This document shows positions 1 through 64,000 of a DNA stretch of 64,000 bases, piece by piece. The notes under the pieces were generated by a model. The model ran no database searches. It was not told the origin of the DNA and saw only the letters and a list, made by a program, of their open reading frames with translations. Location of the stretch: the NCBI GenBank assembly GCA_029262335.1, contig JAJCZQ010000048.1, forward strand, positions 3,844 through 67,843, written 5' to 3'. The DNA is from Deltaproteobacteria bacterium (lineage in GTDB: Bacteria; Desulfobacterota_D; UBA1144; Nemesobacterales; JAJCZQ01). How positions within the stretch are numbered: position 1 is the first letter of the stretch; every line of letters starts with the position of its first letter. Both the position numbers and the translations under genes were made by a program.

Positions 1-310
1 AATACAGGATTACGTTGAAGATAACGGTTTTAGTGTTGTTAAATCATTTGTTGGTCACGGAATCGGTAAAAATCTTCATGAAGAACCACAGGTGCCAAAT
101 TTTGTTTCAGAAATGTCCCAGCTGGGTACAAGCCTCAAAAGCGGGATGGTACTGGCAATAGAACCAATGGTAAACCTGGGTGTTGCAGAAGTAAAAATTT
201 TAAATGATGGCTGGACTGCTGTAACAGCAGATGGTAAACTTTCAGCTCATTTTGAACATACGGTGGCTATTACGGATAATGGCCCCGAAGTTTTAACAAG
301 GTTAAATTAA
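1..310 (+). CDS. map: Methionine aminopeptidase, C-terminal part (5' end lies outside the window)
   Basis: Open frame from the window edge. Translation ...[19 protein letters not shown]...[15 protein letters not shown] is the typical MAP type I C-terminus. It sits immediately upstream of infA as in conserved operons. Confidence 0.8.
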
Positions 311-327
311 TAATTTTTGGGGTGTAA

Positions 328-549
328 ATGCCAAAGGAAGAAAGACTAGAATTTGAAGGAACAATATTAGAAGCACTGCCTAATGCTATGTTCAGGGTAG
401 AAATTGATAATGGTCATGTAATATTGGCATATGTATCCGGTAAAATGAGGACAAGATTTATTAGAATACTTCCTGGAGATAAGGTTCAACTAGAACTTTC
501 TCCTTATGATTTAACAAAAGGAAGAATAACGTACAGACTAAAAAAATAG
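328..549 (+). CDS. infA: Translation initiation factor IF-1
   Basis: 72 aa. [41 protein letters not shown] is a near-canonical IF-1 sequence. ATG start. Confidence 0.95.
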
Positions 550-565
550 TAGGCTGGAGAATGTT

Positions 566-679
566 GTGAAGGTTAGAGCATCTGTTAAAAAGATTTGTGA
601 TAAATGTAAGATTATTAAGAGAAAAGGTGTAATCAGAGTGATTTGTGTTATTAAAAAACACAAACAAAGGCAAGGGTAG
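566..679 (+). CDS. rpmJ: 50S ribosomal protein L36
   Basis: GTG start. 37 aa (M)[36 protein letters not shown]. This is the classic L36 zinc-ribbon sequence, located between infA and rpsM. Confidence 0.85.
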
Positions 680-699
680 TATAAGGAGGATTTTAATTT

Positions 700-1080
700 A
701 TGCCTAGGATTGCTGGAGTTGACATACCGCTAAATAAAAGAATTGAAGTAGGCCTCACCTATATTTATGGTGTTGGGCGTAAAACTTCGATTGATATTCT
801 AAATTCAGCTGCAATTGATGTTAGTAAGAGGTCAAAAGACCTTGATGATAATGAAGTTGCAAAATTAAGAGAAGTTATAGAAAACCAATACACTGTAGAA
901 GGTGATTTAAGAAAAGAGATACAGGGTAATATTAGAAGACTTGTTGAAATTGGGTGTTACAGAGGAGTTAGACACAGAATGGGATTACCTGTCAGGGGTC
1001 AATGTTCAAAATCCAATGCAAGAACAAGGAAAGGCCCAAGAGGCACTGCAATAGCAAAGAAAAAGAAAGTAGGTAAGTAG
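700..1080 (+). CDS. rpsM: 30S ribosomal protein S13
   Basis: [26 protein letters not shown]... is canonical S13. GGAGG RBS upstream. Confidence 0.95.
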
Positions 1081-1092
1081 AGCGGAGTTATA

Positions 1093-1479
1093 ATGGCTAA
1101 GAAAAAAGTAAGTCGTAAAAAAGTTAAGAAATTTGTTGAAGAAGGTGTCGTAAATATAAGGGCAACCTTCAATAATACAATAGTTTCTGTTAGTGATACT
1201 AATGGTAATGTATTATCGTGGTCAAGTGGTGGTGTTAAAGGGTTTAAAGGTACAAGGAAAGGAACCCCTTTTGCTGCACAGATAGCGGCCGAAGATGCTG
1301 CAAAGAAAGCAGCTACAATGGGCATGAAAACTGTAAAGGTTTTTGTTAAAGGGCCAGGGCCGGGAAGAGAACCAGCTATTCGTTCGCTTCAGGCTTCAGG
1401 ACTAAAAATATCATTTATAAGAGATATTACACCTATACCCCATAATGGTTGCAGGCCACCAGGAAGAAGGAGAGTTTAG
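1093..1479 (+). CDS. rpsK: 30S ribosomal protein S11
   Basis: ...[30 protein letters not shown]... is canonical S11. Confidence 0.95.
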
Positions 1480-1542
1480 TTAATAATGATTACTAAAATG
1501 TTTATTTACGATTGCATCAAGTATCAGGAGGATGTTTTATAA

Positions 1543-2175
1543 ATGGGAAGATATACAGGACCTACAGACAGGCTGTCTAAGAGAGAAGGTACTAACCTTT
1601 TTCTTAAAGGTGAGCGCAGCTATAATGGTAAATCATCGATTGATGCAAAAGCAAATCAACCACCCGGTGTTCACGGACAGAGAAGATCTAAATTCTCTGA
1701 ATATGGACTTAGACTCAGGGAAAAACAAAAAGTAAAAAGAAGTTATGGTTTAAGAGAAAATCAGTTTAAAAGATATTTTGAAAAAGCATCTAGAATGAAA
1801 GGCGTTACGGGCTCACTTCTTATTGTTTTACTTGAAAGAAGACTTGATAACGTAGTTTACAGACTTGGTTTTGGAAGTTCTCGCAGTGATTCAAGACAAC
1901 TTGTTGGACATAAACATATACTTGTCAACGGAAGTGTATTAAATATACCTTCTTACCAGGTTGAAGCAGGAGATGTAATTGAAATCAGAGAAAAAAGCAA
2001 AAAACTAGGCAGAATTAATCAGGCCCTTCAGCTACTTGAAAGAAAACCAGTGCCGGATTGGTTGCAACATGATATTGATAACTATAAAGGTGTAGTCAGC
2101 AGGTTACCCGAAAGAGAGGATGTAACATTTCCTATCGAAGAGCAATTAATCGTTGAGTTTTATTCAAGAGTATAA
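1543..2175 (+). CDS. rpsD: 30S ribosomal protein S4
   Basis: MGRYTGPTDRLSKREGTNLFLKGERS...; an S4 domain is present. AGGAGG RBS. Confidence 0.95.
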   Translation: MGRYTGPTDRLSKREGTNLFLKGERSYNGKSSIDAKANQPPGVHGQRRSKFSEYGLRLREKQKVKRSYGLRENQFKRYFEKASRMKGVTGSLLIVLLERRLDNVVYRLGFGSSRSDSRQLVGHKHILVNGSVLNIPSYQVEAGDVIEIREKSKKLGRINQALQLLERKPVPDWLQHDIDNYKGVVSRLPEREDVTFPIEEQLIVEFYSRV

Positions 2176-2197
2176 TTTATTTTAGGGGATTAATAAT

Positions 2198-3283
2198 ATG
2201 GAACAGCAGATTGAAGAAAATATAGAAGAAGTAATTACAAAAGAATTTCAGAAGAACTGGAAAGACCTTATACATCCAAGAAGGCTTGAAAAAGATGAAA
2301 GAGTCTCGAATGATTTGTATGGAAAATTCGTTTGTGAACCACTGGAAAGAGGTTATGGGGTTACTTTAGGTAATGCTCTTAGAAGAGTATTACTTTCTTC
2401 AATTCAGGGGCCGGCAATAACATCTGTAAAAATTGATGGTGTACTTCACGAATTTTCAACAATTCCCGGTGTTAAAGAAGATGTAACGGAAATTATATTA
2501 AATCTAAAAAGTTTAAATCTTGAAATGCATACATTTCAGCCCCAGACATTAACTCTTAAATTTGATGGACCGGGCTCAGTTACAGCTGCAAATATTGAAG
2601 AAAATCATCAGGTTACTGTCATCAATACAGATCAGCATATAGCTACAGTTGCAGAAGGCGGAAAAGTTGAAATGGAAATGACTGTAGAAATGGGAAGCGG
2701 ATATGAATCTGTTGAAAGACGTGGTGATCAACAAAAAAGTATAGGCACAATACCTATTGATGCTTTGTTTTCACCTATCAGAAAAGTTAATTATACAATA
2801 ACAAATTCAAGGGTAGGAAGAAGAACTGATTATGAGAAGCTTACACTTGAAATCTGGACAAACGGTACAATATTGACAGAAGATGCACTGGCTTACAGTG
2901 CTAAAATTATTAAACAACAACTAAGTATTTTTATAAATTTTGATGAATCATTATTTGAAGAAGAAGAAATTATTGAAGAAAATCAGGATATAAAAGGTAA
3001 TGAAGATGTACTTTTCACACATGTAGAAGATATAGATCTGTCTGCAAGGTCATTGAATTGCCTTAGAAGAGCAAATATTGTTTATTTTGGTGAACTTATA
3101 CAGAATACTGAAGAAGAACTGTTAAACCTGGAAAATTTTGGTAAAAGGTCGTTAGTTGAAATAAGGGAAAAGCTTGTTGAAATGCAGTTTGAGCTTGGAA
3201 CTGACATCAATTCAGAAGTATTCGAAAAAGAAAAAGAAAGAAGATCTACTGCTAAGATTAGTGAAGAAGAGGAATCAGAGTAG
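2198..3283 (+). CDS. rpoA: DNA-directed RNA polymerase subunit alpha
   Basis: 361 aa. N-terminal dimerisation domain (FVCEPLERGYGVTLGNALRRVLLSS) and C-terminal alpha-CTD (SARSLNCLRRANIVYFGELIQNTEEELL). Confidence 0.95.
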   Translation: MEQQIEENIEEVITKEFQKNWKDLIHPRRLEKDERVSNDLYGKFVCEPLERGYGVTLGNALRRVLLSSIQGPAITSVKIDGVLHEFSTIPGVKEDVTEIILNLKSLNLEMHTFQPQTLTLKFDGPGSVTAANIEENHQVTVINTDQHIATVAEGGKVEMEMTVEMGSGYESVERRGDQQKSIGTIPIDALFSPIRKVNYTITNSRVGRRTDYEKLTLEIWTNGTILTEDALAYSAKIIKQQLSIFINFDESLFEEEEIIEENQDIKGNEDVLFTHVEDIDLSARSLNCLRRANIVYFGELIQNTEEELLNLENFGKRSLVEIREKLVEMQFELGTDINSEVFEKEKERRSTAKISEEEESE

Positions 3284-3304
3284 TAAAGTTTTAGGAGATA
3301 TCAG

Positions 3305-4126
3305 ATGAGACATAAGAGGGTAGGAAGAAAATTAGGTGTAGTTTCTAAACACAGAAGAGCAATGTTCAGAAACATGGCAACAGACCTGTTCAGACATGAA
3401 AGCATAACTACTACTGATGCACGTGCAAAAGAGATTAGAAGAGTTGCCGAAAAGATGATTACACTGGCCAAAAAAGGAACTTTACAGGCAAGACGTCAGG
3501 CAGCAGCATTTATTAAAGATAAAGATGTATTAAAAAAACTTTTCAGTGAAATAGCTGAAAAATGTAAAGACAGACCTGGTGGATATACCAGAATTATAAA
3601 AATGGGTTACAGAAGAGGCGATAATGCAGCCCTTTCCATGATTGAAATAGTTCAGGAAGAATATAAAGCTAAAAAGAAAAAGAAGAAACCAGCAAAAAAG
3701 AGTACCGAAACTAAATCAACAGAGAGCAGCAGTAAAAAAAGTACAAAAAAAGAGTCTGCTGAAGAGCTTGGTCTTATTGAAGATGCAGCTAAAGGTGCAG
3801 TTGCAACTGAAGCTGTTGCAGAAGGTGTAGATGAAGTAACTCCTGAAACAGAAGCAGAAGCAAAAACAGATTCTCCCGAAGCTAAAGAAGAAATTAAAGC
3901 AGATGAAATTCAGGATAAAACTGAAGCCAAAACAGAAACTGATACACAAGAAACAGAAGAGATAAAAGCTGAGGCTGAAACAAAACCAGAAGAAGAGCCT
4001 GAAGCTAAATCTGAATCTAAAGAAGAAAGTGTAACCGAGCAACCCGAAGCTAAAACTGAAGAAAGTTCTAACAGCGATGAAGTTGCACCTGCTGATGAAA
4101 AAAAAGAAGATAAAAGTAAAGAATAA
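3305..4126 (+). CDS. rplQ: 50S ribosomal protein L17 with a ~150-aa low-complexity K/E/T/A-rich C-terminal extension
   Basis: The N-terminal ~125 aa are canonical L17 ([37 protein letters not shown]...[17 protein letters not shown]). The remainder is acidic/lysine-rich low complexity. Confidence 0.9.
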
Positions 4127-4179
4127 TTTTAAAATTTCTTTAATTTACTTCTCAAATCTAATCAAAATTACTAAGATCA

Positions 4180-5190
4180 ATGCATAATACCGGACTTATA
4201 CTGGATGCAGAATATTTAGTTGATCTTAAAAAACTTTCCATTGATGCTGAAAATGCCGGTTTCCATTCAATATGGTCCACAGAACTTTACCGAACAGCGT
4301 TTCAGCAAATCTCAGCTACCATTCATGATACTAGTAAAATTAATCTTGGTACTGCCGTATCACTGGCATTTACACGTTCCCCGCTTATTACTGCACTCAA
4401 TTCCCTAGATATAGACGAATTATCCAATGGAAGGTTTATACTGGGTCTTGGTACGGGTGCAAAATATACTAATGAAAAATATCATGGAGTAAGCTACGGT
4501 AAACCTGTAAAAAGAATTAAGGAATGTATTCAAATAATAAGACATTTTATTTCTTCTGCACATAAAGATACAGATTATGAATTTAATGGTGAATACTACA
4601 AGATTAAAACAAAAGGTTATAAAAGGGCTTTTGTACCTGTAAAAAATAGTATTGAAATTTATCTTGCAGGTATTGGTGAAAAGATGATCCAGACATCAGC
4701 AGAAATTGCTGATGGATATATTGGACATGTTGTTTGCAGTAAAGAATATCTTAAGGATGTAGTTATCCCTTCGCTTAATAAAGGATTTAGTATTTCGAAC
4801 AGATATGATGATTTTGTTGTATCATCTATAATTACCTGTGCTGTTTCAGATGATATAGAAAAAGCTGTTAACGATGCAAAAGCAACTATAGGTTTTTATG
4901 CAACTGTCAAAACATATAAAGACCCTTTTCTGTTACACGGGTTTGAAGAAAATCTCTCTAAAATAAGATCAGCATATTTTGATAATGATATAAGAGCCAT
5001 GATCGCTTCAGTCCCCGACAGAATGGTAGATATTTTTGCAATAGTTGGCAGCAGTCAGCACTGTGCTGAACAGATAGACATATACAGAGAAATAATTGAT
5101 TTGCCGATTCTTAGTGTGCCACATTATTTTATCAATTATCAGGATGTGTCACTATATCAAAAAAAATTAATCGAACTATTTAATAGATAA
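4180..5190 (+). CDS. Luciferase-like monooxygenase (LLM-class flavin/F420-dependent oxidoreductase)
   Basis: 336 aa. TIM-barrel LLM signature regions (SIWSTELY, ...LGLGTGA...). Family-level call only. Confidence 0.65.
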   Translation: MHNTGLILDAEYLVDLKKLSIDAENAGFHSIWSTELYRTAFQQISATIHDTSKINLGTAVSLAFTRSPLITALNSLDIDELSNGRFILGLGTGAKYTNEKYHGVSYGKPVKRIKECIQIIRHFISSAHKDTDYEFNGEYYKIKTKGYKRAFVPVKNSIEIYLAGIGEKMIQTSAEIADGYIGHVVCSKEYLKDVVIPSLNKGFSISNRYDDFVVSSIITCAVSDDIEKAVNDAKATIGFYATVKTYKDPFLLHGFEENLSKIRSAYFDNDIRAMIASVPDRMVDIFAIVGSSQHCAEQIDIYREIIDLPILSVPHYFINYQDVSLYQKKLIELFNR

Positions 5191-5204
5191 GATAAAATAA
5201 TATA

Positions 5205-6095
5205 ATGAAAATACTTATTACTGGTTCCAGCGGATTTATAGGCTCTAACTTAACAGATTATTTAAAAAAACAGGGCTGTCAGATTATAAAAGTTGTAAGA
5301 AAAAAAAATACTAATGCTGATGAAGTAAGCTGGAATATTGAAACTAATGAATATTTAACCAAACATTTTGAAGGTTTTGATGTATTTATAAATCTTTCAG
5401 GTGAAAATATTTTTGGATACTGGACTAAAGAAAAAAAGAAAAGAATAGTTGAAAGCAGAATTAGAACTACAAAATTATTAACTGATATTATATCAAAATT
5501 AGATTCACCTCCACATACTTTTATTTCAGCTTCAGCAATTGGATATTATGGAAACAGAGGCAATGAAATATTAAACGAAAACAGCAATAAAGGTACTGGT
5601 TTTTTTCCTGATTTAGCGCATAATTGGGAACACACAGCTAATATATTAAATAGTAAAAATGTAAGGGTTGTTAATTTAAGAATTGGACTTGTATTGTCTG
5701 AAAAAGGAGGTGCCCTTACTAAGATGCTTACTCCTTTTAGAATGGGTGTTGGAGGAAATATCGGTGATGGTGAGATGTATTGGAGCTGGATAAGCCTTCA
5801 AGACCTGCTGTCAGCAGTTCTTTTTATTATAAAAAATAATAAAATAAAAGGACCGGTAAATATAGTCTCAACAAATTCATTAAAAAATAAAGAATTTACA
5901 AAAATTCTTGGCAAAGTATTATCAAGGCCTACATTGCTTCCTGTCCCTTCATTTTTTATAAAAACCTTACTTGGGGAATTTGGAAGAGAAGCATTACTTG
6001 CCAGTACAAGGGTTGTTCCCGAGAAATTACTTAATTCCGGATATGAATTTACACATACGGATTTACAATCAACTTTATATGAAATTTTAAATTAA
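5205..6095 (+). CDS. TIGR01777/YfcH-like epimerase-family protein (NAD-binding Rossmann domain plus DUF1731-like C-terminus)
   Basis: MKILITGSSGFIGSNL is a GxxGxxG Rossmann motif. The C-terminus ...ALLASTRVVPEKLLNSGYEFTHTDL is typical of the YfcH family. Confidence 0.7.
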   Translation: MKILITGSSGFIGSNLTDYLKKQGCQIIKVVRKKNTNADEVSWNIETNEYLTKHFEGFDVFINLSGENIFGYWTKEKKKRIVESRIRTTKLLTDIISKLDSPPHTFISASAIGYYGNRGNEILNENSNKGTGFFPDLAHNWEHTANILNSKNVRVVNLRIGLVLSEKGGALTKMLTPFRMGVGGNIGDGEMYWSWISLQDLLSAVLFIIKNNKIKGPVNIVSTNSLKNKEFTKILGKVLSRPTLLPVPSFFIKTLLGEFGREALLASTRVVPEKLLNSGYEFTHTDLQSTLYEILN

Positions 6096-6097
6096 CA

Positions 6098-6724
6098 ATG
6101 GGAATTGATAAACAGTTTAAGTTAATGCAGTTGAGCGAAGATGATCTGATAGCTGATCCAATAAAACAGTTCGATTTATGGTACAAAGATGCGATCCGCT
6201 CAGATGTTCCATTTCCTAATTCATTTGTTTTATCTACTTCCGGTAAAAACAACGTTATCTCATCAAGAGTGCTTTTATTAAAGGACCATAGCAGTGAAGG
6301 TTTTAAATTTTATACAAATGAAAATAGTAGAAAAGGTAAGGATTTAACAGATAATAATAATGCTTCAATCTGTTTTTGGTGGGACAGGCTTGAAAGGCAG
6401 GTAAGGATAAGTGGTCCTGTAAAGATTTTAAGCAGCAAAGAATCAGATGAATATTTCAATTCAAGGCCTCGTGGTAGTCAGCTGGGAGCATGGGCATCTG
6501 ATCAAAGCGAAGAAATATCAAGCAGAAAAGTCCTGGAAGACAGCTATAAAAAGTATGATTTAAAATATAAAAATAAAATAATACCCAGGCCTGAGTACTG
6601 GAAAGGTTATATATTGGTACCGATAAATATTGAATTCTGGCAGGGAAGGGATAACAGGCTTCATGACAGGTTTCTTTATTCACTAGTAAATAAAAAATGG
6701 AGAATAAGCAGGTTAGCACCATAA
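6098..6724 (+). CDS. pdxH: Pyridoxamine 5'-phosphate oxidase
   Basis: 208 aa. SRVLLLKDHSSEGFKFYTNENSRKGKDL...WWDRLERQVRISG...PEYWKGY is the PNPOx signature; WGGYRL is replaced by the variant WKGYIL. Confidence 0.8.
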   Translation: MGIDKQFKLMQLSEDDLIADPIKQFDLWYKDAIRSDVPFPNSFVLSTSGKNNVISSRVLLLKDHSSEGFKFYTNENSRKGKDLTDNNNASICFWWDRLERQVRISGPVKILSSKESDEYFNSRPRGSQLGAWASDQSEEISSRKVLEDSYKKYDLKYKNKIIPRPEYWKGYILVPINIEFWQGRDNRLHDRFLYSLVNKKWRISRLAP

Positions 6725-6733
6725 AAATATATT

Positions 6734-8062
6734 ATGCCGGATGATAATAAACATCATGTTGTAATTGTAGGTGGAGGTTTTGGAGGGCTGTATGCAGCAA
6801 AAGAACTGGGCAAAAGAAAAGAAATCAAAGTTACACTTATTGATAAACGTAATTTTCACCTCTTTCAGCCACTCCTTTACCAGGTAGCAACAGGCGGACT
6901 ATCCCCCGGAGATATTGCATCTCCGTTACGTGCTATACTAAAAAAAAATAAAAATACAAATGTCCTAAGAGGTAAAGTAGTTGATATTGATCCCGATAAT
7001 AAACAGGTAATTATGTTTAACGGGGAAAGGATACATTTTGACAGCCTTATTATAGCAACCGGAGTTATTTATAACTATTATGGCAATGAAAAATGGCTTG
7101 GTGAATCACCTCCGCTTAAGACCATGGAAGATTCACTTGGAATAAGACACAGGATATTTCATGCCTTCGAAGAAGCAGAACGCGAAAAAAATATAGAAAA
7201 AAAGAACGAATGGAAACGATTTATTATAATCGGCGGCGGACCTACAGGTGTGGAACTTGCAGGAGCACTAGCCGAGCTTGCACATTTTACACTAAAAAAT
7301 AATTTCAGAAATTTTGACCCAACTAAAACAGAGATAATACTTGTCGAGGCAACTGACAGGATACTGCCATCTTACCCTGAGAAACTTTCCAAAAGTGCAG
7401 AAAATTCCTTAATTGGACTTGGAGTTACCATAAGGAAGAACTGTTTTGTTAATGAGATTAATAAAGATAATGTGATTATAGAAAACAAAGGGCAAACAGA
7501 ATCCATTAGTGCACAAACAGTTCTATGGGCTGCAGGGGTAAAGGCCACTAAGATAGGCAAAGTTTTAAAAGACAGGTTTAATGTTGAAAATGATAAAGTA
7601 GGGAGAGTATATGTAAACGAGGACATGACCATAAATAAAAGAAATGATGTTTATGTTTTGGGCGACCTCGCAATTTATACACACTTTGACGGTAAACCCC
7701 TCCCGGGTGTGGCTCCGGTGGCAATGCAGCAGGGTAAATATATCGCAAGAAAAATTTATAATGATATTCTTAATAAAAATACCGGACCATTTATATACAA
7801 GGAAAAAGGCAGTTTAGCTGTAATAGGGAGAAATAAAGCAGTTGCCCACCTTGGACCTTTACAGTTTAGTGGTTTTTTTGCATGGCTTATATGGATATTT
7901 ATTCATATAAGATATCTGATCGAATACGATAATAAGATAATGGTTATGCTACAGTGGGGATGGTATTACTTTACTATGAAACGCGGTGCAAGGTTAATTA
8001 CGGGTGACGACCCGTTCCCTTATGTTGATAAGGACTACTATAACCAGACTAAAGATAATTAG
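6734..8062 (+). CDS. ndh: Type II NADH dehydrogenase (NDH-2)
   Basis: 442 aa. Two dinucleotide-binding motifs (VVIVGGGFGGLYAAKEL; FIIIGGGPTGVELAGAL) and the characteristic C-terminal membrane-anchor region. Confidence 0.85.
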   Translation: MPDDNKHHVVIVGGGFGGLYAAKELGKRKEIKVTLIDKRNFHLFQPLLYQVATGGLSPGDIASPLRAILKKNKNTNVLRGKVVDIDPDNKQVIMFNGERIHFDSLIIATGVIYNYYGNEKWLGESPPLKTMEDSLGIRHRIFHAFEEAEREKNIEKKNEWKRFIIIGGGPTGVELAGALAELAHFTLKNNFRNFDPTKTEIILVEATDRILPSYPEKLSKSAENSLIGLGVTIRKNCFVNEINKDNVIIENKGQTESISAQTVLWAAGVKATKIGKVLKDRFNVENDKVGRVYVNEDMTINKRNDVYVLGDLAIYTHFDGKPLPGVAPVAMQQGKYIARKIYNDILNKNTGPFIYKEKGSLAVIGRNKAVAHLGPLQFSGFFAWLIWIFIHIRYLIEYDNKIMVMLQWGWYYFTMKRGARLITGDDPFPYVDKDYYNQTKDN

Positions 8063-10146
8063 CCCGTTTCAGCATTGTCCAGCTTGCTATTTGATTCCGC
8101 AATTATTTTTTCTGATATATGTGGCGGTACTTCTTCATAATGGGAAAATTCCATTGTAAAACTTCCCTCGCCGCTTGTTAATGATCTTAATTCAGGTGCG
8201 TAGGTTAAGATTTCTGACATTGGTACAAGTGCATTAATACTGTGGCCTGCAGGTGAAGAATCAACACCTGCTACTCTTCCTCTTCTTGAATTAATATCTC
8301 CTATAACATCTCCCATACTGTTATCGGGTATAAAGATGTTCATATTCATAAGAGGTTCCAGTAAATATGGCTTTGCCGATTCCATTGCACTTCTGAATCC
8401 CAATGATGCTGCAATCTGGAATGCAATATCTGATGAATCTACAGGATGATGTTTACCGTCAAATACTGTAGTTTTAACATTTATTACGGGAAAACCTGCA
8501 AGAGTCCCCTTTTTTAAAGCATCCTGTACTCCTTTTTCTACAGATGGAATAAAGTTCTTTGGTATTACCCCACCTACAATCTTATTTTCAAACTGGTAAG
8601 TCTCTCCGTCTTTAATAGGTTGAATTCTTAGCTTGGCAACACCATACTGACCCCTTCCGCCAGTCTGTTTTACATATTTACCTTCTGCTTCAGATGATAA
8701 TTTGATACTTTCTTTGTAGGGGACTTTAGGTGTATGTAGGTCTACATTTACTCCATAGTTGTTTTTTAATTTATCCACAATTACTTCAATGTGCGTCTGC
8801 CCTGATCCTGATAGTAAAAATTCATTGGTCTCTTCATCCCTGTGAAAATCAATTGTTGGATCTTCTTCTATTACCTTGGCAAGAGATATATTCAGTTTGT
8901 CTTCATCTGATCTGCTATGCGGATCAATTGCAAAAGACAATACGGGTTGTGGTATTTCTAAAGGCTTAATAATTAATGGCTGATTAATATCAGAAAGAGT
9001 ATCAGTGGTATTTACATCTTTTAATTTACTTAGTGCTATTATGTCCCCGGTCTGAGCTTCTTTTATAGGGAATTCCTGCTTGCCGATAAGCCTGTTTATA
9101 TTATTTATTTTGATTTTAGATTTATTTCCTGATGACAGCAATACCTGGTCAGGTTTTACAGTCCCTGATATGACTCTTGCTATACTTAATTTTCCGGCAA
9201 AAGGATCACAAATTGTTTTAAAAACATAAACAGATACCGGTGTATCATTTGATTGTTTGATTGTAATTGGATTGTTCTCATGATCAATGGCTTTAATGTC
9301 TGAAGTATCAAGCGGTGAGGGCATTAGTTCGGTTATCTCCATAAGAAGTGAATATAAACCAAGCATTTTTTGGGATGAACCAATTAGTACAGGGTAGATT
9401 GTGGAATCTTTTACACCCTTTTTGTACATTTCTATAATTTTATCGTGATCAATATCTTCCCCGTTCAGGTATTTGACAAGGATTTCGTCATCCTGTTCTG
9501 CTATGGTTTCGAGTACCTTGTCCTTGTAGTTATTGGCAGTTTCAATCATCTCTTCCGGTATTGGTATTTCATCAAAGTTATTTCCGCCTTTATAAATAAA
9601 GGCTTTCATTTCAAAAAGGTTAATAACTCCGGTAAAATCAGGGCCCTGTCCAAGTGGTATTGTGATGGGGACAGTCTTTATTTTAAGATGATCTTCAATT
9701 CTTGCCAAAGCAGATTCAAAATTGGCTCTTTCTTTATCAATATTGTTCATAAAGATAATTCTTGGAATGTTAGCACTTGAAGCCATACTCCAGTACCTGT
9801 CAATCTGGTCTTTTGAGTCCTCTATACCATCAACAACTATAATGACACCATCCGAAACCTGAATTGCCAATTCAGCATCAAATAAGAAATTGGAGTAACC
9901 GGGTGTATCTATAAGATTTATTAGGTGACCGTTATGTTTCAGGAAAGAAACATGTGAATTAGTGGACATTTTCCTTTGTTTTTCTTCTTCCTGGTAATCT
10001 AGATTTGAAGAACCTTTGTTTACATCACCCATACTTTTGGTAGTACCCGAAATGTAAAGGAGTGCATCAGCCAAAGTTGTTTTACCGACACCATGAGGAC
10101 CTACTACTGAAATGTTCCTTACTTTACTTCTTGGAAATTCAGACAT
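8059..10146 (-). CDS. Divergent elongation factor G-like translational GTPase (EF-G paralogue)
   Basis: 695 aa. P-loop VVGPHGVGKTT, G3 DTPGYSNF (Tyr where EF-G has the catalytic His), G4 NNID. Five-domain EF-G length with a conserved C-terminal domain IV/V-like region (GGRGQYG...). Confidence 0.8.
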   Translation of the reverse strand: MSEFPRSKVRNISVVGPHGVGKTTLADALLYISGTTKSMGDVNKGSSNLDYQEEEKQRKMSTNSHVSFLKHNGHLINLIDTPGYSNFLFDAELAIQVSDGVIIVVDGIEDSKDQIDRYWSMASSANIPRIIFMNNIDKERANFESALARIEDHLKIKTVPITIPLGQGPDFTGVINLFEMKAFIYKGGNNFDEIPIPEEMIETANNYKDKVLETIAEQDDEILVKYLNGEDIDHDKIIEMYKKGVKDSTIYPVLIGSSQKMLGLYSLLMEITELMPSPLDTSDIKAIDHENNPITIKQSNDTPVSVYVFKTICDPFAGKLSIARVISGTVKPDQVLLSSGNKSKIKINNINRLIGKQEFPIKEAQTGDIIALSKLKDVNTTDTLSDINQPLIIKPLEIPQPVLSFAIDPHSRSDEDKLNISLAKVIEEDPTIDFHRDEETNEFLLSGSGQTHIEVIVDKLKNNYGVNVDLHTPKVPYKESIKLSSEAEGKYVKQTGGRGQYGVAKLRIQPIKDGETYQFENKIVGGVIPKNFIPSVEKGVQDALKKGTLAGFPVINVKTTVFDGKHHPVDSSDIAFQIAASLGFRSAMESAKPYLLEPLMNMNIFIPDNSMGDVIGDINSRRGRVAGVDSSPAGHSINALVPMSEILTYAPELRSLTSGEGSFTMEFSHYEEVPPHISEKIIAESNSKLDNAETG

Positions 10147-10299
10147 ATGCCACCTCGCTCACTATGTTCTATTTTCATTATAAAGTTAATTGGGGTTTGA
10201 AGTAAAGGAATATTTTTAAATTATATGTTATTATTATAAAAATTCTTTAAAGATTCTAATGACCAATTAAAAATAATTTCTTAATGTACAACTTTAAAT

Positions 10300-11349
10300 A
10301 TGATATATAACTACCAGAACTTATATGTAATAATATTTATAATACTTATTGCATTCACTACACCATCCTTAGCATTAAATAAAGCAGAATTTAATATTAA
10401 TGGTGCTGTACTATCCCATATTCATAAAGAAGGGAGTGGTTATGGGTCTAAAAAATCTGGTGAAATGCGTAAACATCTTAAAAAAACAGGATATAACTCT
10501 GTACAGATTAATACTTTCTGTTATATGCGTGATATCTCAATTCCAGCGGTTTATTATGGATTTGATCCAACATTAGACAATAAATATCTTAGAAAAGAGA
10601 TAAAAAAGCTTCATAAAAAAGGGTTTACAGTAATGTTAAAGCCCCATGTATGGGTTGGTGATAATGAATTCAAACCAGATAACTGGAGAAATAAGATTGA
10701 TTATACAAATCCAGGTGAAAGAGCTTCCTGGTTTCACAACTATGGAAAATATATATTAACCCAGGCTGAATTTGCTGAGAAAAACGGGGTTGAAATTTTT
10801 GTAATTGGAACTGAACTTGTAAGAATGACAAAATATGACAAGGAATGGAAGAAGTTAATCAGTGATGTAAGAGAAGTTTATAAAGGCAAATTAACATATG
10901 CTGCCGAAGGTAGTAATGCATTTAATATTATGTTCTGGGAACAGCTGGACTTTATTGGCCTTGATGTTTATTTTCAGCTTACGGATAAACTCAAACCAGA
11001 GTTGAGCGATCTTGAACAAGGCTGGAAAAAACATGAAGAAAAATTAAAAATACTTTCTGATAAATTTAAGAAAAAAATTATTTTCACCGAGATTGGCTAT
11101 AAATCTGTAGAAGGTACAGCAGTAAGACCCTGGGAATGGAATAACAAAGAAAATAATGTCAGCCAGCTGCAACAGGCCCAGGCATTTGAAGCTATGTTTA
11201 GAACATTTTCAGATAAAGAATATATAGAAGGTATCTATATATGGAAATACTTTACGGATAATGACAGCTATGAAAAAGGAAATATTGAAAAAGGTTTTAC
11301 CCCGTACGGTAAGATAGCGGATGGTGTGATATCCAACTGGATTAAATAA
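10300..11349 (+). CDS. Secreted glycoside hydrolase, clan GH-A TIM-barrel type (family not resolved)
   Basis: N-terminal signal peptide (IIFIILIAFTTPSLALN). Candidate acid/base Glu in FVIGTELV and nucleophile Glu in IIFTEIGY, spaced as in GH5/GH26/GH113-like enzymes. Confidence 0.5.
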   Translation: MIYNYQNLYVIIFIILIAFTTPSLALNKAEFNINGAVLSHIHKEGSGYGSKKSGEMRKHLKKTGYNSVQINTFCYMRDISIPAVYYGFDPTLDNKYLRKEIKKLHKKGFTVMLKPHVWVGDNEFKPDNWRNKIDYTNPGERASWFHNYGKYILTQAEFAEKNGVEIFVIGTELVRMTKYDKEWKKLISDVREVYKGKLTYAAEGSNAFNIMFWEQLDFIGLDVYFQLTDKLKPELSDLEQGWKKHEEKLKILSDKFKKKIIFTEIGYKSVEGTAVRPWEWNNKENNVSQLQQAQAFEAMFRTFSDKEYIEGIYIWKYFTDNDSYEKGNIEKGFTPYGKIADGVISNWIK

Positions 11350-11350
11350 T

Positions 11351-12028
11351 CTATTTTATACCTGTATATATAACCGCTATTCCAAAACTTAGTTCTGAAA
11401 ATTCACAGTTTTTAAATCCACATTCAGACATTATATTTTTAAATACTTCTCTTTGGGGAAATTGAGAAGTTGAGTCTGAAAGATATTTGTACTCCTTACG
11501 GCTACCAAACAATGAACCGATAAAAGGCATAATATATTTAAAATAAAAAAGATAAAGTGAAGTAAATATAGATATCCTTGGGATTGCAAATTCAAGTATT
11601 GCGACTTTGCCGTCTTTTTTCAGAACCCTGTGCATCTCTTTTAATGAACGGCTGTGGTCTATGGTATTTCTGATACCGAAAGCGATTGTTATGCCATCAA
11701 AAAGATTGTCCTTAAAGGGCAGGTCTTCTCCGGCAGACTGAATTAATGACGATCTCTTAGATAATGATTTTTTATCTAATTTATCCTTTCCTATCTTAAG
11801 CATTTCAATGCTTGGATCTACACCAAATCCTGTATCAATTTTTGAAAGCTTAAATCCTTCTATTAATACTTCAGCCGTGCCCGTAGCTACATCAAGAATA
11901 AATGAGTTGTCATCGAATATTCTTACGAGTTTTTTTCTCCATATCTTATCAATACCTGCACTAAACAGGCTGTTTAGCAGGTCGTAATGACTGGAAATCT
12001 TATCAAAAAGGGCTTTAGTATCAGGCAT
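11351..12028 (-). CDS. ubiE: UbiE/MenG-family SAM-dependent methyltransferase (demethylmenaquinone/ubiquinone methyltransferase)
   Basis: 225 aa. SAM motif I ILDVATGTAEV, with UbiE/COQ5-like N- and C-terminal regions. Confidence 0.75.
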   Translation of the reverse strand: MPDTKALFDKISSHYDLLNSLFSAGIDKIWRKKLVRIFDDNSFILDVATGTAEVLIEGFKLSKIDTGFGVDPSIEMLKIGKDKLDKKSLSKRSSLIQSAGEDLPFKDNLFDGITIAFGIRNTIDHSRSLKEMHRVLKKDGKVAILEFAIPRISIFTSLYLFYFKYIMPFIGSLFGSRKEYKYLSDSTSQFPQREVFKNIMSECGFKNCEFSELSFGIAVIYTGIK

Positions 12029-12034
12029 TGATGT

Positions 12035-12940
12035 TTATTGTACTAAAATAGAGTTTAATATTCGTTTAATATGTGCTGATTTGTTAAGAACATAAAAATG
12101 TATTCCCGGTGCACCGTTTTGAAGCAGGTCTTTAGCCTGTGCTATACATTGCTTTATTCCCAGCTCTTCTGCATAAGCATCATTGTCAGCAGAAATTTTA
12201 AGTTCGTTTTTTAAATTCTCAGGGAAATTAGCTCCGCACATTGTTGAGATTTTCATAATCTGTTTTGATGATAGTATAGGCATTAACCCGGGTACAATTG
12301 GTATATCTATACCGATGTTACGTACTTTTCTAACAAAATCGTAATAATGATTATTATCAAAGAATAGCTGTGTAATGATAATATCTGCACCAGCCTCTAC
12401 TTTTTTCTTTAAATTCTCAAGGTCGGTATTCAAATCGGGTGCTTCAAGGTGTTTTTCAGGATAACCTGCAATTGCAATCCCGAATTTAACATTAAACTTG
12501 GTATTTCTTTTTTCAAAACCCCTTATGTGATGAACAAGTTCATTTGCATATGTGTATCCGTCATCCGGAGGGATAAAGTTTTTTTCTCCGGCAGGAGGGT
12601 CTCCCCTTAGAGCTACTATGTTATCAATTTCATGGGTCATTACTTTTGTCAGGAAAAGATCAATCTCTTTCCTGTTAGCGCCTACACATGTGAGATGGCA
12701 GGCAGTTTCTATTTTGAGCTGATTTTTTATATAGTTAGCAATGTCTATGGTTTTGTCCCTTGTAGTACCCATGGCACCATATGTAACAGTAATATAATCA
12801 GGAGAAAGCGTTGCCAGTTCGGAAAGGACAGTCTTTAGCTTTTCAATACCATTTGCTGTTTTTGGGGGAAATATTTCAAATGATATGACCGGTTTGTCGG
12901 ATTTTATATATATTTCTGAAAACTTCATAATATTATTCAA
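12035..12940 (-). CDS. metF: 5,10-methylenetetrahydrofolate reductase
   Basis: 301 aa. ISFEIFPPKT is the N-terminal MTHFR signature; ...VPGLMPI... is the conserved region. Confidence 0.85.
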   Translation of the reverse strand: MNNIMKFSEIYIKSDKPVISFEIFPPKTANGIEKLKTVLSELATLSPDYITVTYGAMGTTRDKTIDIANYIKNQLKIETACHLTCVGANRKEIDLFLTKVMTHEIDNIVALRGDPPAGEKNFIPPDDGYTYANELVHHIRGFEKRNTKFNVKFGIAIAGYPEKHLEAPDLNTDLENLKKKVEAGADIIITQLFFDNNHYYDFVRKVRNIGIDIPIVPGLMPILSSKQIMKISTMCGANFPENLKNELKISADNDAYAEELGIKQCIAQAKDLLQNGAPGIHFYVLNKSAHIKRILNSILVQ

Positions 12941-13040
12941 CTTTTTTGGTTAACATTCTTTCATAATCACTAATTAAGTCAACTATGTATATGAGGCAGT
13001 AAGTTAATGCTAAATCAAATAAAAAAGGTTTAGGTGGTAA

Positions 13041-14297
13041 TCAAATCATGGTTTTTTGCAGCTCTTCTCTTAATTTATTTACTTCGTAGTATGGTTCACC
13101 TGCTTTTTTTGCATCTTCATAAAGTAACTCTAGTTCAATTAATACAGATTCAAGTTTCTTTCTGCTATCCGGATTTAAAAGGGCTTTTCTAGGAGTGAGT
13201 CCATCAAGTTGTTTAAGCGGTGTGTCAATCCACTTGCTGTAATATTGATCCAGTTCACTGTTAAACTGTTTACGGCTCCTGACCCCCTTTGGCAGTTTAA
13301 CGGATTTGGATTCATTCTTAACTGACAATTCGTTGAAATTTTTAGAACTGTCTTTCTTATGTTTTAGGAAACCCTTAAGTAATGTTTCAAGGTAGAATTT
13401 TGCACTGGCAAGAGTATTTAATGAGTTGCAGTTTACAATCATTTTATTGCCTTCTATTTCAATATGAATATCTGCCTCATTACCATCAAGGTTATTTAAT
13501 CTGAATATTATCAGATCATCGGATGTGTTGTTCAGTAGTGAAAAGTTTTTATTTTTACTGATAATTTCTATTATTTTTGATCTTTTAGTTAAGCTGTATT
13601 CAGATTTAGCTATTACAAAATCCTCTCCCTCCGGAGTCAGATAACGCGGGTGTTTAATAACATCATCAATATGGTTGCCAATAAGGTATCCAAAATCTTT
13701 TAAAAAGTTTAACTGGCTTTCTTGTTCACCATTTTCTATTTTGTACGCATTAAAATTAATCTTGAAATATTCCACAATTAAAGGTTTAAATACCAGGGGA
13801 TAAATTGAAACAAGGCTGAAGAAAAAGTTTTTGTCCTGAGTTCTTACAGGCCTGGCACATATAATATCTGTCAGGTTCAGATTGCTAGACACAATAGCAT
13901 CATGAACAACTGTTTCCTCACCTGAAAATATGTCAGACAAGATACAGAACTCACCTGGTTTTATGTCTTTAATTTCAAAATAACTGCGTGAACTATTTTT
14001 CCATTCTTTTAAGACATGTAATTCTTCAATGCTGATATTATCAACCGAATCTTTAACATACAGATCAATTACTCTTGAGTTATTATCAAAAGTTTTGAAA
14101 TCAAAAATAAACCAGTCTAAAAATCTGGCAAACAGTTTGTCATCAATATCGTCTTCTTCATTGTATACAATAATAGAATCGGGATTATCCTGCCAGATAT
14201 AAAAGGCTTCTGCCGTTTGTGAATGAATATGAGGCTGATCTACATATTCTGTGAGTTTGAGTCTGAGACTGCTTTCTATTTGATCGCTATTATCCAT
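13041..14297 (-). CDS. Hypothetical protein with a C-terminal DUF2384-like (Xre/MbcA/ParS toxin-binding-like) motif
   Basis: 418 aa. The N-terminal ~340 aa have no recognisable family. The C-terminal WIDTPLKQLDGLTPRKALLNPDSRKKLESVLIELE fits the W-x-tP-x3-L-x-G-x-TP-x3-L...V...L..iE pattern of DUF2384. Confidence 0.5.
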   Translation of the reverse strand: MDNSDQIESSLRLKLTEYVDQPHIHSQTAEAFYIWQDNPDSIIVYNEEDDIDDKLFARFLDWFIFDFKTFDNNSRVIDLYVKDSVDNISIEELHVLKEWKNSSRSYFEIKDIKPGEFCILSDIFSGEETVVHDAIVSSNLNLTDIICARPVRTQDKNFFFSLVSIYPLVFKPLIVEYFKINFNAYKIENGEQESQLNFLKDFGYLIGNHIDDVIKHPRYLTPEGEDFVIAKSEYSLTKRSKIIEIISKNKNFSLLNNTSDDLIIFRLNNLDGNEADIHIEIEGNKMIVNCNSLNTLASAKFYLETLLKGFLKHKKDSSKNFNELSVKNESKSVKLPKGVRSRKQFNSELDQYYSKWIDTPLKQLDGLTPRKALLNPDSRKKLESVLIELELLYEDAKKAGEPYYEVNKLREELQKTMI

Positions 14298-14311
14298 TTT
14301 TTAATAAAAAA

Positions 14312-14782
14312 TTATTTATTACCTTTTGTATTAAATATCTTGTTAAGGGCTTCATTTCTGTAGTTGAATATAGTATCAAGATTATTGCGAATATATATAC
14401 TGTTTAACAAATTACCAAGTAATCCATAAGGTACGGCATAATTTATTAAATCTTTTGCAATTATTCCCTTGTCAATTTCACTGAAAAAATGCTGATGATG
14501 CCAGAGCCTGTATGGTCCTATTCTTTGTTCGTCTATAAAATAATAGGGTTTATTAATATGTGTAATTTCAGTTACCCAGGTTGTTGTGAAACCGCGAAAA
14601 GGAGTTACCTCGTAAGTAATTATCATTCCTTCGTAAAGTTCTTTTTCAATTTCAGATTTTATTTCTAATCCAAGACTGGGAGGAGTTATTAATTTCAGAT
14701 TGTTGGGATCAGAAAAAAAATCCCAGGATTCTTCAATTGTAATTGGTAAAAACTGCTCTCTATTAAGTGTAAATATAGACAT
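14312..14782 (-). CDS. SRPBCC (START/polyketide-cyclase/CoQ10-like) family protein
   Basis: 156 aa. Size and hydrophobic-pocket pattern fit the SRPBCC fold. Family-level guess only. Confidence 0.5.
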   Translation of the reverse strand: MSIFTLNREQFLPITIEESWDFFSDPNNLKLITPPSLGLEIKSEIEKELYEGMIITYEVTPFRGFTTTWVTEITHINKPYYFIDEQRIGPYRLWHHQHFFSEIDKGIIAKDLINYAVPYGLLGNLLNSIYIRNNLDTIFNYRNEALNKIFNTKGNK

Positions 14783-14833
14783 TTTTAGTAATATAAGTAT
14801 AACAAACTATTGGGCCGTTATGATATTAAAGTA

Positions 14834-16003
14834 TTATTCCATATCTTTTTTGTCAGGCTGCCTTGGAAGGCCAATAAATATCCATAAAACCAATACAAAC
14901 AGGGATATAATCAAAGGCAAATTTATATTTATACTATAAAGAAAACCTGACAGCATTCCACCAAAAGAAGCACCCAGGAAGTTTGCAAGATTATAAACAC
15001 CTGAGGAAATCCCCCTGTTTTCACTTGAAATTCTTTGTGTTAGAAATGCAGGCATAATTGACTGAAATATCATATGTCCAAGGAAAAACAGAATCCCGGT
15101 TGCAATCAGGACTACTCTGCCTTTATTTCCCAATAAATACACAATAAAACCAGTTATAAGAAATATAAAAGCAATTTTTATAGTTCTTTTAAGCTGGTTC
15201 TTTTTTTGCGAGCGTTTGATATAAGGGTACGTAAATAGCCCGCTTGGTAAAATAATAATGAGGTAAATCAACCAGAATTTAGAAGTAGAAATATTAAGGG
15301 ACGTCCAGCTTAATGGATAAATGAATAGGAATAAGTTTAAGATAAATGACAAAATAAATGCTGCAAACAGCAAAAGTTTAATGTCCCAGTTTGCAATGAT
15401 ATTAAGTATTTTTCTTGCACTCTGGGGCTGAGTATCTTCTTTTTTAATTACGGGGAAAAGAAAATAAGTAACGATAATTGCTACTAAACCCAGAAGGCCA
15501 AGGATATAAAAAAGTGAATTAAAACCTATCTCAATTGCAAGTAGGGGGCCTACAACTAATGAAAAGATAAAAGCCACACCTATTACAATTCCTGTAACGG
15601 TAAATGCCTGTGCCCTGACCTGCGGCCTTGTAGTATCTCCCAGTGATGCAATGGCTACAGAGCCTACTGCTCCGCTTCCCTGCAGGGCCCTTGCTAAAAT
15701 AAGTTCATATATGTTCCCGGCAAGTGCACAGACAATGCTTCCCACTGAAAACAGTATTAACCCTATGATAAGCATTCTTTTTCTTCCGTATCTGTCGCTT
15801 GCCCATCCAAAGGGGATCTGAAAAAGACTTTGAGTAAGTGCATAAATCCCAAATGCAATACCGGCCAGTGTTAGAGTGGACCCGGGATAATCCGATGTGT
15901 ATACACTAAACACCGGGAGTATAAGGAATATGCCAAGCAGCCTTAGTGATATTATTAATGCAATTGTAAAAGTAGATCTTTTTTCGTTACTGTTTAATTT
16001 CAT
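14834..16003 (-). CDS. MFS transporter
   Basis: 389 aa with ~12 predicted TM segments. MFS loop motif GWASDRYGRKRMLI (GxxxDRxGRR-like) between TM2 and TM3. Confidence 0.75.
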   Translation of the reverse strand: MKLNSNEKRSTFTIALIISLRLLGIFLILPVFSVYTSDYPGSTLTLAGIAFGIYALTQSLFQIPFGWASDRYGRKRMLIIGLILFSVGSIVCALAGNIYELILARALQGSGAVGSVAIASLGDTTRPQVRAQAFTVTGIVIGVAFIFSLVVGPLLAIEIGFNSLFYILGLLGLVAIIVTYFLFPVIKKEDTQPQSARKILNIIANWDIKLLLFAAFILSFILNLFLFIYPLSWTSLNISTSKFWLIYLIIILPSGLFTYPYIKRSQKKNQLKRTIKIAFIFLITGFIVYLLGNKGRVVLIATGILFFLGHMIFQSIMPAFLTQRISSENRGISSGVYNLANFLGASFGGMLSGFLYSININLPLIISLFVLVLWIFIGLPRQPDKKDME

Positions 16004-16143
16004 AAAATTATTAATATTTTTAAAGAAAATTGGTCATCTAGTTTAACACAGTTAAAATTAATTTTTCTAATATTATTAATAATTTTTCCATGTTTATATA
16101 TTCTCGAGGAGTGAAATTATCAAATTTCAGTAAAATTGTATAA

Positions 16144-17232
16144 ATGAGACCGACCTGGGTAGAAATTGACCTTAATTCAATCAAAACAAATCTTGAAACC
16201 GTAAAATCTATTGTTGGTGATAATGTATCTGTCCTTGCTATTGTAAAGGCTGATGCATATGGGCATGGGGCAGTTACAGTTTCAAAAACACTAATAAATT
16301 CCGGAGTAGAAAAACTTGGTGTTGCAACCCTGGAAGAGGCTATGGAACTCAGGGAGTCAGGAATTAATCATCCTATTATTATACTTGGCGGTATTCAGAA
16401 AGAAGAACTTGATGATGTAATAAAACATGGCATTATCCCGACTATATACGATCTTAAAATACTGGAAGAGCTTTCAAATGCTGCTAAGAAGATAAATAAA
16501 AATTACAGTTATCATCTGAAGATTGATACAGGCATGAGCAGACTGGGCATTAAACATCAGGACCTGGACCTGTTTTTTGAAAAACATGCAAAGTACAACA
16601 ATCTCAGACTTGTAGGGCTATTTTCACATCTTTCAATGGCCGATGACATAAGCAGTGACTATACAGAAATGCAAATAACCCTCTTTCATGAATCTTTAAA
16701 AAGATTTATAGAACTAAATATAGAGCCTGAGTATCACCACCTGGCTAACAGTGCTGCAATTCAAAACTACCCGCTCTCACATGGCAATATGGTAAGGCCG
16801 GGGATTATGATCTATGGTGCTGGTGCATTTAATGGTTTTAAACTGTTGCCGGTAATGAAACTCAAAAGTAAGATCATACAATTAAAATTACATGAAAAAG
16901 GTACATCTGTAAGTTACGGAGGTACGTATATAACGGATAAGAAGTCGTTAATTGCTACAATACCGATCGGATATGCCGATGGTTATTTAAGAAGGTTGTC
17001 AAATAAAGCTTTTGTTTCCGTAAATGGTGAACGTGCCCCGGTAGTAGGCCGTGTTTGTATGGATTTTATTATGGTTGATGTAACAGAAATAAATAATGTA
17101 AATGTCGGGGATGTTGTTACACTATTTGGGGATGGAAATGTATCTCTGGATGATGTTGCTGACTGGGCAGAGACTATACCCTATGAAATAATGACTCTTG
17201 TCGGGAAAAGGGTCCACAGACTATTTTTATAA
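16144..17232 (+). CDS. alr: Alanine racemase
   Basis: 362 aa. PLP-lysine motif AIVKADAYGHGA; conserved C-terminal VGRVCMDFIMVDVT. Confidence 0.9.
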   Translation: MRPTWVEIDLNSIKTNLETVKSIVGDNVSVLAIVKADAYGHGAVTVSKTLINSGVEKLGVATLEEAMELRESGINHPIIILGGIQKEELDDVIKHGIIPTIYDLKILEELSNAAKKINKNYSYHLKIDTGMSRLGIKHQDLDLFFEKHAKYNNLRLVGLFSHLSMADDISSDYTEMQITLFHESLKRFIELNIEPEYHHLANSAAIQNYPLSHGNMVRPGIMIYGAGAFNGFKLLPVMKLKSKIIQLKLHEKGTSVSYGGTYITDKKSLIATIPIGYADGYLRRLSNKAFVSVNGERAPVVGRVCMDFIMVDVTEINNVNVGDVVTLFGDGNVSLDDVADWAETIPYEIMTLVGKRVHRLFL

Positions 17233-17242
17233 TGGCTTAACT

Positions 17243-18670
17243 TTGCGTATATATATAATATTAATAACCCTCTTACTTGTTACCATTTCAGATGCCTATT
17301 CCGGTGGCATAAATCTTGGCCCTCTTTACCATTCACCAGTTAATTCAAAATACGATAAAGAATTTACTGCATTAGGCCCCTTTATAATTTATAAAAAGGA
17401 TAAAGACTATAAGGAATTTGGTTTTAGACCTCTTTTCCATGATACGGTAAATAAGGAAAACAGGTCTAAGGAGCTTGAGTTTTTCTATCCTCTTACTTCC
17501 TACAAAAAAAAGGAAAACTTTTCATGGTTCCAGTACCAGTTTTTCTTTTTTGTATATAATACGGAAATTACACAGTCAGGTTATAAGAACAAGCGGATTA
17601 ATCTCTTTCCCCTGATATTTTATAACAACGAAGAAAATAGTGAAAATAACTATTTTGCTTTTTTCCCTGTTTATGGTGATATGAAAAACAAATTTACCAA
17701 GGACAGGATCAAGTTTTTTATGTTCCCGTTATATATGAAAACTGAAGCGGAAGGAGAGATAACGGATAGTTTTATGTGGCCGTTCATCAGCAACTACAGC
17801 GGGGAACTCGAAGGAGGAAGGTTTTGGCCAATCTGGGGAAACAGGGTTAATAATGTTAAACAGAGCAAGCAGGAATTTCTCTTTTGGCCTTTATATGTAA
17901 ATAAGGAAAGGGATTTTTACGGGGAAAAATTTTATTTCCGTTCATTCTTCCCGGTATATTCTGAGGCTTATGTCCATGGGGTATCCAATAGAGGCTATAT
18001 ATGGCCTTTTATTCAGCACACTGTGAACCATAATACCGGCAATGAACGCTGGGACGCTCCCTGGCCTTTTCTAAGTTTTACAAAAGGAGGAGTAGTTAAT
18101 CAGAAGAGAATATTCCCATTTTATGCCAGAGCTGAACGAGAAGACAATGACACTGATGGTTATATTTTGTGGCCAATTTACAGATACAAAAATATAAAAC
18201 TTGAAAGTTACCAGAGAAATAAAAAATCAGTATTACTTATACTTTATAAAGATGTAAGTTATGAACCTATAGTTGAAGGTGTTAAACCAAAACGAAAAAT
18301 AGACCTATGGCCTCTTTTTACTTATGAAAAAAATGCAGACGGAAAGAGCAATTTTCATATCTTTACGATATTTGAGCCTTTTATCCATTCTAATGACAGA
18401 CTTTACAGGAACTATGCTTCATTCTGGAGACTGTTTGTCTGGGAAAAAGACGAAGATGATGTTACACGAACATCATTTTTGTGGAATCTTGTAAGTTCTT
18501 ACGATAGTGAAGACCTTTTCGTTTTTGATGTAAGGCCTATAATACCACTTTTTAACGTTACAAAGTCAGAGAACTATAAGTCATGGACAGTTCTTGGCGG
18601 ACTTTTTGGATATAAGAAAAAGAATGAAAAAGATATTGTTAAATTTTTGTACATACCCATAGGTGTTTAG
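17243..18670 (+). CDS. Secreted protein built from ~18 tandem aromatic-Pro repeats (hh[W/F]P[L/I/F][Y/F]) with no recognisable family
   Basis: The ORF is open from 17198 (TTG) and overlaps the alr 3' end. TTG at 17243 gives the signal peptide MRIYIILITLLLVTISDAYS. Repeats FYPLTSY, LFPLIFY, FFPVYG, MFPLYM, MWPFIS, FWPIWG, FWPLYV, FFPVYS, IWPFIQ, PWPFLS, IFPFYA, LWPIYR, LWPLFT... recur at ~20-28 aa spacing. Confidence 0.5.
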   Translation: MRIYIILITLLLVTISDAYSGGINLGPLYHSPVNSKYDKEFTALGPFIIYKKDKDYKEFGFRPLFHDTVNKENRSKELEFFYPLTSYKKKENFSWFQYQFFFFVYNTEITQSGYKNKRINLFPLIFYNNEENSENNYFAFFPVYGDMKNKFTKDRIKFFMFPLYMKTEAEGEITDSFMWPFISNYSGELEGGRFWPIWGNRVNNVKQSKQEFLFWPLYVNKERDFYGEKFYFRSFFPVYSEAYVHGVSNRGYIWPFIQHTVNHNTGNERWDAPWPFLSFTKGGVVNQKRIFPFYARAEREDNDTDGYILWPIYRYKNIKLESYQRNKKSVLLILYKDVSYEPIVEGVKPKRKIDLWPLFTYEKNADGKSNFHIFTIFEPFIHSNDRLYRNYASFWRLFVWEKDEDDVTRTSFLWNLVSSYDSEDLFVFDVRPIIPLFNVTKSENYKSWTVLGGLFGYKKKNEKDIVKFLYIPIGV

Positions 18671-18683
18671 TTAAAATAAGAAT

Positions 18684-19442
18684 ATGTCAGAACTGTTTAT
18701 AACAACCGGCGGAATTATCAAACTCCTTTTTCAGGCCATCTACTGGTGCAGGGACGCTTACTGGAATATGGATAAAATCCTATACCAGATAACTGAGATC
18801 GGAAACAACACGCTGCCTGTTGCAACTCTGATTGCACTTTCCAGCGGAGCCGTGCTTTCACTCCAGTCAGGCCCTACCTTGGCAAGTTTTGGTATTGAGG
18901 AAAACCTTGGCGGCATAGTCGGGCTTTCCATGGTCAAGGAAATCGGCCCTGTCATGGCATCAATACTAATTGCAGGAAGAATGGGGTCCGCTATGTCAGC
19001 AGAAATTGGTTCTATGAGTGTTTATGATGAAATTGACGCACTAAAAACGATGAACATTAACCCAGTACGTTTTCTCGTTATGCCAAGGTTCCTCGCAATG
19101 ATCCTGGCACTTCCCGTGCTTGTACTATTTATGGATGTTGTAGGATGGTTTGGCGGGGCATTAGTAGCATCTGCTAATCCGGAAATTGGCCTTTCTTACC
19201 AGGTCTATTTCAGAAACCTTGCCGATTTCGTAACTGTAAAGGCAGTCTTTAATGGCCTTATAAAAGCATTTATTTTTGGAATTATTATCTCTATAGTTTC
19301 CTGTTATGTCGGCCTTCGTACAAAGGGAGGCCCAAGGGAAATCGGAAGATCAGTTACAAAAGCAGTTGTATTATCATTTATACTTGTACTTGTGTCTGAT
19401 TATTTTATTACAAGAATATTGTTATTTATGAATATTGATTAA
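18684..19442 (+). CDS. mlaE: Mla/Ttg2-type ABC transporter permease
   Basis: 252 aa multi-TM protein. MlaE-family conserved regions (LPVATLIALSSGAVLSLQSGP...GIVGLSMVKEIGPVMASILIAGRMGSA). Confidence 0.85.
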   Translation: MSELFITTGGIIKLLFQAIYWCRDAYWNMDKILYQITEIGNNTLPVATLIALSSGAVLSLQSGPTLASFGIEENLGGIVGLSMVKEIGPVMASILIAGRMGSAMSAEIGSMSVYDEIDALKTMNINPVRFLVMPRFLAMILALPVLVLFMDVVGWFGGALVASANPEIGLSYQVYFRNLADFVTVKAVFNGLIKAFIFGIIISIVSCYVGLRTKGGPREIGRSVTKAVVLSFILVLVSDYFITRILLFMNID

Positions 19443-19445
19443 AAT

Positions 19446-20246
19446 ATGAGCAATAACGGAAATTCACTTTTAAACTATCTTGAGAGCACCCCAATGGATC
19501 TAAGGGTCTCAAACCTTTACAAAAGCTTTCCGGATAAAGAGGTTCTTAAGGGGCTTGACCTTCATGTAGGCCCATCTGAGACACACGTAATACTTGGTAA
19601 GAGCGGTGTTGGAAAATCGTTGCTTTTAAAATGTATATGCGGCCTTGAGCCTTATAACAGCGGATCAGTTTTTTTGAATGGAGAGCAGGTTCTTTCAGAT
19701 AAAGATCTTGCAAAATACAAAATAGGCTTTGTATTTCAGTCATCTGCTCTTTTTAATTCTATGAGTGTAAGTGACAACGTGGGAATATATCTTCGTGAAC
19801 ACAGGCTTGTAAAGGATGAGGACCAATACCGAAGCCTTGTATCAGGAGCTCTTGAGCTTGTTGGACTCAGCGGTGTAGAAGAACAGTTTCCCTCTGAGCT
19901 AAGCGGCGGTATGAAAAGAAGAGTTGCAACAGCCAGGGTACTTGTCATGAGCCCCGATCTGATTCTGTTTGATGAACCTACAACAGGGCTTGACCCAATG
20001 ATGACGAAGACAATCGGTGAACTTATAGTCACATTAAAAGAAACTATTAATACAACTCAGGTTGTTGTTACACATGATATTGAGTTTGGTAAATATATCG
20101 CCGACAGGATTTCTATTATAAGTGAAGGTAAAATAATAGATGTAGGCGATCCAGGTAATCTTGAAAACAGCTGTAATGAAGTTGTAAAAAGTTTTATTTC
20201 TAAAAAATTTGATGAAAGAGAGGGAAAATATGAAGAACGAATATAG
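19446..20246 (+). CDS. mlaF: Mla/Ttg2-type ABC transporter ATP-binding protein
   Basis: Walker A GKSGVGKS, ABC signature LSGGMKRRVATAR, Walker B LILFDEPTTGLD. Confidence 0.85.
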   Translation: MSNNGNSLLNYLESTPMDLRVSNLYKSFPDKEVLKGLDLHVGPSETHVILGKSGVGKSLLLKCICGLEPYNSGSVFLNGEQVLSDKDLAKYKIGFVFQSSALFNSMSVSDNVGIYLREHRLVKDEDQYRSLVSGALELVGLSGVEEQFPSELSGGMKRRVATARVLVMSPDLILFDEPTTGLDPMMTKTIGELIVTLKETINTTQVVVTHDIEFGKYIADRISIISEGKIIDVGDPGNLENSCNEVVKSFISKKFDEREGKYEERI

Positions 20247-21120
20247 GGTAGGCCTGTTTTTTATGGTGGGCATAGTGGTCTTGGTATTTGTTATGGATTT
20301 CCTTGGGGACATTCCATTTTACTCAAACGATAAAACTGTTTTTACATATTTTGATTCACTTGGAGAGCTTAGAGAAGGAAACCCCGTAAAGATGGAAGGG
20401 CTTATTATTGGAAAGGTATCTTCTATATCACTTGAAGACCGGCAGCTTAAAGTGTCAATGGATGTGGAAAAAGACGCACCGATAAAAACAGATTCAATAG
20501 CATCTATTCAGATCGCAAGTCTCCTGGGTACGAGTTATGTGAATCTTACTTTCGGTTCTGCTGATACACCACTTAACAATGGTGATTTCCCTCTTGCAAG
20601 TATTGACCCTACTGATTTAAATAAAATTCTGACAAAACTTGATTCAGCCATTGGTTCACTTGATTCAGCGCTTGGAGCCTTTAGCGGGTTTGGCGATAAT
20701 GAAGATGGATTAAACAATATTGTTACAAATCTGGACACAGTGCTTGAAGACCTTGCAGAAGGCAAGGGTACGCTCGGTAAATTAATCAAAGACGATACTC
20801 TTTATAATGAAACGACTGTTGCAATGAAGAATATTAAAAATATTTCAGCAAAACTTAGTGATTCAAAAGGGACTTTCGGAAAATTAATTAACGACGATAC
20901 ACTTTATGTTGAAGCAACCGAAGCAGCTACAAACCTCAACGAGGTGCTTAAGAAAGTAAATGACGGGCAGGGGACTCTCGGTAAACTCGTAAATGATGAT
21001 ACTTTGTACTACGATACTAAGAATGCAGTTATAAAAGTTGAAAAAGGCGTTGATACACTTGAAGACCTTGCACCCCTGGGTACTCTCGGTGCAATTTTTG
21101 GTGTGCTGACTGTATTCTAA
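20230..21120 (+). CDS. mlaD: MCE-domain substrate-binding protein MlaD, with C-terminal GTLGKLxxDDTLY repeats
   Basis: The ORF is open from 20209; ATG at 20230 (MKNEYRVGLFFMVGIVVLV) gives an N-terminal TM anchor followed by an MCE domain (GNPVKMEGLIIGKVSSISLE...). There are three C-terminal repeats G[TQ]GT[LF]GKL[IV][KN]DDTLY. Confidence 0.8.
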   Translation: MKNEYRVGLFFMVGIVVLVFVMDFLGDIPFYSNDKTVFTYFDSLGELREGNPVKMEGLIIGKVSSISLEDRQLKVSMDVEKDAPIKTDSIASIQIASLLGTSYVNLTFGSADTPLNNGDFPLASIDPTDLNKILTKLDSAIGSLDSALGAFSGFGDNEDGLNNIVTNLDTVLEDLAEGKGTLGKLIKDDTLYNETTVAMKNIKNISAKLSDSKGTFGKLINDDTLYVEATEAATNLNEVLKKVNDGQGTLGKLVNDDTLYYDTKNAVIKVEKGVDTLEDLAPLGTLGAIFGVLTVF

Positions 21121-22065
21121 ATGCTGACAACTGAAGTTACACTTGCTGATATAGATTTTAATAACAGGGAGTATGAGTTATTTAGTTCCGAGCCCGGCTC
21201 AAACTTAGAGCAGTCTATCTCTTCTGTTGGCTTATTAAATCCTGTAAAACTGATAAAGAACACTAAAAATTATATTGTTTTAACGGGCTGGAAAAGATTA
21301 AATGTTTTAAAGAAATTGAATTATCCTTCAGTAGCCTCTCTGATTTATAAAGAGGATGAACTCTCACCTTTACAACTATTTACTTATATCTATATCGACA
21401 ATAAAGACAGGTTTACTGAATTAGAAAAAGCCGAACTTCTCTCTAAATTAATAAACTCAGACACATTAACTGAAGAAAAAATTAAAAGTGAATTTTTACC
21501 CATTCTTGGACTAAACCCTTCTTTAAATAATCTCAATAAATACAGATCTGTAGCACTTTTGGAAAAGGAGTTGAAAGAAGCATGTTTTAATGAACTTGTT
21601 ACATTTGAACAGCTGCATCTCCTTAGTGAAATAGATGATCCGAAATTCAGAACAGGGTTTTACAATCATTTCATTAAAAATAATAGATTCAATAACAATG
21701 AAACAAGGGACCTTTTAAAAGATGTGCAGGCAATTTGCATCAGAAGTTCACTGTCCATAGATAATTTGGCAAAACAAATACTAAAAGAAAAACAGGATAA
21801 AAATATAATACGGAAATTAGTAAAAGTGTTATGTTATCCAAGACTTACCGAAACCGAGCAGAAATATAATGACATAGTAAAGGAACTTAACCTTGGCACT
21901 TCATCAAGACTGGTAAACCATCCTTATTTTGAATTAAATGATCTTGAACTCAGAATTAAGTTTAATAATCAAAATGATTTAATATCTGAGCTGGAATCTT
22001 TAAAGAAATCTATTGATGAAGGTAAAATAGAAAAATTACTAAAACTGATAAAAGAAGGTATTTAG
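21121..22065 (+). CDS. ParB/Srx-fold N-terminal domain protein (non-canonical, no recognisable HTH); start is translationally coupled to mlaD
   Basis: 314 aa. Residues ~5-80 match the ParB N-terminal domain pattern (L.DIDFNNREYELF...LEQSISSVGLLNPVKLIK...YIVLTGWKRLNVLKKL...V.SLIY). The GERR arginine box is degenerate (GWKR). The TAA of mlaD overlaps ATG (TAAATG). Confidence 0.55.
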   Translation: MLTTEVTLADIDFNNREYELFSSEPGSNLEQSISSVGLLNPVKLIKNTKNYIVLTGWKRLNVLKKLNYPSVASLIYKEDELSPLQLFTYIYIDNKDRFTELEKAELLSKLINSDTLTEEKIKSEFLPILGLNPSLNNLNKYRSVALLEKELKEACFNELVTFEQLHLLSEIDDPKFRTGFYNHFIKNNRFNNNETRDLLKDVQAICIRSSLSIDNLAKQILKEKQDKNIIRKLVKVLCYPRLTETEQKYNDIVKELNLGTSSRLVNHPYFELNDLELRIKFNNQNDLISELESLKKSIDEGKIEKLLKLIKEGI

Positions 22066-22069
22066 CTCT

Positions 22070-22513
22070 ATGCGGGCATTAATCCAGAGAGTAAATGGTG
22101 CCGGGGCGGAAGTGGAAGGCAGGTTAGTTGGTGAGATAAAAGGGAAGGGCCTCTTAATTCTGCTTGGTGTTTCAAAAGAAGATACAGAACAGGATATTGA
22201 CTATCTTGTAAGAAAAATTCTTAATTTAAGAATTTTTAATGATGAAAATGATAAAATGAACCTTAGTATCCAGGACATTAAAGGTGAGTTGCTTGTAATA
22301 TCGCAGTTTACACTTTATGCGGACTGCAGGAAGGGCAACCGTCCATCCTATGATAAGGCCGCAGGTCCTGAACCTGCAAAAGAACTCTACGAGTTGTTTC
22401 TATCGAAAATTAAGAAGTCCGGATTAAAAGTAGAAAAAGGTGTCTTCGGGGCTAATATGCAGGTTAATCTTACAAACTCAGGCCCTGTTACTTTAATGCT
22501 TGAGAGTAAATAA
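22070..22513 (+). CDS. dtd: D-aminoacyl-tRNA deacylase
   Basis: 147 aa. MRALIQRV...LVISQFTLYADCRKGNRPSY...SGPVT is the canonical DTD sequence, including the SQFTL and GP motifs. Confidence 0.9.
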   Translation: MRALIQRVNGAGAEVEGRLVGEIKGKGLLILLGVSKEDTEQDIDYLVRKILNLRIFNDENDKMNLSIQDIKGELLVISQFTLYADCRKGNRPSYDKAAGPEPAKELYELFLSKIKKSGLKVEKGVFGANMQVNLTNSGPVTLMLESK

Positions 22514-22587
22514 TTTTGTTATTTTTTAATTTGATGAGAATCCATATAATTCATTGAATTAAGCCTAATAGATATTATATTAAACAA

Positions 22588-23040
22588 ATGAAAGTAGTTG
22601 CAAAGCATCCTACTGTCCGAAGGGACTATTTAATAGAGGAAGTTTTTGAAGCAGGTATTGTCCTCAAAGGCTCTGAAGTTAAATCCCTAAGGGCAAGTAA
22701 TGTGAGTATAAAAGAGAGTTTCGCGATGTTAAGAGACGGTGAGGTCTTTTTGATGAACAGTTATATTGCGCCGTATCTACAGGCAAATGTACACAATCAC
22801 GATACCACAAGGGAAAGGAAACTACTTTTAAATAGAAGAGAAATAAATAAATTAATAGGTAAGACCCATCAGAAGGGATACACGTTGATTCCTACAAGGC
22901 TGTACTTTAAAAACGGAATGGCTAAGCTTGAACTGGGCCTGGCAAAAGGTAAAAAAACGCAGGACAAAAGAGACGATATAAAACGTAAAGAAGCAAAAAG
23001 AGAAATGGACAAGGCAATAAAACGAAATTCAAGGTATTAA
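22588..23040 (+). CDS. smpB: SsrA-binding protein
   Basis: 150 aa. ...AGIVLKGSEVKSLR...LLLNRREINKL... with a basic C-terminal tail. Located directly upstream of the tmRNA. Confidence 0.9.
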   Translation: MKVVAKHPTVRRDYLIEEVFEAGIVLKGSEVKSLRASNVSIKESFAMLRDGEVFLMNSYIAPYLQANVHNHDTTRERKLLLNRREINKLIGKTHQKGYTLIPTRLYFKNGMAKLELGLAKGKKTQDKRDDIKRKEAKREMDKAIKRNSRY

Positions 23041-23053
23041 AAACTAAACAAAA

Positions 23054-23406
23054 GGGGGCGTACTGGCTTCGACGGGAAATGAGATAGCTTATGCTGCATG
23101 TCGAGCTTATTAACTCGTAAAACTGATTAACGCACAATAAGTGCCGAACCAATTAACGCACTCGCAGCCTAAATAGAGCTGTGACGACTGATGAGACTCT
23201 GTCTGTAGGTTTTATTAAGTCGCAATAAATACGGACTGGCCATGAAGTTTTTCCAGGTTGGCGGATTGGCGAGATTTTAGACCAGGATAGCAGTGCATGA
23301 CCCGCCTGTAGGTATTTGCACTGTGAAACTTAAAAGCAGGATAAACATGTAGAGGCTGAGTAAGGCTCTTTCGCGGACCTGGGTTCGATTCCCAGCGCCT
23401 CCACCA
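23054..23406 (+). ncRNA. ssrA: Transfer-messenger RNA (tmRNA, SsrA)
   Basis: The 5' GGGGGCGUACUGGCUUCGACGGG... and 3' ...GGACCUGGGUUCGAUUCCCAGCGCCUCCACCA ends form the tRNA-like acceptor/T-arm with CCA. The internal tag reading frame ends ...GCC GAA CCA AUU AAC GCA CUC GCA GCC UAA (AEPINALAA-stop) at 23143-23172. It lies immediately after smpB. Confidence 0.9.
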
Positions 23407-23421
23407 TTCCTATAATTAACT

Positions 23422-24138
23422 ATGAGAACTGATAAAAGAAATCCCGATGATCTTAGGGATGTAAAAATAGAGATTGATACAAACCTTTACGCCGAAGGAT
23501 CAACCATTATACATATGGGAGAGACCAAAGTATTGTGTACCGCAACGGTAGAAGATTCAGTACCTCCATTTCTTAGAGATACGGGGACCGGCTGGGTTAC
23601 GGCCGAATACTCAATGCTTCCAAGATCTACAAAGGAAAGAATGAGAAGGGACAGCGTAAGGGGTAAAATCGGCGGCAGGTCGCATGAAATACAAAGACTT
23701 ATTGGCAGAGTGCTCAGGTCTGTGGTTGATTTTAATTTACTTGGAGAGAAATCAATAGTTATTGACTGCGATGTTCTGCAGGCAGACGGGGGAACAAGGA
23801 CAGCTTCTATTACAGGGGCCTTTGTAGCTCTAAAACTTGCTGTTAATAAGCTTATAGAAGAAGGTCTTGTTGAAAAGGATCCTTTGCTTGATTATGTAGC
23901 TGCCGTGAGCGTTGGTGTTGTCAAAGGGGAACTTTTACTCGATCTAAACTATGAAGAAGATTCAAGTGCTGATGTGGATATGAATATAGCCATGACAGGT
24001 GCCGGCAAATTTGTAGAAATACAGGGTACTGCTGAAGAAAACCCATTTGATAAGAATGAACTCCAGGGACTTCTTGGTATTGCCGAGAAGGGAATTGGGG
24101 AATTAATTACAGCACAGGCTGAAATATTCAATAAATAG
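23422..24138 (+). CDS. rph: Ribonuclease PH
   Basis: 238 aa. ...[27 protein letters not shown]...[21 protein letters not shown]... is canonical RNase PH. Confidence 0.9.
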
Positions 24139-24142
24139 AGTT

Positions 24143-24736
24143 ATGGATTTTAAAAATATTATAATTGCAACCAAAAACCGTGGAAAAGTAGACGAGTTTA
24201 AGCTGCTTTTCAAGGACTATTTTGACAATATATATTCTTTACTCGATTTTGATTCAACTCCTGAAATCGTTGAAGATCAGCCCACATTTGCAGGAAATGC
24301 CTTAAAGAAGGCAGAAATCATTGGTAATTACTTCGATAAGATCACTCTTTCAGATGACTCAGGGCTTGTAGTAGATGCTTTAAACGGCGAGCCCGGGACA
24401 TATTCAGCCCGGTATGCAGGTGAAAATGCCACAGATGCAGACAACCTGAATAAACTTTTGAGTGAAATGAAGTCTGTATCTAACAGGAAAGCAAGGTTTG
24501 TATGTGCCCTTGCTTTAGTATTTCCCGATGGGAAAAAAGAAGTGTTTGAAGGTGAATGCGAGGGTTTAATAACAGAAATTAAAAGAGGGGCTAACGGTTT
24601 TGGTTATGATCCGGTATTCTATATATCCCAATATGAAAAAACCATGGCTGAACTTGATCCGAAAACAAAAAATATGATCAGCCACAGGTCAAATGCTGTA
24701 AAGAAACTGATTAATTTTCTAAAAGTTACTAAATAA
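24143..24736 (+). CDS. rdgB: Non-canonical purine NTP pyrophosphatase (RdgB/HAM1 family)
   Basis: 197 aa. IIIATKNRGKVDEF...EPGTYSARYAG...ISHRSNA is the Ham1 signature. Confidence 0.85.
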   Translation: MDFKNIIIATKNRGKVDEFKLLFKDYFDNIYSLLDFDSTPEIVEDQPTFAGNALKKAEIIGNYFDKITLSDDSGLVVDALNGEPGTYSARYAGENATDADNLNKLLSEMKSVSNRKARFVCALALVFPDGKKEVFEGECEGLITEIKRGANGFGYDPVFYISQYEKTMAELDPKTKNMISHRSNAVKKLINFLKVTK

Positions 24737-24794
24737 TCAGTATTCCTATTGCAAGAACTTACATATTAAATATATTAGTAAAAGTAAATCTTAA

Positions 24795-26423
<1,629 letters not shown>

Positions 26424-26430
26424 TATCAAT

Positions 26431-28461
26431 ATGACTATTAGCTTCGGTATTGGCGAACTAATTGTATTTAAAAAAAATGAGAAACCCGTACTCGGAATCA
26501 TTTCGTCCGGAACTGATGATTCTTTAATTATTGTTACCGAAGACGGGAAGGAAAAAGAATTAAATTCTGATGAAGTAGATTTAACTACTGGTTTAATAGT
26601 CGATATTAATAACGACAGTGATCAAAGAATTCATACGCTTAGACAGTATCGAAAAGAACTTAACCAGGCCCGCGAATCAGTTGATCTTGAATCACTTTGG
26701 GATTCAGTCGCAGGTTCTGTAGAAAAACTTCCCTACAAAGATATCCTGGACATATATTCAGGGGATAAAACTATAGCTGATGATGAAGCACTAAAGTTTT
26801 ACTGGGCACTAAACAAGACAGATATATATTTTAATACTGAAGATGGTTTCTATTTTCCTGCTGCAGAATCAGAAGTGAAATCAAAACTTCTTCAAAAAGA
26901 GCAGGATCAGAAAAAAATTGCAGAAACGTCCCTTGCCGTCCAGTGGGCGATGAATTTTATAGATCCTGAAAATAAATACGAAGTTAATAATGATTTTGAT
27001 ATTAAGTATTTCATCCAGCTTATAAGGGATTATATTGTTAACAAATCCAGCCAGGACAGAAGAAGGGAAGCAAAGGCTTTCTTAAATCAGCTTGGTATTA
27101 ACCGCCCTGATGATGCTACTAAATTTCTTATTAAAATAGGTGAATGTTCACCTGATGCTGATCCGGACCTTATAAGGCTTGAATCATTTAACTACCTTTC
27201 AAAAAAATCTGAAAATGAAGTACAGGAAGTTTTAACCAAGGTATTTGATCCGGATAATTTCACAGACCTGAGAGGGAAGGAAATTATTACAATAGATGAT
27301 TCAGATACTGAGGATATTGATGATGCCATATCACTTGAAAAAAGTGAAAACAATCTGGAGTTGGGGATTCATATATCAAATGTATCATATTTTATTGATA
27401 AAGGTTCGAGTCTTGATCAGGATGCCTTAAGGAAAGGAGATACTGTCTATATACCGGATACTCGTATAGATATTTTTCCTGATGTTCTTATCAAAAAGAA
27501 ATTCAGCCTCTTTGAAGGAAAGGATAAATTAGCTCTCAGCCTGTTAATTACCCTGGATAAAAAAACCTATGACATTAAAGAATATAAATTTGTACAGTCG
27601 GTAATAAATATTTCAAAGAACTATTCCTATATTGAAGCTCAGACAACACTGTTAAAGGAAAAGAAGGGTAAAGAACTTGTGAACATTGCTCTTACATTAA
27701 GACAGAAAAGAATACAAAAAGGCGCATTTCTATTACAGCTTCCCGAACTTAAATTTGATATTGATGAAGATGGCGGGGTAGAAAAAAGAATTAACAGAAT
27801 GAACTCAATTCCGCATATGATAATTGCGGAGCTTATGATACTTACTAATAACCTGACAGCTAAATACCTCAATGAAAATAATCTGCCCTCGATATTCAGG
27901 GTACAAAAAGATGAAGTACCCCAGGAAGCCAGGGACTATGATATTAATGATCCTTTGTTCTCAATACGGGTTGTAAAACACTTAAGGCCATCTGTTATCA
28001 GCACAAATCCGGGAAGGCATAAATCACTTGGCCTTGATGGTTATGTTCAGTCCACTTCTCCAATACGAAGGTACTCAGATCTTGTGGTACAAAGGCAGCT
28101 TATAGGAATTCTTACCGGAAATGAATGGGTTTATGACGGCAAAGAACTATCTGATATAATAACAAGGATTGGAAATGGTTTTGGAGAAAGAAGACTGCTT
28201 CAAAAGAACAGGAAAAAATACTGGCTTTACAAATATTTTAAAGAGAATGTTAAGGAAGAGATAATAGGCATTGTAAGCGGTGTTAATGATCCAAATGTTT
28301 ATGTTTACCTGCCTGATTATTTTATTGAATTGCCAATTAAGAACTATTCGGGTCCACAGGTGAACGAATATGACGAAGTTTTGCTCAATGTAGATGAAGC
28401 TGACCCATTGAGAAAAAAACTTAAACTAAAAATAGTTTCAGTAAACCATCCGGGTAATTAA
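26431..28461 (+). CDS. RNB-domain 3'-5' exoribonuclease (RNase II/R family)
   Basis: 676 aa. RNB catalytic region (ITIDDSDTEDIDDAISLE...; ...STSPIRRYSDLVVQRQL). The N-terminal region is unlike classical cold-shock domains. Confidence 0.75.
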   Translation: MTISFGIGELIVFKKNEKPVLGIISSGTDDSLIIVTEDGKEKELNSDEVDLTTGLIVDINNDSDQRIHTLRQYRKELNQARESVDLESLWDSVAGSVEKLPYKDILDIYSGDKTIADDEALKFYWALNKTDIYFNTEDGFYFPAAESEVKSKLLQKEQDQKKIAETSLAVQWAMNFIDPENKYEVNNDFDIKYFIQLIRDYIVNKSSQDRRREAKAFLNQLGINRPDDATKFLIKIGECSPDADPDLIRLESFNYLSKKSENEVQEVLTKVFDPDNFTDLRGKEIITIDDSDTEDIDDAISLEKSENNLELGIHISNVSYFIDKGSSLDQDALRKGDTVYIPDTRIDIFPDVLIKKKFSLFEGKDKLALSLLITLDKKTYDIKEYKFVQSVINISKNYSYIEAQTTLLKEKKGKELVNIALTLRQKRIQKGAFLLQLPELKFDIDEDGGVEKRINRMNSIPHMIIAELMILTNNLTAKYLNENNLPSIFRVQKDEVPQEARDYDINDPLFSIRVVKHLRPSVISTNPGRHKSLGLDGYVQSTSPIRRYSDLVVQRQLIGILTGNEWVYDGKELSDIITRIGNGFGERRLLQKNRKKYWLYKYFKENVKEEIIGIVSGVNDPNVYVYLPDYFIELPIKNYSGPQVNEYDEVLLNVDEADPLRKKLKLKIVSVNHPGN

Positions 28462-28530
28462 TTAACCCGGTACATTAATATCTTGAAATATAGTTAATAT
28501 GTATTAGTTATATATCAATCGGAGGCAGAA

Positions 28531-29415
28531 ATGAAAAAAGTAAACAATCCATTGTCAGGTTTTAGTTTTAAATACCCACTAATTATTGTTATTGTAATTT
28601 TTCTTGTAACAAGTGCTTTTGTTATAGTTGAAAGCGGGCATGTAGGTGTTATCCGTACACTCGGTGCAGTACAGCCGATAGCATTGCCAGAAGGTATACA
28701 TTTTAAAAAACCTTTTATAGATAAAATAGAACAGATGGACATAAGGCTTACTAAAGCAAATGCCAAGTCCCAGGCAGCTTCAAAAGATTTACAGACTGTA
28801 TCAACACAGGTTACTGTCCAGTATTCACTAGTTGGTGAGGTTGCTCCGCTAACTTATCAAAGAATTGGAGACAGGGACGTTGTCTCAGCCACTCTAATTG
28901 AGCCAGCTATTCAGGAATCTGTTAAGGCAATTACTGCCCAGTACACAGCCGAGCAACTTGTTACCCAAAGAGCAGAAGTAAAACTCCAGATACAGCAGGC
29001 AATTAATAACTTTATTGATATAACCCTAAAGGAAAAAGGAGTTAACAATTCACTCAGGATTGCAAACGTTGCAATTACCGACTTTGATTTTTCAGAGGAG
29101 TTTAACCGTGCGATTGAACTCAAGGTAAAAGCTGAGCAGGAAGCACTCCAGGCACTAAATGAAAAAACCAGAAGGGTAACACAGGCAGAGGCAGCTGCAG
29201 CAGAAAAAGAACTTGCGGCTGATGCAACTGCTTATGAAATAGAAGCAGCTTCAAAGGCAAGGGCTGACGCTATTGAAAGAGAGGCCCGTGCTCTTAAGAA
29301 CAATCCACAGCTTATCCAGCTAAGGATTGCTGAAAAATGGGACGGTAAACTGCCAAAATTCTCAGGTTCTGAAACTGTGCCTCTAATTAATCTTGATACA
29401 ATATTAAAAGATTGA
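28531..29415 (+). CDS. SPFH/band-7 (prohibitin/HflK-C-like) membrane protein
   Basis: N-terminal TM anchor, an SPFH core, and a C-terminal Ala/Glu-rich coiled coil (QAEAAAAEKELAADATAYEIEAASKARADAIEREARALKN). Confidence 0.75.
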   Translation: MKKVNNPLSGFSFKYPLIIVIVIFLVTSAFVIVESGHVGVIRTLGAVQPIALPEGIHFKKPFIDKIEQMDIRLTKANAKSQAASKDLQTVSTQVTVQYSLVGEVAPLTYQRIGDRDVVSATLIEPAIQESVKAITAQYTAEQLVTQRAEVKLQIQQAINNFIDITLKEKGVNNSLRIANVAITDFDFSEEFNRAIELKVKAEQEALQALNEKTRRVTQAEAAAAEKELAADATAYEIEAASKARADAIEREARALKNNPQLIQLRIAEKWDGKLPKFSGSETVPLINLDTILKD

Positions 29416-30287
29416 AATTCGGGATAACTCTTCCCAATTACGGGAAATTTGCTGAAAGGGAATCAATACTGGAAATCAGCATTGCTGCTGAAGAGCTGGG
29501 ATTTGATTCTCTTTGGGCAAGTGACCATATAGTATTACCAACAGATCATAAAGGTTTTGGAAATGTTTTTTATGAACCTCTTCTTACACTTTCTTATATT
29601 GCCCAAAAAACAAAAACAATAAAACTTGGTACCAGTGTAATAGTCCTTCCTTACAGGAACCCGGTTGTCTTTGCCAAATCAATATCCACTCTTGATGTAT
29701 TGTCAGGAGGAAGAGTAATTCTTGGTATAGGCTCAGGCTGGCTTAAGGAAGAATTCAAAGCTCTAGGGGTTAACTATGAAGAGCGTGGCAGAATAACGGA
29801 TGAATACCTGGAAATAATGAAGGAGCTGTATACTAGTGAATCTCCATCATTTTCAGGTAATTATTTTAATTTCAAAGATATAATTTTTGATCCTAAACCA
29901 TTTCAAAAACCTTTTCCTCCTGTTTGGATTGGAGGAAGCAGCCGGAATTCCTTAATAAGAGCCGTTAAGTACGGAAGCGGCTGGCATGCAGTAGGGTCTA
30001 CTCCTAAAGAAATAAAAGCAGGAAAAGAATTCTTAAACACACAATTTGAAGAATGTAATATAAATTCAGATGGTTTTATTATATCGGTCCGAAAGAATTT
30101 ACAGATTACAGACCGAAAAATTAAAGATGAAACAGAACTGCTTAGAGGCGATCTTGATAAGATATCAGCAGGATTTGATCAATATAGGGAGGAAGGTGTA
30201 AATTACCTGGTACTTCAGATTCTAAGTTCAGATTTTAAAGGTGTATTAAACACTATGAAATCAGTAAGTCAGCTATACATCAACTAA
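29412..30287 (+). CDS. LLM-class (luciferase-like) F420/flavin-dependent oxidoreductase
   Basis: 291 aa. TTG start overlaps the stop of the upstream gene. MKFGITLPNYGKF...LGFDSLWASDHI...GGRVILGIGSGW is typical of the LLM family. Confidence 0.65.
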   Translation: MKFGITLPNYGKFAERESILEISIAAEELGFDSLWASDHIVLPTDHKGFGNVFYEPLLTLSYIAQKTKTIKLGTSVIVLPYRNPVVFAKSISTLDVLSGGRVILGIGSGWLKEEFKALGVNYEERGRITDEYLEIMKELYTSESPSFSGNYFNFKDIIFDPKPFQKPFPPVWIGGSSRNSLIRAVKYGSGWHAVGSTPKEIKAGKEFLNTQFEECNINSDGFIISVRKNLQITDRKIKDETELLRGDLDKISAGFDQYREEGVNYLVLQILSSDFKGVLNTMKSVSQLYIN

Positions 30288-31678
30288 GAATCATTTAAAT
30301 GTTTCTTAATATCTTCAATATTTGTAAATTTAACTCTCGGCCTTCCTTCTTTTTCACCTTTTGCTATTTCTTCCTTATCAATTTGGAGCCAGTCTTCGTA
30401 ATCGATATATTCAGGGTTCCTTTCTTTTATTAATACAGCAATCTTCTCTGAAGTAGGGTTTTCAGGCTGAAATATGTTGTTATTACTAATATCCTCTAAC
30501 ATTAGGGCTACTGTCTCTGCTGAGTCAGTCTTATTAGTCCCAATAACGCCTGTAGGGCCTCTTTTTATCCATCCTGTACAATAGAGGCCAGTTAAAGTAT
30601 TTTCTTCGCTTATATCGGTTATTCGACCGTCTTTATTGGGAATTATGCCCCAACTTTCTTTAAAAGGTATTTCGGGAAGTGGAATACCGTGATAGCCAAT
30701 TGAGCGAAACACCATATCAACATCCAAAATTTCATGATTTTCTGTACCTTTTGGTCTTAAAGAACCATCATCAGATCTGGATAAAGAGTTTTTTACAAGT
30801 TTTATGGCTTTAACTTTGCCATTTTCATCAGAAATAATTTCTGTAGGCGACAGTAAAAATCTGATGGTAAGCGCTTTTTCCTTTGTTTTTGTGTGGTTTG
30901 AATACTCACTTATCATTTCTACCTTTTTATCAACTGATCTTTCCGGATTATCTGAAAGATATCTGACAGTTAAGTCATCAAGTTGAGCTTCTGCATTAGG
31001 TATCAGGCAGTCTGCAATTTCAAGGTTTCCAAGCTCTTTTAATTCAGGATTTGTAAATGCTGCCTGTGCAGGGCCGCGCCTTCCTATCATGTAGACCTCT
31101 TTTACATTACTGTTTACTAATTTTTCAAATGCATAATCAGCTATATCAGTTTTTGATAGTTCTTCTTTGGATCGGCATAAGATTCTTGCAACATCTACTG
31201 CTACATTACCCATTCCAATAATTGCTATTTTCTCTACAGAAAGGTCGAATTCCAGGTCTGCGAACTCAGGATGTCCGTTATACCATGCCACAAATTCCGT
31301 TGCGGTGTGGCTTCTGCCAAGGTCTTCCCCTGGGATATTCATTCTTCTATCTGTCTGAGCACCTGTAGCAAATAGTATTTGATGATAATGCTGTTTCAAA
31401 TCATCAAGCGTAATATGATTTCCATACTCAATTAAACCATAGAAATTAAACTTAGGATTTGCCGCAATCTTATCGTAAACCTTTGTAACTGTTTTAATTT
31501 TTTGATGGTCAGGAGCAACACCCGACCTTACAAGGCCAAATGGTGTTGGGAGTTTGTCGTACATATCTATTTCAATATTTAGGTCACTTTTTTTTAAAAG
31601 ATGGTCTGCTGCAAAAAATCCAGCGGGCCCGGACCCTATTATTGCAATTCTGTACAGTTTGTTTTCAGTATTACTCAC
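30284..31678 (-). CDS. FprA-like NADPH:ferredoxin (adrenodoxin-type) reductase, FAD/NAD(P)-binding
   Basis: 464 aa. RIAIIGSGPAGFFAADHLLK, a second dinucleotide fold IAIIGMGNVAVDVARIL, then ...GLYCTGWIKRGPTGVIGTNK. Confidence 0.75.
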   Translation of the reverse strand: MSNTENKLYRIAIIGSGPAGFFAADHLLKKSDLNIEIDMYDKLPTPFGLVRSGVAPDHQKIKTVTKVYDKIAANPKFNFYGLIEYGNHITLDDLKQHYHQILFATGAQTDRRMNIPGEDLGRSHTATEFVAWYNGHPEFADLEFDLSVEKIAIIGMGNVAVDVARILCRSKEELSKTDIADYAFEKLVNSNVKEVYMIGRRGPAQAAFTNPELKELGNLEIADCLIPNAEAQLDDLTVRYLSDNPERSVDKKVEMISEYSNHTKTKEKALTIRFLLSPTEIISDENGKVKAIKLVKNSLSRSDDGSLRPKGTENHEILDVDMVFRSIGYHGIPLPEIPFKESWGIIPNKDGRITDISEENTLTGLYCTGWIKRGPTGVIGTNKTDSAETVALMLEDISNNNIFQPENPTSEKIAVLIKERNPEYIDYEDWLQIDKEEIAKGEKEGRPRVKFTNIEDIKKHLNDS

Positions 31679-31847
31679 GTTTGTTATTTATCCTTTCTTT
31701 TTTTATTTAGTATTTGTTAATATATATAAGTTATATTTCATTATAATTATAACAATGCTATTCTGCTCCTTTTATTAAAAGGTTGGGAATAAAAGGAAAA
31801 TTATTTTACTTTAAACTTTCGTATTTCATAGCGAAAAAGGAAATTAA

Positions 31848-34160
31848 TTGTTTGAAATGAATGTAAACGTAACGAGTCTTATAGATAAAGAACATCTGCA
31901 TCTCAAAATTGTTCATGAAATAAGTGACATAATAAACCAGTCCAGTGGTCTCGAGACCATACTTAACAGTGTGGTAAACAAGATTGGTGATTCACTTAAA
32001 TTTGATGTTGTTTCCATCTATATATTAAATGAAAAAAAGAAACATCTTCACCTGAAAGCAACTAGAGGTCTGCAGGTAGACAAGAAGAGTAAGATTACTC
32101 TTTTACCAGAAGAAGGGCTTACCGGTCTTGTTTATACTTCAATGCGTACATTGAATGTAACTCCTGCATCAACACACCCAAACTATAAATATTTTCCTGA
32201 GATAGGTGAAGAAAAATATGAAAGTTATATTGGCATACCGATTCTGCTTCATAATAAATGTGTTGGAGTATTAATCGGCCAGACTATTGAATCAAGGCAT
32301 ATAAACCCGGCTGAGGAGACGCTTTTTAAAATTATTGCTTCAAGGCTTGCAGGCCTTCTGGAAGTGGCCGATACACTTGAAAGACTAAAATCACCTTCAA
32401 TCATCAAACATGAAACAAAGACATACCAGGGGAAGGGTGTTTCGCCCGGACTAGCTATTGGTGATGCATTCGTGATGAAGGGGCTTTTCAGAGAGATAAG
32501 GGCAGAAAATATATCAAGGCCGGGGACCAAGAAAGCAGAAGAAAAAAGATTGTTAAAATCTTTTAAAGTTGTTGAAGCAGAACTTAATGAACTAATTGAA
32601 AACCTTAGTAAGGAAAAAGTCCTCTCTGAGAGTGAGATTGATATATTTCAGACCCACTTAATGATTATTGAAAGTGAGTCTCTTCAGATTCCATTACTTA
32701 ATGCTGTAAACGAATCCGAGATTACGGCTGAACAGGCTGTTGTAGACGGAGTAGAGTCGATTGCCGAACATTTTGAAAAACTTGAAGACAGGTATTTCAG
32801 GGAGAAAGCCCAGGACTTCAGGGACATTGGTGAAAGGCTTCTTCATGAACTGATTGGATCGAGCAAGAAAAAGCCAATACCAAAAAATGGAAATACAACG
32901 ATCATAGTTGCGGATGATATTGGCCCTTCATTTGTTTCAATGCTGAGTAAAGATAATGTGTCGGCCATTATTACCGAGAAGGGAGGGGAGACATCCCATG
33001 CTGTAATTATTGCTAAATCACTTGGTATCCCTGTGATTATAGGCATTGATCATATAACACAGCTAATAAGGTCAGGAGAAAAGCTGATTGTCGACGGGCG
33101 TACTGGATTTATTTTTGTTAATCCGGATAAACCTCTTATTGATGAATATGAGAACACTAATAAAAAAATTCTTTCATTAAAAGAAAAAATTGAAAAAGAA
33201 GGAATGATCTCCGGCTATAACAAACTCAATCTTAATATTACTGCCAATATTGGTTTCCCAATCGATATTGAATTTGCCAAGCAGCACAATATTGAAAATG
33301 TAGGGCTATTCAGAACAGAGTTTGCGTTTACCCAGTTTGATAAATGGCCGGGTGTTAGGGAACAGGTACAGATTTATAAAGATATATCCAAGGATTTTGA
33401 TGGATATATCACTGTGAGAACACTTGATATAGGTGCGGATAAAATTCTTCCTTATTTTAATATTCCCGAAGAAGAAAATCCGCTTCTTGGACTTCGTGCA
33501 ATAAGATTTTCAATGGAATACCTTGACCTGTTTAAAGACCAGGTAAAAGCAATCCTGCTTGGAATAAGAAAGGGCTGCAAGTTTAAGATCCTCCTTCCTA
33601 TGGTTTCATATGTATGGGAAGCAGAAACTGCGAGACAGATAATTGAAGACACTGCAATGGAGATAGGGCTTCGGAGTAATGATATTCCGTCTCTCGGACT
33701 TATGATAGAGGTCCCCGCCCTTGTTTACCAGCTCGAAGATTATAAAGACGTTGCGGACTTCTTTTCAATTGGTACAAATGATTTAATTCAGTATCTGCTT
33801 GCAGTTGACAGAAACTCAAATGTTGTTGGCCACCTTTATTCATCGTTTCATCCGGCTGTACTTAGAATGCTTAACGATATTAATAAGAAATCACAGGACC
33901 TTGGCAAGGAAGTATCTATATGCGGGGAGATGGCAGGTTCACCTTCAGGTGCCTTGATGCTTATGGCACTGGGTTATAAGAACCTTAGTGTCGCACCATC
34001 ACGAGCTGCACTTGTAAGATATATGGCAAATAAGCTGGATAATAATATACTTAACAAAATCCGCTCAGAGATTATCACACAAAGAAAAGAAGCTGAAATT
34101 GAAAGGTATATCTATGAAATACTTGAAGATATTGACCCGTCTCTTGTTGAAATTGAGTAA
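31848..34160 (+). CDS. ptsP: Phosphoenolpyruvate-protein phosphotransferase with N-terminal GAF domain (EI-Ntr, PtsP-like)
   Basis: 770 aa. N-terminal GAF domain followed by Enzyme I (GGETSHAVIIAKSLGIPVIIG with the phospho-His; C-terminal PEP-binding TIM barrel ...GEMAGSP...). Confidence 0.8.
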   Translation: MFEMNVNVTSLIDKEHLHLKIVHEISDIINQSSGLETILNSVVNKIGDSLKFDVVSIYILNEKKKHLHLKATRGLQVDKKSKITLLPEEGLTGLVYTSMRTLNVTPASTHPNYKYFPEIGEEKYESYIGIPILLHNKCVGVLIGQTIESRHINPAEETLFKIIASRLAGLLEVADTLERLKSPSIIKHETKTYQGKGVSPGLAIGDAFVMKGLFREIRAENISRPGTKKAEEKRLLKSFKVVEAELNELIENLSKEKVLSESEIDIFQTHLMIIESESLQIPLLNAVNESEITAEQAVVDGVESIAEHFEKLEDRYFREKAQDFRDIGERLLHELIGSSKKKPIPKNGNTTIIVADDIGPSFVSMLSKDNVSAIITEKGGETSHAVIIAKSLGIPVIIGIDHITQLIRSGEKLIVDGRTGFIFVNPDKPLIDEYENTNKKILSLKEKIEKEGMISGYNKLNLNITANIGFPIDIEFAKQHNIENVGLFRTEFAFTQFDKWPGVREQVQIYKDISKDFDGYITVRTLDIGADKILPYFNIPEEENPLLGLRAIRFSMEYLDLFKDQVKAILLGIRKGCKFKILLPMVSYVWEAETARQIIEDTAMEIGLRSNDIPSLGLMIEVPALVYQLEDYKDVADFFSIGTNDLIQYLLAVDRNSNVVGHLYSSFHPAVLRMLNDINKKSQDLGKEVSICGEMAGSPSGALMLMALGYKNLSVAPSRAALVRYMANKLDNNILNKIRSEIITQRKEAEIERYIYEILEDIDPSLVEIE

Positions 34161-34212
34161 TTAATATTCTATCTTTACTGTTCACTTATTCATTCCTGTT
34201 CAATTATAAAAT

Positions 34213-35106
34213 ATGCAATTAACTAAAACACACATTGCCCTATTTGTTGCAACGCTTATAACTACATTCCTTGCAGGCTACCTTCAGGGCGGAACTGTAG
34301 TCAGTGGTTTGTCATTCTCAATATCTTTGCTTTTTATATTAGGGTCTCACGAGATGGGACATTACTACTACGGAAGAAAATACGGAATACTTATAACTCC
34401 TCCATATTTTATTCCTGTACCCCCTCCATTTATTGCAGGGACTATGGGTGCATTTATAAGAATAAAATCTCAGATTACCTCAAAAAAAGCACTGTTTGAT
34501 ATAGGTGTTGCCGGGCCAATTGCAGGAATAATTGCGGCAATTCCCGTACTCATTATAGGTATAAAGTTGTCAGAAATCGTACCATTGCAAGACATTGGAG
34601 AAGTTGAAGCAATTTATCTTGGGGACTCATTAATTTTTTCATTCTTTGTTGCTATGATTTACGGCTCTATTGAAGAAGGATATGATATATTTCTTCATCC
34701 TGCAGCATTTGCAGGCTGGATTGGGCTATTTGTAACAGCGTTAAATCTTATACCTTCTGGACAGCTTGATGGCGGGCATCTTGTTTATTCTCTTTTGAAT
34801 AAAAAATTTCATTCTATTATTTCACACATTTCAATATTTATAATTATAGTTCTGGGTTTGGGTACTGAACCAATAGTTAATCTTTTGTCTTCGTTTAATA
34901 TTAATTTAAATATTCCAGATTATTTGTTGTTTCAGGGATGGTTCGGGTGGATTATATGGGCATTTTTACTAGTTATTATGGGCACAAGACATCCACCTAC
35001 AATGTACGAAGAATCGGATATTGGGCCAAAAAGGAAAATAATAGCGGTGATTACACTGTTGATATTCATAGGTTCTTTTATGCCTGTACCTTTTAGTCTC
35101 AAGTAA
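34213..35106 (+). CDS. Site-2 protease family (M50) membrane metalloprotease
   Basis: 297 aa, multi-TM. HEMGHY (HExxH) inside a TM segment; downstream LDGG motif (QLDGGHLV). Confidence 0.75.
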   Translation: MQLTKTHIALFVATLITTFLAGYLQGGTVVSGLSFSISLLFILGSHEMGHYYYGRKYGILITPPYFIPVPPPFIAGTMGAFIRIKSQITSKKALFDIGVAGPIAGIIAAIPVLIIGIKLSEIVPLQDIGEVEAIYLGDSLIFSFFVAMIYGSIEEGYDIFLHPAAFAGWIGLFVTALNLIPSGQLDGGHLVYSLLNKKFHSIISHISIFIIIVLGLGTEPIVNLLSSFNINLNIPDYLLFQGWFGWIIWAFLLVIMGTRHPPTMYEESDIGPKRKIIAVITLLIFIGSFMPVPFSLK

Positions 35107-35319
35107 AAATTATTAATATATTCTTAATATTTATGATGTATAATTAAAAAAAATTAAAGGAACATTGAAAAAAGATATTAAATCTGGTATTTTCATGCGT
35201 GGGAAAAAAATAGATAGTATCTAAAATTGTTTGTATTTCCCTGCTTACACCCTTTATTTTTATAATTAAAGCATAGTAAGATTAATAACAAAAGACTTAG
35301 TTCTTAAGGAGGTAATATT

Positions 35320-36609
35320 ATGTCTAACGACACATTATCCATCACAGATAACAGAACCGGAAGTACTTATGAAATTCCAATCGAGAACGACACAATCAAA
35401 GCCACTGATCTCAGGCAGATAAAGGTTAATGATGAAGATTTTGGAATGATGAGTTATGATCCAGCATTTGGTAACACTGCATCTTGTAAAAGTAAAGTAA
35501 CTTTCATTGATGGTGAAAAAGGTATTTTACGCTACAGGGGATACCCTATAGAGCAGCTTGCAGAGAAGAGCACTTTTCTTGAGGTTTCATCTTTATTACT
35601 AAATGGTGAACTACCAAATAAAAAAGAGCTTGAAGCTTTCTCCCATGATATAACACACCACACTTATCTTCATGAAAATATTAAAAAGATCATTGACAGT
35701 TTCAGGTACGATGCTCACCCAATGGGTATGCTCATGGGTACGGTAGCTGCACTCTCTACTTTTTATCCTGAAGCTAAAGATATTTTCGATACAGAAAATA
35801 ATGAATTACAGATCAAAAGACTGATTGCAAAAATGCCAACTATTGCAGGTTTCTCATACAGGCATATAATGGGTCTTCCATACATCTATCCTGACAACGA
35901 ACTAAGTTATGCCGGAAACTTTTTAAACATGATGTTTAAAATGGCAGAAGCTAAGTACGTTCCAAACAAGGTAATTGAAAAAGCTATTGACGTATTGTTC
36001 ATTCTTCATGCTGACCACGAACAGAACTGCAGCGCAAGCGCAATGAGAAGTGTAGGTAGCTCGCAGCCTGATCCATATTCAGCAGCAGCAGCAGGAGTAG
36101 GTGCTCTTTACGGGCCACTTCATGGCGGTGCAAATGAAGCAGTACTTGAGATGCTTGCTGAGATAGGTTCTAAAGACAGGATCCCTGAATTTATTGAAAG
36201 AGCTAAAAAAGGCGAATTCAGACTTATGGGATTTGGACACAGGGTTTACAAAGCGTATGACCCAAGAGCCAAGATAATAAAAGACGCAGCTCACGAAGTG
36301 TTCGAAGAAACCGGTAAGAACCCACTTCTAGACATAGCACTTGAACTTGAAAGAATTGCACTTGAAGATGATTATTTCGTAAAAAGAAAACTTTATCCAA
36401 ATGTTGATTTTTATTCAGGTCTTATCTACCAGAGTATGGGACTTCCAACCAGTATGTTTACAGTACTCTTTGCTATTGCAAGGACACCAGGATGGCTTGC
36501 TCAGTGGAAAGAAATGCTTGAAGACCCTGAAACAAGGATCGCAAGACCTCGTCAGGTCTATACCGGGTATGACGAAAGGGACTATGTTCCAATGAGTAAA
36601 AGAAAATAA
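35320..36609 (+). CDS. gltA: Citrate synthase
   Basis: 429 aa. ...GYPIEQLAE...LHADHEQNCSASAMRSVGSS...GFGHRVYK...DPR... are canonical citrate synthase motifs. AAGGAGG RBS. Confidence 0.95.
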   Translation: MSNDTLSITDNRTGSTYEIPIENDTIKATDLRQIKVNDEDFGMMSYDPAFGNTASCKSKVTFIDGEKGILRYRGYPIEQLAEKSTFLEVSSLLLNGELPNKKELEAFSHDITHHTYLHENIKKIIDSFRYDAHPMGMLMGTVAALSTFYPEAKDIFDTENNELQIKRLIAKMPTIAGFSYRHIMGLPYIYPDNELSYAGNFLNMMFKMAEAKYVPNKVIEKAIDVLFILHADHEQNCSASAMRSVGSSQPDPYSAAAAGVGALYGPLHGGANEAVLEMLAEIGSKDRIPEFIERAKKGEFRLMGFGHRVYKAYDPRAKIIKDAAHEVFEETGKNPLLDIALELERIALEDDYFVKRKLYPNVDFYSGLIYQSMGLPTSMFTVLFAIARTPGWLAQWKEMLEDPETRIARPRQVYTGYDERDYVPMSKRK

Positions 36610-36640
36610 AAGTTTATAAAGGATTATGGAGTGATATAAA

Positions 36641-36667
36641 AAGGGGCCTTTGGCCCCTTTTTTATTT
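36641..36667. terminator. Bidirectional rho-independent terminator between the convergent gltA and a minus-strand small ORF
   Basis: AAAGGGGCC-TTT-GGCCCCTTTTTTATTTT. A perfect 6-bp GC stem flanked by A-run and T-run, so it can work on both strands. Confidence 0.8.
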
Positions 36668-37012
36668 TCCGGAAAACTGTTTGCTTATAATATCGTTGTA
36701 AAAGTAGTCAATTGAGTGTTCTACAGATTTTATAAAAAGATTTATTACAGAAGTTTTACTGTCCTCATCTTTAAAAAATATTATTCTTTCTTCTCCGTCC
36801 GGAATAGCAGATCCCAGCAATTCGAGGAATGATTCAGAAAACGATTCAATATCTTCATTAAGAATTCTTTCAATTATAGTTTGGTCCTGAAGGTCATACT
36901 TTTTCTTTTCTATCTTGTTTTGAAGATTACTTAATATTTCCTGCGAAGTAAGTTCAGGATAACTATCCTTTGTAATATTTTCAAAAGTTGTCAGAAGGTC
37001 TTCTATATACAT
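36662..37012 (-). CDS. Hypothetical small acidic protein
   Basis: 116-aa ORF, co-directional with and 1 nt downstream of the M42 peptidase gene. No recognisable motifs. Confidence 0.4.
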   Translation of the reverse strand: MYIEDLLTTFENITKDSYPELTSQEILSNLQNKIEKKKYDLQDQTIIERILNEDIESFSESFLELLGSAIPDGEERIIFFKDEDSKTSVINLFIKSVEHSIDYFYNDIISKQFSGK

Positions 37013-37013
37013 A

Positions 37014-38039
37014 TTAATATTTTAGTCTGTTAATATTTTCTATTAGTTTGTAAATAAGATTAATAGTACTGTTTATGTCATTTTTATAAGCAATAGAACT
37101 TGGGCTGTGTAAATATCTTGTGGGAACAGATATTACAGCAGCTCTGCTTCCTTTGCCGGTAACCTGCATTGCTGTTGCATTAGTACCGCCTGCGAGCTTT
37201 ACAGTTACCTGGGTTGGTATTTTATTCTTTTTCCCAATATCAATAATAAATCTGCTGAACTTTCTGTCAGCTACAAGATACCTGTCTGATAGTCTTATCT
37301 CCGGGCCTTTGTTTGTATTTGCAAGCGATTTGTGGTCTGGTACACTTGGGATATCCATAGCAACAGTTCCCTCTATTGCAACAACAAAGTCTGGTTCTAT
37401 GACAGGTGTTATTAAACGTGCTCCCCTAAGGCCTGCTTCCTCCTGTACGGTAGAAGTTACGTACAGGTCACAGTTTATTTTAGGTTTTTTTCTTAGCGCT
37501 TCAATAATTACAAAAAGCCCCATTCTGTCATCAAGGGCCTTGGAAATAAATGAATCTTCTGTTTCAACAAGTTCGGAATCAAATGAAACAAAGTCCCCAA
37601 TATTTACAAGTTTATTTACTTTTGCTGGTGAGAGCCCGACATCAATTACGCAGTCTTCAATCTCGGGCACTTCTTTGTTGTTTCCTGATTTACTTATGTG
37701 AGGGGGGATTGATGCTACAGTCCCAATAAGAGGTTTTTTGCCCCATACAACAAGTCTCTGGGCATAAAATACCCTTGGGTCCATTCCACCCATTGGTGTT
37801 ACCCTGATAAATCCGTTCTTATCTATGTGATGTACCATAAAACCAACTTCATCCATATGGGCATCAATAACGAGTTTTGGGCCTTTACCGCCAATATGAG
37901 CAATCACATTTCCCATTGCATCGATAGTAATATCTTTAGTAAATTTATTGTATTCTTTTAGTATAATTTCGCGGATCAGTTCTTCACCGCCGGGCATTCC
38001 GTGAGTGTCACAAAGTTTTTTAAGTAATTTAGAGTCCAT
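37014..38039 (-). CDS. M42-family (FrvX/TET-like) glutamyl aminopeptidase
   Basis: 341 aa. ...AMGNVIAHIGG...VIDAHMDEVGFMV...FSVQEEAGLRGA...: M42 residue pattern, plausible metal ligands. Confidence 0.8.
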   Translation of the reverse strand: MDSKLLKKLCDTHGMPGGEELIREIILKEYNKFTKDITIDAMGNVIAHIGGKGPKLVIDAHMDEVGFMVHHIDKNGFIRVTPMGGMDPRVFYAQRLVVWGKKPLIGTVASIPPHISKSGNNKEVPEIEDCVIDVGLSPAKVNKLVNIGDFVSFDSELVETEDSFISKALDDRMGLFVIIEALRKKPKINCDLYVTSTVQEEAGLRGARLITPVIEPDFVVAIEGTVAMDIPSVPDHKSLANTNKGPEIRLSDRYLVADRKFSRFIIDIGKKNKIPTQVTVKLAGGTNATAMQVTGKGSRAAVISVPTRYLHSPSSIAYKNDINSTINLIYKLIENINRLKY

Positions 38040-38124
38040 AGTGGGTTTGATTATAACTCAACATAGTTCATTTTCCAGTTAAAGAATTGATTTAATAGTC
38101 TAAAAAAACTAATATCTTATATAT

Positions 38125-39465
38125 ATGAGTAAGAATTATGACCTAAGCGATGACTCCTTGCTGTTTAAACAGCCGGAATCAACTAAACCTCTTGCAGAAA
38201 GAATGCGTCCAAAAGAAATTGAAGATGTTGTTGGACAGGACCACCTGCTTGGCAATGATGGTGTTGTAAAGAAAATGATAGACAGTGGTTCGCTCAGGCC
38301 CATGATCTTCTGGGGCCCTCCCGGTACGGGAAAGACTACACTCGCTCAGATTATTGCCAGAAAAGTAAAAGCAAGATTCTTCCAGTTAAATGCAATCTCA
38401 TCAGGTGTAAAGGATATTAGAGAGGTTATTGAAAAGGCAAATGAATCAATAATGTCCGGAAGCAAGACCATTCTTTTTATTGATGAAATTCACAGGTTTA
38501 ACAAATCCCAGCAGGCTGCTCTTCTTAAAAGTGTAGAAGACGGTACTGTCATATTAATAGGTGCTACTACGGAAAACCCATCTTTTGAAGTAATAACTCC
38601 GCTTCTTTCTAGGTGCCAGGTTTATACTCTCAATTCACTTTCCGAAGACGACCTTAAGTTAATCCTCGAAACAACGATTAAAAAAGATGAGTTTCTGACC
38701 GATTTAAAAATAGATGATGAAGCTAAATCAGAATATGTAAGACTTAGCGGCGGTGATGCAAGGGTAATGCTAAATGCTATAGAAGTTACGGATTCTTTGC
38801 TTGTAAATGAGAAAAATAAGAAAGTTGGCATTGAGAAAGTAAAAGAAGCGTTCCAGACCCAGCATTTCAGATACGACCAGACTGGAGAGGAGCATTACAA
38901 TACAATCTCAGCTTATATTAAAAGCGTAAGGGGAAGTGACCCTGATGCGGCTGTCTATTATCTGTCGCGAATGCTGGAGGCCGGTGAAGATGTGAAATTT
39001 GTAGCAAGAAGGTTGATAGTCCTCGCATCCGAAGACATTGGTAATGCCGAACCTTATGCACTGACCTTAGCAACAAGCTGCTTTACTGCTGTTACTTATG
39101 TCGGACTGCCGGAAGCTGCTTTAATATTAGCTCAGACCACAACATATCTTGCAAGCTGTCCTAAAAGTAATGCAGCTTATAAAGCACTTCAAAAAGCCGG
39201 GGAAGATGTAAGGTCTAAACCTAATCTCAAAATACCCATGCATCTTCGAAATGCCCCTACAAAACTTATGAAAGATATGGGTTACGGCAAGCACTACAAG
39301 TATTCCCATGATTATGAGGAACATTTTATAGAACAGGACTTTTTGCCTGAAGAACTTGTTAGCAATATATACTACGAACCTACTGAGATAGGCCGTGAGG
39401 CTGCGTTAAAAAAATACCTTGATGTAAAGTGGAAGAAACGGCAGAAAGATGCAGATAATGAATAG
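38125..39465 (+). CDS. rarA: Replication-associated recombination protein A (AAA+ ATPase RarA/MgsA)
   Basis: 446 aa. [21 protein letters not shown]...[15 protein letters not shown]...[15 protein letters not shown]...[11 protein letters not shown]... is canonical RarA. Confidence 0.9.
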
Positions 39466-39858
39466 TTATTTTCTTTCAATTAACTCAACTTTATAACCAT
39501 CAGGGTCTTCAAAGAAAGCTATAACAGTAGTTCCGTGCATCATGGGGCCGGGAGGCCTTGTGATTTTACCGCCAAGTGATTCTATTTTTTCACAGGTTGC
39601 ATAAATATCCTCAACACCGAATGCCATATGGCCATATGCATTACCTATTTCATATTCAGAAGTGTTCCAGTTGTGAGTAAGTTCAAGAAAAGGTTCCGTA
39701 TCGCCGCCATAACCCAGAAATGCCAATGAAAATTTTCCATCCGGGTACTCAGTAGTCCTGTGGTGTTTTAATCCGATTACCTGAGTGTAGAAATTGATTG
39801 ATTTATCCAGGTCCCCAACTCTTATCATTGTGTGTAAATATTTCATAGATATCCTCAA
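39466..39858 (-). CDS. gloA: Lactoylglutathione lyase (glyoxalase I)
   Basis: 130 aa. MKYLHTMIRVGDLDKSINFY...LELTHNWN...GNAYGHMAFGVEDI... is canonical GloA. Confidence 0.85.
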   Translation of the reverse strand: MRISMKYLHTMIRVGDLDKSINFYTQVIGLKHHRTTEYPDGKFSLAFLGYGGDTEPFLELTHNWNTSEYEIGNAYGHMAFGVEDIYATCEKIESLGGKITRPPGPMMHGTTVIAFFEDPDGYKVELIERK

Positions 39859-39937
39859 ATTAGATTTATAATTTATAACAATATATTAAAATAGTTATTA
39901 TATCTATCTGAAATTTAATTCTTATTAGAGGTATGAA

Positions 39938-40969
39938 ATGAAAGTAGGCATAACAGGAGCCACAGGTTTTATTGGCGGCAGATTATTAAAGCGCATGCTG
40001 AGTGACGGTTATGAGGTAAAGTGCCTAGTAAGAGATAAGGCTAAAGCAAACGTACTTCAGAAATTAGGTGCTGAAACTTACATGGGAAATTTGTCAGATC
40101 CGGACACTCTTAAAGATTTTCCACATGGGTGTGAATATATATTTCATATCGCTGCTTTTGTATCAGACTGGGGTAAAAAATATGAATTTTATAAAAGCAA
40201 TGTCCAGGCAACAAAAGTATTACTAGAGGCTTCAAAAAAACATGAAGTAAAACGTTTTATATTTATGAGTTCATCTACGGTTGTCTGGAACTCAAGTTTC
40301 TGGAAAATACACAACCTGGAAAATATTAATGAAACGTTCCCGTGCCCAAATAAACACAGCGACCATTACAACCACTCCAAGTACCTTGCGGAAAGGGCTG
40401 TAATAGATTTCTCAAAAAACAATAACCTTGAAACAGTAGTTATCAGGCCTTCGAATGTTTGGGGTGCAGGAGATACTGTAATCCTTCCAAGAATTGCAAA
40501 GGCCGCTAAAAAGAAGTTCCTGATACCAATGGGCAATGGCAAAAATGAAACCACTCCCTGCCATGTTGATAACCTCGTAGAGAGTATGATAATTGCTTCC
40601 ACAAATGAAAATGCTCCGGGGAAAGTATATTTTATAAACGATGGGAAAAAGATTAACTATTACAAATTTCTTCAGGACCAGCTATACGCAGCTGGCATAA
40701 GCTGGACACCAACATTTAAGATTCCATATAAATTAGGTTATCTTTTAGCTACTTCTATGGAAGTAATCTTTACTATAATAAGGTCTTCAAAACCACCTGT
40801 GCTCACAAGGTTTGCTGTTGCCGCACTTTCAGGAAACAGGAGTTACAGTATCTCAAGAGCAAAAAAGGATCTTGATTATAATCCGGTAATTACCTATGAA
40901 GAGGGGATGAAAAGACTTCGCGAATGGGTTATTAACATTGGTGGTAAAGAAAAACTGCTTGAAGACTAG
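39938..40969 (+). CDS. NAD-dependent epimerase/dehydratase (3-beta-HSD/SDR-extended family)
   Basis: 343 aa. GITGATGFIGGRLLKRM is a Rossmann motif; YxxxK catalytic dyad (YNHSKYLAE). Confidence 0.75.
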   Translation: MKVGITGATGFIGGRLLKRMLSDGYEVKCLVRDKAKANVLQKLGAETYMGNLSDPDTLKDFPHGCEYIFHIAAFVSDWGKKYEFYKSNVQATKVLLEASKKHEVKRFIFMSSSTVVWNSSFWKIHNLENINETFPCPNKHSDHYNHSKYLAERAVIDFSKNNNLETVVIRPSNVWGAGDTVILPRIAKAAKKKFLIPMGNGKNETTPCHVDNLVESMIIASTNENAPGKVYFINDGKKINYYKFLQDQLYAAGISWTPTFKIPYKLGYLLATSMEVIFTIIRSSKPPVLTRFAVAALSGNRSYSISRAKKDLDYNPVITYEEGMKRLREWVINIGGKEKLLED

Positions 40970-41689
40970 TTGGTTAAATTATTGAATAACAGCTATATAA
41001 AGATAGATACTCTTTCAAAATCCTTTGGCTTTAAAAAAGTATTAGACGGTATTAATTTACAGTTTGAAAAAGGTGATTTTGTAACTTTATTTGGCCCTAA
41101 CGGGGCCGGTAAAACTACGTTAATAAGAATATTATCTACTATTTTAAAAAGTGATGAAGGAAATATTACAATATCTGATTATGACATTAAAAAAAATGTG
41201 TCGGATATAAGAAAGATTATTGGCCTACTATCTCATGAAAATTTTCTTTATCAAAATCTTACAGTTACCGAAAATCTCATATTTTTTGCAAAGCTGTATA
41301 ACGTTAAAAATTCTGAAGAATCCATATCCTATAAACTCAATAAGATTGGTATATATTCAAAAAGAAATGAACTGATAAGAAATTTATCAAGTGGCATGAA
41401 ACAAAGGGTCTCTATTGTGAGATCTTTAGTGCATGATCCCGAAATAATATTTCTTGATGAACCATTTGTAGGATTGGACATTGAAGGGTCCGAATATCTC
41501 CTTGAATTGTTTAGCGAATTTAAAAAAGAAAATAAAACAGCTTTAGTTACAACACATGATCTTAGACTTGGGCTACATGAATGTACAAAAGTTGTTGTAA
41601 TAAATAAAGGACAGATAAGATTTAATGAAATTATTGAAAATGTAGATGTTAATAGTTTCGAATCTACATATAAATCTTTGATTGCCTGA
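40970..41689 (+). CDS. ccmA: Heme exporter ATP-binding protein CcmA
   Basis: TTG start (alternative TTG at 40982). Walker A GPNGAGKTT, signature LSSGMKQRVSIVR, Walker B IIFLDEPFVGLD. Located directly upstream of ccmB/ccmC. Confidence 0.75.
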   Translation: MVKLLNNSYIKIDTLSKSFGFKKVLDGINLQFEKGDFVTLFGPNGAGKTTLIRILSTILKSDEGNITISDYDIKKNVSDIRKIIGLLSHENFLYQNLTVTENLIFFAKLYNVKNSEESISYKLNKIGIYSKRNELIRNLSSGMKQRVSIVRSLVHDPEIIFLDEPFVGLDIEGSEYLLELFSEFKKENKTALVTTHDLRLGLHECTKVVVINKGQIRFNEIIENVDVNSFESTYKSLIA

Positions 41690-41765
41690 TAGCGAATCCT
41701 AAATTTAAATATTTATTATTTCGCTTTCATTCCAAAGAATTTATTTTATAATAAACCACTTAAAA

Positions 41766-42437
41766 ATGAACACCCTTGCAGCCGTTCTCTGGAAAGATAT
41801 AATTAATGAACTTCGTACTAAAGAGATAGTCCTTTCTATGGCTGCATTCTCTGTAGTACTTGTTGTAATATTTAACTTCAGTCTTGTTATCAATAGAGAC
41901 AATATCGGACACCTTGTACCGTCGTTTCTCTGGATTTCAATTATTTTTGTCGGAACACTGGGGCTTAGCAGGACTTTTGCCATTGAAAAAGAAAACAGTG
42001 CAATAACGGGTATTTTAATCAGCCCTATCGACAGAAGTATGCTGTATTTTGCAAAAGTCCTTAGTAATTTGCTTTACGTGTTAATTGTGCAGTTTTTACT
42101 GCTGTTTTTATTTCTTTTTATGTTTAATATAAATTTGACCGGCAATATACTGATGCTGATTATTGTAATGGTATTGGGAGCTGTTGGATTTTCAACACTT
42201 GGTACACTTTTTTCAACAATGGCAATAAATACAAAGCTCAGAGAGCTTTTGCTTCCGGTAATACTTTTTCCTGTAATTATTCCGGTAATAATAAATGCGG
42301 TAAAAGCAACATCTTTAATATTCAGCGGCGGCGGGTATACGGAAATTAAACCATTTCTGAACATTTTAATAGCTTTTGATATCATATTTCTTGTAACATC
42401 AGCTCTGGTATATGAGTTTGTTGTAGAGGAGTCTTAA
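41766..42437 (+). CDS. ccmB: Heme exporter permease CcmB
   Basis: 223 aa. Six-TM ABC-2-type permease with CcmB-like conserved region (...SRTFAIEKENSAITGILISPIDRS...), placed between ccmA and ccmC. Confidence 0.8.
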   Translation: MNTLAAVLWKDIINELRTKEIVLSMAAFSVVLVVIFNFSLVINRDNIGHLVPSFLWISIIFVGTLGLSRTFAIEKENSAITGILISPIDRSMLYFAKVLSNLLYVLIVQFLLLFLFLFMFNINLTGNILMLIIVMVLGAVGFSTLGTLFSTMAINTKLRELLLPVILFPVIIPVIINAVKATSLIFSGGGYTEIKPFLNILIAFDIIFLVTSALVYEFVVEES

Positions 42438-42444
42438 AAGTTTT

Positions 42445-43107
42445 ATGAAACTATTATTTTATATAATTACTTTGATATTGATGCTCGTTTCTACATATGC
42501 AGCATTTATTTATGCCCCAACTGAAGTAATTATGGGACATATACAAAGGATATTCTATTTTCATATGGGGACGGTATGGGTAGCAACAATAGCTTTTATT
42601 ATTGTTTTTGTTGCTAGTATTTTATATCTGATCAATGGTAAAAGAAAGTGGGATGTGCTTGCATATACTTCTGCTGAATTAGGCGTTTTTTTTATAACAT
42701 TAACTATTATCACGGGAAGTATCTGGGCAAAACCCGTATGGGGTACATGGTGGACATGGGACCCTCAGCTAACTACTACATTTATACTCTGGATACTGTA
42801 TATTGTTTATCTGTTAATCAGGGCAAATTCTGGTTACGATGAAAAGAAAGCTAAATACTCAGCGGTATTTGCAATAATTGCTTTTATTGATCTTCCTCTT
42901 GTATATATATCTGCAAGGGTAATGAGGGGCATTTCTCCGGTAGTTTTCGGACCTGGTGGTGGTGGAATAGAACCAAAAATGTTAAATGCACTTTTAATAA
43001 CACTTGTTTCCTTTACATTACTATTTATTTTATTATTAGTCGAAAGAATAAAAATTGAGAATCTAAAGTATCAGATTAATAAACTAATATATACGGAGAA
43101 CAATTAG
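42445..43107 (+). CDS. ccmC: Heme exporter protein CcmC (heme handling protein with WWD domain)
   Basis: 220 aa. Trp-rich WWD motif WGTWWTWDPQLTT. The two conserved His residues needed for heme ligation were not individually located. Confidence 0.85.
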   Translation: MKLLFYIITLILMLVSTYAAFIYAPTEVIMGHIQRIFYFHMGTVWVATIAFIIVFVASILYLINGKRKWDVLAYTSAELGVFFITLTIITGSIWAKPVWGTWWTWDPQLTTTFILWILYIVYLLIRANSGYDEKKAKYSAVFAIIAFIDLPLVYISARVMRGISPVVFGPGGGGIEPKMLNALLITLVSFTLLFILLLVERIKIENLKYQINKLIYTENN

Positions 43108-43229
43108 TGGAATATCTATTCTGGGGACATGTATCAGTCTGGCTTTTTATTGCTGTATACGCCCTTTATTTAAAAAATACTTCAGACAATTTGAGCCGGA
43201 AACTAAAAGAACTAAATAACAAGGATTAA
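43107..43229 (+). CDS. ccmD: Putative heme exporter protein CcmD (small single-TM protein)
   Basis: This ORF is absent from the six-frame track. GTG overlaps the ccmC stop (TAGTG). 40 aa: (M)EYLFWGHVSVWLFIAVYALYLKNTSDNLSRKLKELNNKD, i.e. one TM helix plus a charged tail, in the position CcmD occupies between ccmC and ccmE. Confidence 0.5.
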   Translation: MEYLFWGHVSVWLFIAVYALYLKNTSDNLSRKLKELNNKD

Positions 43230-43238
43230 TATACAGAT

Positions 43239-43658
43239 ATGCTTAAGGGAAAATTAAAATTTATTATAGCTATTATTATAATTGCCGGAACCATTAGTTA
43301 CCTGGTATTTTCCGGAGTAAAAGACACGATGGTTTATTACCTGACTATCGACGAACTCCAGGCAAAAGTCCCGGAGGTTTACGGCGAAAGGGTAAGGGTT
43401 TCCGGTATTGTAGTTCCGGGGACTATAATAAAAGATAAAAACGGCAATATTGAATTCCGAATTACAGATGGTGAGAACAACATTGATGTAAAATACAGTG
43501 GTATTATTCCTGATATCTTTGCAGATGATGTTGAAGCAGTGGTTGAGGGAAATTATTCTCAACAGAATGTTTTTAATGCCGATGTACTCCTGGCCAAATG
43601 TCCTACTAAGTATGAGTCTGATGAGAAGTTGTATGAGTCGCATAAGGAAAGCAGTTAA
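43239..43658 (+). CDS. ccmE: Cytochrome c-type biogenesis heme chaperone CcmE, CxxxY variant
   Basis: 139 aa. N-terminal TM anchor, OB-fold core (RVSGIVVPGTI...FRITDGEN), heme-binding motif LLAKCPTKYES. Cys121 is encoded at 43599-43601; canonical CcmE has His-x3-Tyr at this position. Confidence 0.85.
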   Translation: MLKGKLKFIIAIIIIAGTISYLVFSGVKDTMVYYLTIDELQAKVPEVYGERVRVSGIVVPGTIIKDKNGNIEFRITDGENNIDVKYSGIIPDIFADDVEAVVEGNYSQQNVFNADVLLAKCPTKYESDEKLYESHKESS

Positions 43659-45652
43659 TGTATCAAATAGGTAATGTCTGTGTCTATTTTGCATTTTTCC
43701 TGTCACTCTATACCGTAGCAGCTTCTCTGATAGGTGCCAGATACAGGAACAGAGATTTAATAGAGAGCGGAAGAAATTCTGCTTTATCCATATTTATACT
43801 ATTAATTATAGTTTCAGCATCTTTGGTCTATGAGCTTATTAATACAAATTTTAATCTCAGATACGTTGCCTTAAATACAAGTACCGACCTTCCGACAATA
43901 TACAGGTTTACCGCATTATGGGCAGGGCAGGCAGGATCGCTTCTTTTATGGTGTCTAGTCCTTTCACTCTTTTCTTCTATAGTTGTAATGTTTTCAAATA
44001 AAAGGGACATTGATTATCAGCCATGGGTGGTTGTAGTTTTATATACAGTACTGGCATTTTTCCTATACCTGATAACATTTGTTGAAAATCCTTTTGATCT
44101 ATTACCATTTACACCAAACGAGGGCAGGGGCCTTAACCCAATACTTCAAAATGGCTACATGGCAATTCATCCTGTCACTTTGTATCTGGGTTATGTCGGC
44201 CTTACAATACCTTTTGCTTTTGGTATGGCCGCATTAATTAGCGGAAGATTAAATGATTCATGGATAAGACAATCAAGAAGGTGGACAATTCTTGCCTGGA
44301 CATTTCTTAGCGTCGGGCTTTTACTTGGTGCAAGATGGGCATATCTTGAACTTGGCTGGGGCGGTTATTGGGCATGGGACCCTGTTGAAAATGCAGCTTT
44401 TATGCCATGGCTTACAGCAACAGCATTCGTACATTCCGTGATGATCCAGGAAAGGAACGGTATGCTTCGCAAATGGAACATTATTTTACTTATAACCACA
44501 TTCTTCCTTACTTTACTTGGTACTTTTATTACACGTAGCGGCATAATTTCCTCTGTTCATTCATTTGCACAGTCAGATATTGGGCCATTATTCCTTGGAT
44601 TTATTGCCTTTGTATTAATTTTTTCATTTGGGATATTCCTTTACAGAATTAAAGAGCTTGAAAGTGAAGAAAATTTTGATTCAATTATATCGAGGGAAAG
44701 TGCATTTATTTTTAATAACCTGCTATTTCTCGGTGCAGCATTTGCTGTTTTTCTCGGAACTATATTCCCGATTATATCTGAAGCCGTTACTGGTGAGAAG
44801 ATACTTGTCGGCCCCCCATTCTTTAACAAGGTAAATGTTCCAATTGGGCTGGTCCTTATATTCCTTATGGGTGTAGGCCCGCTTATTTCATGGAGAAAAG
44901 CATCACCTGAAAATCTTAAAAAGAATTTTCTACTTCCCATGATAGTGGCAGTATGTGTAGGGATTGTGCTATTTATTTTAAATATAAGAGATATTACAGC
45001 GCTACTCAGCTTCTCATTATGCGGGTTTGTAGTTGCAACAATTGTCACTGAATTTTACAAAGGCGTTTCCGTACGTTCATCCAGGGGTGAGAATATTGTT
45101 GTATCGTTAACTACTATGATATCCCGAAATAAAAGGCGTTACGGCGGTTATATAGTCCATTTAGGGGTTGTCCTTATTGTTATAGGTATAACAGCATCAT
45201 CAACTTTTAATTCTGAAGTAGAAGCTACTTTAAATACAGGTGAATCTTTTAAAATCGGTGAATATGAATTAACTTTTGAAAAACTGGAAACCTATAAAAA
45301 CGATGCAAAAAATGGAACAAAAGCAGTACTGCTTCTCTCAGCCGGCGGCAGAACTATTGACACCGTATATCCTGAGAAAAATATATACAGGTACGAGGGC
45401 AACAGAGAAATAAACCAGGAAACAGAAGTATCTTTGAGGTCAACATATAAAGACGACCTTTATATAATACTCTCGAACGTAAACAGCAATACAAATGCAA
45501 CATTCAGGGCAATGATCAACCCAATGGTTAGCTGGATATGGGCAGGTGGTATAGTTGTTCTTTTTGGAGCATTGATTACCATGATGCCAAAGTTCGCTAA
45601 AAGAAGATCAAGCGTTACCGAAGAAATTGGTTTAAATGCTGAAAAAGCATAA
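43658..45652 (+). CDS. ccmF: Cytochrome c-type biogenesis protein CcmF (heme lyase component)
   Basis: 664 aa multi-TM protein. WWD-type Trp-rich motif WGGYWAWDPVEN. ATG overlaps the ccmE stop (TAATG). Confidence 0.9.
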   Translation: MYQIGNVCVYFAFFLSLYTVAASLIGARYRNRDLIESGRNSALSIFILLIIVSASLVYELINTNFNLRYVALNTSTDLPTIYRFTALWAGQAGSLLLWCLVLSLFSSIVVMFSNKRDIDYQPWVVVVLYTVLAFFLYLITFVENPFDLLPFTPNEGRGLNPILQNGYMAIHPVTLYLGYVGLTIPFAFGMAALISGRLNDSWIRQSRRWTILAWTFLSVGLLLGARWAYLELGWGGYWAWDPVENAAFMPWLTATAFVHSVMIQERNGMLRKWNIILLITTFFLTLLGTFITRSGIISSVHSFAQSDIGPLFLGFIAFVLIFSFGIFLYRIKELESEENFDSIISRESAFIFNNLLFLGAAFAVFLGTIFPIISEAVTGEKILVGPPFFNKVNVPIGLVLIFLMGVGPLISWRKASPENLKKNFLLPMIVAVCVGIVLFILNIRDITALLSFSLCGFVVATIVTEFYKGVSVRSSRGENIVVSLTTMISRNKRRYGGYIVHLGVVLIVIGITASSTFNSEVEATLNTGESFKIGEYELTFEKLETYKNDAKNGTKAVLLLSAGGRTIDTVYPEKNIYRYEGNREINQETEVSLRSTYKDDLYIILSNVNSNTNATFRAMINPMVSWIWAGGIVVLFGALITMMPKFAKRRSSVTEEIGLNAEKA

Positions 45653-45676
45653 TCTTAACTTTTATCAAAAAACATT

Positions 45677-46042
45677 ATGAATCTGATTGTAATAGTAGTA
45701 CTAATTTCAATATCAATCTCTATCTATATTTTATTCCCGATAATAAAGAAATATTTGATAAACACTGAAGTAGAGATTGATAATTCAGGCACAGACCCTG
45801 AATATAAAAATTTAATAAGAGAAAAAGACCAGCTCCTTAACGAAATAATGGATATAGACCTGGACTATGGATTAGAAAAACTCGGAGATAAAGATTATAA
45901 GGAATTAAGGCAGAAATACCGTTTAAAAGCCGCAGGGGTTATAAAGAAAATAGAAAATTATGAAAAGCTTCATAACACTGAAATTGATATGGTTCTAAGT
46001 AAAAAAATTGATGACGAGATTGAGAATTTAAAAAGAAAATAA
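45677..46042 (+). CDS. Small single-pass membrane protein with a cytoplasmic coiled-coil tail; the tail motif is shared with the next gene
   Basis: 121 aa. N-terminal TM (LIVIVVLISISISIYILFPII) followed by KK, so the tail is predicted cytoplasmic. The tail NLIREKDQLLNEIMDIDLDYGLEKLGDKDYKELRQKYRLKAAGVIKKIE aligns to the C-terminus of the 46061 gene. Confidence 0.5.
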   Translation: MNLIVIVVLISISISIYILFPIIKKYLINTEVEIDNSGTDPEYKNLIREKDQLLNEIMDIDLDYGLEKLGDKDYKELRQKYRLKAAGVIKKIENYEKLHNTEIDMVLSKKIDDEIENLKRK

Positions 46043-46060
46043 AAAAGTAAATCATTTTTC

Positions 46061-47476
46061 ATGTTAATACAAAAATATAATTCATATTTTATATGCCTTT
46101 TACTTTTATTCAGTTTGCTTAACGTCTTGCCGGCTTTTTCACAGACTGGCAGTGAACTGTTTATGGAAAACAGGTGTTCAAGGTGCCATACAATAGGAAG
46201 GGGGCGTTTTGTTGGGCCTGACCTTTATAATATTTCAAAAAAATACAATAAAGAACAGGTAAATGCCTGGATACTTAACCCGGATATAATTTACAGCCAG
46301 ACAAATAAAAAACCCTTTAATCCCGGATACCCTCCTATGCCTCAGCTTGGCATAACTGAACACAATGCCGAGCTTATAACAAACTTTCTTTTTAATAACA
46401 AAATACAGCAACAGAAAGAAAATGCCGGGGTAATTGAAGGTGTACTTGTTAATGAATCATCCGGTAAAGGTACAGAGGGTAATGATATTTATTTAAAATC
46501 CTTCATAGGGGACAGGCTGACTGATGAAAAACTTCAGATAACTGACGAAGAAGGAAAATTTAGATTTAAAGACTTAAGCTGGGTAAACAGTTATTCCATC
46601 AAGATTAAACATGAAGGGCTTGAGTATGAAACAGCTAAAATGGTATTCCCTCCCGACCAGGGTTCTATAGATTTAAAACTGCCGTTATTTGAAACGACCG
46701 ATAATGATTCAGAAATATTCCTAAATTTAAATCATCAAATTGTAAGTGTAGCTGAAAAGACCGTATCTATTGCAGAGATTTATGATTATGAAAACCGGGG
46801 TAATAGTATCTATATAGGCAAACCTGGTGATGACAATCTTAGACGTACATTAAAATTTTATGTTCCTGAAAATGCTATTAATCTAAAGTTTGTAGAAGGG
46901 CTTGATAATGATGAAATTCAAAGAGAGAAAACTACTGTTTATGATAGTTCAGGATTTCCGCCCGGAAGAAAAAGAGTCGTATTAACTTATGAAATCCCTC
47001 TTGAATTTGGAAAAAATCTTATAAATAAAGATGTACTAACTAATGTTTCTACGCTTCTTTTACTTGTTGATGACCAAAACGGGATGGTGGATGTCAGTAC
47101 TCTTAGTGAACTGGAACCGGTAACAATTGAAAATAAAAAATATAAAAGATGGTCCGGGAATAATTTAAAATCAGGCAGCAATTACGTTATTACAGTAACG
47201 AACAGGTCACTTTCCATAAAATATATTGATCTTTTCCCCGTTATTATCTTTGCTGTATTGTTTCTGTCCGTCTTTATCATTGGGCTTATTACACGTACTG
47301 AGAATAAAAATAATGTAAAGAACTTGCTGCTCAGGAGAGATGAAATAGTAAAGACAATAATCACTCTTGATGAAGAGTATAAGAAAAACTCTGTTAATGA
47401 ATCCACTTATAAAGAAAAAAGATATAGATTAAAAAATTCAATTATTGAAATTGATAAAAAGATAAACGAAGATTAA
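46061..47476 (+). CDS. Membrane-anchored monoheme cytochrome c fused to a transthyretin/CarboxypepD_reg-like beta-sandwich and a further periplasmic domain, with C-terminal TM plus conserved tail
   Basis: Signal peptide (cleavage AFS/QT). Class I cytochrome c domain with CSRCH (CxxCH) and a candidate Met ligand (PPMPQLG). GVIEGVLVNESSGKGTEGNDIYL...TDEEGKFRFKDLSWVNSYSIKI is a CarboxypepD_reg-like pattern. C-terminal TM (LFPVIIFAVLFLSVFIIGLI). Tail NLLLRRDEIVKTIITLDEEYKKNSVNESTYKEKRYRLKNSIIEIDKKI. Confidence 0.6.
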   Translation: MLIQKYNSYFICLLLLFSLLNVLPAFSQTGSELFMENRCSRCHTIGRGRFVGPDLYNISKKYNKEQVNAWILNPDIIYSQTNKKPFNPGYPPMPQLGITEHNAELITNFLFNNKIQQQKENAGVIEGVLVNESSGKGTEGNDIYLKSFIGDRLTDEKLQITDEEGKFRFKDLSWVNSYSIKIKHEGLEYETAKMVFPPDQGSIDLKLPLFETTDNDSEIFLNLNHQIVSVAEKTVSIAEIYDYENRGNSIYIGKPGDDNLRRTLKFYVPENAINLKFVEGLDNDEIQREKTTVYDSSGFPPGRKRVVLTYEIPLEFGKNLINKDVLTNVSTLLLLVDDQNGMVDVSTLSELEPVTIENKKYKRWSGNNLKSGSNYVITVTNRSLSIKYIDLFPVIIFAVLFLSVFIIGLITRTENKNNVKNLLLRRDEIVKTIITLDEEYKKNSVNESTYKEKRYRLKNSIIEIDKKINED

Positions 47477-48195
47477 AGATCACCAAATTGGTACTGAATA
47501 GCAGTTACAGCTGCAATTGATGCAGTTTCTACTCTTAATATCCTGGGGCCAAGCCCTACAATACTTATACTGTTTTTCGTCGCATATTCTATTTCACTGT
47601 CTGTAAAACCACCTTCTGGGCCGATTATTATATTAATTGTATTATAATTGGAATTTTGATTGTTTAGATATTTATGGAGATTGTTCACTTCATTCTCATA
47701 AAATAACAGAGATAAGTGATCAGTTGATAGGAATTCGTTGATATTTCTAAAATCGATAAAGTCATTTATTTCTGTTGGTTTTGGCCTGCCGCACTGTTTG
47801 CATGATTCAATAGCAATTTTTTTCCATCTTTCTGATTTCCTTGAGTCCTGGACAATGCCTCTTTGCGTTCTTATAGGAGTTATTGATGTAACACCAAGTT
47901 CAGTTGTTTTTTGCACTATAAGGTCCATCTTTGAGCCTTTAGGGATTGATTGAAAGAGGTGTATGTTAATATTTGATTCTTTTATATTCTTATTAGTCTT
48001 CAAAATAATAACTTCGAGTTCATTCCTGTCTACAGAAACAATTTTTCCTGTATGTTCATTATATAGCTCATCAAACAGAGTTAGTTGGTCGTCTATCGTT
48101 AATCTCAGCACTTTTGAGATATGTTTAAAGCTGTCACCAGTAATTATTGCTTTATTATCAGTTATTTGTGAGCTATTTATTGGAAATCTAGGCAT
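47473..48195 (-). CDS. rsmE: 16S rRNA (uracil1498-N3)-methyltransferase RsmE-like
   Basis: 240 aa. N-terminal PUA-like domain plus C-terminal SPOUT domain (...IIIGPEGGFTDSEIE...). Confidence 0.75.
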   Translation of the reverse strand: MPRFPINSSQITDNKAIITGDSFKHISKVLRLTIDDQLTLFDELYNEHTGKIVSVDRNELEVIILKTNKNIKESNINIHLFQSIPKGSKMDLIVQKTTELGVTSITPIRTQRGIVQDSRKSERWKKIAIESCKQCGRPKPTEINDFIDFRNINEFLSTDHLSLLFYENEVNNLHKYLNNQNSNYNTINIIIGPEGGFTDSEIEYATKNSISIVGLGPRILRVETASIAAVTAIQYQFGDL

Positions 48196-48536
48196 TTTAT
48201 TTTTACTTTAAGTTTAGTACTTTAACTTTAATAATAATAGTTAATGTCCTTTTTTTAAAGATATTTAAAGCTTTTTTCTTTAATTTAAGCATATAACCAT
48301 TATTTATTATTAACTTATTGTAAAATTGATAGTTTAAGTAATTTCTAGCTTCTAATTGATTCAAATTAATAAAATTTTTGTATTAATATATCACTTTAAC
48401 TTTGCGTAATAATTTAAGGAAATTATTAACTTTAAGTATTCTGAATTTAAATATTGTGTGATTATAATGTGTTATACTGAACAATTAATTCCGAGATCAT
48501 ATATTTTAAAGTATTACTTTAACTATTTAGTAATTT
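48196..48536. promoter_or_regulatory. AT-rich intergenic region carrying five copies of an ACTTTAA(C/G)TTT-like motif (candidate operator/promoter array upstream of rsmE)
   Basis: Motif occurrences: tactttaagttt at ~48206, tactttaacttta at ~48219, cactttaacttt at ~48393, taactttaagta at ~48428, tactttaactat at ~48517. 341 bp with no ORFs. Confidence 0.4.
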
Positions 48537-50108
48537 TTATTTAATATTCAGTTTATCTGCGGATTTAAAATAGCTGATAATTGCAACGATTAACCCCTCA
48601 ACGGTATGTTTTCCTGCCTGTATATCCGCCCTAAATCCATTGTCTTTAATTGTCATTGAAGTTATTGGGCCAATAGAAGATATTATTGTGTTATTTAGGA
48701 GAGTTATATCATTTCCAAGCATCTTTTTAAGGTTGGTAAAAGTTGATGAACTGGTAAAAGTAATAAGATCAATATCACCTGATTTTAATTTGTGAATTAT
48801 ATCCTTTTTAACTGAAATTGAGGTAGGTGGTATTACTGTTTCATAACATTCTGCAACTGTTACTATGGCTTTTAACTCTTTAAGTGTTTCCGGAAGAATG
48901 TCTCGTGCGATTTTGGCTCTTGGTATTAATACGTTTTTGTTTTTTAAATTATGAGCTTTTAATGCTGTCAAAATACCTTCGGCAGTGTACTTTCGCGGGG
49001 TCAAGTCAGAATTAAGCCCATGCCTGGATAATTCTGCAGATGTTTTTTCACCTATGGTAATAATGGTTTTATTATTAAAAATCCTTGAATCATGTTTGTT
49101 TTTCTTAATTCTTTCAAAAAAGAATTTTACCCCGTTTACACTTGTAAATATGACATAATCATATTTTGAGAAGTTCTTTATTGAACTATCTACATTTTTC
49201 CAGGATTTAACCGGGACAGTTTTTATTGTTGGAAGCTCTATTACATTTGCTCCATAAGAATAAAGTGTGTCTCTTAGTCCAGTGGACTGTTCACTTGCCC
49301 TTGTAATTATTATGTTCTTGCCGAATAAAGGCTTTTTCTCAAACCAGTTGATGTTTTTTCTTAAATTAACAATTTCTCCAATAAGTATTACAGCAGGTGT
49401 TGTTATAGTTTTGTCCTTTTTTACCCTGTCTGCAATATCTGATAAATTCCCAACTACTGAATTCTGCGTTGGGAGGGTACCCCAGGATGTGATTATTACA
49501 GGTGTATCTGGGGGCATACTGTTTTTCATTAATTTTCTGGTAATCGATGAAAGGTTCTTTAACGACATTAGAAATACGAGAGTATCAAGTGAAGATATGG
49601 CTTTCCAGTTGATGCTGGATTTTATCTTGTCTGGATTTTCATGACCTGTGATTACTGCAAATGATGAGTTGTATTTGCGGTGAGTAAGTGGAACACCAGA
49701 ATAGCCGGGAACAGCACTGATGGAGCTGACACCCGGTACTATTTCTACTAATATCCCGGCTTTTGTAAGTGCTTCAGCTTCTTCACCCCCACGACCAAAC
49801 AGAAAAGGGTCTCCGCCTTTTAGCCTGATAACAACTCTGTTTCTTTTTGAACTGCTGATCAGAATGTCGTTTATTTCTTTTTGGGTAATTGATTTTTTAT
49901 TAGATTTTTTACCAACAAAAATAAGTTTTGTCTTCTTATTGCAATGATTAAGGAGCTTGGTATTTATTAATGAATCGTATACAACGACATCGGCTGTTTC
50001 CAAGAGGGCTTTGCCCTTTTCAGTTATTAACCCGGGATCACCAGGCCCGGCACCTACAAGATAAACCATTGTGTTCATATTAAATAAAATTGAAACCGAA
50101 CAGTGCAT
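48537..50108 (-). CDS. cobA: Bifunctional uroporphyrinogen-III C-methyltransferase / uroporphyrinogen-III synthase (CobA/HemD fusion)
   Basis: 523 aa. N-terminal SUMT domain (VYLVGAGPGDPGLITEKGKALLETADVVVYDSL...) and a C-terminal ~250-aa HemD-like domain. The true start may be the internal Met of MNTMVYLVGAG (~50078). Confidence 0.8.
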   Translation of the reverse strand: MHCSVSILFNMNTMVYLVGAGPGDPGLITEKGKALLETADVVVYDSLINTKLLNHCNKKTKLIFVGKKSNKKSITQKEINDILISSSKRNRVVIRLKGGDPFLFGRGGEEAEALTKAGILVEIVPGVSSISAVPGYSGVPLTHRKYNSSFAVITGHENPDKIKSSINWKAISSLDTLVFLMSLKNLSSITRKLMKNSMPPDTPVIITSWGTLPTQNSVVGNLSDIADRVKKDKTITTPAVILIGEIVNLRKNINWFEKKPLFGKNIIITRASEQSTGLRDTLYSYGANVIELPTIKTVPVKSWKNVDSSIKNFSKYDYVIFTSVNGVKFFFERIKKNKHDSRIFNNKTIITIGEKTSAELSRHGLNSDLTPRKYTAEGILTALKAHNLKNKNVLIPRAKIARDILPETLKELKAIVTVAECYETVIPPTSISVKKDIIHKLKSGDIDLITFTSSSTFTNLKKMLGNDITLLNNTIISSIGPITSMTIKDNGFRADIQAGKHTVEGLIVAIISYFKSADKLNIK

Positions 50109-50263
50109 GAATTGTCAAGGGAGTTGATTTCTCGTAAATAACAATTATAGATATTATTAACCTTTTAAATATGGATGGTGTATTAAATATTATTATTTTA
50201 TTTCTTCAAACGTGTTGTAACATTTTATTAAAATATAAAGTTTAATATTTATAACTACTTAGT

Positions 50264-50830
50264 ATGCATACAGAAAGTGATCATGAACTTGCTCTAAGGG
50301 CGAAGTCCGGAGACGAAAGTGCGTTTAACGAATTAATGAGGAGGCATTATAAGGGAATTCTGAATTTCGTTTACAAATTTACTTATAAAGCTGATTTATG
50401 CGAAGACCTTACGCAGGAAGTATTTTTGAGAGTGTATAAATCTATTCATACATACGAACCGCAGGCAAAATTTTCAACCTGGTTGTACAAGATAGCAACA
50501 AACTTATGTCTTACACATTTGAAAAAGAAAAATTTAAATATTAGTCTGGATGAGATAAGGGAAAACATCGGTGAACTTGAAGACGTAAAGAGCGAGGATG
50601 CCCATAATCTAATGCAGAGAAAAGAGTTGAACGACAGGGTTATGAAAGCAATCAGTACTCTTCCTGAAAAAGAAAGACTCGCAATTACACTTTGTAAATA
50701 TCAGGGACTTTCATACCTCGAAGTATCAGAAGCTCTGGAATGCAGTGTCGGAGCAGTTAAAACACATATATTCAGGGGAAGGTCCAAACTGATAGATATC
50801 CTTAAACCACATATAGACGAGATAAATTAA
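50264..50830 (+). CDS. ECF-type RNA polymerase sigma factor (sigma-70 family)
   Basis: 188 aa. Region 2 (FNELMRRHYKGILNFVYKFT...AEDLTQEVFLRVYKSIHTYEP...FSTWLYKIATNLC) and region 4 HTH (LPEKERLAITLCKYQGLSYLEVSEALECSVGAVKTHIFRGRSKL). Confidence 0.85.
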   Translation: MHTESDHELALRAKSGDESAFNELMRRHYKGILNFVYKFTYKADLCEDLTQEVFLRVYKSIHTYEPQAKFSTWLYKIATNLCLTHLKKKNLNISLDEIRENIGELEDVKSEDAHNLMQRKELNDRVMKAISTLPEKERLAITLCKYQGLSYLEVSEALECSVGAVKTHIFRGRSKLIDILKPHIDEIN

Positions 50831-50831
50831 A

Positions 50832-51302
50832 ATGATTGATGAAAAAACATATCAGGAAATAGAAGATTATTTTTCAGGAGAACTTAACGAAGAAGAGAGT
50901 AAAAGCCTTTTGTTAAAAGTTAAGGAATCTGAAGAACTCAGGGTTCATTTCGAGGAATCGGAAAAACTATGGGACTATATGTCTTCGCTGGAGACTATTG
51001 AGCCCGGCCCTGATTATATCCAAAAATTCTGGAAAGCTGTTTCGGAAGATGAAGAAAAGAAAAACAGATCATTCTTCAATTTTAATTTTATGAACAAAAA
51101 GTGGGCCTTTGTTTCTTCACTTGCAGTATTATTATTGCTGAGCACAATAATAATTAATAACTTCGTAGTTGATGAAGAAAAGAGCGGTTACGTGTATGAT
51201 GCTGATGATGAATTGCTTGTAAATAATCTTGATGAAGCGTTAAGTAAAAATAGTCCTGAAGGGCTGAATGTGTATGGCCCCTGGGACGATCTTGAAAATT
51301 AA
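50832..51302 (+). CDS. Putative anti-sigma factor (single-pass membrane protein co-transcribed with the ECF sigma)
   Basis: 156 aa. Its start follows the sigma-gene stop by 1 nt. Acidic N-terminal region, one TM (WAFVSSLAVLLLLSTIIINNF), short C-terminal domain. No zinc-finger HxxxCxxC motif is seen, so the assignment rests on position and topology. Confidence 0.45.
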   Translation: MIDEKTYQEIEDYFSGELNEEESKSLLLKVKESEELRVHFEESEKLWDYMSSLETIEPGPDYIQKFWKAVSEDEEKKNRSFFNFNFMNKKWAFVSSLAVLLLLSTIIINNFVVDEEKSGYVYDADDELLVNNLDEALSKNSPEGLNVYGPWDDLEN

Positions 51303-51304
51303 TA

Positions 51305-51796
51305 TTGGGAGATTTAGTGTTGAAATATAACAGAATATTCACTTTAATATTTTTAATTACTCTTTTATTCACAAGTTCCGTGTTCGCTGGCAAAAACAAT
51401 GAAAAAAAACTTTGGTGGAGAAACGGACAGGTTGTTGAAGAACTGGAGCTGACTCCCGCACAGGTTAAGAGTATAGAATCTATTTTTCAAAGGTATAAGG
51501 GTGAAATAAAATATTTCAATAAAGAACTTAACAAAAAGGAAAACAAACTCCAGAAACTTATTCAAAATCCAGATTCAACAAGAGAAGATGTTCTTAAAAC
51601 AACTGATGAAATAAATATACTGAAAGCTGACGGGCATAAACTTAAGGTGAATATGTTTTGGGAAATAAGGGAATTACTGACTCCCAAGCAAAGAACCCAG
51701 CTTCGTTTAATAAAAGAAAGATATATGAAAGGAAAACCTAAGAATATCCTGTATTTCCCTGAAGACTGCATTTCAAATGATTATAAGTATTATTAA
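51305..51796 (+). CDS. Periplasmic LTXXQ-motif protein (Spy/CpxP-like envelope-stress chaperone family)
   Basis: Signal peptide (KYNRIFTLIFLITLLFTSSVFAG). Two LTxxQ motifs (LTPAQVKSI; LTPKQRTQL). The start could instead be GTG 51317 or TTG 51320. Confidence 0.6.
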   Translation: MGDLVLKYNRIFTLIFLITLLFTSSVFAGKNNEKKLWWRNGQVVEELELTPAQVKSIESIFQRYKGEIKYFNKELNKKENKLQKLIQNPDSTREDVLKTTDEINILKADGHKLKVNMFWEIRELLTPKQRTQLRLIKERYMKGKPKNILYFPEDCISNDYKYY

Positions 51797-51842
51797 TCAT
51801 TTGATCCTTATTTTTACCTAAGAATGAATTAAACTAATTGAT

Positions 51843-53843
51843 GTGTCAAACTTTGTTTTAACAAGCGATTATAAACCTATGGGCGACCAACCCAACGCTA
51901 TAAACAGCTTAATACAGGGTGTAAATGACGGTATAACTGACCAGGTGCTTCTTGGGGTAACCGGAAGCGGCAAAACATTTACAATAGCCAATGTTATTAA
52001 TTCTGTTCAGAGACCAACATTAATACTGGCACACAATAAAACCCTTGCAGCCCAGCTTTATTCTGAGTTAAAAGACTTTTTTACTGAAAACGAAGTGCAC
52101 TACTTTGTAAGCTACTACGATTACTATCAACCCGAAGCCTATATACCCGCAACTGATACATATATTGAAAAAGATTCTTCAATTAATGAAGTGATTGACA
52201 GACTGAGACATTCTGCAACAACTGCATTGTTTGAAAGAAGGGATGTTGTAATTGTTGCAAGTGTATCTTCAATTTATGGTATTGGTTCCCCATCTGATTA
52301 CTACGGTATGTTAACAATTCTCAAAAAAGGTGAAAACTACGGACGTGAAAGACTTATACAAAGATTAACAGAAGTACAGTACAACAGGAAGTTAAGTGAC
52401 CTGGAAAGAGGATGTTTCAGGGTAAAAGGCGAAGTTGTCGATATTTACCCATCCGACAAGGATTCTGTCGCCTACAGGACTGAATTCTTTGGTAATGAAG
52501 TCGAGAAAATAACTGAGATTGATCCAGTTAGCGGAAAAAAAATTAAAGAGGTAAACAAAATAACAATTTTTCCCGGTTCCCATTATGTAGCACCTAAAGA
52601 AAAATTAAAAAAAGCTATAAAAACGATAAAAGAGGAACTGGATGAAAGGCTTGAATATTTTAAGTCAGAAGGGATGGAAATTGAGAGGACAAGGATAAAT
52701 GAAAGGACAAATTACGACCTCGAACTTCTGAAGACTATGGGATTCTGCCCAGGCATTGAAAATTATTCAAGGCATATATCAGGAAGAAAACCGGGTGAAT
52801 CTCCTTATACTTTGCTTGACTATTTCCCTGATGATTTTCTTTGTATAGTAGATGAAAGCCACCAAATGGTTCCGCAGCTAAGGGCTATGTATAACGGAGA
52901 CAGAAGCAGGAAAATGACACTTGTGGAAAATGGTTTCAGGCTTCCATCTGCACTCGATAACAGGCCCCTTAATTTTGAAGAATTTACGCAGCGTGTAGGA
53001 CAGGTTATTTATGTATCGGCAACACCCGGGACTTATGAGTTAGATAAATCGAATGAATACATCGTAGAACAAATTATCCGTCCTACAGGATTAAGAGACC
53101 CGGAAATAATTATTAAGAGTGCGGAAAACCAGGTAGATGACCTTCTTGATGAAATAAAAGACAGGATTAAGAACAAGGAAAGGGTACTAGTAACAACACT
53201 TACAAAAAAGATGGCTGAAGATCTTGCATCGTATTATAAAGAGATAGGACTTAAAGTCAGGTATCTCCATTCAGATATTGATACACTTGAGAGAATAAAA
53301 ATTGTACGTGACTTAAGGCTTGGGGAATATGACGTACTTGTAGGCATAAACCTGTTAAGGGAAGGGCTTGATATCCCGGAAGTATCGCTGGTTGCAATTA
53401 CAGATGCGGATAAGGAGGGGTTTCTCCGATCTGAAACTTCGCTTATACAGACCTTCGGCAGAGCTGCGAGAAATCTAAACGGTAAAGTGATTCTTTATGC
53501 TGACAGGATTACCAACTCAATGAAAAATGCTATTGCAGAGACGAACAGAAGACAAAAAATACAGGACATTTATAACAGGGAAAACAATATTACTCCTTTT
53601 TCCATTAAAAAGGATATTTCAAATATTCTGGAATCAATTTACGAATCGGATTATCTAACTATTAATAAGGAAGAAGAAGATGAACTGTATAAAATTCCTC
53701 CCGAAAAGATACCCAAAGAGATTGAAACACTTTTCAGGGAGATGAAGAAATCATCAGGTAAACATGAATATGAAAAAGCAGCTGATATAAAAAAGAAAAT
53801 AAAAAAACTCAAGGAAATGGAAATAAAGTATTTACTCAGCTGA
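51843..53843 (+). CDS. uvrB: Excinuclease ABC subunit B
   Basis: GTG start. 666 aa. [20 protein letters not shown]...[10 protein letters not shown]...; helicase motifs; C-terminal UvrB/UvrC interaction coiled coil. Confidence 0.95.
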
Positions 53844-53844
53844 A

Positions 53845-55905
53845 ATGGATATAAGAAAGACCCTTTCACTATTTACGCATCTTCTCGCTTTAACAGGATA
53901 TTTGTCCCTGATTTTAAGCAGCAGTTCCGATACAGCCCTAATATTAATCTATTTAACCGTACTTTTTGGAAGTTTGTATTTTGACTTTTTTAAGAATAAG
54001 TATCTGTTAAACAAATTCTATTGTAATGCTCTGGCAGTTCTTCTTCTTATTTTTCTTGGAGTAAGAGTCTTTCTCTTTAATGAAGAATTAATTGTCGTAC
54101 TTATTTATTTTATCGTATACATACAGCTGATTAAGTTTCTGGGGAAAAAAGAATCTAAAGACTATGAACAGATAGTCCTTATCAGTTTTTTTCAGTTACT
54201 GGCAGGAGCAGTGACTACGACAAAACTATTTTATGGAATATTCCTTGTTGTTTTCATATTATTCTCTGTAATAACAATCTTTTTATTCAATATTTATAAC
54301 GAACAATACGGTATAAAAGATGGCGTAAAAAAAGACCCAAAATTTAATTACAGGACCCTGTTTAGCTCCGGAACCGTGATTTGGTTAAGTGTTGTTGTCC
54401 TGAGTCTTTCCGTATTTCTTTTGATGCCAAGATTTAAAGGCAATTTCCTAACAAGTTCACTTCTAAACAAACAAAAATTGAGTACCGGTTTTAATGATGA
54501 AATCGAACTTGGCCAGGTGGGAGAAATAAAAAAAGACAGCTCTCCCGTAATGAGGGTCAAATTCCTGAATAAATCAAAAGCAGAGTTGCCCGAGATAATT
54601 TACTGGAGAGGTGTGGCACTGGATTATTTTGACGGAAAATTATGGACCCAGAGATTCAAAAACCAGAAATCAAGGATCGCAAAGAACTATGACGGACTAT
54701 TTATTATCGACAAAAGTAAAAAGGATGATATTGCAATACAGGAAATAGTTGCAGAGCCAATCGATACAGACGTGCTTTTTGCAGCTAATTCACCGGTTGC
54801 TTTTGGTGAACTTCCATTCAGAAGCCTTTATACGGTAAACAACTCTTATTATCACAGCGGCCACTTTACAAACAATATAAAATACCTGGCATTTTCAGAT
54901 ATTAATTACCCGGACAGTAGTGAATTGGAGAAAAATAATAAAAATTACCCGGATGATATAATTCTAAAGTATGCAGGTCCTTTCGCAGTAAGCCCTGATA
55001 TTGAAGAGTTTTCATACAGCTTCCACGATGAAAATCTAAATCAATATCAGATTGTTAAAAGTGTAGAACAATATTTAAAAAATAATCTTAGTTATACGAG
55101 GGTACTTGAAAATAGTGGTGATAGTCCTCCACTTGACCAGTTTCTCTTTGAGGGAAAACAGGGACACTGTGAATATTTTGCAACTGCAATGACAGTAATT
55201 CTGAGAAAAATGGAGATACCTTCCAGGCTCGTAACCGGATTTATTGGCGGAGAATACAACCGAATCGGAGAGTACTATTTAATAAGGGAGAGCGATGCAC
55301 ATGCGTGGGTTGAAGTATTTTTCCCTGGCAGCGGCTGGGTAACATTTGATCCGACACCGGGAAACGATACAGATTTTTATACAGGTTTTAATGTTCTTAC
55401 CGGGTCACTTGAATATCTTAGATACAGATGGAACAGGTACGTAGTTGACTATGGTGTTAATGATCAAAGAAGATTGTTGAAAAATATCAGCAACAGGTCA
55501 GCAAAATTTAATTTTAATTTGTCTTCAAAATTAAAATTAAATAATCCACGATTATATTTCGCGGTTATGGCATTAATCCTGTTGTTAATAATTATCTACT
55601 ACAGTTTTAAGAATAAAATACCTTCACTAATTAAAAGAGAAGCAAATAGTTCTCAGGCATCAGCTACCTATAAAAAATCTGTTAAATTAATGAAAAAAAA
55701 GGGTTTTATAAAAGGCCCTGGTATTACTTCAAAAGAGTTTGCTGAATATATTGAATCAAATGATACCGGAAAATATAAAGAGTTTTCAATAATAACAAAT
55801 ATTTATAACAGAATTAAATTCAGCGGTGTTGAAGATAAAAAATTATACGAAAAATTAAAAGCTTCATATAATCGCCTTAAAAGACAGTTACAGAAGGAAC
55901 AGTAA
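53845..55905 (+). CDS. Transglutaminase-like cysteine protease-fold membrane protein (DUF3488-type N-terminal TM domain plus TGase core)
   Basis: 686 aa. About 6 N-terminal TM helices. TGase core with catalytic Cys (GKQGHCEYFATAMTVILRKMEIPSRLVTGF), then His/Asp (DAHAWVEVFFPGSGWVTFDPTP), then a C-terminal TM. Confidence 0.75.
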   Translation: MDIRKTLSLFTHLLALTGYLSLILSSSSDTALILIYLTVLFGSLYFDFFKNKYLLNKFYCNALAVLLLIFLGVRVFLFNEELIVVLIYFIVYIQLIKFLGKKESKDYEQIVLISFFQLLAGAVTTTKLFYGIFLVVFILFSVITIFLFNIYNEQYGIKDGVKKDPKFNYRTLFSSGTVIWLSVVVLSLSVFLLMPRFKGNFLTSSLLNKQKLSTGFNDEIELGQVGEIKKDSSPVMRVKFLNKSKAELPEIIYWRGVALDYFDGKLWTQRFKNQKSRIAKNYDGLFIIDKSKKDDIAIQEIVAEPIDTDVLFAANSPVAFGELPFRSLYTVNNSYYHSGHFTNNIKYLAFSDINYPDSSELEKNNKNYPDDIILKYAGPFAVSPDIEEFSYSFHDENLNQYQIVKSVEQYLKNNLSYTRVLENSGDSPPLDQFLFEGKQGHCEYFATAMTVILRKMEIPSRLVTGFIGGEYNRIGEYYLIRESDAHAWVEVFFPGSGWVTFDPTPGNDTDFYTGFNVLTGSLEYLRYRWNRYVVDYGVNDQRRLLKNISNRSAKFNFNLSSKLKLNNPRLYFAVMALILLLIIIYYSFKNKIPSLIKREANSSQASATYKKSVKLMKKKGFIKGPGITSKEFAEYIESNDTGKYKEFSIITNIYNRIKFSGVEDKKLYEKLKASYNRLKRQLQKEQ

Positions 55906-56382
55906 ACTTCTAAACAGGATATAGGGGATAAAACTTAGAAGAGATATTAGAAATGCTCTTTCTGCAGAGATTTCAAGGGCATGTTTTAGAGCATATATAA
56001 ATGAAATTATTGTCCAAATTGATGTAATTGCAAGTAGCGGGATTGAAATAAAATGTAATAATCCAAATATGTTAAGGACTCCGGGTGAATAAGCCAGACC
56101 AAGCGTCCTTGCAAGCTGCGAAAAGGTTGCACTGTTTTTCATGACCTTTACACCAATCAAAAATATAATTAATGTCCATATAAGCCAACCAATGATGGAT
56201 GATAATAAATCCCTGATAATAGAACTGTCATTTGTCAGATTAATTGTACCAATACCCGTGCATAAACTCACAAGTAATACAATTAAAAGAGAACTTCTTA
56301 GAAATCCCGGATTATTTTTGGCCTGGAGGTAAACCTGTTTATCAAATTTTAGGGATTTTATGATTATTTTTAGTAATTGCAT
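55888..56382 (-). CDS. Hypothetical integral membrane protein (Yip1-like, 4-5 TM)
   Basis: 164-aa ORF, strongly hydrophobic. Convergent with the TGase gene and overlapping its 3' end by 18 nt. No motifs. Confidence 0.4.
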   Translation of the reverse strand: MQLLKIIIKSLKFDKQVYLQAKNNPGFLRSSLLIVLLVSLCTGIGTINLTNDSSIIRDLLSSIIGWLIWTLIIFLIGVKVMKNSATFSQLARTLGLAYSPGVLNIFGLLHFISIPLLAITSIWTIISFIYALKHALEISAERAFLISLLSFIPYILFRSLLFLL

Positions 56383-56472
56383 AAATTTATCTATCGGAAA
56401 ATATTAAATAAAAATAGTCTTCTTGCTCAAATTATATCGCTTATGTATTATATTACACAAATTATTATTTGA

Positions 56473-56497
56473 AAGCGGGTTGTAGCCCGCTTTTTTT
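56473..56497 (+). terminator. Intrinsic-terminator-like hairpin 11 nt upstream of the rimP start (candidate leader attenuator of the rimP-nusA-infB operon)
   Basis: AAAGCGGG-TTGTA-CCCGCTTTTTTT on the + strand. It terminates no + strand gene, since the nearest upstream + gene ends ~570 nt away. Confidence 0.5.
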
Positions 56498-56508
56498 ATT
56501 GTAAAAAT

Positions 56509-56979
56509 ATGGAAAACGAAACTGAAAATAGTGTAAATGATAATATATTGAATATGGCTAACCCCCTGTTAAGCGGCAAAAATATGGAGTTGGTTGATTT
56601 AGAGTTTAGAAAAGAAGGTGTTGGAAAAGTATTAAGGCTTTTTATTGACAAGCCGGATGGTGTAACTGTTGAAGATTGCGCAGTTGTCAGCAGAGAGTTG
56701 AGCACACTTTTGGATGTTAATGAAGTTATCAGTGAAAGATATGTTCTGGAGGTGTCTTCCCCGGGACTTAGAAGACCGTTAAAGAAAGTAGAAGACTTTA
56801 AAAAATATGAAGGTAAATTGGTTTTAATTAAGACAAATGAACTAATTGAAAACAGGAAAGTGTTTAAAGGGTATCTGAAAGATACTAATGATGAAGGAAT
56901 ACAGGTGGATATAGATGGTTCATTGTACAGTCTGTCCTTTCATCAGATAAAAAAAGCAAATTTAGAAATTGATTTTTAG
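56509..56979 (+). CDS. rimP: Ribosome maturation factor RimP
   Basis: 156 aa. ...VDLEFRKEGVGKVLRLFIDKPDGVTVEDCAVVSRELSTLLDV...YVLEVSSPGLRRPL is canonical RimP. Confidence 0.85.
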   Translation: MENETENSVNDNILNMANPLLSGKNMELVDLEFRKEGVGKVLRLFIDKPDGVTVEDCAVVSRELSTLLDVNEVISERYVLEVSSPGLRRPLKKVEDFKKYEGKLVLIKTNELIENRKVFKGYLKDTNDEGIQVDIDGSLYSLSFHQIKKANLEIDF

Positions 56980-56988
56980 GAGGCAGCA

Positions 56989-58470
56989 ATGCTTACGGAA
57001 CTCAGCAGAGTTATAGATTCCGTAGTTAAGGATAAGGGCGTCGATAAAGACGAAATAATAAAAGCAGTGGAAGATTCCGTACTTTCTGCTGCCGAAAAAT
57101 TATTTAGAATGGATGATAAATATAATGAACTTGAAGTCCATTATAATGAAGATGAAGGTGAAGTTGAACTTTTCGAATTTAAAGAAGTAGTAGAGGAGTT
57201 GCTTGACCCTGATGTTGAAATTATTTTAGACGAAGCAAGTGAATTAGACCCCGATGCGGAAATAGGTGACCTGATTGGTGTTAAGATAAATCCTGATTTT
57301 ACACGAATAGCGATTCAGAATGCTAAACAGAAAGTACTTCAGAAATTAAAAGAAGCAGAAGGCAGAGTAATTTTTGGTGAATTTATCGACAGGAAAGGCG
57401 ACCTGGTAGGCGGAATTGTCAGAAGGGTTGAAAGAAAAAATGTAATTGTCGATATTGGGAGGACTGAAGCAGTATTGCCTAAAGAGCAGCAGGTTCCAAG
57501 AGAATATTACAAGCCTAAAGAGAGAATCAGAGCAATTTTACTTGATATAGTTGAAGCCAAGAAAGGACCGCAGTTAATACTTTCAAGGTCAAGTAATGAG
57601 TTTGTAAGAAAATTGTTTATGACTGAAGTTCCGGAAATAAATGAACAAATCGTAGAAATTAAAGCAATTTCACGAGATCCGGGTGGAAGGACAAAAATAG
57701 CTGTAGATTCCAAAGACCCTGATGTTGATCCGGTAGGTGCCTGTGTAGGTATGAGAGGTGCAAGGGTTCAGAATATTATCCAAGAATTAAGGGGAGAAAA
57801 GATAGATATTGTCCCCTGGTCAAGTGATACTGCGAGGTATGCATGTAATGCCCTTTCTCCGGCTAAAGTAAATAAAGTAATTATAGATGAAAGCAACAGG
57901 GCTATGGAAGTTATAGTTGATGATGATCAGCTTTCACTTGCTATTGGACGAAAAGGCCAGAATGTAAGACTGGCTTCCCAGTTAACTAACTGCAAAATAG
58001 ATATTAAAACAGAATCAGAAGTTAAAAAAGAACAGCAGGAAGTTATATCTTTAATGATGAGCCTTCCAAAAGTAGGAGAGGTCTCTGCAAATCTACTCTA
58101 TAATGAGGGTTACAGAAGCCTTGAGGACATAGCATTTGCTGATCCTGAACAGCTTTTGAGGACTTCATCAGTAGATGAACTGGAAGAAATAGAGAAAATA
58201 CAGACTGCTGCACGTATAGCTTTAAAAAATAAACTTAAACAGATGACTGTTGAAGATATCAAAACAGATACAGAAGAAGTTCCGGTAGAAGTAAAAGATG
58301 AAACTACTAATTATGAAGACGATTCAAATACTACCGAAACAGAACCAATTGAAAATAGTGAAGAAGGTGATTCAAATACTTCCGAAACAGAGCCTATTAA
58401 AAAAAATGAAGAAGAAGATTCAATTGCTGCCAAATCAGAGCCAATTAAAAATAATGATGAAGAGGATTAA
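56989..58470 (+). CDS. nusA: Transcription termination/antitermination factor NusA with an acidic tandem-repeat C-terminal tail
   Basis: 493 aa. S1 and KH domains (..GDLVGGIVRRVERKNVIVDIGRTEAVLPKEQQVPRE..; ..DPVGACVGMRGARVQNI..). The tail repeats DSNT(T/S)ETEPI(E/K)N(S/N)EE(G/E)D about three times. Confidence 0.95.
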   Translation: MLTELSRVIDSVVKDKGVDKDEIIKAVEDSVLSAAEKLFRMDDKYNELEVHYNEDEGEVELFEFKEVVEELLDPDVEIILDEASELDPDAEIGDLIGVKINPDFTRIAIQNAKQKVLQKLKEAEGRVIFGEFIDRKGDLVGGIVRRVERKNVIVDIGRTEAVLPKEQQVPREYYKPKERIRAILLDIVEAKKGPQLILSRSSNEFVRKLFMTEVPEINEQIVEIKAISRDPGGRTKIAVDSKDPDVDPVGACVGMRGARVQNIIQELRGEKIDIVPWSSDTARYACNALSPAKVNKVIIDESNRAMEVIVDDDQLSLAIGRKGQNVRLASQLTNCKIDIKTESEVKKEQQEVISLMMSLPKVGEVSANLLYNEGYRSLEDIAFADPEQLLRTSSVDELEEIEKIQTAARIALKNKLKQMTVEDIKTDTEEVPVEVKDETTNYEDDSNTTETEPIENSEEGDSNTSETEPIKKNEEEDSIAAKSEPIKNNDEED

Positions 58471-58517
58471 ATTACTTTATTAAAAAGGTGATTATAAAGT
58501 AGAGATAAATAATAAAT

Positions 58518-61094
58518 ATGGGAAAAGTCAGAGTATACGAATTGTCAAAAGAAGCAGGGGTCACTAATAAAGATGTAATTCTTGCAGCTAAAGAGCTGGG
58601 TCTTGAACTTAAGAGCCATGCAAGTGCAATAGAAGACCACTATATTCAAAAGATTAAAGAAAAGATCACTAATAATAAAGATAAAAAAGATACTCCGGAA
58701 GTTAAGGAAGAAGTATCGGAAGAGGTAAAAGTATTTAAATCCGAATCGGGACAGGAAGTAGTTGAAAGAAGAACCGGCAGTAAAGTTGTTTTAAGAAAAA
58801 AGAAAAGAGTAAAAGAAGAAGAAATTATAGAAGAGCCCCAACAAACAAAAGAATCTACTGTTGCCGATGTTGCTCCTGAAGCCGATACAGCTGATAAAGA
58901 AAGTGAAGACATCAGTGAAATTGCAGCTGAAAGTGTAAATGAGGTTTCAGAGGAACTGCCTGAAATCACGGAAGATATAGAAGGCATAGATGATCTGGAA
59001 TTAAAGGACGACAAAAAAGAAGTAAAAGAAGATGGGAAAGGTAAATCATCTGCAAAAGTAGAAGAATCCAAGAAAAAGAAAAAAACAAAAAAAGTTAAAA
59101 TAACAAAAGAAGAAATAATTGACGAAGATACTCTTGAAGAACTAAGAAAAGCATTCAGAACAAAACTACCAACACGTAAGAAGGAATACGTTGTTGATGA
59201 CAGGAAATTTAAACCTAAAACTCCTTCCGGAGATAATAAAGGAAGGCACGGACAAAGAAACAGGCCTTTTCCTGAAAACAAATACAAACAACAAAAACTT
59301 ACCGGAGATGCACCTACAGGTATCAGGCCGGAAATTGAAGATTCAGGAAAAAAACAGATTAAGATTGGCGAAACAGTAGCTGTAGGAGAGCTTGCCAAGA
59401 AGATGGGTATTAAAGGTGTTGCACTTATCAGAAAACTGATGCAACTTGGTATGCCCGCTACAATTAATGAAGAAATTGATTCAGAAACAGCAATAATTGT
59501 TGCAGAGGAATATGGACAAAATATTGTAATTGAAAAATATGAAGAAAAAGATTTTCTTATAGAGAACGATGAAAATGATACATTGGTTAAACGTCCTCCA
59601 GTAGTAACCGTAATGGGGCACGTGGACCATGGTAAAACAACACTTCTTGACAGTATAAGGACAACAAGTGTTGTTACTGGTGAAGCTGGCGGTATTACTC
59701 AGCACATTGGTGCTTATAAGGTAAATATTAATGACAGCGTAATTACTTTTATTGATACTCCTGGCCATGAAGCATTTACCTCTATGAGAGCAAGAGGGGC
59801 AAGCATAACCGACATAGTAATATTAGTAGTCGCCGCAGATGATGGTGTAATGCCTCAGACACTTGAAGCTATTAACCATGCCAAAGCAGCTGAGGTCCCT
59901 ATCATTGTTGCAGTAAATAAAATTGATAAAGACGATGCAGACCCTGAGAAGATTAAAAGGCAATTATCTGAAAATGGTTTAATTTCCGAAGAATGGGGAG
60001 GAGATACACTCTTTGCGGAAGTTTCGGCAAAATCAAAACAGGGTATTAAAGAGCTGCTTGATTTAGTTTTACTTCAGGCAGATATCCTAGAACTTCAGGC
60101 CGTTGCTGATAAAAGAGCAAACGGAGTTATAGTTGAAGCTAAACTTGATAAGGGAAGAGGTGCTATCTCTACAGTAATAGTAACGGAAGGCACATTGAAA
60201 ATTGGGGATTATGTAATGTCCGGCATTTATTCCGGAAGGGTCAAAGCCCTTAAGGATGAACAAGGTGCTGATGTCAGGGAAGCAGGGCCGTCCATACCTG
60301 TCGAAATTATGGGTATATCCGGTGTGCCTACTGCCGGTGAAAGGTTTTATGTAGTTAAAGATGAAAAAACTGCCAAAGAAGTTATAAGTAACAGAGAATT
60401 AAAACTTAGAAAGAAAACTGTAGTACCTGATTTAAAAGTATCTCTTGAACAACTGTTTGAGAATCTTGAAAAGGATGAAGTAAAAGAACTGTTTATTGTT
60501 ATAAAAGGAGATACGCAGGGCTCTGTAGAAGCTTTACAGGAATCATTACTAAAACTGAGTGGTGAAAAATGTACAGTTAACATAGTACACGCAGGTGTTG
60601 GTGGAATTAACGAGACTGACATTGTTCTGGCAAGTGCATCAAATGCAATTGTAGTAGGATTTAATGTCAGGCCGGACAATAATGCTTTAAAAATAGCCGA
60701 AAAAGAAGGTGTCTCTCTTGAACTTCATAAGATTATTTATGATGTTACAAACAGAATATTAGCAGCTATGGAAGGCCTGCTTGAGCCTGTTGTCAGTGAA
60801 GTAATTACAGCCCATGTTGAGGTTAAGGAAACATTTCACATCTCAAAAATCGGTACTATTGCAGGATGTATGGTTACAGATGGAAAGGTCCAGAGAGATA
60901 ATAACATACGTGTAATTCGTGATTCCGTGCAGATATATGAAGGTAAGATTGATTCACTTAGAAGATTTAAAGACGATGTTAAAGAAGTACAGAGTGGATT
61001 TGAATGTGGTATAAGTGTCGTAAATTACAATGATATAAAAGAGGGTGACACTTTTGAAATCTTCAAATTCGAGGAAACAAAACAAAAACTATAG
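58518..61094 (+). CDS. infB: Translation initiation factor IF-2
   Basis: 858 aa. Low-complexity K/E-rich N-terminus; G domain [17 protein letters not shown]...DTPGHEAF...NKIDK; C-terminal domains are conserved. Confidence 0.95.
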
Positions 61095-61098
61095 GTAA

Positions 61099-61389
61099 AT
61101 GGTAATTGGATTACTTAGAATAGAAATCTACATTGAATCAAGCCGGTCATTAAAAGATAAAAGAAAAATTATCAAAAGTCTTATCCAAAAATTAAAGTCC
61201 AAATTTGCAAATCTTTCTGTCTCTGAAGTCGAACTTCTTAATAACTGGAAAAAATCTATAATTGCAATAGTCACAGTCTCAAATGAAATTACATATATAA
61301 ATTCTGTAATAGACAAAGTATTGAACTTTATTAAAGAAGGTAATAACTATCAGGTAGTTGATACTGAAATTGAGTTATTAAACTATTAA
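61099..61389 (+). CDS. DUF503 (YlxP-like) protein
   Basis: 96 aa. MVIGLLRIEIYIESSRSLKDKRKII is the typical DUF503 N-terminus. It occupies the conserved slot between infB and rbfA. Confidence 0.7.
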   Translation: MVIGLLRIEIYIESSRSLKDKRKIIKSLIQKLKSKFANLSVSEVELLNNWKKSIIAIVTVSNEITYINSVIDKVLNFIKEGNNYQVVDTEIELLNY

Positions 61390-61392
61390 AAA

Positions 61393-61746
61393 ATGGGATT
61401 TAGCTATAAAAGATCAAAAAGAGTAGGGGAACAAATTCTCAAAGAAATTTCAGGAATGATTGCAAAATCTGAAATAAGAGACCCCAGGTTAGAGTCTGTT
61501 GTTCTGACAAATTTTCATATATCAGATGATATGGGATATCTAAAACTGTATTTTACAAAGATGAATGAAGAAGCAGATATAGATGAAATTAAAGAAGGAC
61601 TAAACAGTGCAAGCAGTTATATAAGAAGAAAAATATCTCAAAAATTAAGCATGAAAAAAACACCTAAAATTGAATTTGAATTCGATTCTGTTTTGGAAGA
61701 TGGATATAAAATAGATGAAATATTAAGGGATTTGGACAGTGAATGA
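61393..61746 (+). CDS. rbfA: Ribosome-binding factor A
   Basis: 117 aa. ...RVGEQILKEISGMI...DPRL..VVLTNFHISDDMGYLKLYF... is the RbfA KH-like fold signature. Confidence 0.85.
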   Translation: MGFSYKRSKRVGEQILKEISGMIAKSEIRDPRLESVVLTNFHISDDMGYLKLYFTKMNEEADIDEIKEGLNSASSYIRRKISQKLSMKKTPKIEFEFDSVLEDGYKIDEILRDLDSE

Positions 61747-62725
61747 AATAAATAATATAATAAAAATAATTGAAGCTTCAGACAATATTCTAATCACTGC
61801 ACATGAAAACCCTGACTGTGATGCCCTTGGTTCTACTCTGGCACTTGGACTGGGTTTAAAGAGTATAGGAAAGAATGTGGATTTGTATAATAACAACAGT
61901 ACTCCCGAACACCTCAAATTTTTACCTGAATGGAAAAATGTAATAAGTGATATAGATAAGCTAAAAGACAGTTATGATTGCGTTTTCCTTCTAGACAGTG
62001 CAGACGATATGCGGCCGGGGTTAAAATTTCATGAATACATGAAAAAAGCAGATTATAAAGAAAAGATTGTTATAGACCATCATAATACAAACTCAGACGA
62101 CCATGAACTGGTATGGGTAGATGTGAAAGCCGCTTCAACGGGAGTAATGATATATAAAATTCTTAAAACTATGGACATAGAAATCTCAAAAAATATATCT
62201 ACACTTATTTACTCAACTATTGTTGGTGATACAGGATCTTTCCGATATTCAAATACAAGTTCTGAATCTCTTAAGATTGCTTCAGAACTTGTTGATTATG
62301 GTGCTGAACCGGAATTTATATCCCAGGCTATATATGAGAATGAGCCCTTAAAAAAAATAAATTTAATAGCACGTGCATTAAATACTCTTGAAATTGATGA
62401 ATCCAAAAAAATAGCATCAGTCTATATTGATAATGAAATGTTTGCACAGACCGGTACTTCACGGGAAGATACAGAGGGTATTATTAACTTACCAAGGAAA
62501 ATAAACGGGGTATCCGTTGCAATATTGCTCAGGCAGGAAAATAACAGTAATGAACCTTTACCCAGGTGGAAGATAAGTCTTAGATCAAAGTTTGATGTGG
62601 ATGTATCTGCCATTGCCCAAAAATACGGAGGGGGAGGGCACGTAAAAGCTTCAGGCCTTTCAATGGAAGGGGAACTAACTAATGTAAAAAGTGACCTGTT
62701 AGCATCTATAAAAGAGGTTATTTAG
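61739..62725 (+). CDS. nrnA: DHH/DHHA1 phosphoesterase (NrnA-type bifunctional oligoribonuclease / pAp phosphatase)
   Basis: 328 aa. DHH motif (VIDHHNT), DHHA1 C-terminal domain with GGGH (KYGGGGHVKASG). Confidence 0.75.
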   Translation: MNEINNIIKIIEASDNILITAHENPDCDALGSTLALGLGLKSIGKNVDLYNNNSTPEHLKFLPEWKNVISDIDKLKDSYDCVFLLDSADDMRPGLKFHEYMKKADYKEKIVIDHHNTNSDDHELVWVDVKAASTGVMIYKILKTMDIEISKNISTLIYSTIVGDTGSFRYSNTSSESLKIASELVDYGAEPEFISQAIYENEPLKKINLIARALNTLEIDESKKIASVYIDNEMFAQTGTSREDTEGIINLPRKINGVSVAILLRQENNSNEPLPRWKISLRSKFDVDVSAIAQKYGGGGHVKASGLSMEGELTNVKSDLLASIKEVI

Positions 62726-63642
62726 TGAACGGGGTAATTGTTGTTGATAAACCAAAGGGATTTACTTCAAATAAAATACTTGGAAGAGTAAAAAAGATAT
62801 TAAATATTAAAAAGGCAGGCCATACCGGCACCCTCGATCCATTTGCTACAGGAGTGCTTCCTATATGTTTAAATGAGGCAACTAAACTTATTCCTTATTT
62901 CAACGAAGAATATAAAGAATACATTGGTTTAATTACTTTAGGAATTGAAACTGATACCCTGGATGAGACCGGAAATATAATAAATAATAAGACTGTTGGA
63001 AAAATCGAAGAAAGTGATATATTAACATGTCTTTATTCTTTTAAGGGTTCTATCTCTCAGATACCTCCCATGTATTCTGCACTAAAAGTAAATGGTGTAA
63101 GGCTTTACAATATGGCAAGGAAGGGAGAGGTCGTAGAGAGAAAACCCAGAGAGATTTATATTGATAAGATTGAACTGTTATCTTTTGAATCTCCTTATAT
63201 TGAATTTTATGTGAGATGTACAAAAGGTACTTATATCAGGTCCCTTGCAAGTGATATAGGTGCTAAAATTGGCTGCGGCGGCAGTCTTAAAGAATTAAAA
63301 AGAGTATCAAGCGGACAGTTTAGTATTGATGATTCATTTAATTTAGATGATATAGAAGAAAATAAATATAAAATAAAAAGTATAAACGAACTTTTAAAAG
63401 AGTATAAGAATATAAATGTTGATGATGACCTGGAAAAAATAATAAGAAATGGAAAGAAATTAATAAAAAAATATTTCGAACATCTGTTTATTCCGGATTT
63501 AAAGATAAAAGAAAAGTTTGTAATTAAAAATGGAAACAGATCTATTGCTATTTTAGAAGCTCTAAAATCAACAATAGAAATAAAAGATATTAATAATAGT
63601 GAAACAATTTTTAAAATATTAAGAGTATTAAACTATTCGTAA
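62725..63642 (+). CDS. truB: tRNA pseudouridine(55) synthase
   Basis: GVIVVDKPKGFTSNKIL...IKKAGHTGTLDPFATGVLPICLNEATKL has the catalytic Asp in GTLDP. Confidence 0.9.
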   Translation: MNGVIVVDKPKGFTSNKILGRVKKILNIKKAGHTGTLDPFATGVLPICLNEATKLIPYFNEEYKEYIGLITLGIETDTLDETGNIINNKTVGKIEESDILTCLYSFKGSISQIPPMYSALKVNGVRLYNMARKGEVVERKPREIYIDKIELLSFESPYIEFYVRCTKGTYIRSLASDIGAKIGCGGSLKELKRVSSGQFSIDDSFNLDDIEENKYKIKSINELLKEYKNINVDDDLEKIIRNGKKLIKKYFEHLFIPDLKIKEKFVIKNGNRSIAILEALKSTIEIKDINNSETIFKILRVLNYS

Positions 63643-63659
63643 AATTTTCGGAGGACACA

Positions 63660-63929
63660 ATGCCACTCGATAGAGAAGACAAGTTAGAGGTTGTTAAAGA
63701 ATACAGCGATGTAATAACAAACGTCGGAGCAACCGAAGTACAGATAGGGCTTTTATCTAAAAGAATTGATTATCTGTCAGAACATATGAATGCTGCACCA
63801 AAAGATAACCATTCCAGAAAAGGGCTGGTAAGACTTGTAGCTAAAAGAAGAAAACTGCTCAACTATATGAAAAGAACCAAACCGGAAAAGTATGGTGATT
63901 TAATTAAAAAAATAGGATTGAGAAAGTAA
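63660..63929 (+). CDS. rpsO: 30S ribosomal protein S15
   Basis: 89 aa. ...TEVQIGLLSKRIDYLSEHM...KDNHSRKGLVRLVAKRRKLLNY... is canonical S15. GGAGG RBS. Confidence 0.95.
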   Translation: MPLDREDKLEVVKEYSDVITNVGATEVQIGLLSKRIDYLSEHMNAAPKDNHSRKGLVRLVAKRRKLLNYMKRTKPEKYGDLIKKIGLRK

Positions 63930-63948
63930 AAAATTCAGGAGGAACTCC

Positions 63949-64000
63949 TTGTCAATACCATTTAAAACAGTAGAAAAAGAACTATTCGGTAAACAGTATA
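63949..64000 (+). CDS. pnp: Probable polynucleotide phosphorylase, first ~17 codons only (3' end lies outside the window)
   Basis: TTG start after an AGGAGG RBS, 19 nt downstream of rpsO. The call rests mainly on the conserved rpsO-pnp synteny. The fragment (M)SIPFKTVEKELFGKQY is too short to confirm. Confidence 0.45.
   Translation, partial: MSIPFKTVEKELFGKQY

Follow-up and report, generated by a model that had tools for sequence, protein, structure and literature searches.

The locus analysed here raises the question of what a protein with the architecture of elongation factor G (EF-G) can still do when the catalytic histidine of its GTPase domain is absent, and whether such a protein is exceptional. 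In the window, i.e. the whole stretch of 64,000 nucleotides that was analysed, positions 8059..10146 of the minus strand hold a fusA2-like coding sequence, annotated as an EF-G paralogue of the EF-G2 (EFG II) type, which runs as an open reading frame from ATG to stop over 695 aa. All features of this gene given below are on the minus strand.

Gene architecture and GTPase motifs

Pfam assigns five domains to the protein in the order of EF-G, namely GTP_EFTU (aa 8-277), EF-G_D2, EFG_III, EFG_IV and EFG_C, bearing out the EF-G length and domain order noted in an earlier, sequence-only reading of this DNA. An AF2 model of the protein (pLDDT 87.9) reaches a TM score of 0.93 to ribosome-bound EF-G (7n2v) and 0.85 to M. 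smegmatis EF-G2, with Foldseek comparisons to EF-G and EF-G2 structures spanning TM 0.76-0.93. The gene is monocistronic and is located between those for NDH-2 and GH113, not downstream of rpsG. A Shine-Dalgarno sequence, GAGGTG (10156-10151), precedes the ATG at 10146, and further upstream a consensus scan identified TTTACT-18-TATAAT (10206-10177) as a putative own promoter; promoter-like matches around the gene are no commoner than in shuffled sequence, and it is the position of this element that argues for it. No RNA element turned up near the gene in Rfam or tRNA scans.

With its G' insert, the G domain spans aa 8-277 (9316..10125) as delimited by Pfam GTP_EFTU, and its nucleotide-binding motifs deviate from those of canonical EF-G. 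The G1 motif or P-loop, GPHGVGKTT (aa 16-24, 10075..10101), stands where EF-G has AHIDAGKTT and thus lacks the Asp of AHID, in agreement with the EFG II consensus GhxxxGKT. In G2 (switch I), RKMST (9961..9975) takes the place of canonical RGITI, with Ser replacing the Mg-coordinating Thr. G3 (switch II), DTPGYSNF (aa 80-87, 9886..9909), aligns without gaps to the DTPGH of EF-G, so that Tyr84 (codon 9895-9897) stands at the position of the catalytic His. G4, NNID (aa 134-137, 9736..9747), keeps N134 and D137 of canonical NKxD and has lost the Lys, and G5 reads GSS (9373..9381) for canonical GSA. The tip of domain IV is conserved: loop I, KQTGGRGQYG (8641..8670), is almost that of T. thermophilus EF-G (RQTGGRGQYG), and loop II, HHPVDSS (8431..8451), corresponds to YHEVDSS in the same protein. 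The motifs quoted in the earlier reading, VVGPHGVGKTT, DTPGYSNF and NNID, are hence present as given there. Overall, the window protein shares length, domain order, fold, DTPG and the domain IV tip loops with canonical EF-G (EFG I), but is only 37% identical to it, lacks AHIDAGKTT, RGITI, DTPGH and NKxD, and is encoded outside the str operon.

Loss of the catalytic histidine and placement in EFG II

The replacement of His by Tyr, as claimed in the sequence-only reading, withstands alignment. In a phmmer search against the PDB, aa 3-106 and 107-208 were aligned to T. thermophilus EF-G, gap-free across G1-G4, pairing VVGPHGVGKTT with IAAHIDAGKTT, RKMST with RGITI, DTPGY with DTPGH and NNID with NKMD; a misaligned or offset His was rejected on the grounds of this ungapped alignment. 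The 120 homologues nearest to the window protein, at 97-43% identity, all lack His at position 84 and have Y, F, D, N or S instead. Across 273 aligned relatives, the catalytic position is occupied by Y in 139, F in 68, D in 18 and S in 9, alongside other residues, with His occurring in 11 canonical EF-Gs and four further proteins. The four proteins on the EFG II side that keep the His (P0306, P0309, P0310 and P0376) were rejected as orthologues, being 34-37% identical and nested among His-less sequences.

Closer to the window protein, Tyr occupies position 84 in all 18 orthologue clusters at 77-97% identity, and its conservation in orthologues of at least 77% identity, a check proposed in the earlier reading, speaks against a strain-specific mutation or a sequencing error. 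Clade members at 53-72% identity have Phe, or in one case Ser, and the swap between Tyr and Phe argues against a chemical role of this side chain. The second residue of G4 varies within the clade between N, K, D and E. The reading frame is intact across the clade (694-706 aa), and dN/dS against orthologues is about 0.06 for the whole gene, 0.04-0.05 for the G core and 0.02-0.04 for domains III and IV, the most constrained part.

Placement was assessed with a bootstrapped NJ tree built from 186 sequences over 679 columns, with outgroups that included three canonical EF-Gs from unrelated phyla, and with one spirochaete EF-G paralogue sampled. The tree separates 11 canonical EF-Gs from 175 sequences with a bootstrap of 100/100; the latter comprise the window protein and the characterised EF-G2s of T. 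thermophilus (1WDT), M. smegmatis (9K0Z) and B. thetaiotaomicron (7UVP), so that the phylogeny proposed as a check in the earlier reading places the paralogue with known EF-G2s and apart from canonical EF-G. The spirochaete paralogue, with DTPGH, falls on the canonical side. Inside EFG II, bootstraps are near 0 and the window protein has no supported sister pairing with M. smegmatis EF-G2; a Dadabacteria/Thermodesulfobacteriota clade forms a separate sub-branch with 100% bootstrap.

The curated family models are divided. The score is 829.7 bits (cutoff 583) for NF009381 (PRK12740.1-5), titled just 'elongation factor G', and barely above the cutoff for TIGR00484 (673.8 versus 659.4), while the 'EF-G2' equivalog NF009377 (589.7 versus 890) and the Bacteroidota EFG2 model NF058620 (480.8 versus 1000) remain below theirs. 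Other translational GTPases were rejected with family HMMs, i.e. RF3 (166 versus 473), TypA (BipA; 157 versus 757) and LepA (109 versus 534), as were tetracycline protection proteins (305 versus 775 for NF012153, with the models for TetM/W, Otr(A) and TetQ also far below cutoffs).

Margus, Remm & Tenson 2011 (PMC3150367), who defined the EFG II subfamily, give its G1 as GhxxxGKT and its G2 as 'xxxSx', with DxPG kept and NKxD listed as conserved; for the delta-proteobacterial subgroup, G2 is RxxT/SI. Members are described as fast-evolving, and their genomes always hold another EF-G as well. The window protein shares the five-domain architecture, the G1 consensus, DxPG, the fast evolution and the tree placement of EFG II, its RKMST agrees with both G2 patterns, and a second EF-G is encoded in the genome of the relative described below. 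It has NNID in place of NKxD, in line with a clade in which the G4 Lys varies freely. NKxD does not appear truly defining for the subfamily, since all three characterised EF-G2s and many representatives deviate too: G3 and G4 read DAPGY and TKLD in T. thermophilus, DTPGY and TKLD in M. smegmatis, and DCPGS and NQLD in B. thetaiotaomicron. Judged from its sequence, the window gene is a member of EFG II (EF-G2), where loss of the His and relaxed G2 and G4 motifs are the family rule and have already been described. The earlier notion of an unusual protein is not supported; in the widespread EF-G2 family, translational GTPases normally lack the His, and the exchange of His for Tyr is on record from the structure of M. 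smegmatis EF-G2 and occurs in T. thermophilus EF-G-2 too. The analysis adds an uncharacterised, well-supported sub-clade in Dadabacteria/Thermodesulfobacteriota, in which position 84 alternates between Phe and Tyr and the Lys of G4 can be dispensed with.

Coexistence with the housekeeping fusA

A tblastn search of the window detected no other translational GTPase, as expected from the earlier statement that fusA is not located here. The canonical gene is found in a relative, on a 1.2 Mb contig, where fusA with AHIDAGKTT, RGITI, DTPGH and NKMD lies within rpsL-rpsG-fusA-tuf. This canonical fusA of the lineage (L092:4810-6894) is about 20 kb from an orthologue 83% identical to the window gene, and L092 and L005 overlap with 100% identity over 4,299 bp. 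The coexistence of fusA and EF-G2 is thus seen in the 83%-identical relative; the contig matching the InfA of the window exactly ends at rplW and the closest RplB contigs end at rpsJ, short of fusA, and the best RplB match in metagenome contigs, among the matches listed, is 74% identical. That the window gene is itself the housekeeping fusA was rejected, since it falls on the wrong side of the tree and the relative has a separate canonical fusA; the paralogue status asserted in the sequence-only reading is thereby upheld.

The host seems to be a marine, Dadabacteria-like bacterium with a streamlined genome, and it is chiefly the retention of the gene in so small a genome that makes it notable. 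A streamlined marine genome of roughly 1.2 Mb, for which almost no gene duplicates have been reported, retains fusA alongside fusA2, under strong purifying selection. EF-G2 may accordingly be of value where nutrients are chronically scarce, beyond the stress encountered by gut bacteria and pathogens.

Proposed function and competing explanations

The window protein keeps all residues that bind guanine nucleotide and Mg2+, i.e. GKT in the P-loop, DTPG in G3, Asn and Asp in G4, Gly-Ser in G5 and the Ser of switch I, and likewise the two tip loops of domain IV, which EF-G inserts into the decoding centre. Among 72 family members, G21, K22 and T23 of the P-loop, D80, T81, P82 and G83 of G3, as well as D137 and G256, are invariant, with N134 and S257 at least 90% conserved. 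Equally invariant are Q494, G496, G497, G499 and Q500 in loop I and H567, V569, D570, S571 and S572 in loop II of domain IV. The low dN/dS together with these invariant pocket and tip residues indicates that the gene is functional, and their invariance points to a GTP- and ribosome-binding alternative EF-G as the most likely function.

We therefore favour, with reasonable though far from full confidence, a fusA2-type EFG II paralogue, an alternative EF-G that would bind GTP and the ribosome but show hardly any ribosome-activated hydrolysis, or none. The protein would engage GTP and the ribosomal factor site like EF-G, the sarcin-ricin loop would be unable to trigger rapid GTP hydrolysis, and the exchange of the G4 Lys for Asn might loosen nucleotide binding. 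The likeliest role would be slow, GTP-sparing translocation at times of energy scarcity, modelled on the EF-G2 of Bacteroides. Identities of 31-35% to the characterised EF-G2s and 37% to canonical EF-G make any transfer of function weak.

The Bacteroides protein (BT2167; 7UVP and 8DMF) resembles the window protein in the lost His, the lost G4 Lys (NQLD) and the presence of fusA alongside, but differs by its 31% identity, a Ser at the His position, a switch I that reads YGYSV and roughly 30 additional aa inserted in domain IV. It is cited as lacking GTPase activity and as a genuine, slow translocase in an organism in which fusA is essential; it is described as induced upon carbon limitation and as supporting GTP-independent translation. 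The T. thermophilus protein EF-G-2 (1WDT and 2DY1) shares the exchange of His for Tyr (DAPGYGDF), a P-loop of similar type (GHAGSGKTT) and the domain IV loops, while it is 35% identical and has TKLD in G4 and a Thr in switch I (HRTTV); GTPase and translocation activity have been reported for it despite the Tyr. The poor hydrolysis anticipated in the earlier reading is accordingly plausible in view of the Bacteroides protein, but not certain given the active, Tyr-bearing protein of T. thermophilus.

A distinctly less probable explanation is a stress-specific ribosome-binding regulator, which would associate with non-rotated 70S ribosomes or with 50S subunits in nutrient-limited cells and modulate or protect ribosomes without GTP hydrolysis, translocation or recycling. 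It is modelled on M. smegmatis EF-G2 (9K0Z and 9K10), reported as a stress-specific, non-recycling factor and described as devoid of translocation, with which the window protein has in common the Tyr (DTPGYADF), the GPxGxGKTT-like P-loop (GPSGGGKTT), the switch I Ser and the domain IV loops. Such a role was also suggested in the sequence-only reading, as a regulatory, hibernation or rescue-type factor in place of a second elongation factor, and agrees with the view of Atkinson 2015 that translocation is improbable as the chief function of EF-GII. However, the M. smegmatis protein is only 34% identical to the window protein, with TKLD in G4, VCS in G5 and domain II insertions, and lacks a supported sister relationship to it. 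Moreover, strongest constraint on domains III and IV and invariant decoding-centre loops are what a translocase needs, although M. smegmatis EF-G2 keeps these loops and yet is described as not translocating, so that their conservation is no proof of translocase activity; and a copy with a regulatory role alone would need to be of great value to be retained in a genome of 1.2 Mb in which paralogues are almost absent. We consider it rather improbable that the protein is, after the pattern of T. thermophilus EF-G-2, an active second elongation factor that hydrolyses GTP on the ribosome in spite of its Tyr and is tuned to other conditions. The strong purifying selection on the G core and the retention of all nucleotide-binding residues would be compatible with such activity, but close clade members have a Phe incapable of activating water, the G4 Lys is freely swapped for N, D or E, the P-loop Asp is missing, and the H88Y exchange in mycobacterial EF-G1 nearly abolishes GTPase activity.

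Beyond the general EF-G architecture and weak matches to the NCBIfam tet_protect models, little connects the protein to a dedicated recycling EF-G of the spdEFG2, mitochondrial EF-G2 or P. aeruginosa EF-G1B type, or to a tetracycline ribosomal-protection protein, and either assignment is very improbable. [quoted passage not shown] The chance that the locus reflects faulty sequencing, a mutation confined to one strain or a fusA pseudogene in decay is practically negligible, the unusual motifs being all that speaks for it. A JGI metagenome contig of independent origin (L004) encodes an identical protein, and window positions 1-5149 are 99.96% identical to another contig (L009) of the same JGI sample, which together rule out an artefact specific to the window; the 18 Tyr-bearing orthologue clusters, the reading frame intact across the clade, the low dN/dS and the separate canonical fusA of the lineage point in the same direction.

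The favoured reading of a GTP- and ribosome-binding alternative EF-G may be extended, as a doubtful conjecture, to a routine, hydrolysis-free and loosely nucleotide-bound translocase that has lost the catalytic His, the P-loop Asp and the G4 Lys and would carry a substantial share of elongation in genome-streamlined, oligotrophic marine Dadabacteria instead of serving now and then as a stress factor. If so, about one GTP per codon would be saved, adapting the cell to the lasting shortage of energy in the open ocean, and this saving would explain the retention of EF-G2 in a 1.2 Mb genome nearly free of paralogues. The natural variants of the clade, with Y or F at position 84 and N, K, D or E in G4, are useful for probing how EF-G2 proteins use nucleotides without the canonical hydrolysis machinery.

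Sequence and organization of the EF-G2 gene

The EF-G2 gene (8059-10146, minus strand) is an ATG-to-stop ORF of 695 aa in which Pfam recognizes GTP_EFTU (aa 8-277), EF-G_D2, EFG_III, EFG_IV and EFG_C, i.e. the length and domain order of EF-G that the sequence-only reading had claimed. The motifs quoted in that reading are likewise all found on the minus strand, namely the P-loop (G1) GPHGVGKTT (aa 16-24, nt 10075-10101), G3 DTPGYSNF (aa 80-87, nt 9886-9909, with the Tyr84 codon at 9895-9897) and G4 NNID (aa 134-137, nt 9736-9747), together with switch I (G2) RKMST (aa 58-62, nt 9961-9975). In a phmmer comparison to PDB chains, the N-terminal 208 residues align with T. thermophilus EF-G with zero gaps, pairing DTPGY with DTPGH, NNID with NKMD and RKMST with RGITI. 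As the alignment is ungapped, Tyr84 sits at the position of the catalytic His and an offset His is ruled out, in agreement with the proposed replacement. No second translational GTPase was found within the window, consistent with the claimed absence of fusA from it. An identical protein with the same neighbours is present on an independent JGI metagenome contig (L004). A confident AlphaFold2 model made from the family alignment (mean pLDDT 87.9, pTM 0.77) reaches TM-scores of 0.93 to ribosome-bound E. coli EF-G (7n2v), 0.85 to M. smegmatis EF-G2 (9k0z), 0.80 to ribosome-bound B. thetaiotaomicron EF-G2 (8dmf) and 0.76 to 1wdt.

The flanking genes are divergent on one side and convergent on the other, and the EF-G2 gene hence looks monocistronic and independently regulated, judging from this arrangement. 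A GAGGTG Shine-Dalgarno sequence precedes the ATG, as does a promoter-like -35/-10 site (TTTACT-18-TATAAT, 10206-10177), a statistically undistinctive match. The convergent NDH-2 gene (6734-8062, plus strand) shares 4 bp with the EF-G2 gene at the stops (TTAG, 8059-8062), read as TAG or TAA depending on the strand, which fits a very high coding density.

Family assignment and the canonical fusA of the lineage

Of the NCBIfam models, NF009381 (PRK12740.1-5, 'elongation factor G' subfamily) ranks first with 829.7 bits vs a cutoff of 583, and TIGR00484 (EF-G) is narrowly passed (673.8 vs 659.4). Two EF-G2 models, the equivalog NF009377 (589.7 vs 890) and that for Bacteroidota EFG2 (480.8 vs 1000), remain below their cutoffs. 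Identities as a Tet protection protein, RF3, BipA or LepA were rejected, the respective NCBIfam models scoring far under cutoff. Reference sequences taken from PDB alignments comprise T. thermophilus EF-G-2 (1WDT; G1-G4 GHAGSGKTT, HRTTV, DAPGYGDF and TKLD), M. smegmatis EF-G2 (9K0Z; GPSGGGKTT, QQRSV, DTPGYADF and TKLD) and B. thetaiotaomicron EF-G2 (7UVP/8DMF; GSSGSGKTT, YGYSV, DCPGSDDF and NQLD); all three lack both the catalytic His and NKxD.

When 1.84 billion cluster representatives were searched exhaustively with HMMER, 4,292 relatives were recovered at E<=1e-30. Aligning 273 sequences (the protein, its closest homologues, HMMER cluster representatives and eight reference proteins) shows Y (139), F (68), D (18), S (9), A (5), N (4) and L (4), among other residues, at the catalytic position; His stands there in 15 sequences, of which 11 are fully canonical (AHIDAGKTT/RGITI/DTPGH) and 4 divergent. 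A neighbour-joining tree (186 sequences, 679 columns, Kimura-corrected distances, 100 bootstraps) separates at 100/100 the 11 canonical EF-Gs, including those of T. thermophilus, two actinobacteria, a spirochaete and the lineage's own fusA, from 175 others that hold the protein and the three characterized EF-G2s. Its own clade (n=19) has 100% support; deeper branching in the 175-sequence group is poorly supported. The G1 and G2 motifs fit the EFG II patterns of Margus et al. 2011 (PMC3150367), i.e. GhxxxGKT and RGITI relaxed to xxxSx, with a delta-proteobacterial subgroup carrying RxxT/SI. The listed EFG II feature 'G4 NKxD conserved' is lacking (NNID), and since it is absent also from the three characterized EF-G2s, NKxD is not truly defining for EFG II. 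From these sequence comparisons we conclude that the protein is a member of EFG II/EF-G2, in a sub-clade that holds no characterized protein.

Four representatives on the EFG II side keep the His and are otherwise EF-G2-like (P0306, DTSGH; P0309 and P0310, DTPGH; P0376, DCPGH), which suggests repeated loss or regain of His inside EFG II. P0309 has the exact P-loop GPHGVGKTT together with a G4 (NRVE) devoid of the guanine-specifying Asp, and in P0319 (1040 aa) the EF-G-like part (aa 348-1034) is preceded by an N-terminal extension of ~347 aa.

The window starts within map-infA-rpsM-rpsK-rpsD-rpoA-rplQ, and positions 1-5149 are 99.96% identical to a JGI contig (L009) that reaches back to rplW. 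The RplB of that contig has 74-80%-identical relatives named Candidatus Dadabacteria or Ca. Mycalebacterium; Dadabacteria is a class within Thermodesulfobacteriota in the NCBI taxonomy, a placement in agreement with the names on EF-G2 homologues at 70% identity. Marine pelagic Dadabacteria are reported to have low-GC genomes of ~1.22 Mb that are >96% coding and show little or no gene duplication, and the GC content of the window (32-39%) is consistent with this. On a 1.2 Mb contig of a relative (L092), rpsL-rpsG-fusA-tuf-rpsJ lies upstream of rplB; this fusA (694 aa; AHIDAGKTT, RGITI, DTPGH, NKMD and GSA) shares 62% identity with T. thermophilus EF-G and 37% with the EF-G2 protein of the window. 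The contig overlaps the locus of an 83%-identical EF-G2 orthologue (L005) over 4,299 bp at 100% identity, and the relative's genome thus holds both fusA and the EF-G2 gene, ~20 kb apart, in agreement with the observation that EFG II always occurs alongside another EF-G (Margus et al., PMC3150367). The linkage is seen in this relative rather than in the window's own population because assemblies break near tuf/rpsJ: several of the lineage end at or just before these genes (L094:30-350, L093:2-127), where a repeat or an additional copy of tuf may have fragmented them. The neighbours NDH-2, PNP oxidase and epimerase are kept in close relatives and partly in a 65%-identical one, which indicates vertical inheritance within the lineage. 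In a 1.99 Mb relative (L006), NDH-2 is absent beside EF-G2, and an IS605 OrfB/TnpB gene (Cas12f1-like_TNB; L006:1-849) lies ~9 kb from the orthologue.

Conservation and selection

Among the best 120 homologues out of 5.8 billion proteins (97% to 43% identity), none has His at the catalytic position, which is mostly Y/F with some D, N and S, and all retain GxxxxGKT[TS] and DTPG. Tyr is present at position 84 in 18/18 own-clade clusters at 77-97% identity, and members at 53-72% have Phe, with one exception carrying Ser; the second G4 residue in the clade is N, K, D or E. Codon comparison to two orthologous genes (L005 and L007) yields dN/dS of ~0.06 for the whole gene, 0.04-0.05 for the G-domain core and 0.02-0.04 for domains III and IV, ratios that are approximate as dS (~1.4) is near saturation; every domain is under strong purifying selection. 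A sequencing error or private strain mutation was accordingly rejected.

Across 72 family members, the nucleotide pocket is invariant at G21, K22 and T23 (P-loop), D80, T81, P82 and G83 (G3), D137 (the G4 Asp, which selects guanine) and G256 (G5), with N134 and S257 at least 90% conserved. In EF-G the tip loops of domain IV extend to the decoding centre, and both are maintained here: Q494, G496, G497, G499 and Q500 of loop I (KQTGGRGQYG) and H567, V569, D570, S571 and S572 of loop II (HHPVDSS) are invariant. The G4 Lys, the catalytic His (Y/F) and the P-loop Asp, part of canonical AHID but not of the GPHG seen here, vary or are absent; this Asp has a role in activation dependent on the sarcin-ricin loop.

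Proposed mechanism and comparison to studied EF-G2s

We propose that the protein would bind GTP-Mg and dock at the ribosomal factor site like EF-G, where the sarcin-ricin loop would have no general base to position, rendering GTP hydrolysis very slow or absent. In Ras-family GTPases, substitution of the G4 Lys (e.g. K117N) speeds nucleotide exchange; by analogy, NNID may lower nucleotide affinity, and could ease ribosome exit without hydrolysis. The exchange of Phe and Tyr within the clade makes it likely that the position-84 side chain takes no part in chemistry. The corresponding residue of M. smegmatis EF-G2, Y98, is directed away from the gamma-phosphate, and H88Y in mycobacterial EF-G1 almost abolishes GTPase activity. 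The protein is thus probably hydrolysis-impaired, although GTPase activity has been reported for T. thermophilus EF-G-2, which carries this Tyr too; hydrolysis by another route we consider improbable.

B. thetaiotaomicron EF-G2 is strongly induced under carbon limitation and required for gut colonization, and is cited as permitting GTP-independent translation. A slow, GTP-sparing alternative translocase of this Bacteroides type is the reading we favour, at about even chances, because constraint is strongest in domains III and IV and cheaper elongation would benefit a streamlined organism living under oligotrophic conditions. The main rival, a stress-specific ribosome-binding regulator of the mycobacterial type as had been suggested initially, appears rather unlikely, yet M. 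smegmatis EF-G2 likewise retains the domain IV loops, and translocase and regulator are therefore not separable by sequence.

Relative to the studied EF-G2s, identity is low (31-35%), G5 (GSS) and DTPG are nearer canonical and the G4 Lys is dispensable within the clade. By sequence, the protein belongs to the EF-G2/EFG II family and would work like its members, the sub-clade being new. Of the initial interpretation, the paralogue and, given the lost His and its precedents, the probable impairment of hydrolysis hold, whereas the supposed oddity does not, as mycobacterial EF-G2 has already been described in the literature with the His-to-Tyr change. What goes beyond routine annotation is only the retention of a second, strongly selected EF-G in a ~1.2 Mb paralogue-shedding genome, making marine Dadabacteria a reasonable system to test the idea of energy-sparing translation.

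Elsewhere in the window, two conserved ORFs on the minus strand (13041-14297, 418 aa; 14312-14782, 156 aa) have no Pfam match at 1e-4; the orthologue of the former bears DUF7986 in L005 and L007. Ribosomal protein L17 (3305-4126, plus strand; 273 aa) comprises the L17 domain at aa 20-116 only and a low-complexity, K/E/T/A-rich C-terminal tail of ~155 aa, a long form shared with relatives L005, L007 and L008 (263-271 aa) and unusual for a streamlined genome. A standard trans-translation pair occupies 22588-23406 (plus strand), with smpB (150 aa, Pfam SmpB 1e-55) directly followed by the tmRNA gene (23054-23406, plus strand; Rfam 165 bits, tag peptide AEPINALAA).

Follow-up and report, generated by a model that had tools for sequence, protein, structure and literature searches.

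What does the gene between alr and mlaE encode, and what does it do there? We looked at this question in a 64,000-nucleotide stretch of DNA from a Deltaproteobacteria bacterium (contig JAJCZQ010000048.1; the window), in which mlaE, mlaF and mlaD are preceded on the same strand by a gene for a hypothetical protein, hereafter X. Of the steps in the MCE/Mla pathway, the one by which lipids pass to or from the outer membrane is understood least. No MlaA, MlaC or PqiC-like gene was found in the annotated loci or among the 45 scanned window ORFs of at least 147 aa, which bears out the first-pass annotation that mlaA and mlaC are not recognisable beside mlaEFD.

Gene X and its neighbourhood

The genes considered here are the following.

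16144..17232, plus strand: alr (alanine racemase), 10 nt upstream of X
17198..17242, plus strand: in-frame upstream extension of X from TTG 17198, overlapping the 3' end of alr
17243..18670, plus strand: coding sequence of X, a predicted β-hairpin-repeat protein (475 aa plus stop; likeliest start TTG 17243)
17243..17302, plus strand: putative Sec-type signal peptide of X, read from the sequence (residues 1-20, MRIYIILITLLLVTISDAYS)
18684..19442, plus strand: mlaE, ABC permease (PF02405, E 2e-73; TIGR00056, 224.9 bits, above cut-off)
19446..20246, plus strand: mlaF-type ABC ATPase (PF00005, E 6e-31; MlaF model NF008809, 152 bits, below cut-off)
20230..21120, plus strand: needle-type mlaD (PF02470, E 1e-16; AlphaFold2 and alignments)

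On the plus strand, the uninterrupted reading frame of X runs from 17198 to 18670 (490 aa). Its first 35 nt overlap the 3' end of alr (stop at 17232), and the distance from the stop of X to the start of mlaE is 13 nt, all as described earlier from the letters. Since homologues begin at the equivalent of 17240-17243 and 15 polar residues would otherwise precede the signal peptide, the 17198..17242 extension is probably not translated. The TTG at 17243 agrees with the homologue N-termini; a 476-aa relative 89% identical to X (P0001) starts one codon earlier. From TTG 17243, X begins with MRIYIILITLLLVTISDAYS followed by GG, where an n-region and an h-region of 13 residues lead up to a cleavage-type site, A-x-S. 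The AlphaFold2 (AF2) model has a helix at residues 2-17 and low pLDDT at 14-21. The signal peptide of the window X (ending ISDAYS before GG) is without a lipobox Cys. A secreted protein starting at TTG 17243 had been proposed, and this is in line with the relatives, as 229 of the 257 full-length ones have a hydrophobic N-terminus and some relatives have lipoboxes. A scan for promoters and terminators gave counts no higher than chance.

We then looked at the loci of X homologues, using a 10-sequence alignment as the query of the genome scan. In 81 of the 84 testable loci, mlaE lies less than 450 nt downstream of X on the same strand and is followed by mlaF and mlaD; in two further loci, mlaEFD is found immediately upstream of X. 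These loci come from at least six phyla (Dadabacteria, Desulfuromonadales, Verrucomicrobiota, Methylomirabilales, Binatia and Acidobacteriota), and the genes flanking the X-mlaEFD block are completely different from one phylum to another. Such adjacency in the same order, with flanks that are not shared, is hard to explain without functional coupling. The suggestion that X could be an uncharacterised envelope partner of this Mla system is thereby strengthened. That annotation had named two outcomes that would speak against it, a known family for X or a lack of conserved mla linkage, and neither was found. Upstream, alr is present in 26 loci and is a conserved neighbour in the Dadabacteria clade only. 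An HpnN-like RND lipid exporter gene (TIGR03480, 588 bits) lies directly upstream of X in 30 loci, and this neighbour in Verrucomicrobiota hints at envelope lipids, including hopanoids.

The X family is large, with at least 2,725 clusters at 50% identity in a profile search (202 homologues by word-indexed search), and every named member is called "hypothetical protein". Searches of the literature on the X family, on Mla in PVC bacteria and Desulfuromonadales and on HpnN-Mla links found no description of X. Lengths are 454-552 aa between the 5th and 95th percentiles. Among the unusual relatives, a 1,767-aa protein (P0266) is built of sharp 91-aa super-repeats, and another (L005) is a standalone homologue; neither lies beside mla genes. 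In a look for domain fusions, no Pfam domain was found in ten longer relatives, and the N-terminal extension of one relative (P0122) is a low-complexity acidic/Pro spacer.

Predicted fold of X and its conserved hairpin tips

The AF2 model of X is confident and all-β (pLDDT 90.3, pTM 0.74), with two features to be distinguished.

17303..18667, plus strand: mature all-β region of X, 44 short antiparallel strands in ~22 hairpins (AF2 and strand map)
18374..18427, plus strand: sole helical insert of X, residues 378-395, ...DRLYRNYASFWRLF (AF2 secondary structure)

The strands are 5-8 residues long and the turns are of two sets, one forming a Φ-Φ-[W/F]-P-Φ-[Y/F] tip and the other short and polar. 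X is thus modelled as a continuous ribbon of ~22 β-hairpins, in which the tip turns are predicted to line one edge as an unbroken hydrophobic strip of aromatic character, both sheet faces being otherwise polar. In the helical insert, E378, N384, N390 and W395 are nearly invariant, and its covariation with the N-terminal strands is weak.

The tip motif is well supported by the sequences. All 15 motifs listed in the first-pass annotation were recovered in X, and the strict form [WF]P[LIVFM] occurs 12 times, compared with 0.99 ± 0.96 (maximum 5) in 5,000 shuffles. The period given there, 20-28 residues, has to be corrected, as the motif recurs every 16-21 residues in the regular core. The alignment of 343 relatives shows 19 columns of tip Pro, and in 17 of these the conservation is at least 94%. 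Around the tip Pro, positions -2, -1, +1 and +2 are 87-99% hydrophobic, and the distal strand positions (beyond ±3 from the tip) are 9-37% hydrophobic on both sheet faces. Four to five degenerate hairpin units are without Pro, giving the total of ~22 hairpins (44 strands). Aromatic residues make up 21% of the window X and 18.5% of the family on average. A 5-hairpin super-repeat of ~95 aa is also visible in X, weakly.

Residue covariation in the family was analysed by mean-field DCA (343 sequences, Meff 265). Hairpin pairing around both turn types was backed by the couplings. Past neighbouring hairpins, the signal was at noise level, and barrel closure is not demonstrable from it. The few long-range couplings involve residues flanking invariant prolines, even Pro-Pro columns; because of this position beside invariant prolines, they are probably artefacts of alignment or composition. 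Two more detailed models, one of X as four closed barrels and one with a helix (384-397) inside module 1, were dropped as unproven, the long-range covariation being noise or probable artefact.

No match to X was found in Pfam or NCBIfam at E ≤ 1, nor to segments of X and distant homologues at E ≤ 10. PDB sequences gave none either (E ≤ 1-10), and Foldseek gave no match with TM above 0.2 (normalised to X). The early description of X as a β-rich repeat fold of no known family fits both these searches and the all-β model. The best local Foldseek matches (probability 0.85-1.0) are MORN, CPAP G-box/TCP10, the OspA central sheet and the YD/Rhs shell.

Partner MlaD and possible roles of X

The operon encodes a needle-type MlaFED/MCE ABC transporter, made of a permease, an ATPase and a TM-anchored MCE protein. 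The mlaD frame is open from TTG 20209 and homologues favour ATG 20230. The protein consists of a TM helix, an MCE domain, ~145 residues of helix with three GxGTLGKLxxDDxLY repeats and, at the C-terminus, a hydrophobic tail. In the AF2 monomer these parts correspond to a TM helix at 3-26, an MCE β-domain at 34-125, helices at 130-273 and a hydrophobic helix at the C-terminus. The confident parts are the TM helix and the MCE domain only, and since pLDDT in the needle is below 50, its length was not taken from the model. The Helical_needle family PF28544 is precomputed on all 120 listed MlaD homologues, including 93%-identical ones; it was not among the matches in an hmmscan of the window MlaD itself. 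Among X-linked partners the needle has 3 to 6 repeats. The end of MlaD is of particular relevance.

21073..21117, plus strand: MlaD C-terminal tail, candidate docking peptide (APLGTLGAIFGVLTVF-COOH)

Five partners from different phyla (Dadabacteria to Verrucomicrobiota) all have the P, L, G and terminal F of this tail, and 65 of 72 X-linked MlaD proteins end in F. Its helix prediction by AF2 is of low confidence. Rather than docking in X, the tail could itself enter the outer membrane, or six chains could make up a tip of their own like that of mycobacterial Mce1.

Lipobox-like motifs occur in 23 of the 257 full-length X relatives (~9%), two of which (P0034 and P0144) lie within the same X-mlaEFD operon. 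Asp at +2 was seen in none of the 15 lipobox-like relatives listed. From these motifs, some X orthologues are predicted to be lipid-anchored. At the other end of the protein, 11 of the 257 relatives finish with F, 3 with W and 1 with Y, and many have polar C-terminal extensions. The lipobox-like motifs, the strands polar on both faces and the lack of a C-terminal β-signal speak against an integral barrel and favour a protein close to the membrane and exposed to the periplasm. That X is located at the outer-membrane end of the periplasm we infer only from analogy, its signal peptide and the relatives with lipobox-like motifs.

Being beside MlaE-MlaF-MlaD in at least six phyla, X is a strong candidate for the missing outer-membrane-side partner of the transporter. 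We give an even chance to X being a fourth, unnamed subunit of needle-type MlaFED and a new class of docking partner on the outer-membrane side. [quoted passage not shown] Such docking would join the lumen of the needle to the outer membrane and so allow lipid insertion or extraction. With an unrelated fold, X would then fill the role of the PqiC-like lipoprotein ring (PA3214/PqiC) or of MlaA plus MlaC of Proteobacteria. More tentatively, X may represent a fourth structural class beside the porin-like barrel, MlaA-like and PqiC-like ones. As such it might be a ribbon of five-hairpin modules with its tips forming a hydrophobic track or channel that catches the Phe-terminated MlaD helix and passes lipids into or out of the outer membrane, namely phospholipids and, at loci with a neighbouring hpnN-like pump, hopanoids; we hold this detailed version to be possible rather than probable.

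Other roles were weighed against docking. MlaC is missing from the operon and the window, the signal peptide of the window X is without a lipid anchor, and X has an extensive aromatic, hydrophobic surface together with a weak local Foldseek likeness to lipid-wrapping β-belts such as ApoB100 (E 4e-3, TM 0.16). X might accordingly do the job of MlaC as a soluble periplasmic lipid carrier or chaperone, taking up lipid on its aromatic strip and ferrying it between the tip of MlaD and the outer membrane, and not be a fixed docking site. This is unlikely, as a long helical needle like that of the partner MlaD substitutes for a shuttle in characterised systems (PMC10665443, PMC13631591), the lipobox-like motifs in 23 of 257 relatives point to a membrane-fixed position, and no enclosed lipid pocket is demonstrable in X. 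We think it quite unlikely that X is a periplasmic sheath, spacer or peptidoglycan-crossing collar for the MlaD needle with no contact with lipid or the outer membrane. Its elongated, repeat-built, all-β form with polar sheet faces, the conserved operon linkage, a repeat number that varies among relatives (up to the 1,767-aa P0266) and the presence of alr, a peptidoglycan-precursor gene, in the Dadabacteria operon would suit such a part. But the near-invariant hydrophobic tips and the conserved hydrophobic tail of MlaD would be left unexplained, and the length of X is tight (454-552 aa) while the needle ranges from 3 to 6 repeats. It is very improbable that X is an adhesin-like or cell-wall-binding repeat protein unrelated to lipid transport and merely co-transcribed with mlaEFD: its nearest local structures are indeed generic hairpin repeats (MORN, OspA, CPAP G-box, YD shell), and L005 and P0266 are not mla-linked, but the same-order adjacency in 81 of 84 loci across phyla with unshared flanking genes speaks against it.

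An integral outer-membrane β-barrel like TGD4 or LptD, giving Mla access to the outer leaflet, is the least probable: an all-β protein with a signal peptide, a high share of aromatics (21% in the window X, 18.5% in the family) and a size that we take to be near that of chloroplast TGD4 would suit one, but X has 44 strands of just 5-8 residues, neither sheet face is consistently hydrophobic past 2-4 residues from the tip, the rarity of a terminal F (11 of 257) and the many polar extensions mean that there is no β-signal, some orthologues have lipobox-like motifs, and no outer-membrane-barrel Pfam family matches X. A barrel was one of the options in the first-pass annotation; a classical transmembrane barrel is unlikely.

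If X is the docking partner, the long MlaD proteins of PVC bacteria, Dadabacteria and Desulfuromonadales, "barrel-less" as they are, would have their route to the outer membrane explained, and the fold of X would be one without a solved relative. For the PVC proteins, which have no β-barrel, unidentified proteins were invoked in a phylogenomic study of 2023 (PMC10665443), which gave no further explanation for barrel-less long MlaD in PVC and other phyla. Known outer-membrane partners of MCE systems take three forms only, and several systems have none known (PMC13631591, 2026). With an unannotated family of at least 2,725 clusters, almost always in an mlaEFD operon, this open question becomes experimentally tractable, and naming the family would label thousands of "hypothetical proteins" in Pfam and NCBI.

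Comparison with known folds and outer-membrane partners

The MORN, CPAP G-box/TCP10, OspA and YD/Rhs structures resemble X in being a continuous antiparallel meander with a period of ~20 residues. Unlike X, they are without the Φ-Φ-[W/F]-P-Φ-[Y/F] tip and without Mla linkage. For MORN, YD, choline-binding and other named hairpin repeats, there was no Pfam match to X, and TM was 0.2 or less. A further likeness is to the β-flower fold and the Tubby-like clan CL0395. The β-flower unit has ten strands, ~96 aa and five-fold symmetry (Durairaj et al. 2023, PMC10584680), which compares with the weak ~95-aa 5-hairpin super-repeat of X and the sharp 91-aa one of P0266. Members of the clan are closed, shallow barrels with 8-12 short strands and a hairpin symmetry that is 4- to 6-fold. 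Both folds have short antiparallel strands in hairpin repeats, with short loops on one side and aromatics at the strand edges, and the Foldseek neighbours of both are annotated as MORN. X is unlike the β-flower in that all its turns are tight and separate closed barrels are not evident. The semi-conserved β-flower hairpin-tip motif [DNEQ]xxG occurs 6 times in the window X; in the X family it is found at only 3 of 10 conserved Gly columns, those where position -3 is D/N/E/Q in 50% of sequences or more. The β-flower families PF21784-PF21786 gave no match at E ≤ 10, whether the query was full-length X, one of its four modules, any of three distant homologues, or P0266 cut into segments of one and two units, and there was no Tubby structure among the top 50 PDB matches of X (Foldseek).

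Among lipid transport components, MlaA and MlaC can be likened to X as accessory non-cytoplasmic parts that link MlaFED with the outer membrane. Their folds are unlike the all-β model of X, MlaA being an α-helical ring of the inner leaflet and MlaC a lipid-binding protein of α/β type; PF04333 (MlaA) and PF05494 (MlaC) did not match X. The long MlaD needle at X loci points to a bridge rather than a shuttle, unlike the MlaA/MlaC pathway.

The long MlaD of Veillonella parvula and other diderms ends in a fused 10-stranded C-terminal barrel, which is reported to be completely absent from PVC and FCB MlaD (PMC10665443). That barrel and X are both proposed outer-membrane anchors working without MlaA and MlaC (PMC10665443 for the barrel). 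Unlike in V. parvula, MlaD at X loci ends in a hydrophobic tail of ~15 residues and a separate 475-aa protein is encoded alongside.

PqiC of E. coli and PA3214 of P. aeruginosa, the latter from the PA3211-PA3214 operon for MlaE, MlaF, an MCE needle protein and a lipoprotein, offer a close analogy of role. In both types of system, one operon holds an MlaE-like permease, an ABC ATPase and a single-MCE needle protein of ~300 aa with a conserved C-terminal peptide, and the accessory protein is exported to the periplasm, some X orthologues being predicted lipoproteins as well. The proteins themselves differ. X is modelled as a 475-aa monomeric all-β hairpin repeat, whereas PqiC and PA3214 protomers assemble into an octameric ring; the X gene is upstream of mlaE and the PqiC-like gene downstream of the MCE gene; and most X copies have a plain signal peptide where PqiC-like lipoproteins have a lipobox. 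PF03886 (PqiC-like) did not match X at E ≤ 1, nor its segments or distant homologues at E ≤ 10. In the PA3211-PA3214 system, the C-terminal peptide of a 312-aa MCE needle protein docks in a hydrophobic groove of the outer-membrane lipoprotein (PMC13631591). By analogy, X would dock the C-terminal peptide of its MCE partner at the outer membrane as PA3214 does.

Gene and operon of X

Genomic context is the strongest evidence on X, the secreted β-hairpin-repeat protein. The genes concerned are the following.

17198-18670, +, reading frame of X, from TTG 17198 through its stop codon at 18670
First gene after X, mlaE (PF02405, E 2e-73)
Second gene after X, mlaF-type ATPase gene
Third gene after X, mlaD/MCE gene

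The reading frame was found as the first-pass annotation had described it, overlapping alr (stop at 17232) by 35 nt when read from TTG 17198 and separated by 13 nt from the ATG that opens mlaE. Since TTG 17243 is where homologues start (P0001, an 89% identical relative, does so one codon earlier), the alignments make a product of 475 aa from this codon most likely. Its N-terminus, MRIYIILITLLLVTISDAYS|GG, is a textbook Sec signal peptide without lipobox. The intergenic gaps in X-mlaE-mlaF-mlaD are 13, 3, and -17 nt, and no promoter or terminator signal above chance was detected in this operon of the window. For mlaD, the ORF reaches back to TTG 20209, but ATG 20230 is where its homologues begin to align (region 20209-20246); either start overlaps the mlaF 3' end, by 38 or 17 nt respectively, suggesting translational coupling of the two genes.

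We then looked at 86 loci encoding an X homologue, 84 of which had flanks long enough to test. In 81 of these 84, the start of mlaE follows X on the same strand at a distance below 450 nt, and mlaF and mlaD come next; mlaEFD is directly upstream of X in two (L041, L054), and one (L005) contains no mla genes. The operon is flanked by alr in 26 Dadabacteria-type loci and by a TPR protein gene in 11 Desulfuromonadales loci, and X by an RND transporter gene (900-1,070 aa) in 30 loci from Verrucomicrobiota, Binatia, and Acidobacteriota. That the X-mlaEFD linkage outlasts this rearrangement of the outer flanks indicates that X is functionally coupled to mlaEFD. The transporter scores as HpnN-like (TIGR03480, 588 bits, below the equivalog cut-off) and also matches the BstA sterol-transporter model (290 bits). 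This RND/MMPL gene immediately precedes X, in the same orientation, in L001 (3209-5944) and 29 other loci (e.g., L042, L046, L053, L055, L067, L070), and the resulting five-gene cluster hpnN-like-X-mlaE-mlaF-mlaD of the Verrucomicrobiota, Binatia, and Acidobacteriota loci unites two lipid-transport systems. On one metagenome scaffold (L006, 5599-7298), mlaF and mlaD are broken into several short called genes, probably owing to frameshifts or assembly errors and not to real gene decay.

Other features of the window were recorded as follows.

13041-14297 and 14312-14782, -, two adjacent ORFs (418 and 156 aa) upstream of an MFS transporter gene
21121-22065, +, 314-aa ORF beginning at the base after the mlaD stop
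22070-22513, dtd, between the preceding ParB_N-like ORF and smpB
22588-23040, +, smpB
23054-23406, +, tmRNA gene (RF00023, 165 bits), directly downstream of smpB
40970-47476, +, cytochrome c maturation cluster (CcmA-like ATPase, CcmB, CcmC-like, CcmF), then a 471-aa cytochrome c protein
50264-50830, +, ECF-type sigma factor
50832-51302 and 51305-51796, +, two small ORFs after the sigma factor gene

The 314-aa ORF gave a weak ParB_N/nucleoid-occlusion-like match (PF02195, E 0.038; TIGR04285, E 8e-8, far below cut-off), and the same gene comes after mlaD at several Dadabacteria loci (L002, L011, L012, L016-L018, L025, L030, L087). The 418- and 156-aa ORFs had no Pfam match at E ≤ 1e-5. The two small ORFs, also without Pfam matches, may be anti-sigma components.

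Hairpin repeats and aromatic-proline motif

The recurrent aromatic-proline motif reported by the first-pass annotation is far above chance: 5,000 shuffles yielded 0.99 ± 0.96 strict [WF]P[LIVFM] sites (maximum 5), and X has 12; its spacing, announced as 20-28 residues, was corrected to a measured 16-21. When 343 relatives were aligned, 17 of the 19 Pro columns were conserved at 94% or more, and positions -2, -1, +1, and +2 around them were hydrophobic in 87-99%.

A confident AlphaFold2 model of X was obtained with a 36-sequence alignment (mean pLDDT 90.3, pTM 0.74). Its signal helix is followed by 44 β-strands, each 5-8 residues long, and by one helical insert among them (378-395). Mapping of the motif onto the modelled strands placed [W/F]-P as the two-residue turn of one hairpin set; the opposite turns are short, polar, and often x-G. 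Mean-field covariation analysis (343 sequences, Meff 265) recovered antiparallel pairing around both kinds of turns, with covarying pairs across the Pro tips (e.g., 155-168, 305-316, 210-223, 250-259) and across the polar turns (e.g., 143-159, 199-212, 279-290). Therefore, as modelled and as seen in covariation, the chain is one continuous antiparallel meander. Past neighbouring hairpins, covariation in these 343 sequences is at noise level and gives no three-dimensional arrangement of the ribbon. The polarity gradient follows the strand direction and does not separate one sheet face from the other: both are hydrophobic over the 2-4 residues nearest the Pro tip and polar beyond, a pattern unlike that of a transmembrane barrel. 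The aromatic strip may form an exposed surface or the protein's own core.

Foldseek searches against PDB and BFVD returned local resemblance only, with no TM-score above 0.2 (normalised to X), to the teneurin YD shell, MORN, OspA, CPAP G-box, BamB, sortilin, and ApoB100, all of hairpin-repeat or propeller type. The hairpins also show a higher-order period of five, unit profiles being most alike at a five-unit offset (~95 aa); in P0266, a relative of 1,767 aa, a sharp super-repeat of 91 aa comprises five ΦP hairpins (Φ, hydrophobic residue). This period recalls the five-fold β-flower, with ten short strands in 96 aa and aromatic strand edges (PMC10584680). The three β-flower Pfam families did not match X, even with single modules, and the [DNEQ]xxG tip motif of the β-flower is only weakly present; the likeness is taken as a resemblance and not a classification, closure into barrels being hypothetical.

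Size and distribution of the family

X had no sequence match in Pfam, NCBIfam, or PDB. A word-indexed search found 202 relatives; when 1.84 billion representatives were searched with a full profile, 2,725 passed E ≤ 1e-3, 999 of them E ≤ 1e-30. Every name given at source is 'hypothetical protein'. In an assembled set of 347, the 5th and 95th percentiles of length are 454 and 552 aa, and ten longer relatives carry no recognisable additional domain. A one-genome-per-species scan yielded 277 relatives, the best 80 of which belong to Candidatus Dadabacteria (filed under Thermodesulfobacteriota at NCBI), Desulfuromonadales, Verrucomicrobiota (Pedosphaera, Limisphaerales), Methylomirabilales, Binatia, and an Acidoferrum MAG; the window genome is itself Dadabacteria-like, with 35% G+C. 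P0266 (JGI 3300071358, 270-kb contig) consists of ~17 tandem super-repeats and stands alone: the genes around it are of glycoside-hydrolase and TonB type, and none nearby is an mla gene. It follows that the hairpin repeat extends beyond the Mla-linked family and has no set limit to its copy number.

Needle-type MlaD and the likely place of X in the envelope

In the window MlaD (~296 aa), a TM helix and an MCE domain are accompanied by a stretch of ~145 residues with predicted helical structure and by a terminal hydrophobic segment. Its predicted helical part is interrupted by three GxGTLGKLxxDDxLY repeats (residues ~170-275, window 20740-21060); in a comparison that took in the MlaD of L001-L004, four to six copies were counted outside the window lineage. 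Needle length thus seems to change in steps of whole repeats. PF02470 and PF28544 ('Helical_needle') are precomputed on all 120 MlaD homologues among the matches listed. The last ~15 residues, (D/E)x(G/A)PLxx(L/I/V)Gxxxxx(L/T)xF-COOH, are kept from Dadabacteria to Verrucomicrobiota, and Phe is terminal in 65/72 X-linked MlaD. No MlaA, MlaC, or PqiC-like gene was found at any annotated X locus or among the 45 scanned window ORFs of at least 147 aa.

Among full-length relatives of X, the N-terminus is hydrophobic in 229/257, and 23 have a lipobox-like motif (e.g., LSGC, MSAC, VSGC), with no Asp at +2 in the 15 examples listed. Two relatives with a lipobox-like motif, P0034 and P0144, sit in an X-mlaE-mlaF-mlaD operon, the surroundings of P0034 matching those in the window in every other respect. 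The proteins do not as a rule end in an aromatic residue (F in 11/257), and polar C-terminal extensions are frequent. Together with short strands modelled as polar on both faces, these features point to a protein that is exposed to the periplasm and retained at a membrane, and they argue against a barrel inserted by BAM.

In P. aeruginosa PA3211-PA3214, the MCE protein PA3213 (312 aa, helical needle) threads an outer-membrane lipoprotein ring; its C-terminal peptide docks in a hydrophobic groove of the ring, and deletion of this peptide abolishes binding (PMC13631591). Known outer-membrane MCE partners are a porin-like barrel, MlaA-like or PqiC-like, and several MCE systems lack an identified one (PMC13631591). 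A Veillonella study described long MlaD proteins across diderms, those of PVC and FCB being without C-terminal barrel, and invoked 'as yet unidentified proteins' (PMC10665443). Given this docking precedent and this gap, we propose that X would be the outer-membrane-side partner of needle-type MlaFED. Its aromatic-proline strip would be a hydrophobic surface receiving the MlaD tail and, lying at or in the inner leaflet, would couple the needle lumen to the outer membrane. Of these elements, the operon linkage, the export signal, the fold class, the hydrophobic strip, and the conserved MlaD tail are shown, and an outer-membrane location, a contact of X with MlaD, lipid handling, and the substrate are inferred. 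The hpnN-like neighbour suggests that the lipids handled would be envelope lipids including hopanoids. The mlaEFD linkage (81/84), the export signal, and the absence of a known-family match support the cautious first-pass idea of an envelope partner; homologue L005 and the giant P0266, both without mla linkage, count against the outer-membrane-side reading, as would an aromatic strip that is the protein's own core.

X could instead be a soluble MlaC-like carrier, a role that is hard to square with the lipobox variants and a needle-type MlaD, or a purely structural collar around the needle, a role that does not account for the invariant hydrophobic tips. Strand length, face polarity, and the missing β-signal contradict an integral barrel. 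A passenger gene of unrelated function is contradicted by the conserved adjacency.

X as the proposed outer-membrane-side partner offers the MCE/Mla field a concrete, widely distributed candidate with a testable interface for a stated gap. The closest characterised systems are P. aeruginosa PA3211-PA3214 and E. coli PqiABC. The suggestion of hopanoids is tempered by the proteobacterial case: there, the companions of HpnN are MlaA-, MlaC-, or lipocalin-like proteins (PMC12324291), and X, unlike at the hpnN-like loci described here, is not among them. MCE/Mla is a known system, of which X is an unrelated and undescribed component.

Follow-up and report, generated by a model that had tools for sequence, protein, structure and literature searches.

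In E. coli, heme is covalently attached to His130 of CcmE, with Tyr134 as the axial ligand. What does a ccm operon look like whose CcmE bears a cysteine instead of this histidine, and which of its genes might take part in heme handling? This question is raised by a 64-kb stretch of DNA (64,000 nucleotides; hereafter the window) with a G+C content of 35% from Candidatus Dadabacteria, a class within Thermodesulfobacteriota (NCBI taxonomy). An earlier note on this DNA had described a CcmE with a CxxxY motif in which Cys121 replaces the histidine, and this description is borne out, with coordinates and residue numbers exact. The ORF is very probably the CcmE of a System I* ccm operon of a low-GC marine member of Candidatus Dadabacteria, whereby the role of the cysteine toward heme is taken over from published CcmE proteins. 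Cys-type CcmE was reportedly described by Allen et al. in 2006 as "System I*".

43239..43658, + strand: ccmE, Cys-type heme chaperone, 139 aa, translation ending ...ADVLLAKCPTKYESDEKLYESHKESS
43599..43613, + strand: C121-P-T-K-Y125 motif of CcmE, Cys121 encoded by TGT (43599-43601) and Tyr125 by TAT (43611-43613)

The protein is a member of the CcmE family by Pfam (PF03100; E 2.5e-29, 102 bits at a cut-off of 24.6), and several NCBIfam CcmE models match it as well, each under its equivalog cut-off. Its layout comprises a hydrophobic N-terminal membrane anchor, KFIIAIIIIAGTISYLVFS (approximately residues 7-25), an OB-fold domain (approximately 31-116), and the heme-binding tail LLAKCPTKYE with the sole cysteine of the protein. 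Phmmer against PDB chains places LLAKCPTKY over VLAKHDENY of E. coli CcmE (8ce8_E, 1sr3_A)—C121 over H130 and Y125 over Y134, as the earlier note had anticipated for an alignment to E. coli and Desulfovibrio CcmE—and the motif also over ...LMTKCP of the Cys-type CcmE of D. vulgaris (2kct); the CcmE structure of S. putrefaciens is matched as well. The residues that mark System I*, a cysteine at the position of His130 and a Tyr or Phe four residues on, are hence present as C121 and Y125. An antisense ORF of 150 aa (43254..43706, - strand), which spans all of ccmE, has no support and counts here as a mechanical ORF.

No histidine is seen at the heme-binding position. The sole histidine of the protein, His135, sits 14 residues downstream of the cysteine, and for D. 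vulgaris CcmE (2KCT) a non-covalent binding of ferric heme via the conserved Cys127 has been described (PMC3884852). One might imagine that His135, or Tyr125 alone, binds heme in place of Cys121, or that the protein is a decaying relic. We consider this extremely unlikely, as H135 belongs to a variable tail, with Q, K, or N in relatives, and C121 is invariant; moreover, no fewer than 80 species have a fully intact operon, and the C120A exchange in M. acetivorans CcmE abolishes heme binding—with C120A as with C120H, holo-CcmE and holo-cytochromes are both lost (PMC9084895).

The conservation of the motif points in the same direction as Cys121 being the heme-binding residue. Every one of the 120 database homologues most similar to this CcmE (64-99% identity) has LLAKCPTKY, and [LF]AKCPTKY occurs in 87 of the 87 loci examined, i.e., the window and 86 related loci; the L013 locus reads LLAKCPTKYE like the others. 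A genome scan with the CcmE alignment gave 80 species-level Dadabacteria loci. On a larger scale, a profile search through 1.84 billion proteins, taken as 50%-identity cluster representatives, returned 4,977 CcmE relatives; among the best 150 of these, 148 bear a cysteine at the motif column and none a histidine, with 118 reading CxxxY, 25 CxxxF, and 3 CxxxM. This constancy across homologues, loci, and cluster representatives marks the cysteine as a trait that is old and has been selected in a large clade, and, as judged from these sequences, Cys121 is not a product of chance or of a sequencing error. The nearest species-level relative has a CcmE that is 86% identical, and an identical CcmE is present on a JGI metagenome contig.

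That such variants occur in archaea and in sulfate reducers, as the earlier note had stated, agrees with the published CcmE proteins of M. acetivorans and Desulfovibrio. In E. coli, the System I* operon of Desulfovibrio produces holocytochrome c with neither CcmH nor CcmG, and heme is bound covalently to its CcmE, according to Goddard et al. 2010 as related in PMC3601427; the covalency of the Cys–heme link differs between the two studied Desulfovibrio CcmE proteins (PMC3884852). Delta-proteobacteria form the largest group of System I*, in which CPSKY is the commonest motif and F sometimes stands for Y (PMC3601427). How System I* breaks the Cys–heme thioether and attaches heme without CcmH has been raised as a mechanistic question (PMC3601427, PMC9084895). 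The finding on CcmE adds a member of the Dadabacteria to this published variant, which itself is already known; since the CxxxY variant is well documented, one extra lineage changes little. The known part is the CcmE variant, and the new part is the set of operon features around it. No account of a Ccm system in this lineage came up in a literature search on cytochrome c in Dadabacteria.

40970..41689, + strand: ccmA, ABC ATPase (PF00005, E 2e-31; TIGR01189, 128.9 bits, just under the cut-off of 131.6)
41766..42437, + strand: ccmB, ABC membrane subunit (PF03379 CcmB, E 1.2e-24)
42445..43107, + strand: ccmC, WWD heme-handling protein (PF01578, E 1.6e-32), WWD loop at 42739-42762
43107..43229, + strand: ccmD, 40 aa (TIGR04391 CcmD_alt_fam, E 1.7e-5, 24.7 bits at a cut-off of 24)
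43658..45652, + strand: ccmF, heme lyase (PF16327, E 5e-69; PF01578, E 8e-40)

The gene order ccmA-B-C-(D)-E-F, which had been proposed for this operon, is supported by the Pfam and NCBIfam matches of its members. Two further genes, ORF121 and ORF471, follow ccmF, and the gaps along the operon range from -1 to 76 nt. Hereby, ccmE is placed between ccmD and ccmF, and the start of ccmF overlaps the stop of ccmE by 1 nt. The operon position of ccmA is kept across relatives. CcmF appears canonical: it matches T. thermophilus CcmF (6zmq) with 391 bits and bears the WWD motif (44357-44395) as well as four histidines in the contexts MAIHPV, FVHSVM, SVHSFA, and YIVHLG. In one relative (L006 3159-4823), a DNA methylase and a DUF6996/6997 gene lie between ccmA and ccmB as a mobile insertion. 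The CcmD of the window consists of bare 40 aa; in higher-GC Dadabacteria, the same segment forms the C-terminus of a lipoprotein-like protein of 204-222 aa (L002 9295-9963, L004 6361-6975, L006 6413-7060; no Pfam match); either domains were fused or the marine lineage was streamlined.

CcmC shows a first lineage-specific departure. Two histidines of E. coli CcmC, H60 and H184, bind heme (PMC10457321). In the alignment to E. coli CcmC (7f02_C), His40 (42562-42564) of the window protein corresponds to H60, and Ser164 (42934-42936) aligns with H184 of WWNTLHQ. This serine lies within a conserved [VIL][MK]RGISP in all compared Dadabacteria CcmC proteins but one apparently truncated ORF, whereas the CcmC of other Cys-type systems keeps WR[ST][IL]HP and, thus, the second histidine. 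With a CcmC that does not bear the H184 equivalent, the loading of heme onto CcmE may hence differ from the E. coli model. A nearby histidine, H32, was considered as a compensating residue; it is present in 63 of 78 sequences and, thus, not a universal substitute.

The earlier note had further connected the CxxxY motif with Ccm systems that have lost CcmH. This connection does not hold as a rule. When metagenomes were scanned with an alignment of CPSK[YF] CcmE proteins, 80 loci came up, and in 34 of them the sequence beyond ccmF is long enough for a judgement. In 21 of these 34 other Cys-type operons, ccmE and ccmF are followed by a Pfam-confirmed ccmH, then an ORF121-like gene, and ccmABC thereafter; 10 of the 21 also bear an ORF471-like gene. 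In nine of the 34, ccmA comes straight after ccmF in the Desulfovibrio fashion, two have the ORF471-like gene only, and two have none of these genes. The count of 21 in 34 reproduces, with more data, the statement that approximately one third of Cys-type bacteria keep CcmH (Stevens et al. 2011, PMC3601427). Literature and operon comparison alike show that Cys-type systems are not defined by a missing CcmH. The CcmH proteins of these operons score 53-116 bits on PF03918, and their redox motif comes in two flavours, LKCPVCQ or a cysteine-rich CxCGC...CxCG. In the latter, (L)RCxxC is replaced by L[MIV]C[TQY]CGC...C.CG, with four or five cysteines, e.g., in L089 12360-12854, L097 12419-12877, L099 12384-12866, and L114 12420-12911.

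For the window, the claim that no ccmG or ccmH homologue follows ccmF stood, both for the operon and for the 64 kb. Neither ORF121 nor ORF471 has a Pfam or NCBIfam match to CcmH or thioredoxin, and there is no CcmG candidate, i.e., no thioredoxin-like CxxC protein, in the window: among its ORFs of at least 80 aa, CxxC occurs only in ORF471 (CSRCH), RsmE, and one antisense ORF. The window also holds no CcdA/DsbD candidate, as its sole multi-TM protein with at least two cysteines is CcmF. A local HMM, derived from CcmH proteins that Pfam had confirmed in other Cys-type operons, was run on the 9,571 ORFs of the window and the 86 related loci and matched none of them, as opposed to 29 matches in other Cys-type loci; in the genomes of 80 Dadabacteria species, the same HMM found no CcmH up to 10 kb away from ccmE.

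Maybe the operon only seems to be free of CcmH and CcmG, and CcmH, a thioredoxin of the CcmG/ResA/TlpA type, and CcdA are encoded elsewhere, so that the system works like a CcmH-keeping one. The DNA inspected comprises the 64 kb here and, in relatives, the 10 kb that flank ccmE in either direction, and the retention of CcmH beside ccmF in 21 of 34 other Cys-type operons, like the third given by Stevens et al., would fit such a view. We regard it as rather unlikely nevertheless: wherever a Cys-type operon has CcmH, its place is between ccmF and the ORF121-like gene (21/21), a slot of just 24 nt in the window, and CcmH was found in 0 of 87 loci. One protein with WCGSC near the ccm genes (L058) does not recur in other loci. 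The reading followed here is that of an operon that does without its own CcmH and CcmG.

The two genes that follow ccmF are conserved partners of the operon. Of 70 species loci from Dadabacteria, 65 have ORF121 adjoining ccmF, and 69 have ORF471 no more than 2.6 kb downstream of this gene; both are present in 64 of 70 species.

45677..46042, + strand: ORF121, putative truncated CcmI-like protein, 121 aa, with a TM helix (45680-45742) and a cytoplasmic helical motif (45806-45964)
46061..47476, + strand: ORF471, membrane-anchored monoheme c-type cytochrome, beginning with a signal peptide
46142-46396, + strand: cytochrome c domain of ORF471 (PF00034, E 2.8e-8, 35.4 bits at a cut-off of 21.3), CSRCH at 46175-46189
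46427-47203, + strand: two beta-sandwich domains of ORF471 in the AlphaFold2 model
47222-47296, + strand: TM helix of ORF471, followed by a cytoplasmic helical tail (47297-47473)

ORF121 has one hydrophobic segment and neither a cysteine, a second TM helix, nor a TPR domain or match. The cytoplasmic motif of its family reads L..K-.L...IKDIEFDYGLGKLS..DY.EL...YK.KAA, and some members carry a C-terminal zinc ribbon. No Pfam model matches ORF121. Among NCBIfam models, TIGR03142—the N-terminal domain of CcmI—is the top recurrent family, matched by 39 of 73 orthologues with a best E of 6.4e-5, whereby all family matches stay under the cut-off, the ORF121 of the window gives no direct match itself, and the match covers a short segment with much TM and coiled-coil sequence. 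Orthologues from outside the Dadabacteria, encoded in CcmH-bearing operons, reach up to 28.7 bits at a cut-off of 29.3 and cover positions 2-86 of the 118 of the profile. The place of the ORF121-like gene in the other Cys-type operons, always after ccmH (21/21), corresponds to the canonical H-I order. In E. coli, CcmI is fused to CcmH. ORF121, thus, appears to be truncated and remotely related to the N-terminal module of CcmI, with a homology below the threshold; to this extent, the picture of a downstream region free of CcmG and CcmH homologues has to be amended. CcmI itself bears a second TM helix and a TPR domain (PMC3884852), and as both are missing here, we call ORF121 CcmI-like rather than CcmI. 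In System I*, CcmI raises the cytochrome output, yet it is non-essential (PMC3601427).

A profile search of the ORF121 family against the PDB gave zinc-ribbon and coiled-coil noise only, and no CcmI or CcmH structure. A relation of the ORF121 family to the CcmH family was tried by hhalign and rejected at 3% probability. The five most divergent loci (L081-L083, L085, L086; CcmE 46-54% identical) have an ORF471-like cytochrome gene directly after ccmF (at approximately 12380-13800), and no ORF121-like gene was detected in them. In a further locus (L005 9229-9928), a Gp49/HTH_37 toxin–antitoxin pair sits as a mobile insertion between the ORF121-like and the ORF471-like genes.

The N-terminal domain of ORF471 is a class I c-type cytochrome (PF00034) by its CxxCH, its distal Met region, and its profile score. 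The homologues are 29-96% identical; 78 of 79 orthologues retain CxxCH, and C39, C42, H43, and M93 do not vary among 85 sequences. In the AlphaFold2 model (mean pLDDT 87), the TM helix that follows the two beta-sandwich domains continues into long cytoplasmic helices. Foldseek relates the model to ribophorin I/Ost1 and to the N-domain of M1 aminopeptidase at a TM-score of approximately 0.26, which is generic for beta-sandwiches, and such matches of a predicted fold say nothing on function. The idea that the RCSRCH domain is a diverged CcmH (LRCxxC) was rejected, as Pfam assigns Cytochrom_C and hhalign aligns only TM helix and tail.

With such a standard cytochrome domain, ORF471 might be a mere respiratory electron carrier—a client of the Ccm system whose co-transcription is just a convenience and which is not involved in attaching heme—and ORF121 a small membrane partner. 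The nrf system, where a client is co-located with its dedicated lyase (PMC3601427), offers a precedent. This is possible, if somewhat doubtful, given the homologues of ORF471 outside the Dadabacteria: these occupy the same place in the ccm operon of other Cys-type systems with the beta-sandwich, TM helix, and tail, and start at a CarboxypepD_reg-like beta-sandwich with no cytochrome c domain. Hence, the link of ORF471 to the ccm genes is independent of being a client, and its cytochrome domain is a lineage-specific fusion. Furthermore, members of the ORF121 family match CcmI and, in other operons, go together with ccmH, and the ORF471 tail weakly resembles both the ORF121 motif and the TM helix and tail of CcmH. 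For the former resemblance, an HMM of the ORF121 motif hits, outside its own family, only the tails of eight 'big' orthologues from other loci (E 0.003-0.06 among 9,571 ORFs), and not the ORF471 of the window itself; for the latter, hhalign gives a probability of 36%. Examples of cytochrome-free homologues are L107 7298-8560, L105 7126-8445, L148 3138-4136, and L158 12649-13617.

How does this operon compare with known systems? It shares with the Desulfovibrio System I* the cysteine in place of histidine in a C-P-x-K-Y tail after the OB fold, the presence of CcmD, an operon without CcmH or CcmG, and the phylum (NCBI taxonomy). On the contrary, Dadabacteria carry CPTKY where CPSKY is commonest, and ccmABCDEF plus two genes where Desulfovibrio-like loci run ccmEF and then ccmABC; the latter have no ORF121 or ORF471 genes and keep the H184 equivalent of CcmC that the Dadabacteria are missing. 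The archaeal CcmABCEF of M. acetivorans likewise combines a CxxxY CcmE with no CcmH, and the cysteine is required for heme attachment there (PMC9084895). However, archaeal Ccm systems have no CcmD or CcmI and often a split CcmF (PMC9084895), as opposed to the CcmD, the single canonical CcmF, and the putative CcmI-like remnant of the Dadabacteria. System I of E. coli and R. capsulatus has homologous CcmA-F proteins, with WWD in CcmC and CcmF, the four histidines of CcmF, and Tyr134 of CcmE all kept; it differs by H130 in place of Cys, H184 of CcmC in place of Ser, operon-encoded CcmG and CcmH, and a CcmI that ORF121, with one TM helix, a cytoplasmic motif, and no TPR, resembles only in part. 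Closest in gene content are the CcmH-keeping Cys-type operons such as L105, L111, and L099 (ccmE-F-H-I'-(B)-A-B-C), which belong to the same CcmE clade with CPSK[YF] and bear the same ORF121-like gene, together with the ORF471-like beta-sandwich membrane protein in the share given above; they differ by the Pfam-confirmed CcmH, a B protein without a cytochrome c domain, and a CcmC that keeps its second histidine.

By analogy with D. desulfuricans, D. vulgaris, and M. acetivorans, it is proposed that CcmABCD loads heme onto CcmE via Cys121, either by a thioether link or by Cys ligation. Holo-CcmE would then hand the heme to the canonical CcmF with its WWD loop and four histidines, and CcmF would attach it to the CxxCH of apocytochromes, with no CcmH or CcmG being encoded in the operon. 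ORF121, as a one-TM remnant of the membrane and cytoplasmic module of CcmI, probably docks on CcmF like CcmI-1. ORF471 would represent the beta-sandwich membrane protein of some Cys-type operons that, in Dadabacteria, was extended at its N-terminus by a cytochrome c domain, and might act either as an accessory subunit or as the resident client of the operon.

Going further, the Dadabacteria might represent a distinct sub-type of System I*, in which CcmH and the second axial histidine of CcmC were lost, and the beta-sandwich membrane protein, a so far unrecognised accessory subunit in many Cys-type Ccm operons, was fused to a cytochrome c domain and, together with ORF121, took over a CcmH/CcmI-type role on CcmF. 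ORF471 and ORF121 would hereby dock on CcmF via the TM helix and the CcmH-like cytoplasmic tail of ORF471, and ORF471 might supply electrons or handle the apocytochrome at the site of heme attachment. We regard this proposal as quite unlikely as it stands.

For the three lineage-specific departures of the operon—no CcmH but a CcmI-like remnant, a fusion of cytochrome and beta-sandwich, and a CcmC without H184—we found no description, and the roles given to them here are those that we infer. The comparison yields two conserved, unannotated operon partners, the truncated CcmI-like protein and the beta-sandwich membrane protein that is cytochrome-fused in Dadabacteria, whereas the dadabacterial CcmC offers a natural CcmC without the H184 ligand. 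All three are candidates for heterologous reconstitution, which could show what components of Cys-type systems are dispensable.

The surroundings of the operon are kept in divergent relatives as well. Upstream, a gene of the NAD-dependent epimerase/3beta-HSD family (39938-40969, + strand) abuts ccmA with a 0-nt gap. Beyond ORF471, the opposite strand carries rsmE (47473-48195, - strand) and a fusion of uroporphyrinogen methyltransferase and synthase (TP_methylase and HEM4; 48537-50108, - strand), which belongs to the tetrapyrrole pathway. Farther away, the window encodes a tmRNA at 23054-23406 (+ strand) with the tag peptide AEPINALAA, as identified by ARAGORN.

Follow-up and report, generated by a model that had tools for sequence, protein, structure and literature searches.

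What do the two genes directly behind ccmF contribute to a cytochrome maturation (Ccm) operon that carries neither ccmH nor ccmG? This question was raised by a stretch of DNA of 64,000 nucleotides (the window), in which a sequence-only reading had noticed two such genes, here called gene A and gene B, with similar tails. System I* of Desulfovibrio and archaea (Allen 2006 and Goddard 2010, as summarised in PMC3601427 and PMC9084895) is distinguished by a Cys-type CcmE and often by the lack of CcmH and CcmG, and CcmI enhances maturation without being required, according to the account in PMC3601427. The same account describes the Desulfovibrio system as working without CcmH or CcmG, and archaea are reported to need only CcmABCEF. 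System I has been under study for decades; as presented in these two sources, open points include the delivery of apocytochromes to CcmF, the release of haem from thioether-linked CcmE, and what, if anything, stands in for CcmH and CcmI.

Operon layout and gene neighbourhood

The operon starts with ccmA (40970..41689, + strand), encoding an ABC ATPase (Pfam ABC_tran, 2e-31), whose position in the operon is kept in related loci. It continues on the same strand with ccmB (41766..42437, +; Pfam CcmB, 1.2e-24) and ccmC (42445..43107, +; Pfam Cytochrom_C_asm, 1.6e-32). A 40-aa membrane ORF with a GTG start (43107..43229, +) overlaps the ccmC stop by 1 nt. No Pfam match was obtained for it; it appears to be CcmD-like, to judge from its position and its 'LFWGH..W' membrane helix, which match CcmD-like protein ends in loci L001, L084 and L099. 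The following ccmE (43239..43658, +; Pfam CcmE, 2.5e-29) is of the Cys type, with CPTKY as its CxxxY motif, as in System I*, and ccmF (43658..45652, +) encodes the haem lyase (Pfam CcmF_C, 5.4e-69, and Cytochrom_C_asm, 7.8e-40; TIGR00353, 7.6e-142). The two ORFs announced behind it proved to be real, correctly placed and co-directional: gene A (45677..46042, +) encodes a CcmI-N-terminal-like protein of 121 aa and gene B (46061..47476, +) a membrane-anchored periplasmic protein of 471 aa. They begin 24 nt and 18 nt, respectively, after the preceding stop codon, and no terminator-like site was found on the + strand from ccmF to the end of gene B. A CobA-HemD fusion gene (tetrapyrrole synthesis) is located one gene beyond the ccm operon on the downstream side.

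Neither a CcmH nor a thioredoxin-like gene was found in the 64-kb window or in 83 related loci searched together with up to 10 kb of flanking sequence; an operon neighbourhood free of ccmH and ccmG recalls System I*, some organisms of which have neither gene. The host lineage, a delta-proteobacteria-related phylum, also agrees with System I*. The beta-sandwich and hairpin proteins encoded by genes A and B, however, are foreign to System I* as published, namely CcmABC(D)EF with or without CcmH and CcmI.

Among the 80 Dadabacteria GTDB species loci that matched best, nearly all those with a contig of sufficient extent have the order ccmABC(D)EF-A-B, with a median A-to-B spacing of 10.5 nt; the pair thus adjoins ccmF in relatives of the window as well. 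The suggested co-occurrence with CxxxY-type CcmE was also upheld, since the neighbouring CcmE was of the Cys type in 91 of 91 cases (72/72 in Dadabacteria and 19/19 in other loci), and all 72 Dadabacteria CcmE found carry CPTKY.

Outside Dadabacteria, a metagenome scan with a narrow gene A alignment sampled one further clade, in which ccm neighbours surrounded the gene A homologue in 79 of 80 loci. Wherever contigs of this clade were long enough, the order was always ccmE-ccmF-ccmH-A-B-ccmA-B-C, the pair being cytochrome-free and placed after ccmH in at least 70 metagenome loci; one locus of the ccmH-A-B type comes from the Chloroflexota genome GCA_016210585.1. Gene A lies directly upstream of ccmABC in candidate division KSB1, the orders A-B-ccmE and A-B-ccmE-ccmF-ccmH-A'-ccmABC were seen in loci L101 and L099, respectively, and the pair occurs together with ccmG in L087. 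The place behind ccmF had been regarded as that of ccmG or ccmH. It is better described as the ccmI slot: the pair follows ccmH in other clades and so does not replace CcmH, and absence of CcmH, with which the pair coexists there, cannot serve as its hallmark.

Natural fusions of the two genes were also met. In proteins P0378 and P0306, both encoded next to ccmH or ccmG, an A module leads through a second membrane helix into a periplasmic region like that of gene B, after which come a third membrane helix and a tail. The gene B profile matches the two with E values of 4e-37 and 4e-40, and neither has a cytochrome domain. Neighbourhoods in at least three lineages, together with these fusions, strongly back the earlier suggestion that the pair represents uncharacterised maturation accessories.

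Anatomy and relationship of the two proteins

In the AF2 model, gene A is composed of helices at residues 2-29, 41-65, 71-99 and 105-120, arranged as an N-out membrane helix, a cytoplasmic hairpin and a short C-terminal helix. The membrane helix, recognisable in the sequence (residues about 2-24; 45680..45748, +) and contained in the first AF2 helix, ends around Pro21, which is invariant in one family alignment and conserved at 90% or more in another. The KK behind it puts the C-terminal part on the cytoplasmic side. The hairpin module (residues 41-99, 'DIDLDYGLEKLGDKDYKELRQKY'; 45797..45973, +) was modelled with a pLDDT of about 90. Of the description of gene A as a single-pass membrane protein with a coiled-coil tail, the membrane helix is therefore retained, but the coiled coil gives way to a helix-turn-helix hairpin. 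Nor can gene A be counted as a periplasmic protein, its model comprising a membrane helix, a cytoplasmic body and essentially no periplasmic part.

A word-indexed homologue search with gene A alone retrieved close relatives only, and a family alignment was needed for wider reach. The resulting family profile matches 7125 clusters at E<=1e-3 among 1.84 billion representatives. In most gene A relatives the C-terminus is a zinc ribbon on the cytoplasmic side (Pfam Zn_Ribbon_1, up to 7e-15), which gene A of the window lacks; zinc ribbons were also the only matches of P0369 in a tblastn search against plasmids. With gene A and its family profile as queries, nothing was found above threshold in Pfam, NCBIfam or PDB sequences, the last of these yielding only coiled-coil noise (E>0.1).

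Gene B begins with a signal peptide and a class I cytochrome c domain, continues with three beta-sandwiches and ends in a membrane helix and a hairpin; more than 150 homologues were found and its AF2 model has a pLDDT of 84.6. The cytochrome c domain (residues 28-112; 46142..46396, +; Pfam PF00034) scores 35.4 bits over residues 28-110 against a cut-off of 21.3, and AF2 gives a helical fold at residues 30-112. It contains CSRCH as predicted haem attachment site (residues 39-43; 46175-46189, +) and, within PPMP, Met93 (46337-46339, +). Since C39, C42, H43 and M93 do not vary among 23 homologues, the proposal of a class I cytochrome c with a candidate Met ligand in PPMP was well founded. Of 80 Dadabacteria copies of gene B, 79 retain CxxCH, and the domain was seen in Dadabacteria loci only; among the loci examined it is present where the operon has no ccmH and absent where ccmH is present.

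CcmH is a periplasmic three-helix bundle with an LRCxxC motif. A homology of the CxxCH region with CcmH was considered and rejected: Pfam and the fold indicate cytochrome c, a His follows the CxxC, and gene B does not match CcmH (PF03918). No CxxC other than the haem-type CxxCH occurs in gene A or gene B.

Between residues 121 and 381, gene B is all-beta in the AF2 model. A putative transthyretin-like / CarboxypepD_reg domain (PF13620; residues 121-213; 46421..46699, +) is followed by further beta-sandwich domains (residues 219-381; 46715..47203, +), the transthyretin or prealbumin-type fold being a seven-stranded beta-sandwich. The C-terminal membrane helix (residues about 388-410; 47222..47290, +) was identified from the sequence and from the start of an AF2 helix at residue 388. 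This helix, 388-441, covers the membrane span and the first hairpin arm; a turn and a helix at 447-470 follow. The cytoplasmic tail (residues about 417-470; 47309..47470, +) was recognised by hhalign against the gene A module as a second copy of the hairpin. The statement that this architecture belongs to no described family has held, neither protein being covered by any Pfam or NCBIfam family in profile searches.

The hairpins of gene A and gene B are related. The two tails align in BLASTP with 30.4 bits (E 1e-5), and hhalign of the family profiles, membrane helices excluded, gave a probability of 94.6% and an E value of 6.5e-8 over 52 ungapped columns, by which the likeness noticed earlier over about 45 residues is confirmed. 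K, E, D and L abound in both tails, which produce weak Pfam coiled-coil matches such as APG6_N and CdvA, so that an artefact of charged coiled-coil composition between two unrelated neighbours had to be weighed. Such an artefact is exceedingly improbable. Column shuffles that keep the composition scored 9.4 +/- 2.0 and in 0 of 150 cases reached the observed 36.8, which rules out composition as the source of the likeness. Moreover, the alignment runs without a gap, the turn falls at the same place in both hairpins (hhalign and AF2), the tail HMMs match genes A and B alone among 334 window ORFs, and the fusion proteins contain both copies of the hairpin. Some Dadabacteria gene B proteins have no tail, and in some of these cases gene A is missing too. 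The hairpin is thus dispensable in one Dadabacteria subgroup, in which the cytochrome, the beta-sandwiches and the membrane helix are retained and the zinc ribbon is absent.

Resemblance to CcmI and to other modules

CcmI crosses the membrane with two helices and has a leucine-zipper-like loop in the cytoplasm and a TPR domain in the periplasm, the latter chaperoning apocytochromes within the CcmFHI complex (PMC3884852, PMC7676999). Nine annotated CcmI proteins were taken as reference. Aligned with these by hhalign, gene A gave a probability of 93% and an E value of 3e-7 over 70 columns in register. Much of this score stems from the membrane helix, but the observed 43.3 was reached in 0 of 150 alignments in which the loop columns had been shuffled (33.4 +/- 2.0). 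The gene A hairpin taken separately scored 16.4 against the CcmI loop (null 8.2 +/- 1.9) and the gene B tail 25.5 (probability 75%, E 2.5e-5; null 8.6 +/- 2.1). In the reverse direction, the highest-ranking matches of an HMM of the nine CcmI N-termini among 9360 ORFs were proteins of gene B and gene A, the best being a gene B membrane helix with its tail (E 5.4e-6). TIGR03142, the CcmI N-terminus, was the recurring best NCBIfam match other than zinc ribbons (best E 3.7e-6), relatives scoring 15.7-27.2 bits against a curated cut-off of 29.3; at E<=1, it matched neither gene A nor gene B of the window.

Several further features are shared with CcmI. The pair is encoded at the end of a ccmF(-ccmH) block, as is CcmI/CycH in Rhodobacter capsulatus and rhizobia, a position that suggests an accessory role for the haem lyase CcmF. 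In each case the first membrane helix is N-out and terminates in a conserved Pro, and the cytoplasmic helical segment after it shows the pattern 'L..E(L/I).(R/F)D...G.(I/L)S..(E/D)...(R/L)'. The N-terminal half of P0378 and P0306 displays the topology of CcmI, with a first membrane helix, a cytoplasmic loop and a second membrane helix before the periplasmic domain. Differences are equally clear. The periplasmic domain of gene B consists of three beta-sandwiches instead of TPR plus alpha/beta, and no TPR family was found in gene A or gene B with Pfam and NCBIfam; TPR relatives of CcmI/CycH are the C-terminal half of E. coli CcmH and NrfG. Unlike CcmI, the pair is split over two genes, gene A being devoid of the second membrane helix, which occurs only in the fusions. 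The connectivity of gene B is reversed relative to CcmI, with an extra hairpin copy after its C-terminal membrane helix. A zinc ribbon on the cytoplasmic side is an addition of many gene A relatives, the CcmE that accompanies the pair is of the Cys and not of the His type, and the TIGR03142 scores stay under the cut-off.

The hairpin also resembles SHOCT (PF09851) and GvpG (PF05120), which weakly matched 4 of 33 modules (best E 2.8e-5) and 17 of 33 modules (best E 0.0022), respectively; the P0306 tail, for instance, matched SHOCT with E 0.0023 and 18.1 bits, under the 27-bit cut-off, as were all matches for which these Pfam cut-offs were compared. In SHOCT, GvpG and the hairpin alike, some 30 residues make up two amphipathic helices that meet at a conserved Gly with an acidic residue after it, and the location is frequently C-terminal and frequently behind a membrane helix. 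The hairpin module is longer, however, with about 52 conserved columns that include the preceding helix, and the gene B tail of the window lacks the SHOCT-type Gly (KKNSV). These weak matches suggest that the hairpin may be a common building block and not specific to CcmI. The function of SHOCT is not known, and a test of its oligomerisation was negative (PMC3581485).

Fold matches of the periplasmic part of gene B (OST1, pilins and aminopeptidase N-domains) were uninformative about cytochromes. OST1, or ribophorin I, has a comparable layout of tandem non-cytoplasmic beta-sandwiches, one membrane helix and a cytoplasmic helical tail. As an accessory subunit of the eukaryotic oligosaccharyltransferase, it probably presents substrates to a catalytic subunit embedded in the membrane, and a role of this kind is proposed below for gene B. 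With about 10% identity, no sequence similarity, a TM-score of 0.26 and a large rmsd, and belonging to another pathway and another domain of life, OST1 is a structural analogue only, offering a lead on mechanism and not a family assignment.

Proposed function and alternative readings

Taken together, these results of comparative genomics suggest that genes A and B are probably two subunits of the System I* Ccm machinery that form a split, non-TPR counterpart of CcmI and do its job. Gene A would correspond to the first membrane helix and cytoplasmic loop of CcmI, and gene B would supply a periplasmic domain of three beta-sandwiches in place of the TPR repeats, held in the membrane by its C-terminal helix and continued by the second cytoplasmic hairpin. 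The two membrane helix-hairpin units may pack on each other, on the cytoplasmic face of CcmF, or both, which would tether the beta-sandwich array near the haem-attachment site of CcmF, where it could hold or present unfolded apocytochromes as the TPR domain of CcmI does. A common cytoplasmic or membrane partner, to which the shared tail pointed in the sequence-only reading, may exist. In Dadabacteria, the cytochrome domain of gene B may act as a redox partner for haem handling by CcmE and CcmF.

A more far-reaching version of this proposal, which we regard as possible though doubtful, is that the pair is a dedicated apocytochrome-handling core module of System I*, with the Dadabacteria cytochrome domain as a redox centre of the haem lyase that compensates for the missing CcmH. 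Electrons might pass, for example, from the cytochrome c domain of gene B to haem held by CcmE or CcmF, and such a transfer may be needed to break the Cys-haem thioether of CcmE. If true, this would make the pair an unrecognised core component that explains how System I* proceeds without a TPR-type CcmI.

Gene B could instead be a membrane-anchored respiratory electron carrier serving an oxidase or reductase, with gene A as its small partner or assembly factor, and its place beside the ccm genes could reflect its being a major substrate of the Ccm system. A normal class I domain above the Pfam cut-off with invariant haem ligands, its retention in 79 of 80 Dadabacteria copies, the public annotation as 'c-type cytochrome', and the subgroup in which cytochrome, beta-sandwiches and membrane helix persist without gene A and the tail all agree with this explanation. 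It is nevertheless unlikely: what the family conserves at its core are the beta-sandwich array, the membrane helix and the tail, and not the cytochrome. In the metagenome clade, CxxCH is found in 0 of 38 full-length gene B homologues, although these lie inside ccm operons between ccmH and ccmA; the fusion proteins have no cytochrome domain either, and in KSB1 gene A alone is linked to ccm genes. For the same reason, most gene B homologues being without a cytochrome domain (present in 0/38), the idea of a dedicated Ccm substrate put forward in the sequence-only reading is unlikely. Substitution of the pair for the thiol-redox components CcmH and CcmG, missing from the operon, is very unlikely. 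The absence of CcmH and thioredoxin-like genes from the window and the 83 related loci would fit it, as would the cytochrome domain being confined, among the loci examined, to operons without ccmH. However, the sole CxxC in either protein is the haem-type CxxCH, and the core pair coexists in cytochrome-free form with ccmH in at least 70 loci, and with ccmG in L087, and thus does not stand in for CcmH. Compensation would be conceivable only through the added cytochrome domain, and haem cannot directly reduce disulfides. System I* of Desulfovibrio, besides, functions without either component in the description of PMC3601427.

A regulatory or signalling device, in which gene A (membrane helix and, in most relatives, zinc ribbon) and gene B (periplasmic sensor) relay the periplasmic state of haem or apocytochromes to the cytoplasm, for example to gene expression, haem synthesis or the ATPase activity of CcmA, is in our judgement quite improbable. 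Such a device would account for the zinc ribbons of most gene A relatives (up to 7e-15), for the frequent position of gene A directly before ccmA, for the CobA-HemD fusion gene downstream of the operon and for a single weak anti-sigma NCBIfam match on P0378 (E 0.065). The zinc ribbon is, however, missing from gene A of the window and from the whole tail-less gene B subgroup, and no DNA-binding or sigma-binding domain was detected. A tight, fixed place in a structural operon and a CcmI-like N-terminus better fit a subunit. An anti-sigma factor in particular was rejected, the topology being opposite to that of classical anti-sigma factors and the match at E 0.065 being the only one.

Whatever their precise role, two unnamed proteins have a fixed place in the System I* operons of Dadabacteria, the Chloroflexota-containing clade and KSB1 at the least. 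If the haem-type gene B of Dadabacteria is functional in maturation, it would provide the first cytochrome c domain inside the maturation machinery. The pair now constitutes a defined family, which annotation pipelines currently label 'hypothetical' or 'zinc ribbon protein'; the public names of its proteins are 'hypothetical', 'zinc ribbon domain-containing protein' and 'c-type cytochrome'.

Two genes at the end of the ccm operon

In the window, ccmA (40970-41689), ccmB (41766-42437), ccmC (42445-43107), a CcmD-like 40-codon ORF (43107-43229), ccmE (43239-43658), ccmF (43658-45652), gene A (45677-46042, 121 aa) and gene B (46061-47476, 471 aa) formed one compact plus-strand operon, and the next gene was a convergent one of rsmE type, encoding a methyltransferase. 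Spacing was 24 nt from ccmF to gene A and 18 nt from gene A to gene B, and no terminator-like site was found between the three genes. The CcmE motif, CPTKY, was of the Cys type (CxxxY) that marks 'System I*', a variant of cytochrome c maturation (Ccm) System I (PMC3601427). Genes A and B represent two protein families for which no name was found in the databases searched; a full-text literature search linking CcmF, CcmH and zinc ribbons likewise returned no paper.

The AlphaFold2 model of gene A comprised a membrane helix (residues 2-29) joined by a disordered linker to a confidently modelled helix-turn-helix hairpin (helices 41-65 and 71-99, turn 66-70; pLDDT about 90), with a short helix at the C-terminus. 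In gene B, a signal peptide preceded a cytochrome c domain of class I, which scored 35.4 bits with Pfam PF00034 (cut-off 21.3) and in which C39, C42, H43 and M93 were invariant among 23 homologues; at the C-terminal end, the membrane helix ran on as a long helix to residue 441, followed by a turn and a helix at 447-470. All elements listed for the two genes by the sequence-only reading were present. Gene A is a single-pass membrane protein as that reading proposed, but not a periplasmic one, since the lysines following its membrane helix put its body in the cytoplasm.

The two proteins showed similarity by BLASTP (E 1e-5). Tail profiles restricted to the cytoplasmic parts, built on 67 gene A and 36 gene B sequences of related loci, aligned over 52 ungapped columns with a hhalign probability of 94.6% (E 6.5e-8). 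Their score of 36.8 compared with 9.4 +/- 2.0 after column shuffling, which destroys order and keeps composition, and was reached by none of 150 shuffles, excluding a compositional artefact. Among the 334 ORFs of the window, module HMMs matched genes A and B only. The shared tail noticed earlier is real. In P0394, a 635-aa protein from a JGI metagenome, a large extracytoplasmic domain without relation to gene B was followed by one membrane helix and by three tandem copies of this cytoplasmic hairpin, so the module has been put to use outside the Ccm context as well.

Distribution and ccm context of the pair

The closest relatives of the window were metagenome-assembled genomes (MAGs) carrying the label Candidatus Dadabacteria or Thermodesulfobacteriota. 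When one genome per GTDB species was scanned, 144 gene B relatives came up; the best 80 of these 144 were examined, and all came from Dadabacteria-type MAGs. The order ccmABC(D)EF-A-B was found in nearly all of these loci with sufficient contig reach, CPTKY in 72 of 72 CcmE genes and the cytochrome domain in 79 of the 80 gene B copies. Three sub-groups were distinguished, with gene A and a tailed gene B (the window type), with gene A and a tail-less gene B, or, in a marine group, with neither gene A nor tail, so that the hairpin is dispensable in some lineages. Genes A and B were set apart by 300-1900 bp, through a Gp49/HTH_37 toxin-antitoxin pair or other insertions, in locus L002 (7229-7928) and 14 loci of the tail-less sub-group. 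These insertions were confined to the sub-group whose gene B lost its tail; in loci with both hairpins the genes were nearly always abutting or overlapping.

Beyond this lineage, the gene A profile matched 7125 clusters among 1.84 billion representative proteins at E<=1e-3, of which 1530 reached E<=1e-10. These relatives were mostly 95-250 aa long, many ending in a cytoplasmic zinc ribbon, and their sampled informative contexts were ccm loci every time: A-ccmA-ccmB-ccmC followed by a CcmD-like gene and a thioredoxin in KSB1, ccmE-ccmF-ccmH-A-B'-ccmA-B-C-D in a Chloroflexota MAG, ccmF-ccmH-A-B' in locus L098, and also loci L099 and L101. Gene B homologues that correspond to its residues about 121-470 and lack the cytochrome domain are called B' here (hhalign E 6e-39 and 5e-36); that domain was seen only in Dadabacteria loci. 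A metagenome scan seeded with Chloroflexota-type gene A, sampling one clade, gave ccm neighbours at 79 of 80 loci, with the order ccmE-ccmF-ccmH-A-B'-ccmA-B-C on long-enough contigs and a Cys-type CcmE in 15 of 15 cases. Among 38 full-length B' proteins of this clade, none contained CxxCH and 31 carried the tail. Two gene A paralogues occurred in metagenome locus L099 (159-1724 and 5458-5988), the former upstream of ccmE and paired with a tail-less gene B-like gene, the latter between ccmH and ccmA.

Gene fusions are classical evidence for joint function of separate proteins. Two natural A-B' fusions were found, P0378 with 493 aa and P0306 with 686 aa, suggesting that A and B work together. 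Each begins with an A module, which in P0306 includes a zinc ribbon, and continues through a second membrane helix and the periplasmic B' region to a third membrane helix and the tail. Their matches to the gene B profile had E values of 4e-37 and 4e-40, and their genes lie directly 3' of ccmH or ccmG.

Likeness to CcmI and possible roles

CcmI of R. capsulatus combines a membrane segment (two helices with a cytoplasmic leucine-zipper-like loop) with a periplasmic TPR segment and, in the CcmFHI complex, delivers apocytochrome c to the haem lyase as its chaperone (PMC3884852, PMC7676999). A CcmI of System I* is reported to enhance maturation but not to be essential (PMC3601427). Besides zinc ribbons, the only recurring match in curated libraries was NCBIfam TIGR03142, the CcmI N-terminal domain, always below cut-off (best 27.2 against 29.3 bits, E 3.7e-6). 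Nine annotated ccmI genes were compared, taken from alpha- and beta-proteobacterial plasmids and from one record with the label Dysgonomonadaceae (Bacteroidota); their N-termini read as a first membrane helix, 'RDQL.E(L/I).RD...G.IS..EA.AAR.EI.RR.L' and a second membrane helix. Membrane helix plus module of gene A aligned with them in register over 70 columns (hhalign 93%, E 3e-7), scoring 43.3 against 33.4 +/- 2.0 (maximum 40.6) when loop columns were shuffled and the membrane helix kept. Against the CcmI loop, the gene B tail alone scored 25.5 (shuffled 8.6 +/- 2.1) and the gene A module alone 16.4 (shuffled 8.2 +/- 1.9). Among 9360 ORFs of the window and Dadabacteria loci, gene B and gene A proteins were the top matches of an HMM of the nine CcmI N-termini, with E 5.4e-6 and 1.4e-4 for the gene B membrane helix and tail. 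The second half of the module also matched, weakly, Pfam SHOCT (4/33, best E 2.8e-5) and GvpG (17/33, best E 0.0022), short two-helix motifs of unknown function (PMC3581485). In our reading of these profiles, the module is probably related to the cytoplasmic loop of CcmI, with a sub-cut-off TIGR03142 match, and would also belong to a broader class of SHOCT-like hairpins, for which reason it was not filed as a CcmI family member.

The ccm context in at least three lineages and the natural fusions lend good support to one of the two proposals of the sequence-only reading, that A and B are maturation accessories. From comparative genomics and structure prediction, they are proposed to form a split, non-TPR counterpart of CcmI, given their CcmI operon position, the CcmI-like membrane helix and loop, and the CcmI topology reproduced by P0378 and P0306; the pair differs from CcmI in being divided into two genes and in its non-TPR periplasmic part. 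Hairpins and membrane helices would anchor A and B to one another, to CcmF or to both, leaving the beta-sandwich array of gene B to handle apocytochrome close to the active site of CcmF. Such a CcmI-like mechanism is plausible, and we consider it somewhat favoured. The best fold analogue of gene B was OST1/ribophorin I, an oligosaccharyltransferase subunit of the same general layout, by analogy only; its accessory role is similar to that proposed for gene B.

Other explanations were weighed. No ccmH was seen in the window or in the searched flanks of Dadabacteria loci, but the pair coexists with ccmH in 70 or more other loci, which contradicts replacement of CcmH or CcmG. Cytochrome-free homologues inside ccm operons weaken the case that gene B is just a respiratory cytochrome or a Ccm substrate. 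For the cytochrome domain itself there are two readings: it may take part in maturation, e.g. through redox handling of haem bound to CcmE or CcmF, or it may be a respiratory carrier that gene fusion joined to the anchor. A regulatory role of the pair retains some likelihood given the zinc ribbon of gene A relatives, but no regulator domain was detected.

Neighbouring genes

In many relatives, the ccmD-position gene encoded a CcmD-like membrane helix preceded by an extracytoplasmic, lipoprotein-like extension at the N-terminus (80-160 aa; L001 4361-4975, L084 11826-12320, L099 8102-8485); the ORF of the window (43107-43229) is the minimal 40-aa form. An insertion of ~2.2 kb separated ccmC from ccmE in many Dadabacteria loci (e.g. 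L012 1691-3998). One gene past the ccm operon, 48537-50108 (minus strand) encoded a 523-aa protein in which uroporphyrinogen-III C-methyltransferase (TP_methylase) is fused to HemD (HEM4), possibly part of a sirohaem-dependent haem route. It was placed likewise in L001 and L003, so that a tetrapyrrole-synthesis gene is kept next to a haem-attachment operon. Just past it (50264-51796, plus strand), three genes look like an envelope-stress module, coding for an ECF-type sigma factor, a putative anti-sigma factor that spans the membrane once and a Spy/CpxP-like secreted protein; no relation to the A-B pair was seen.
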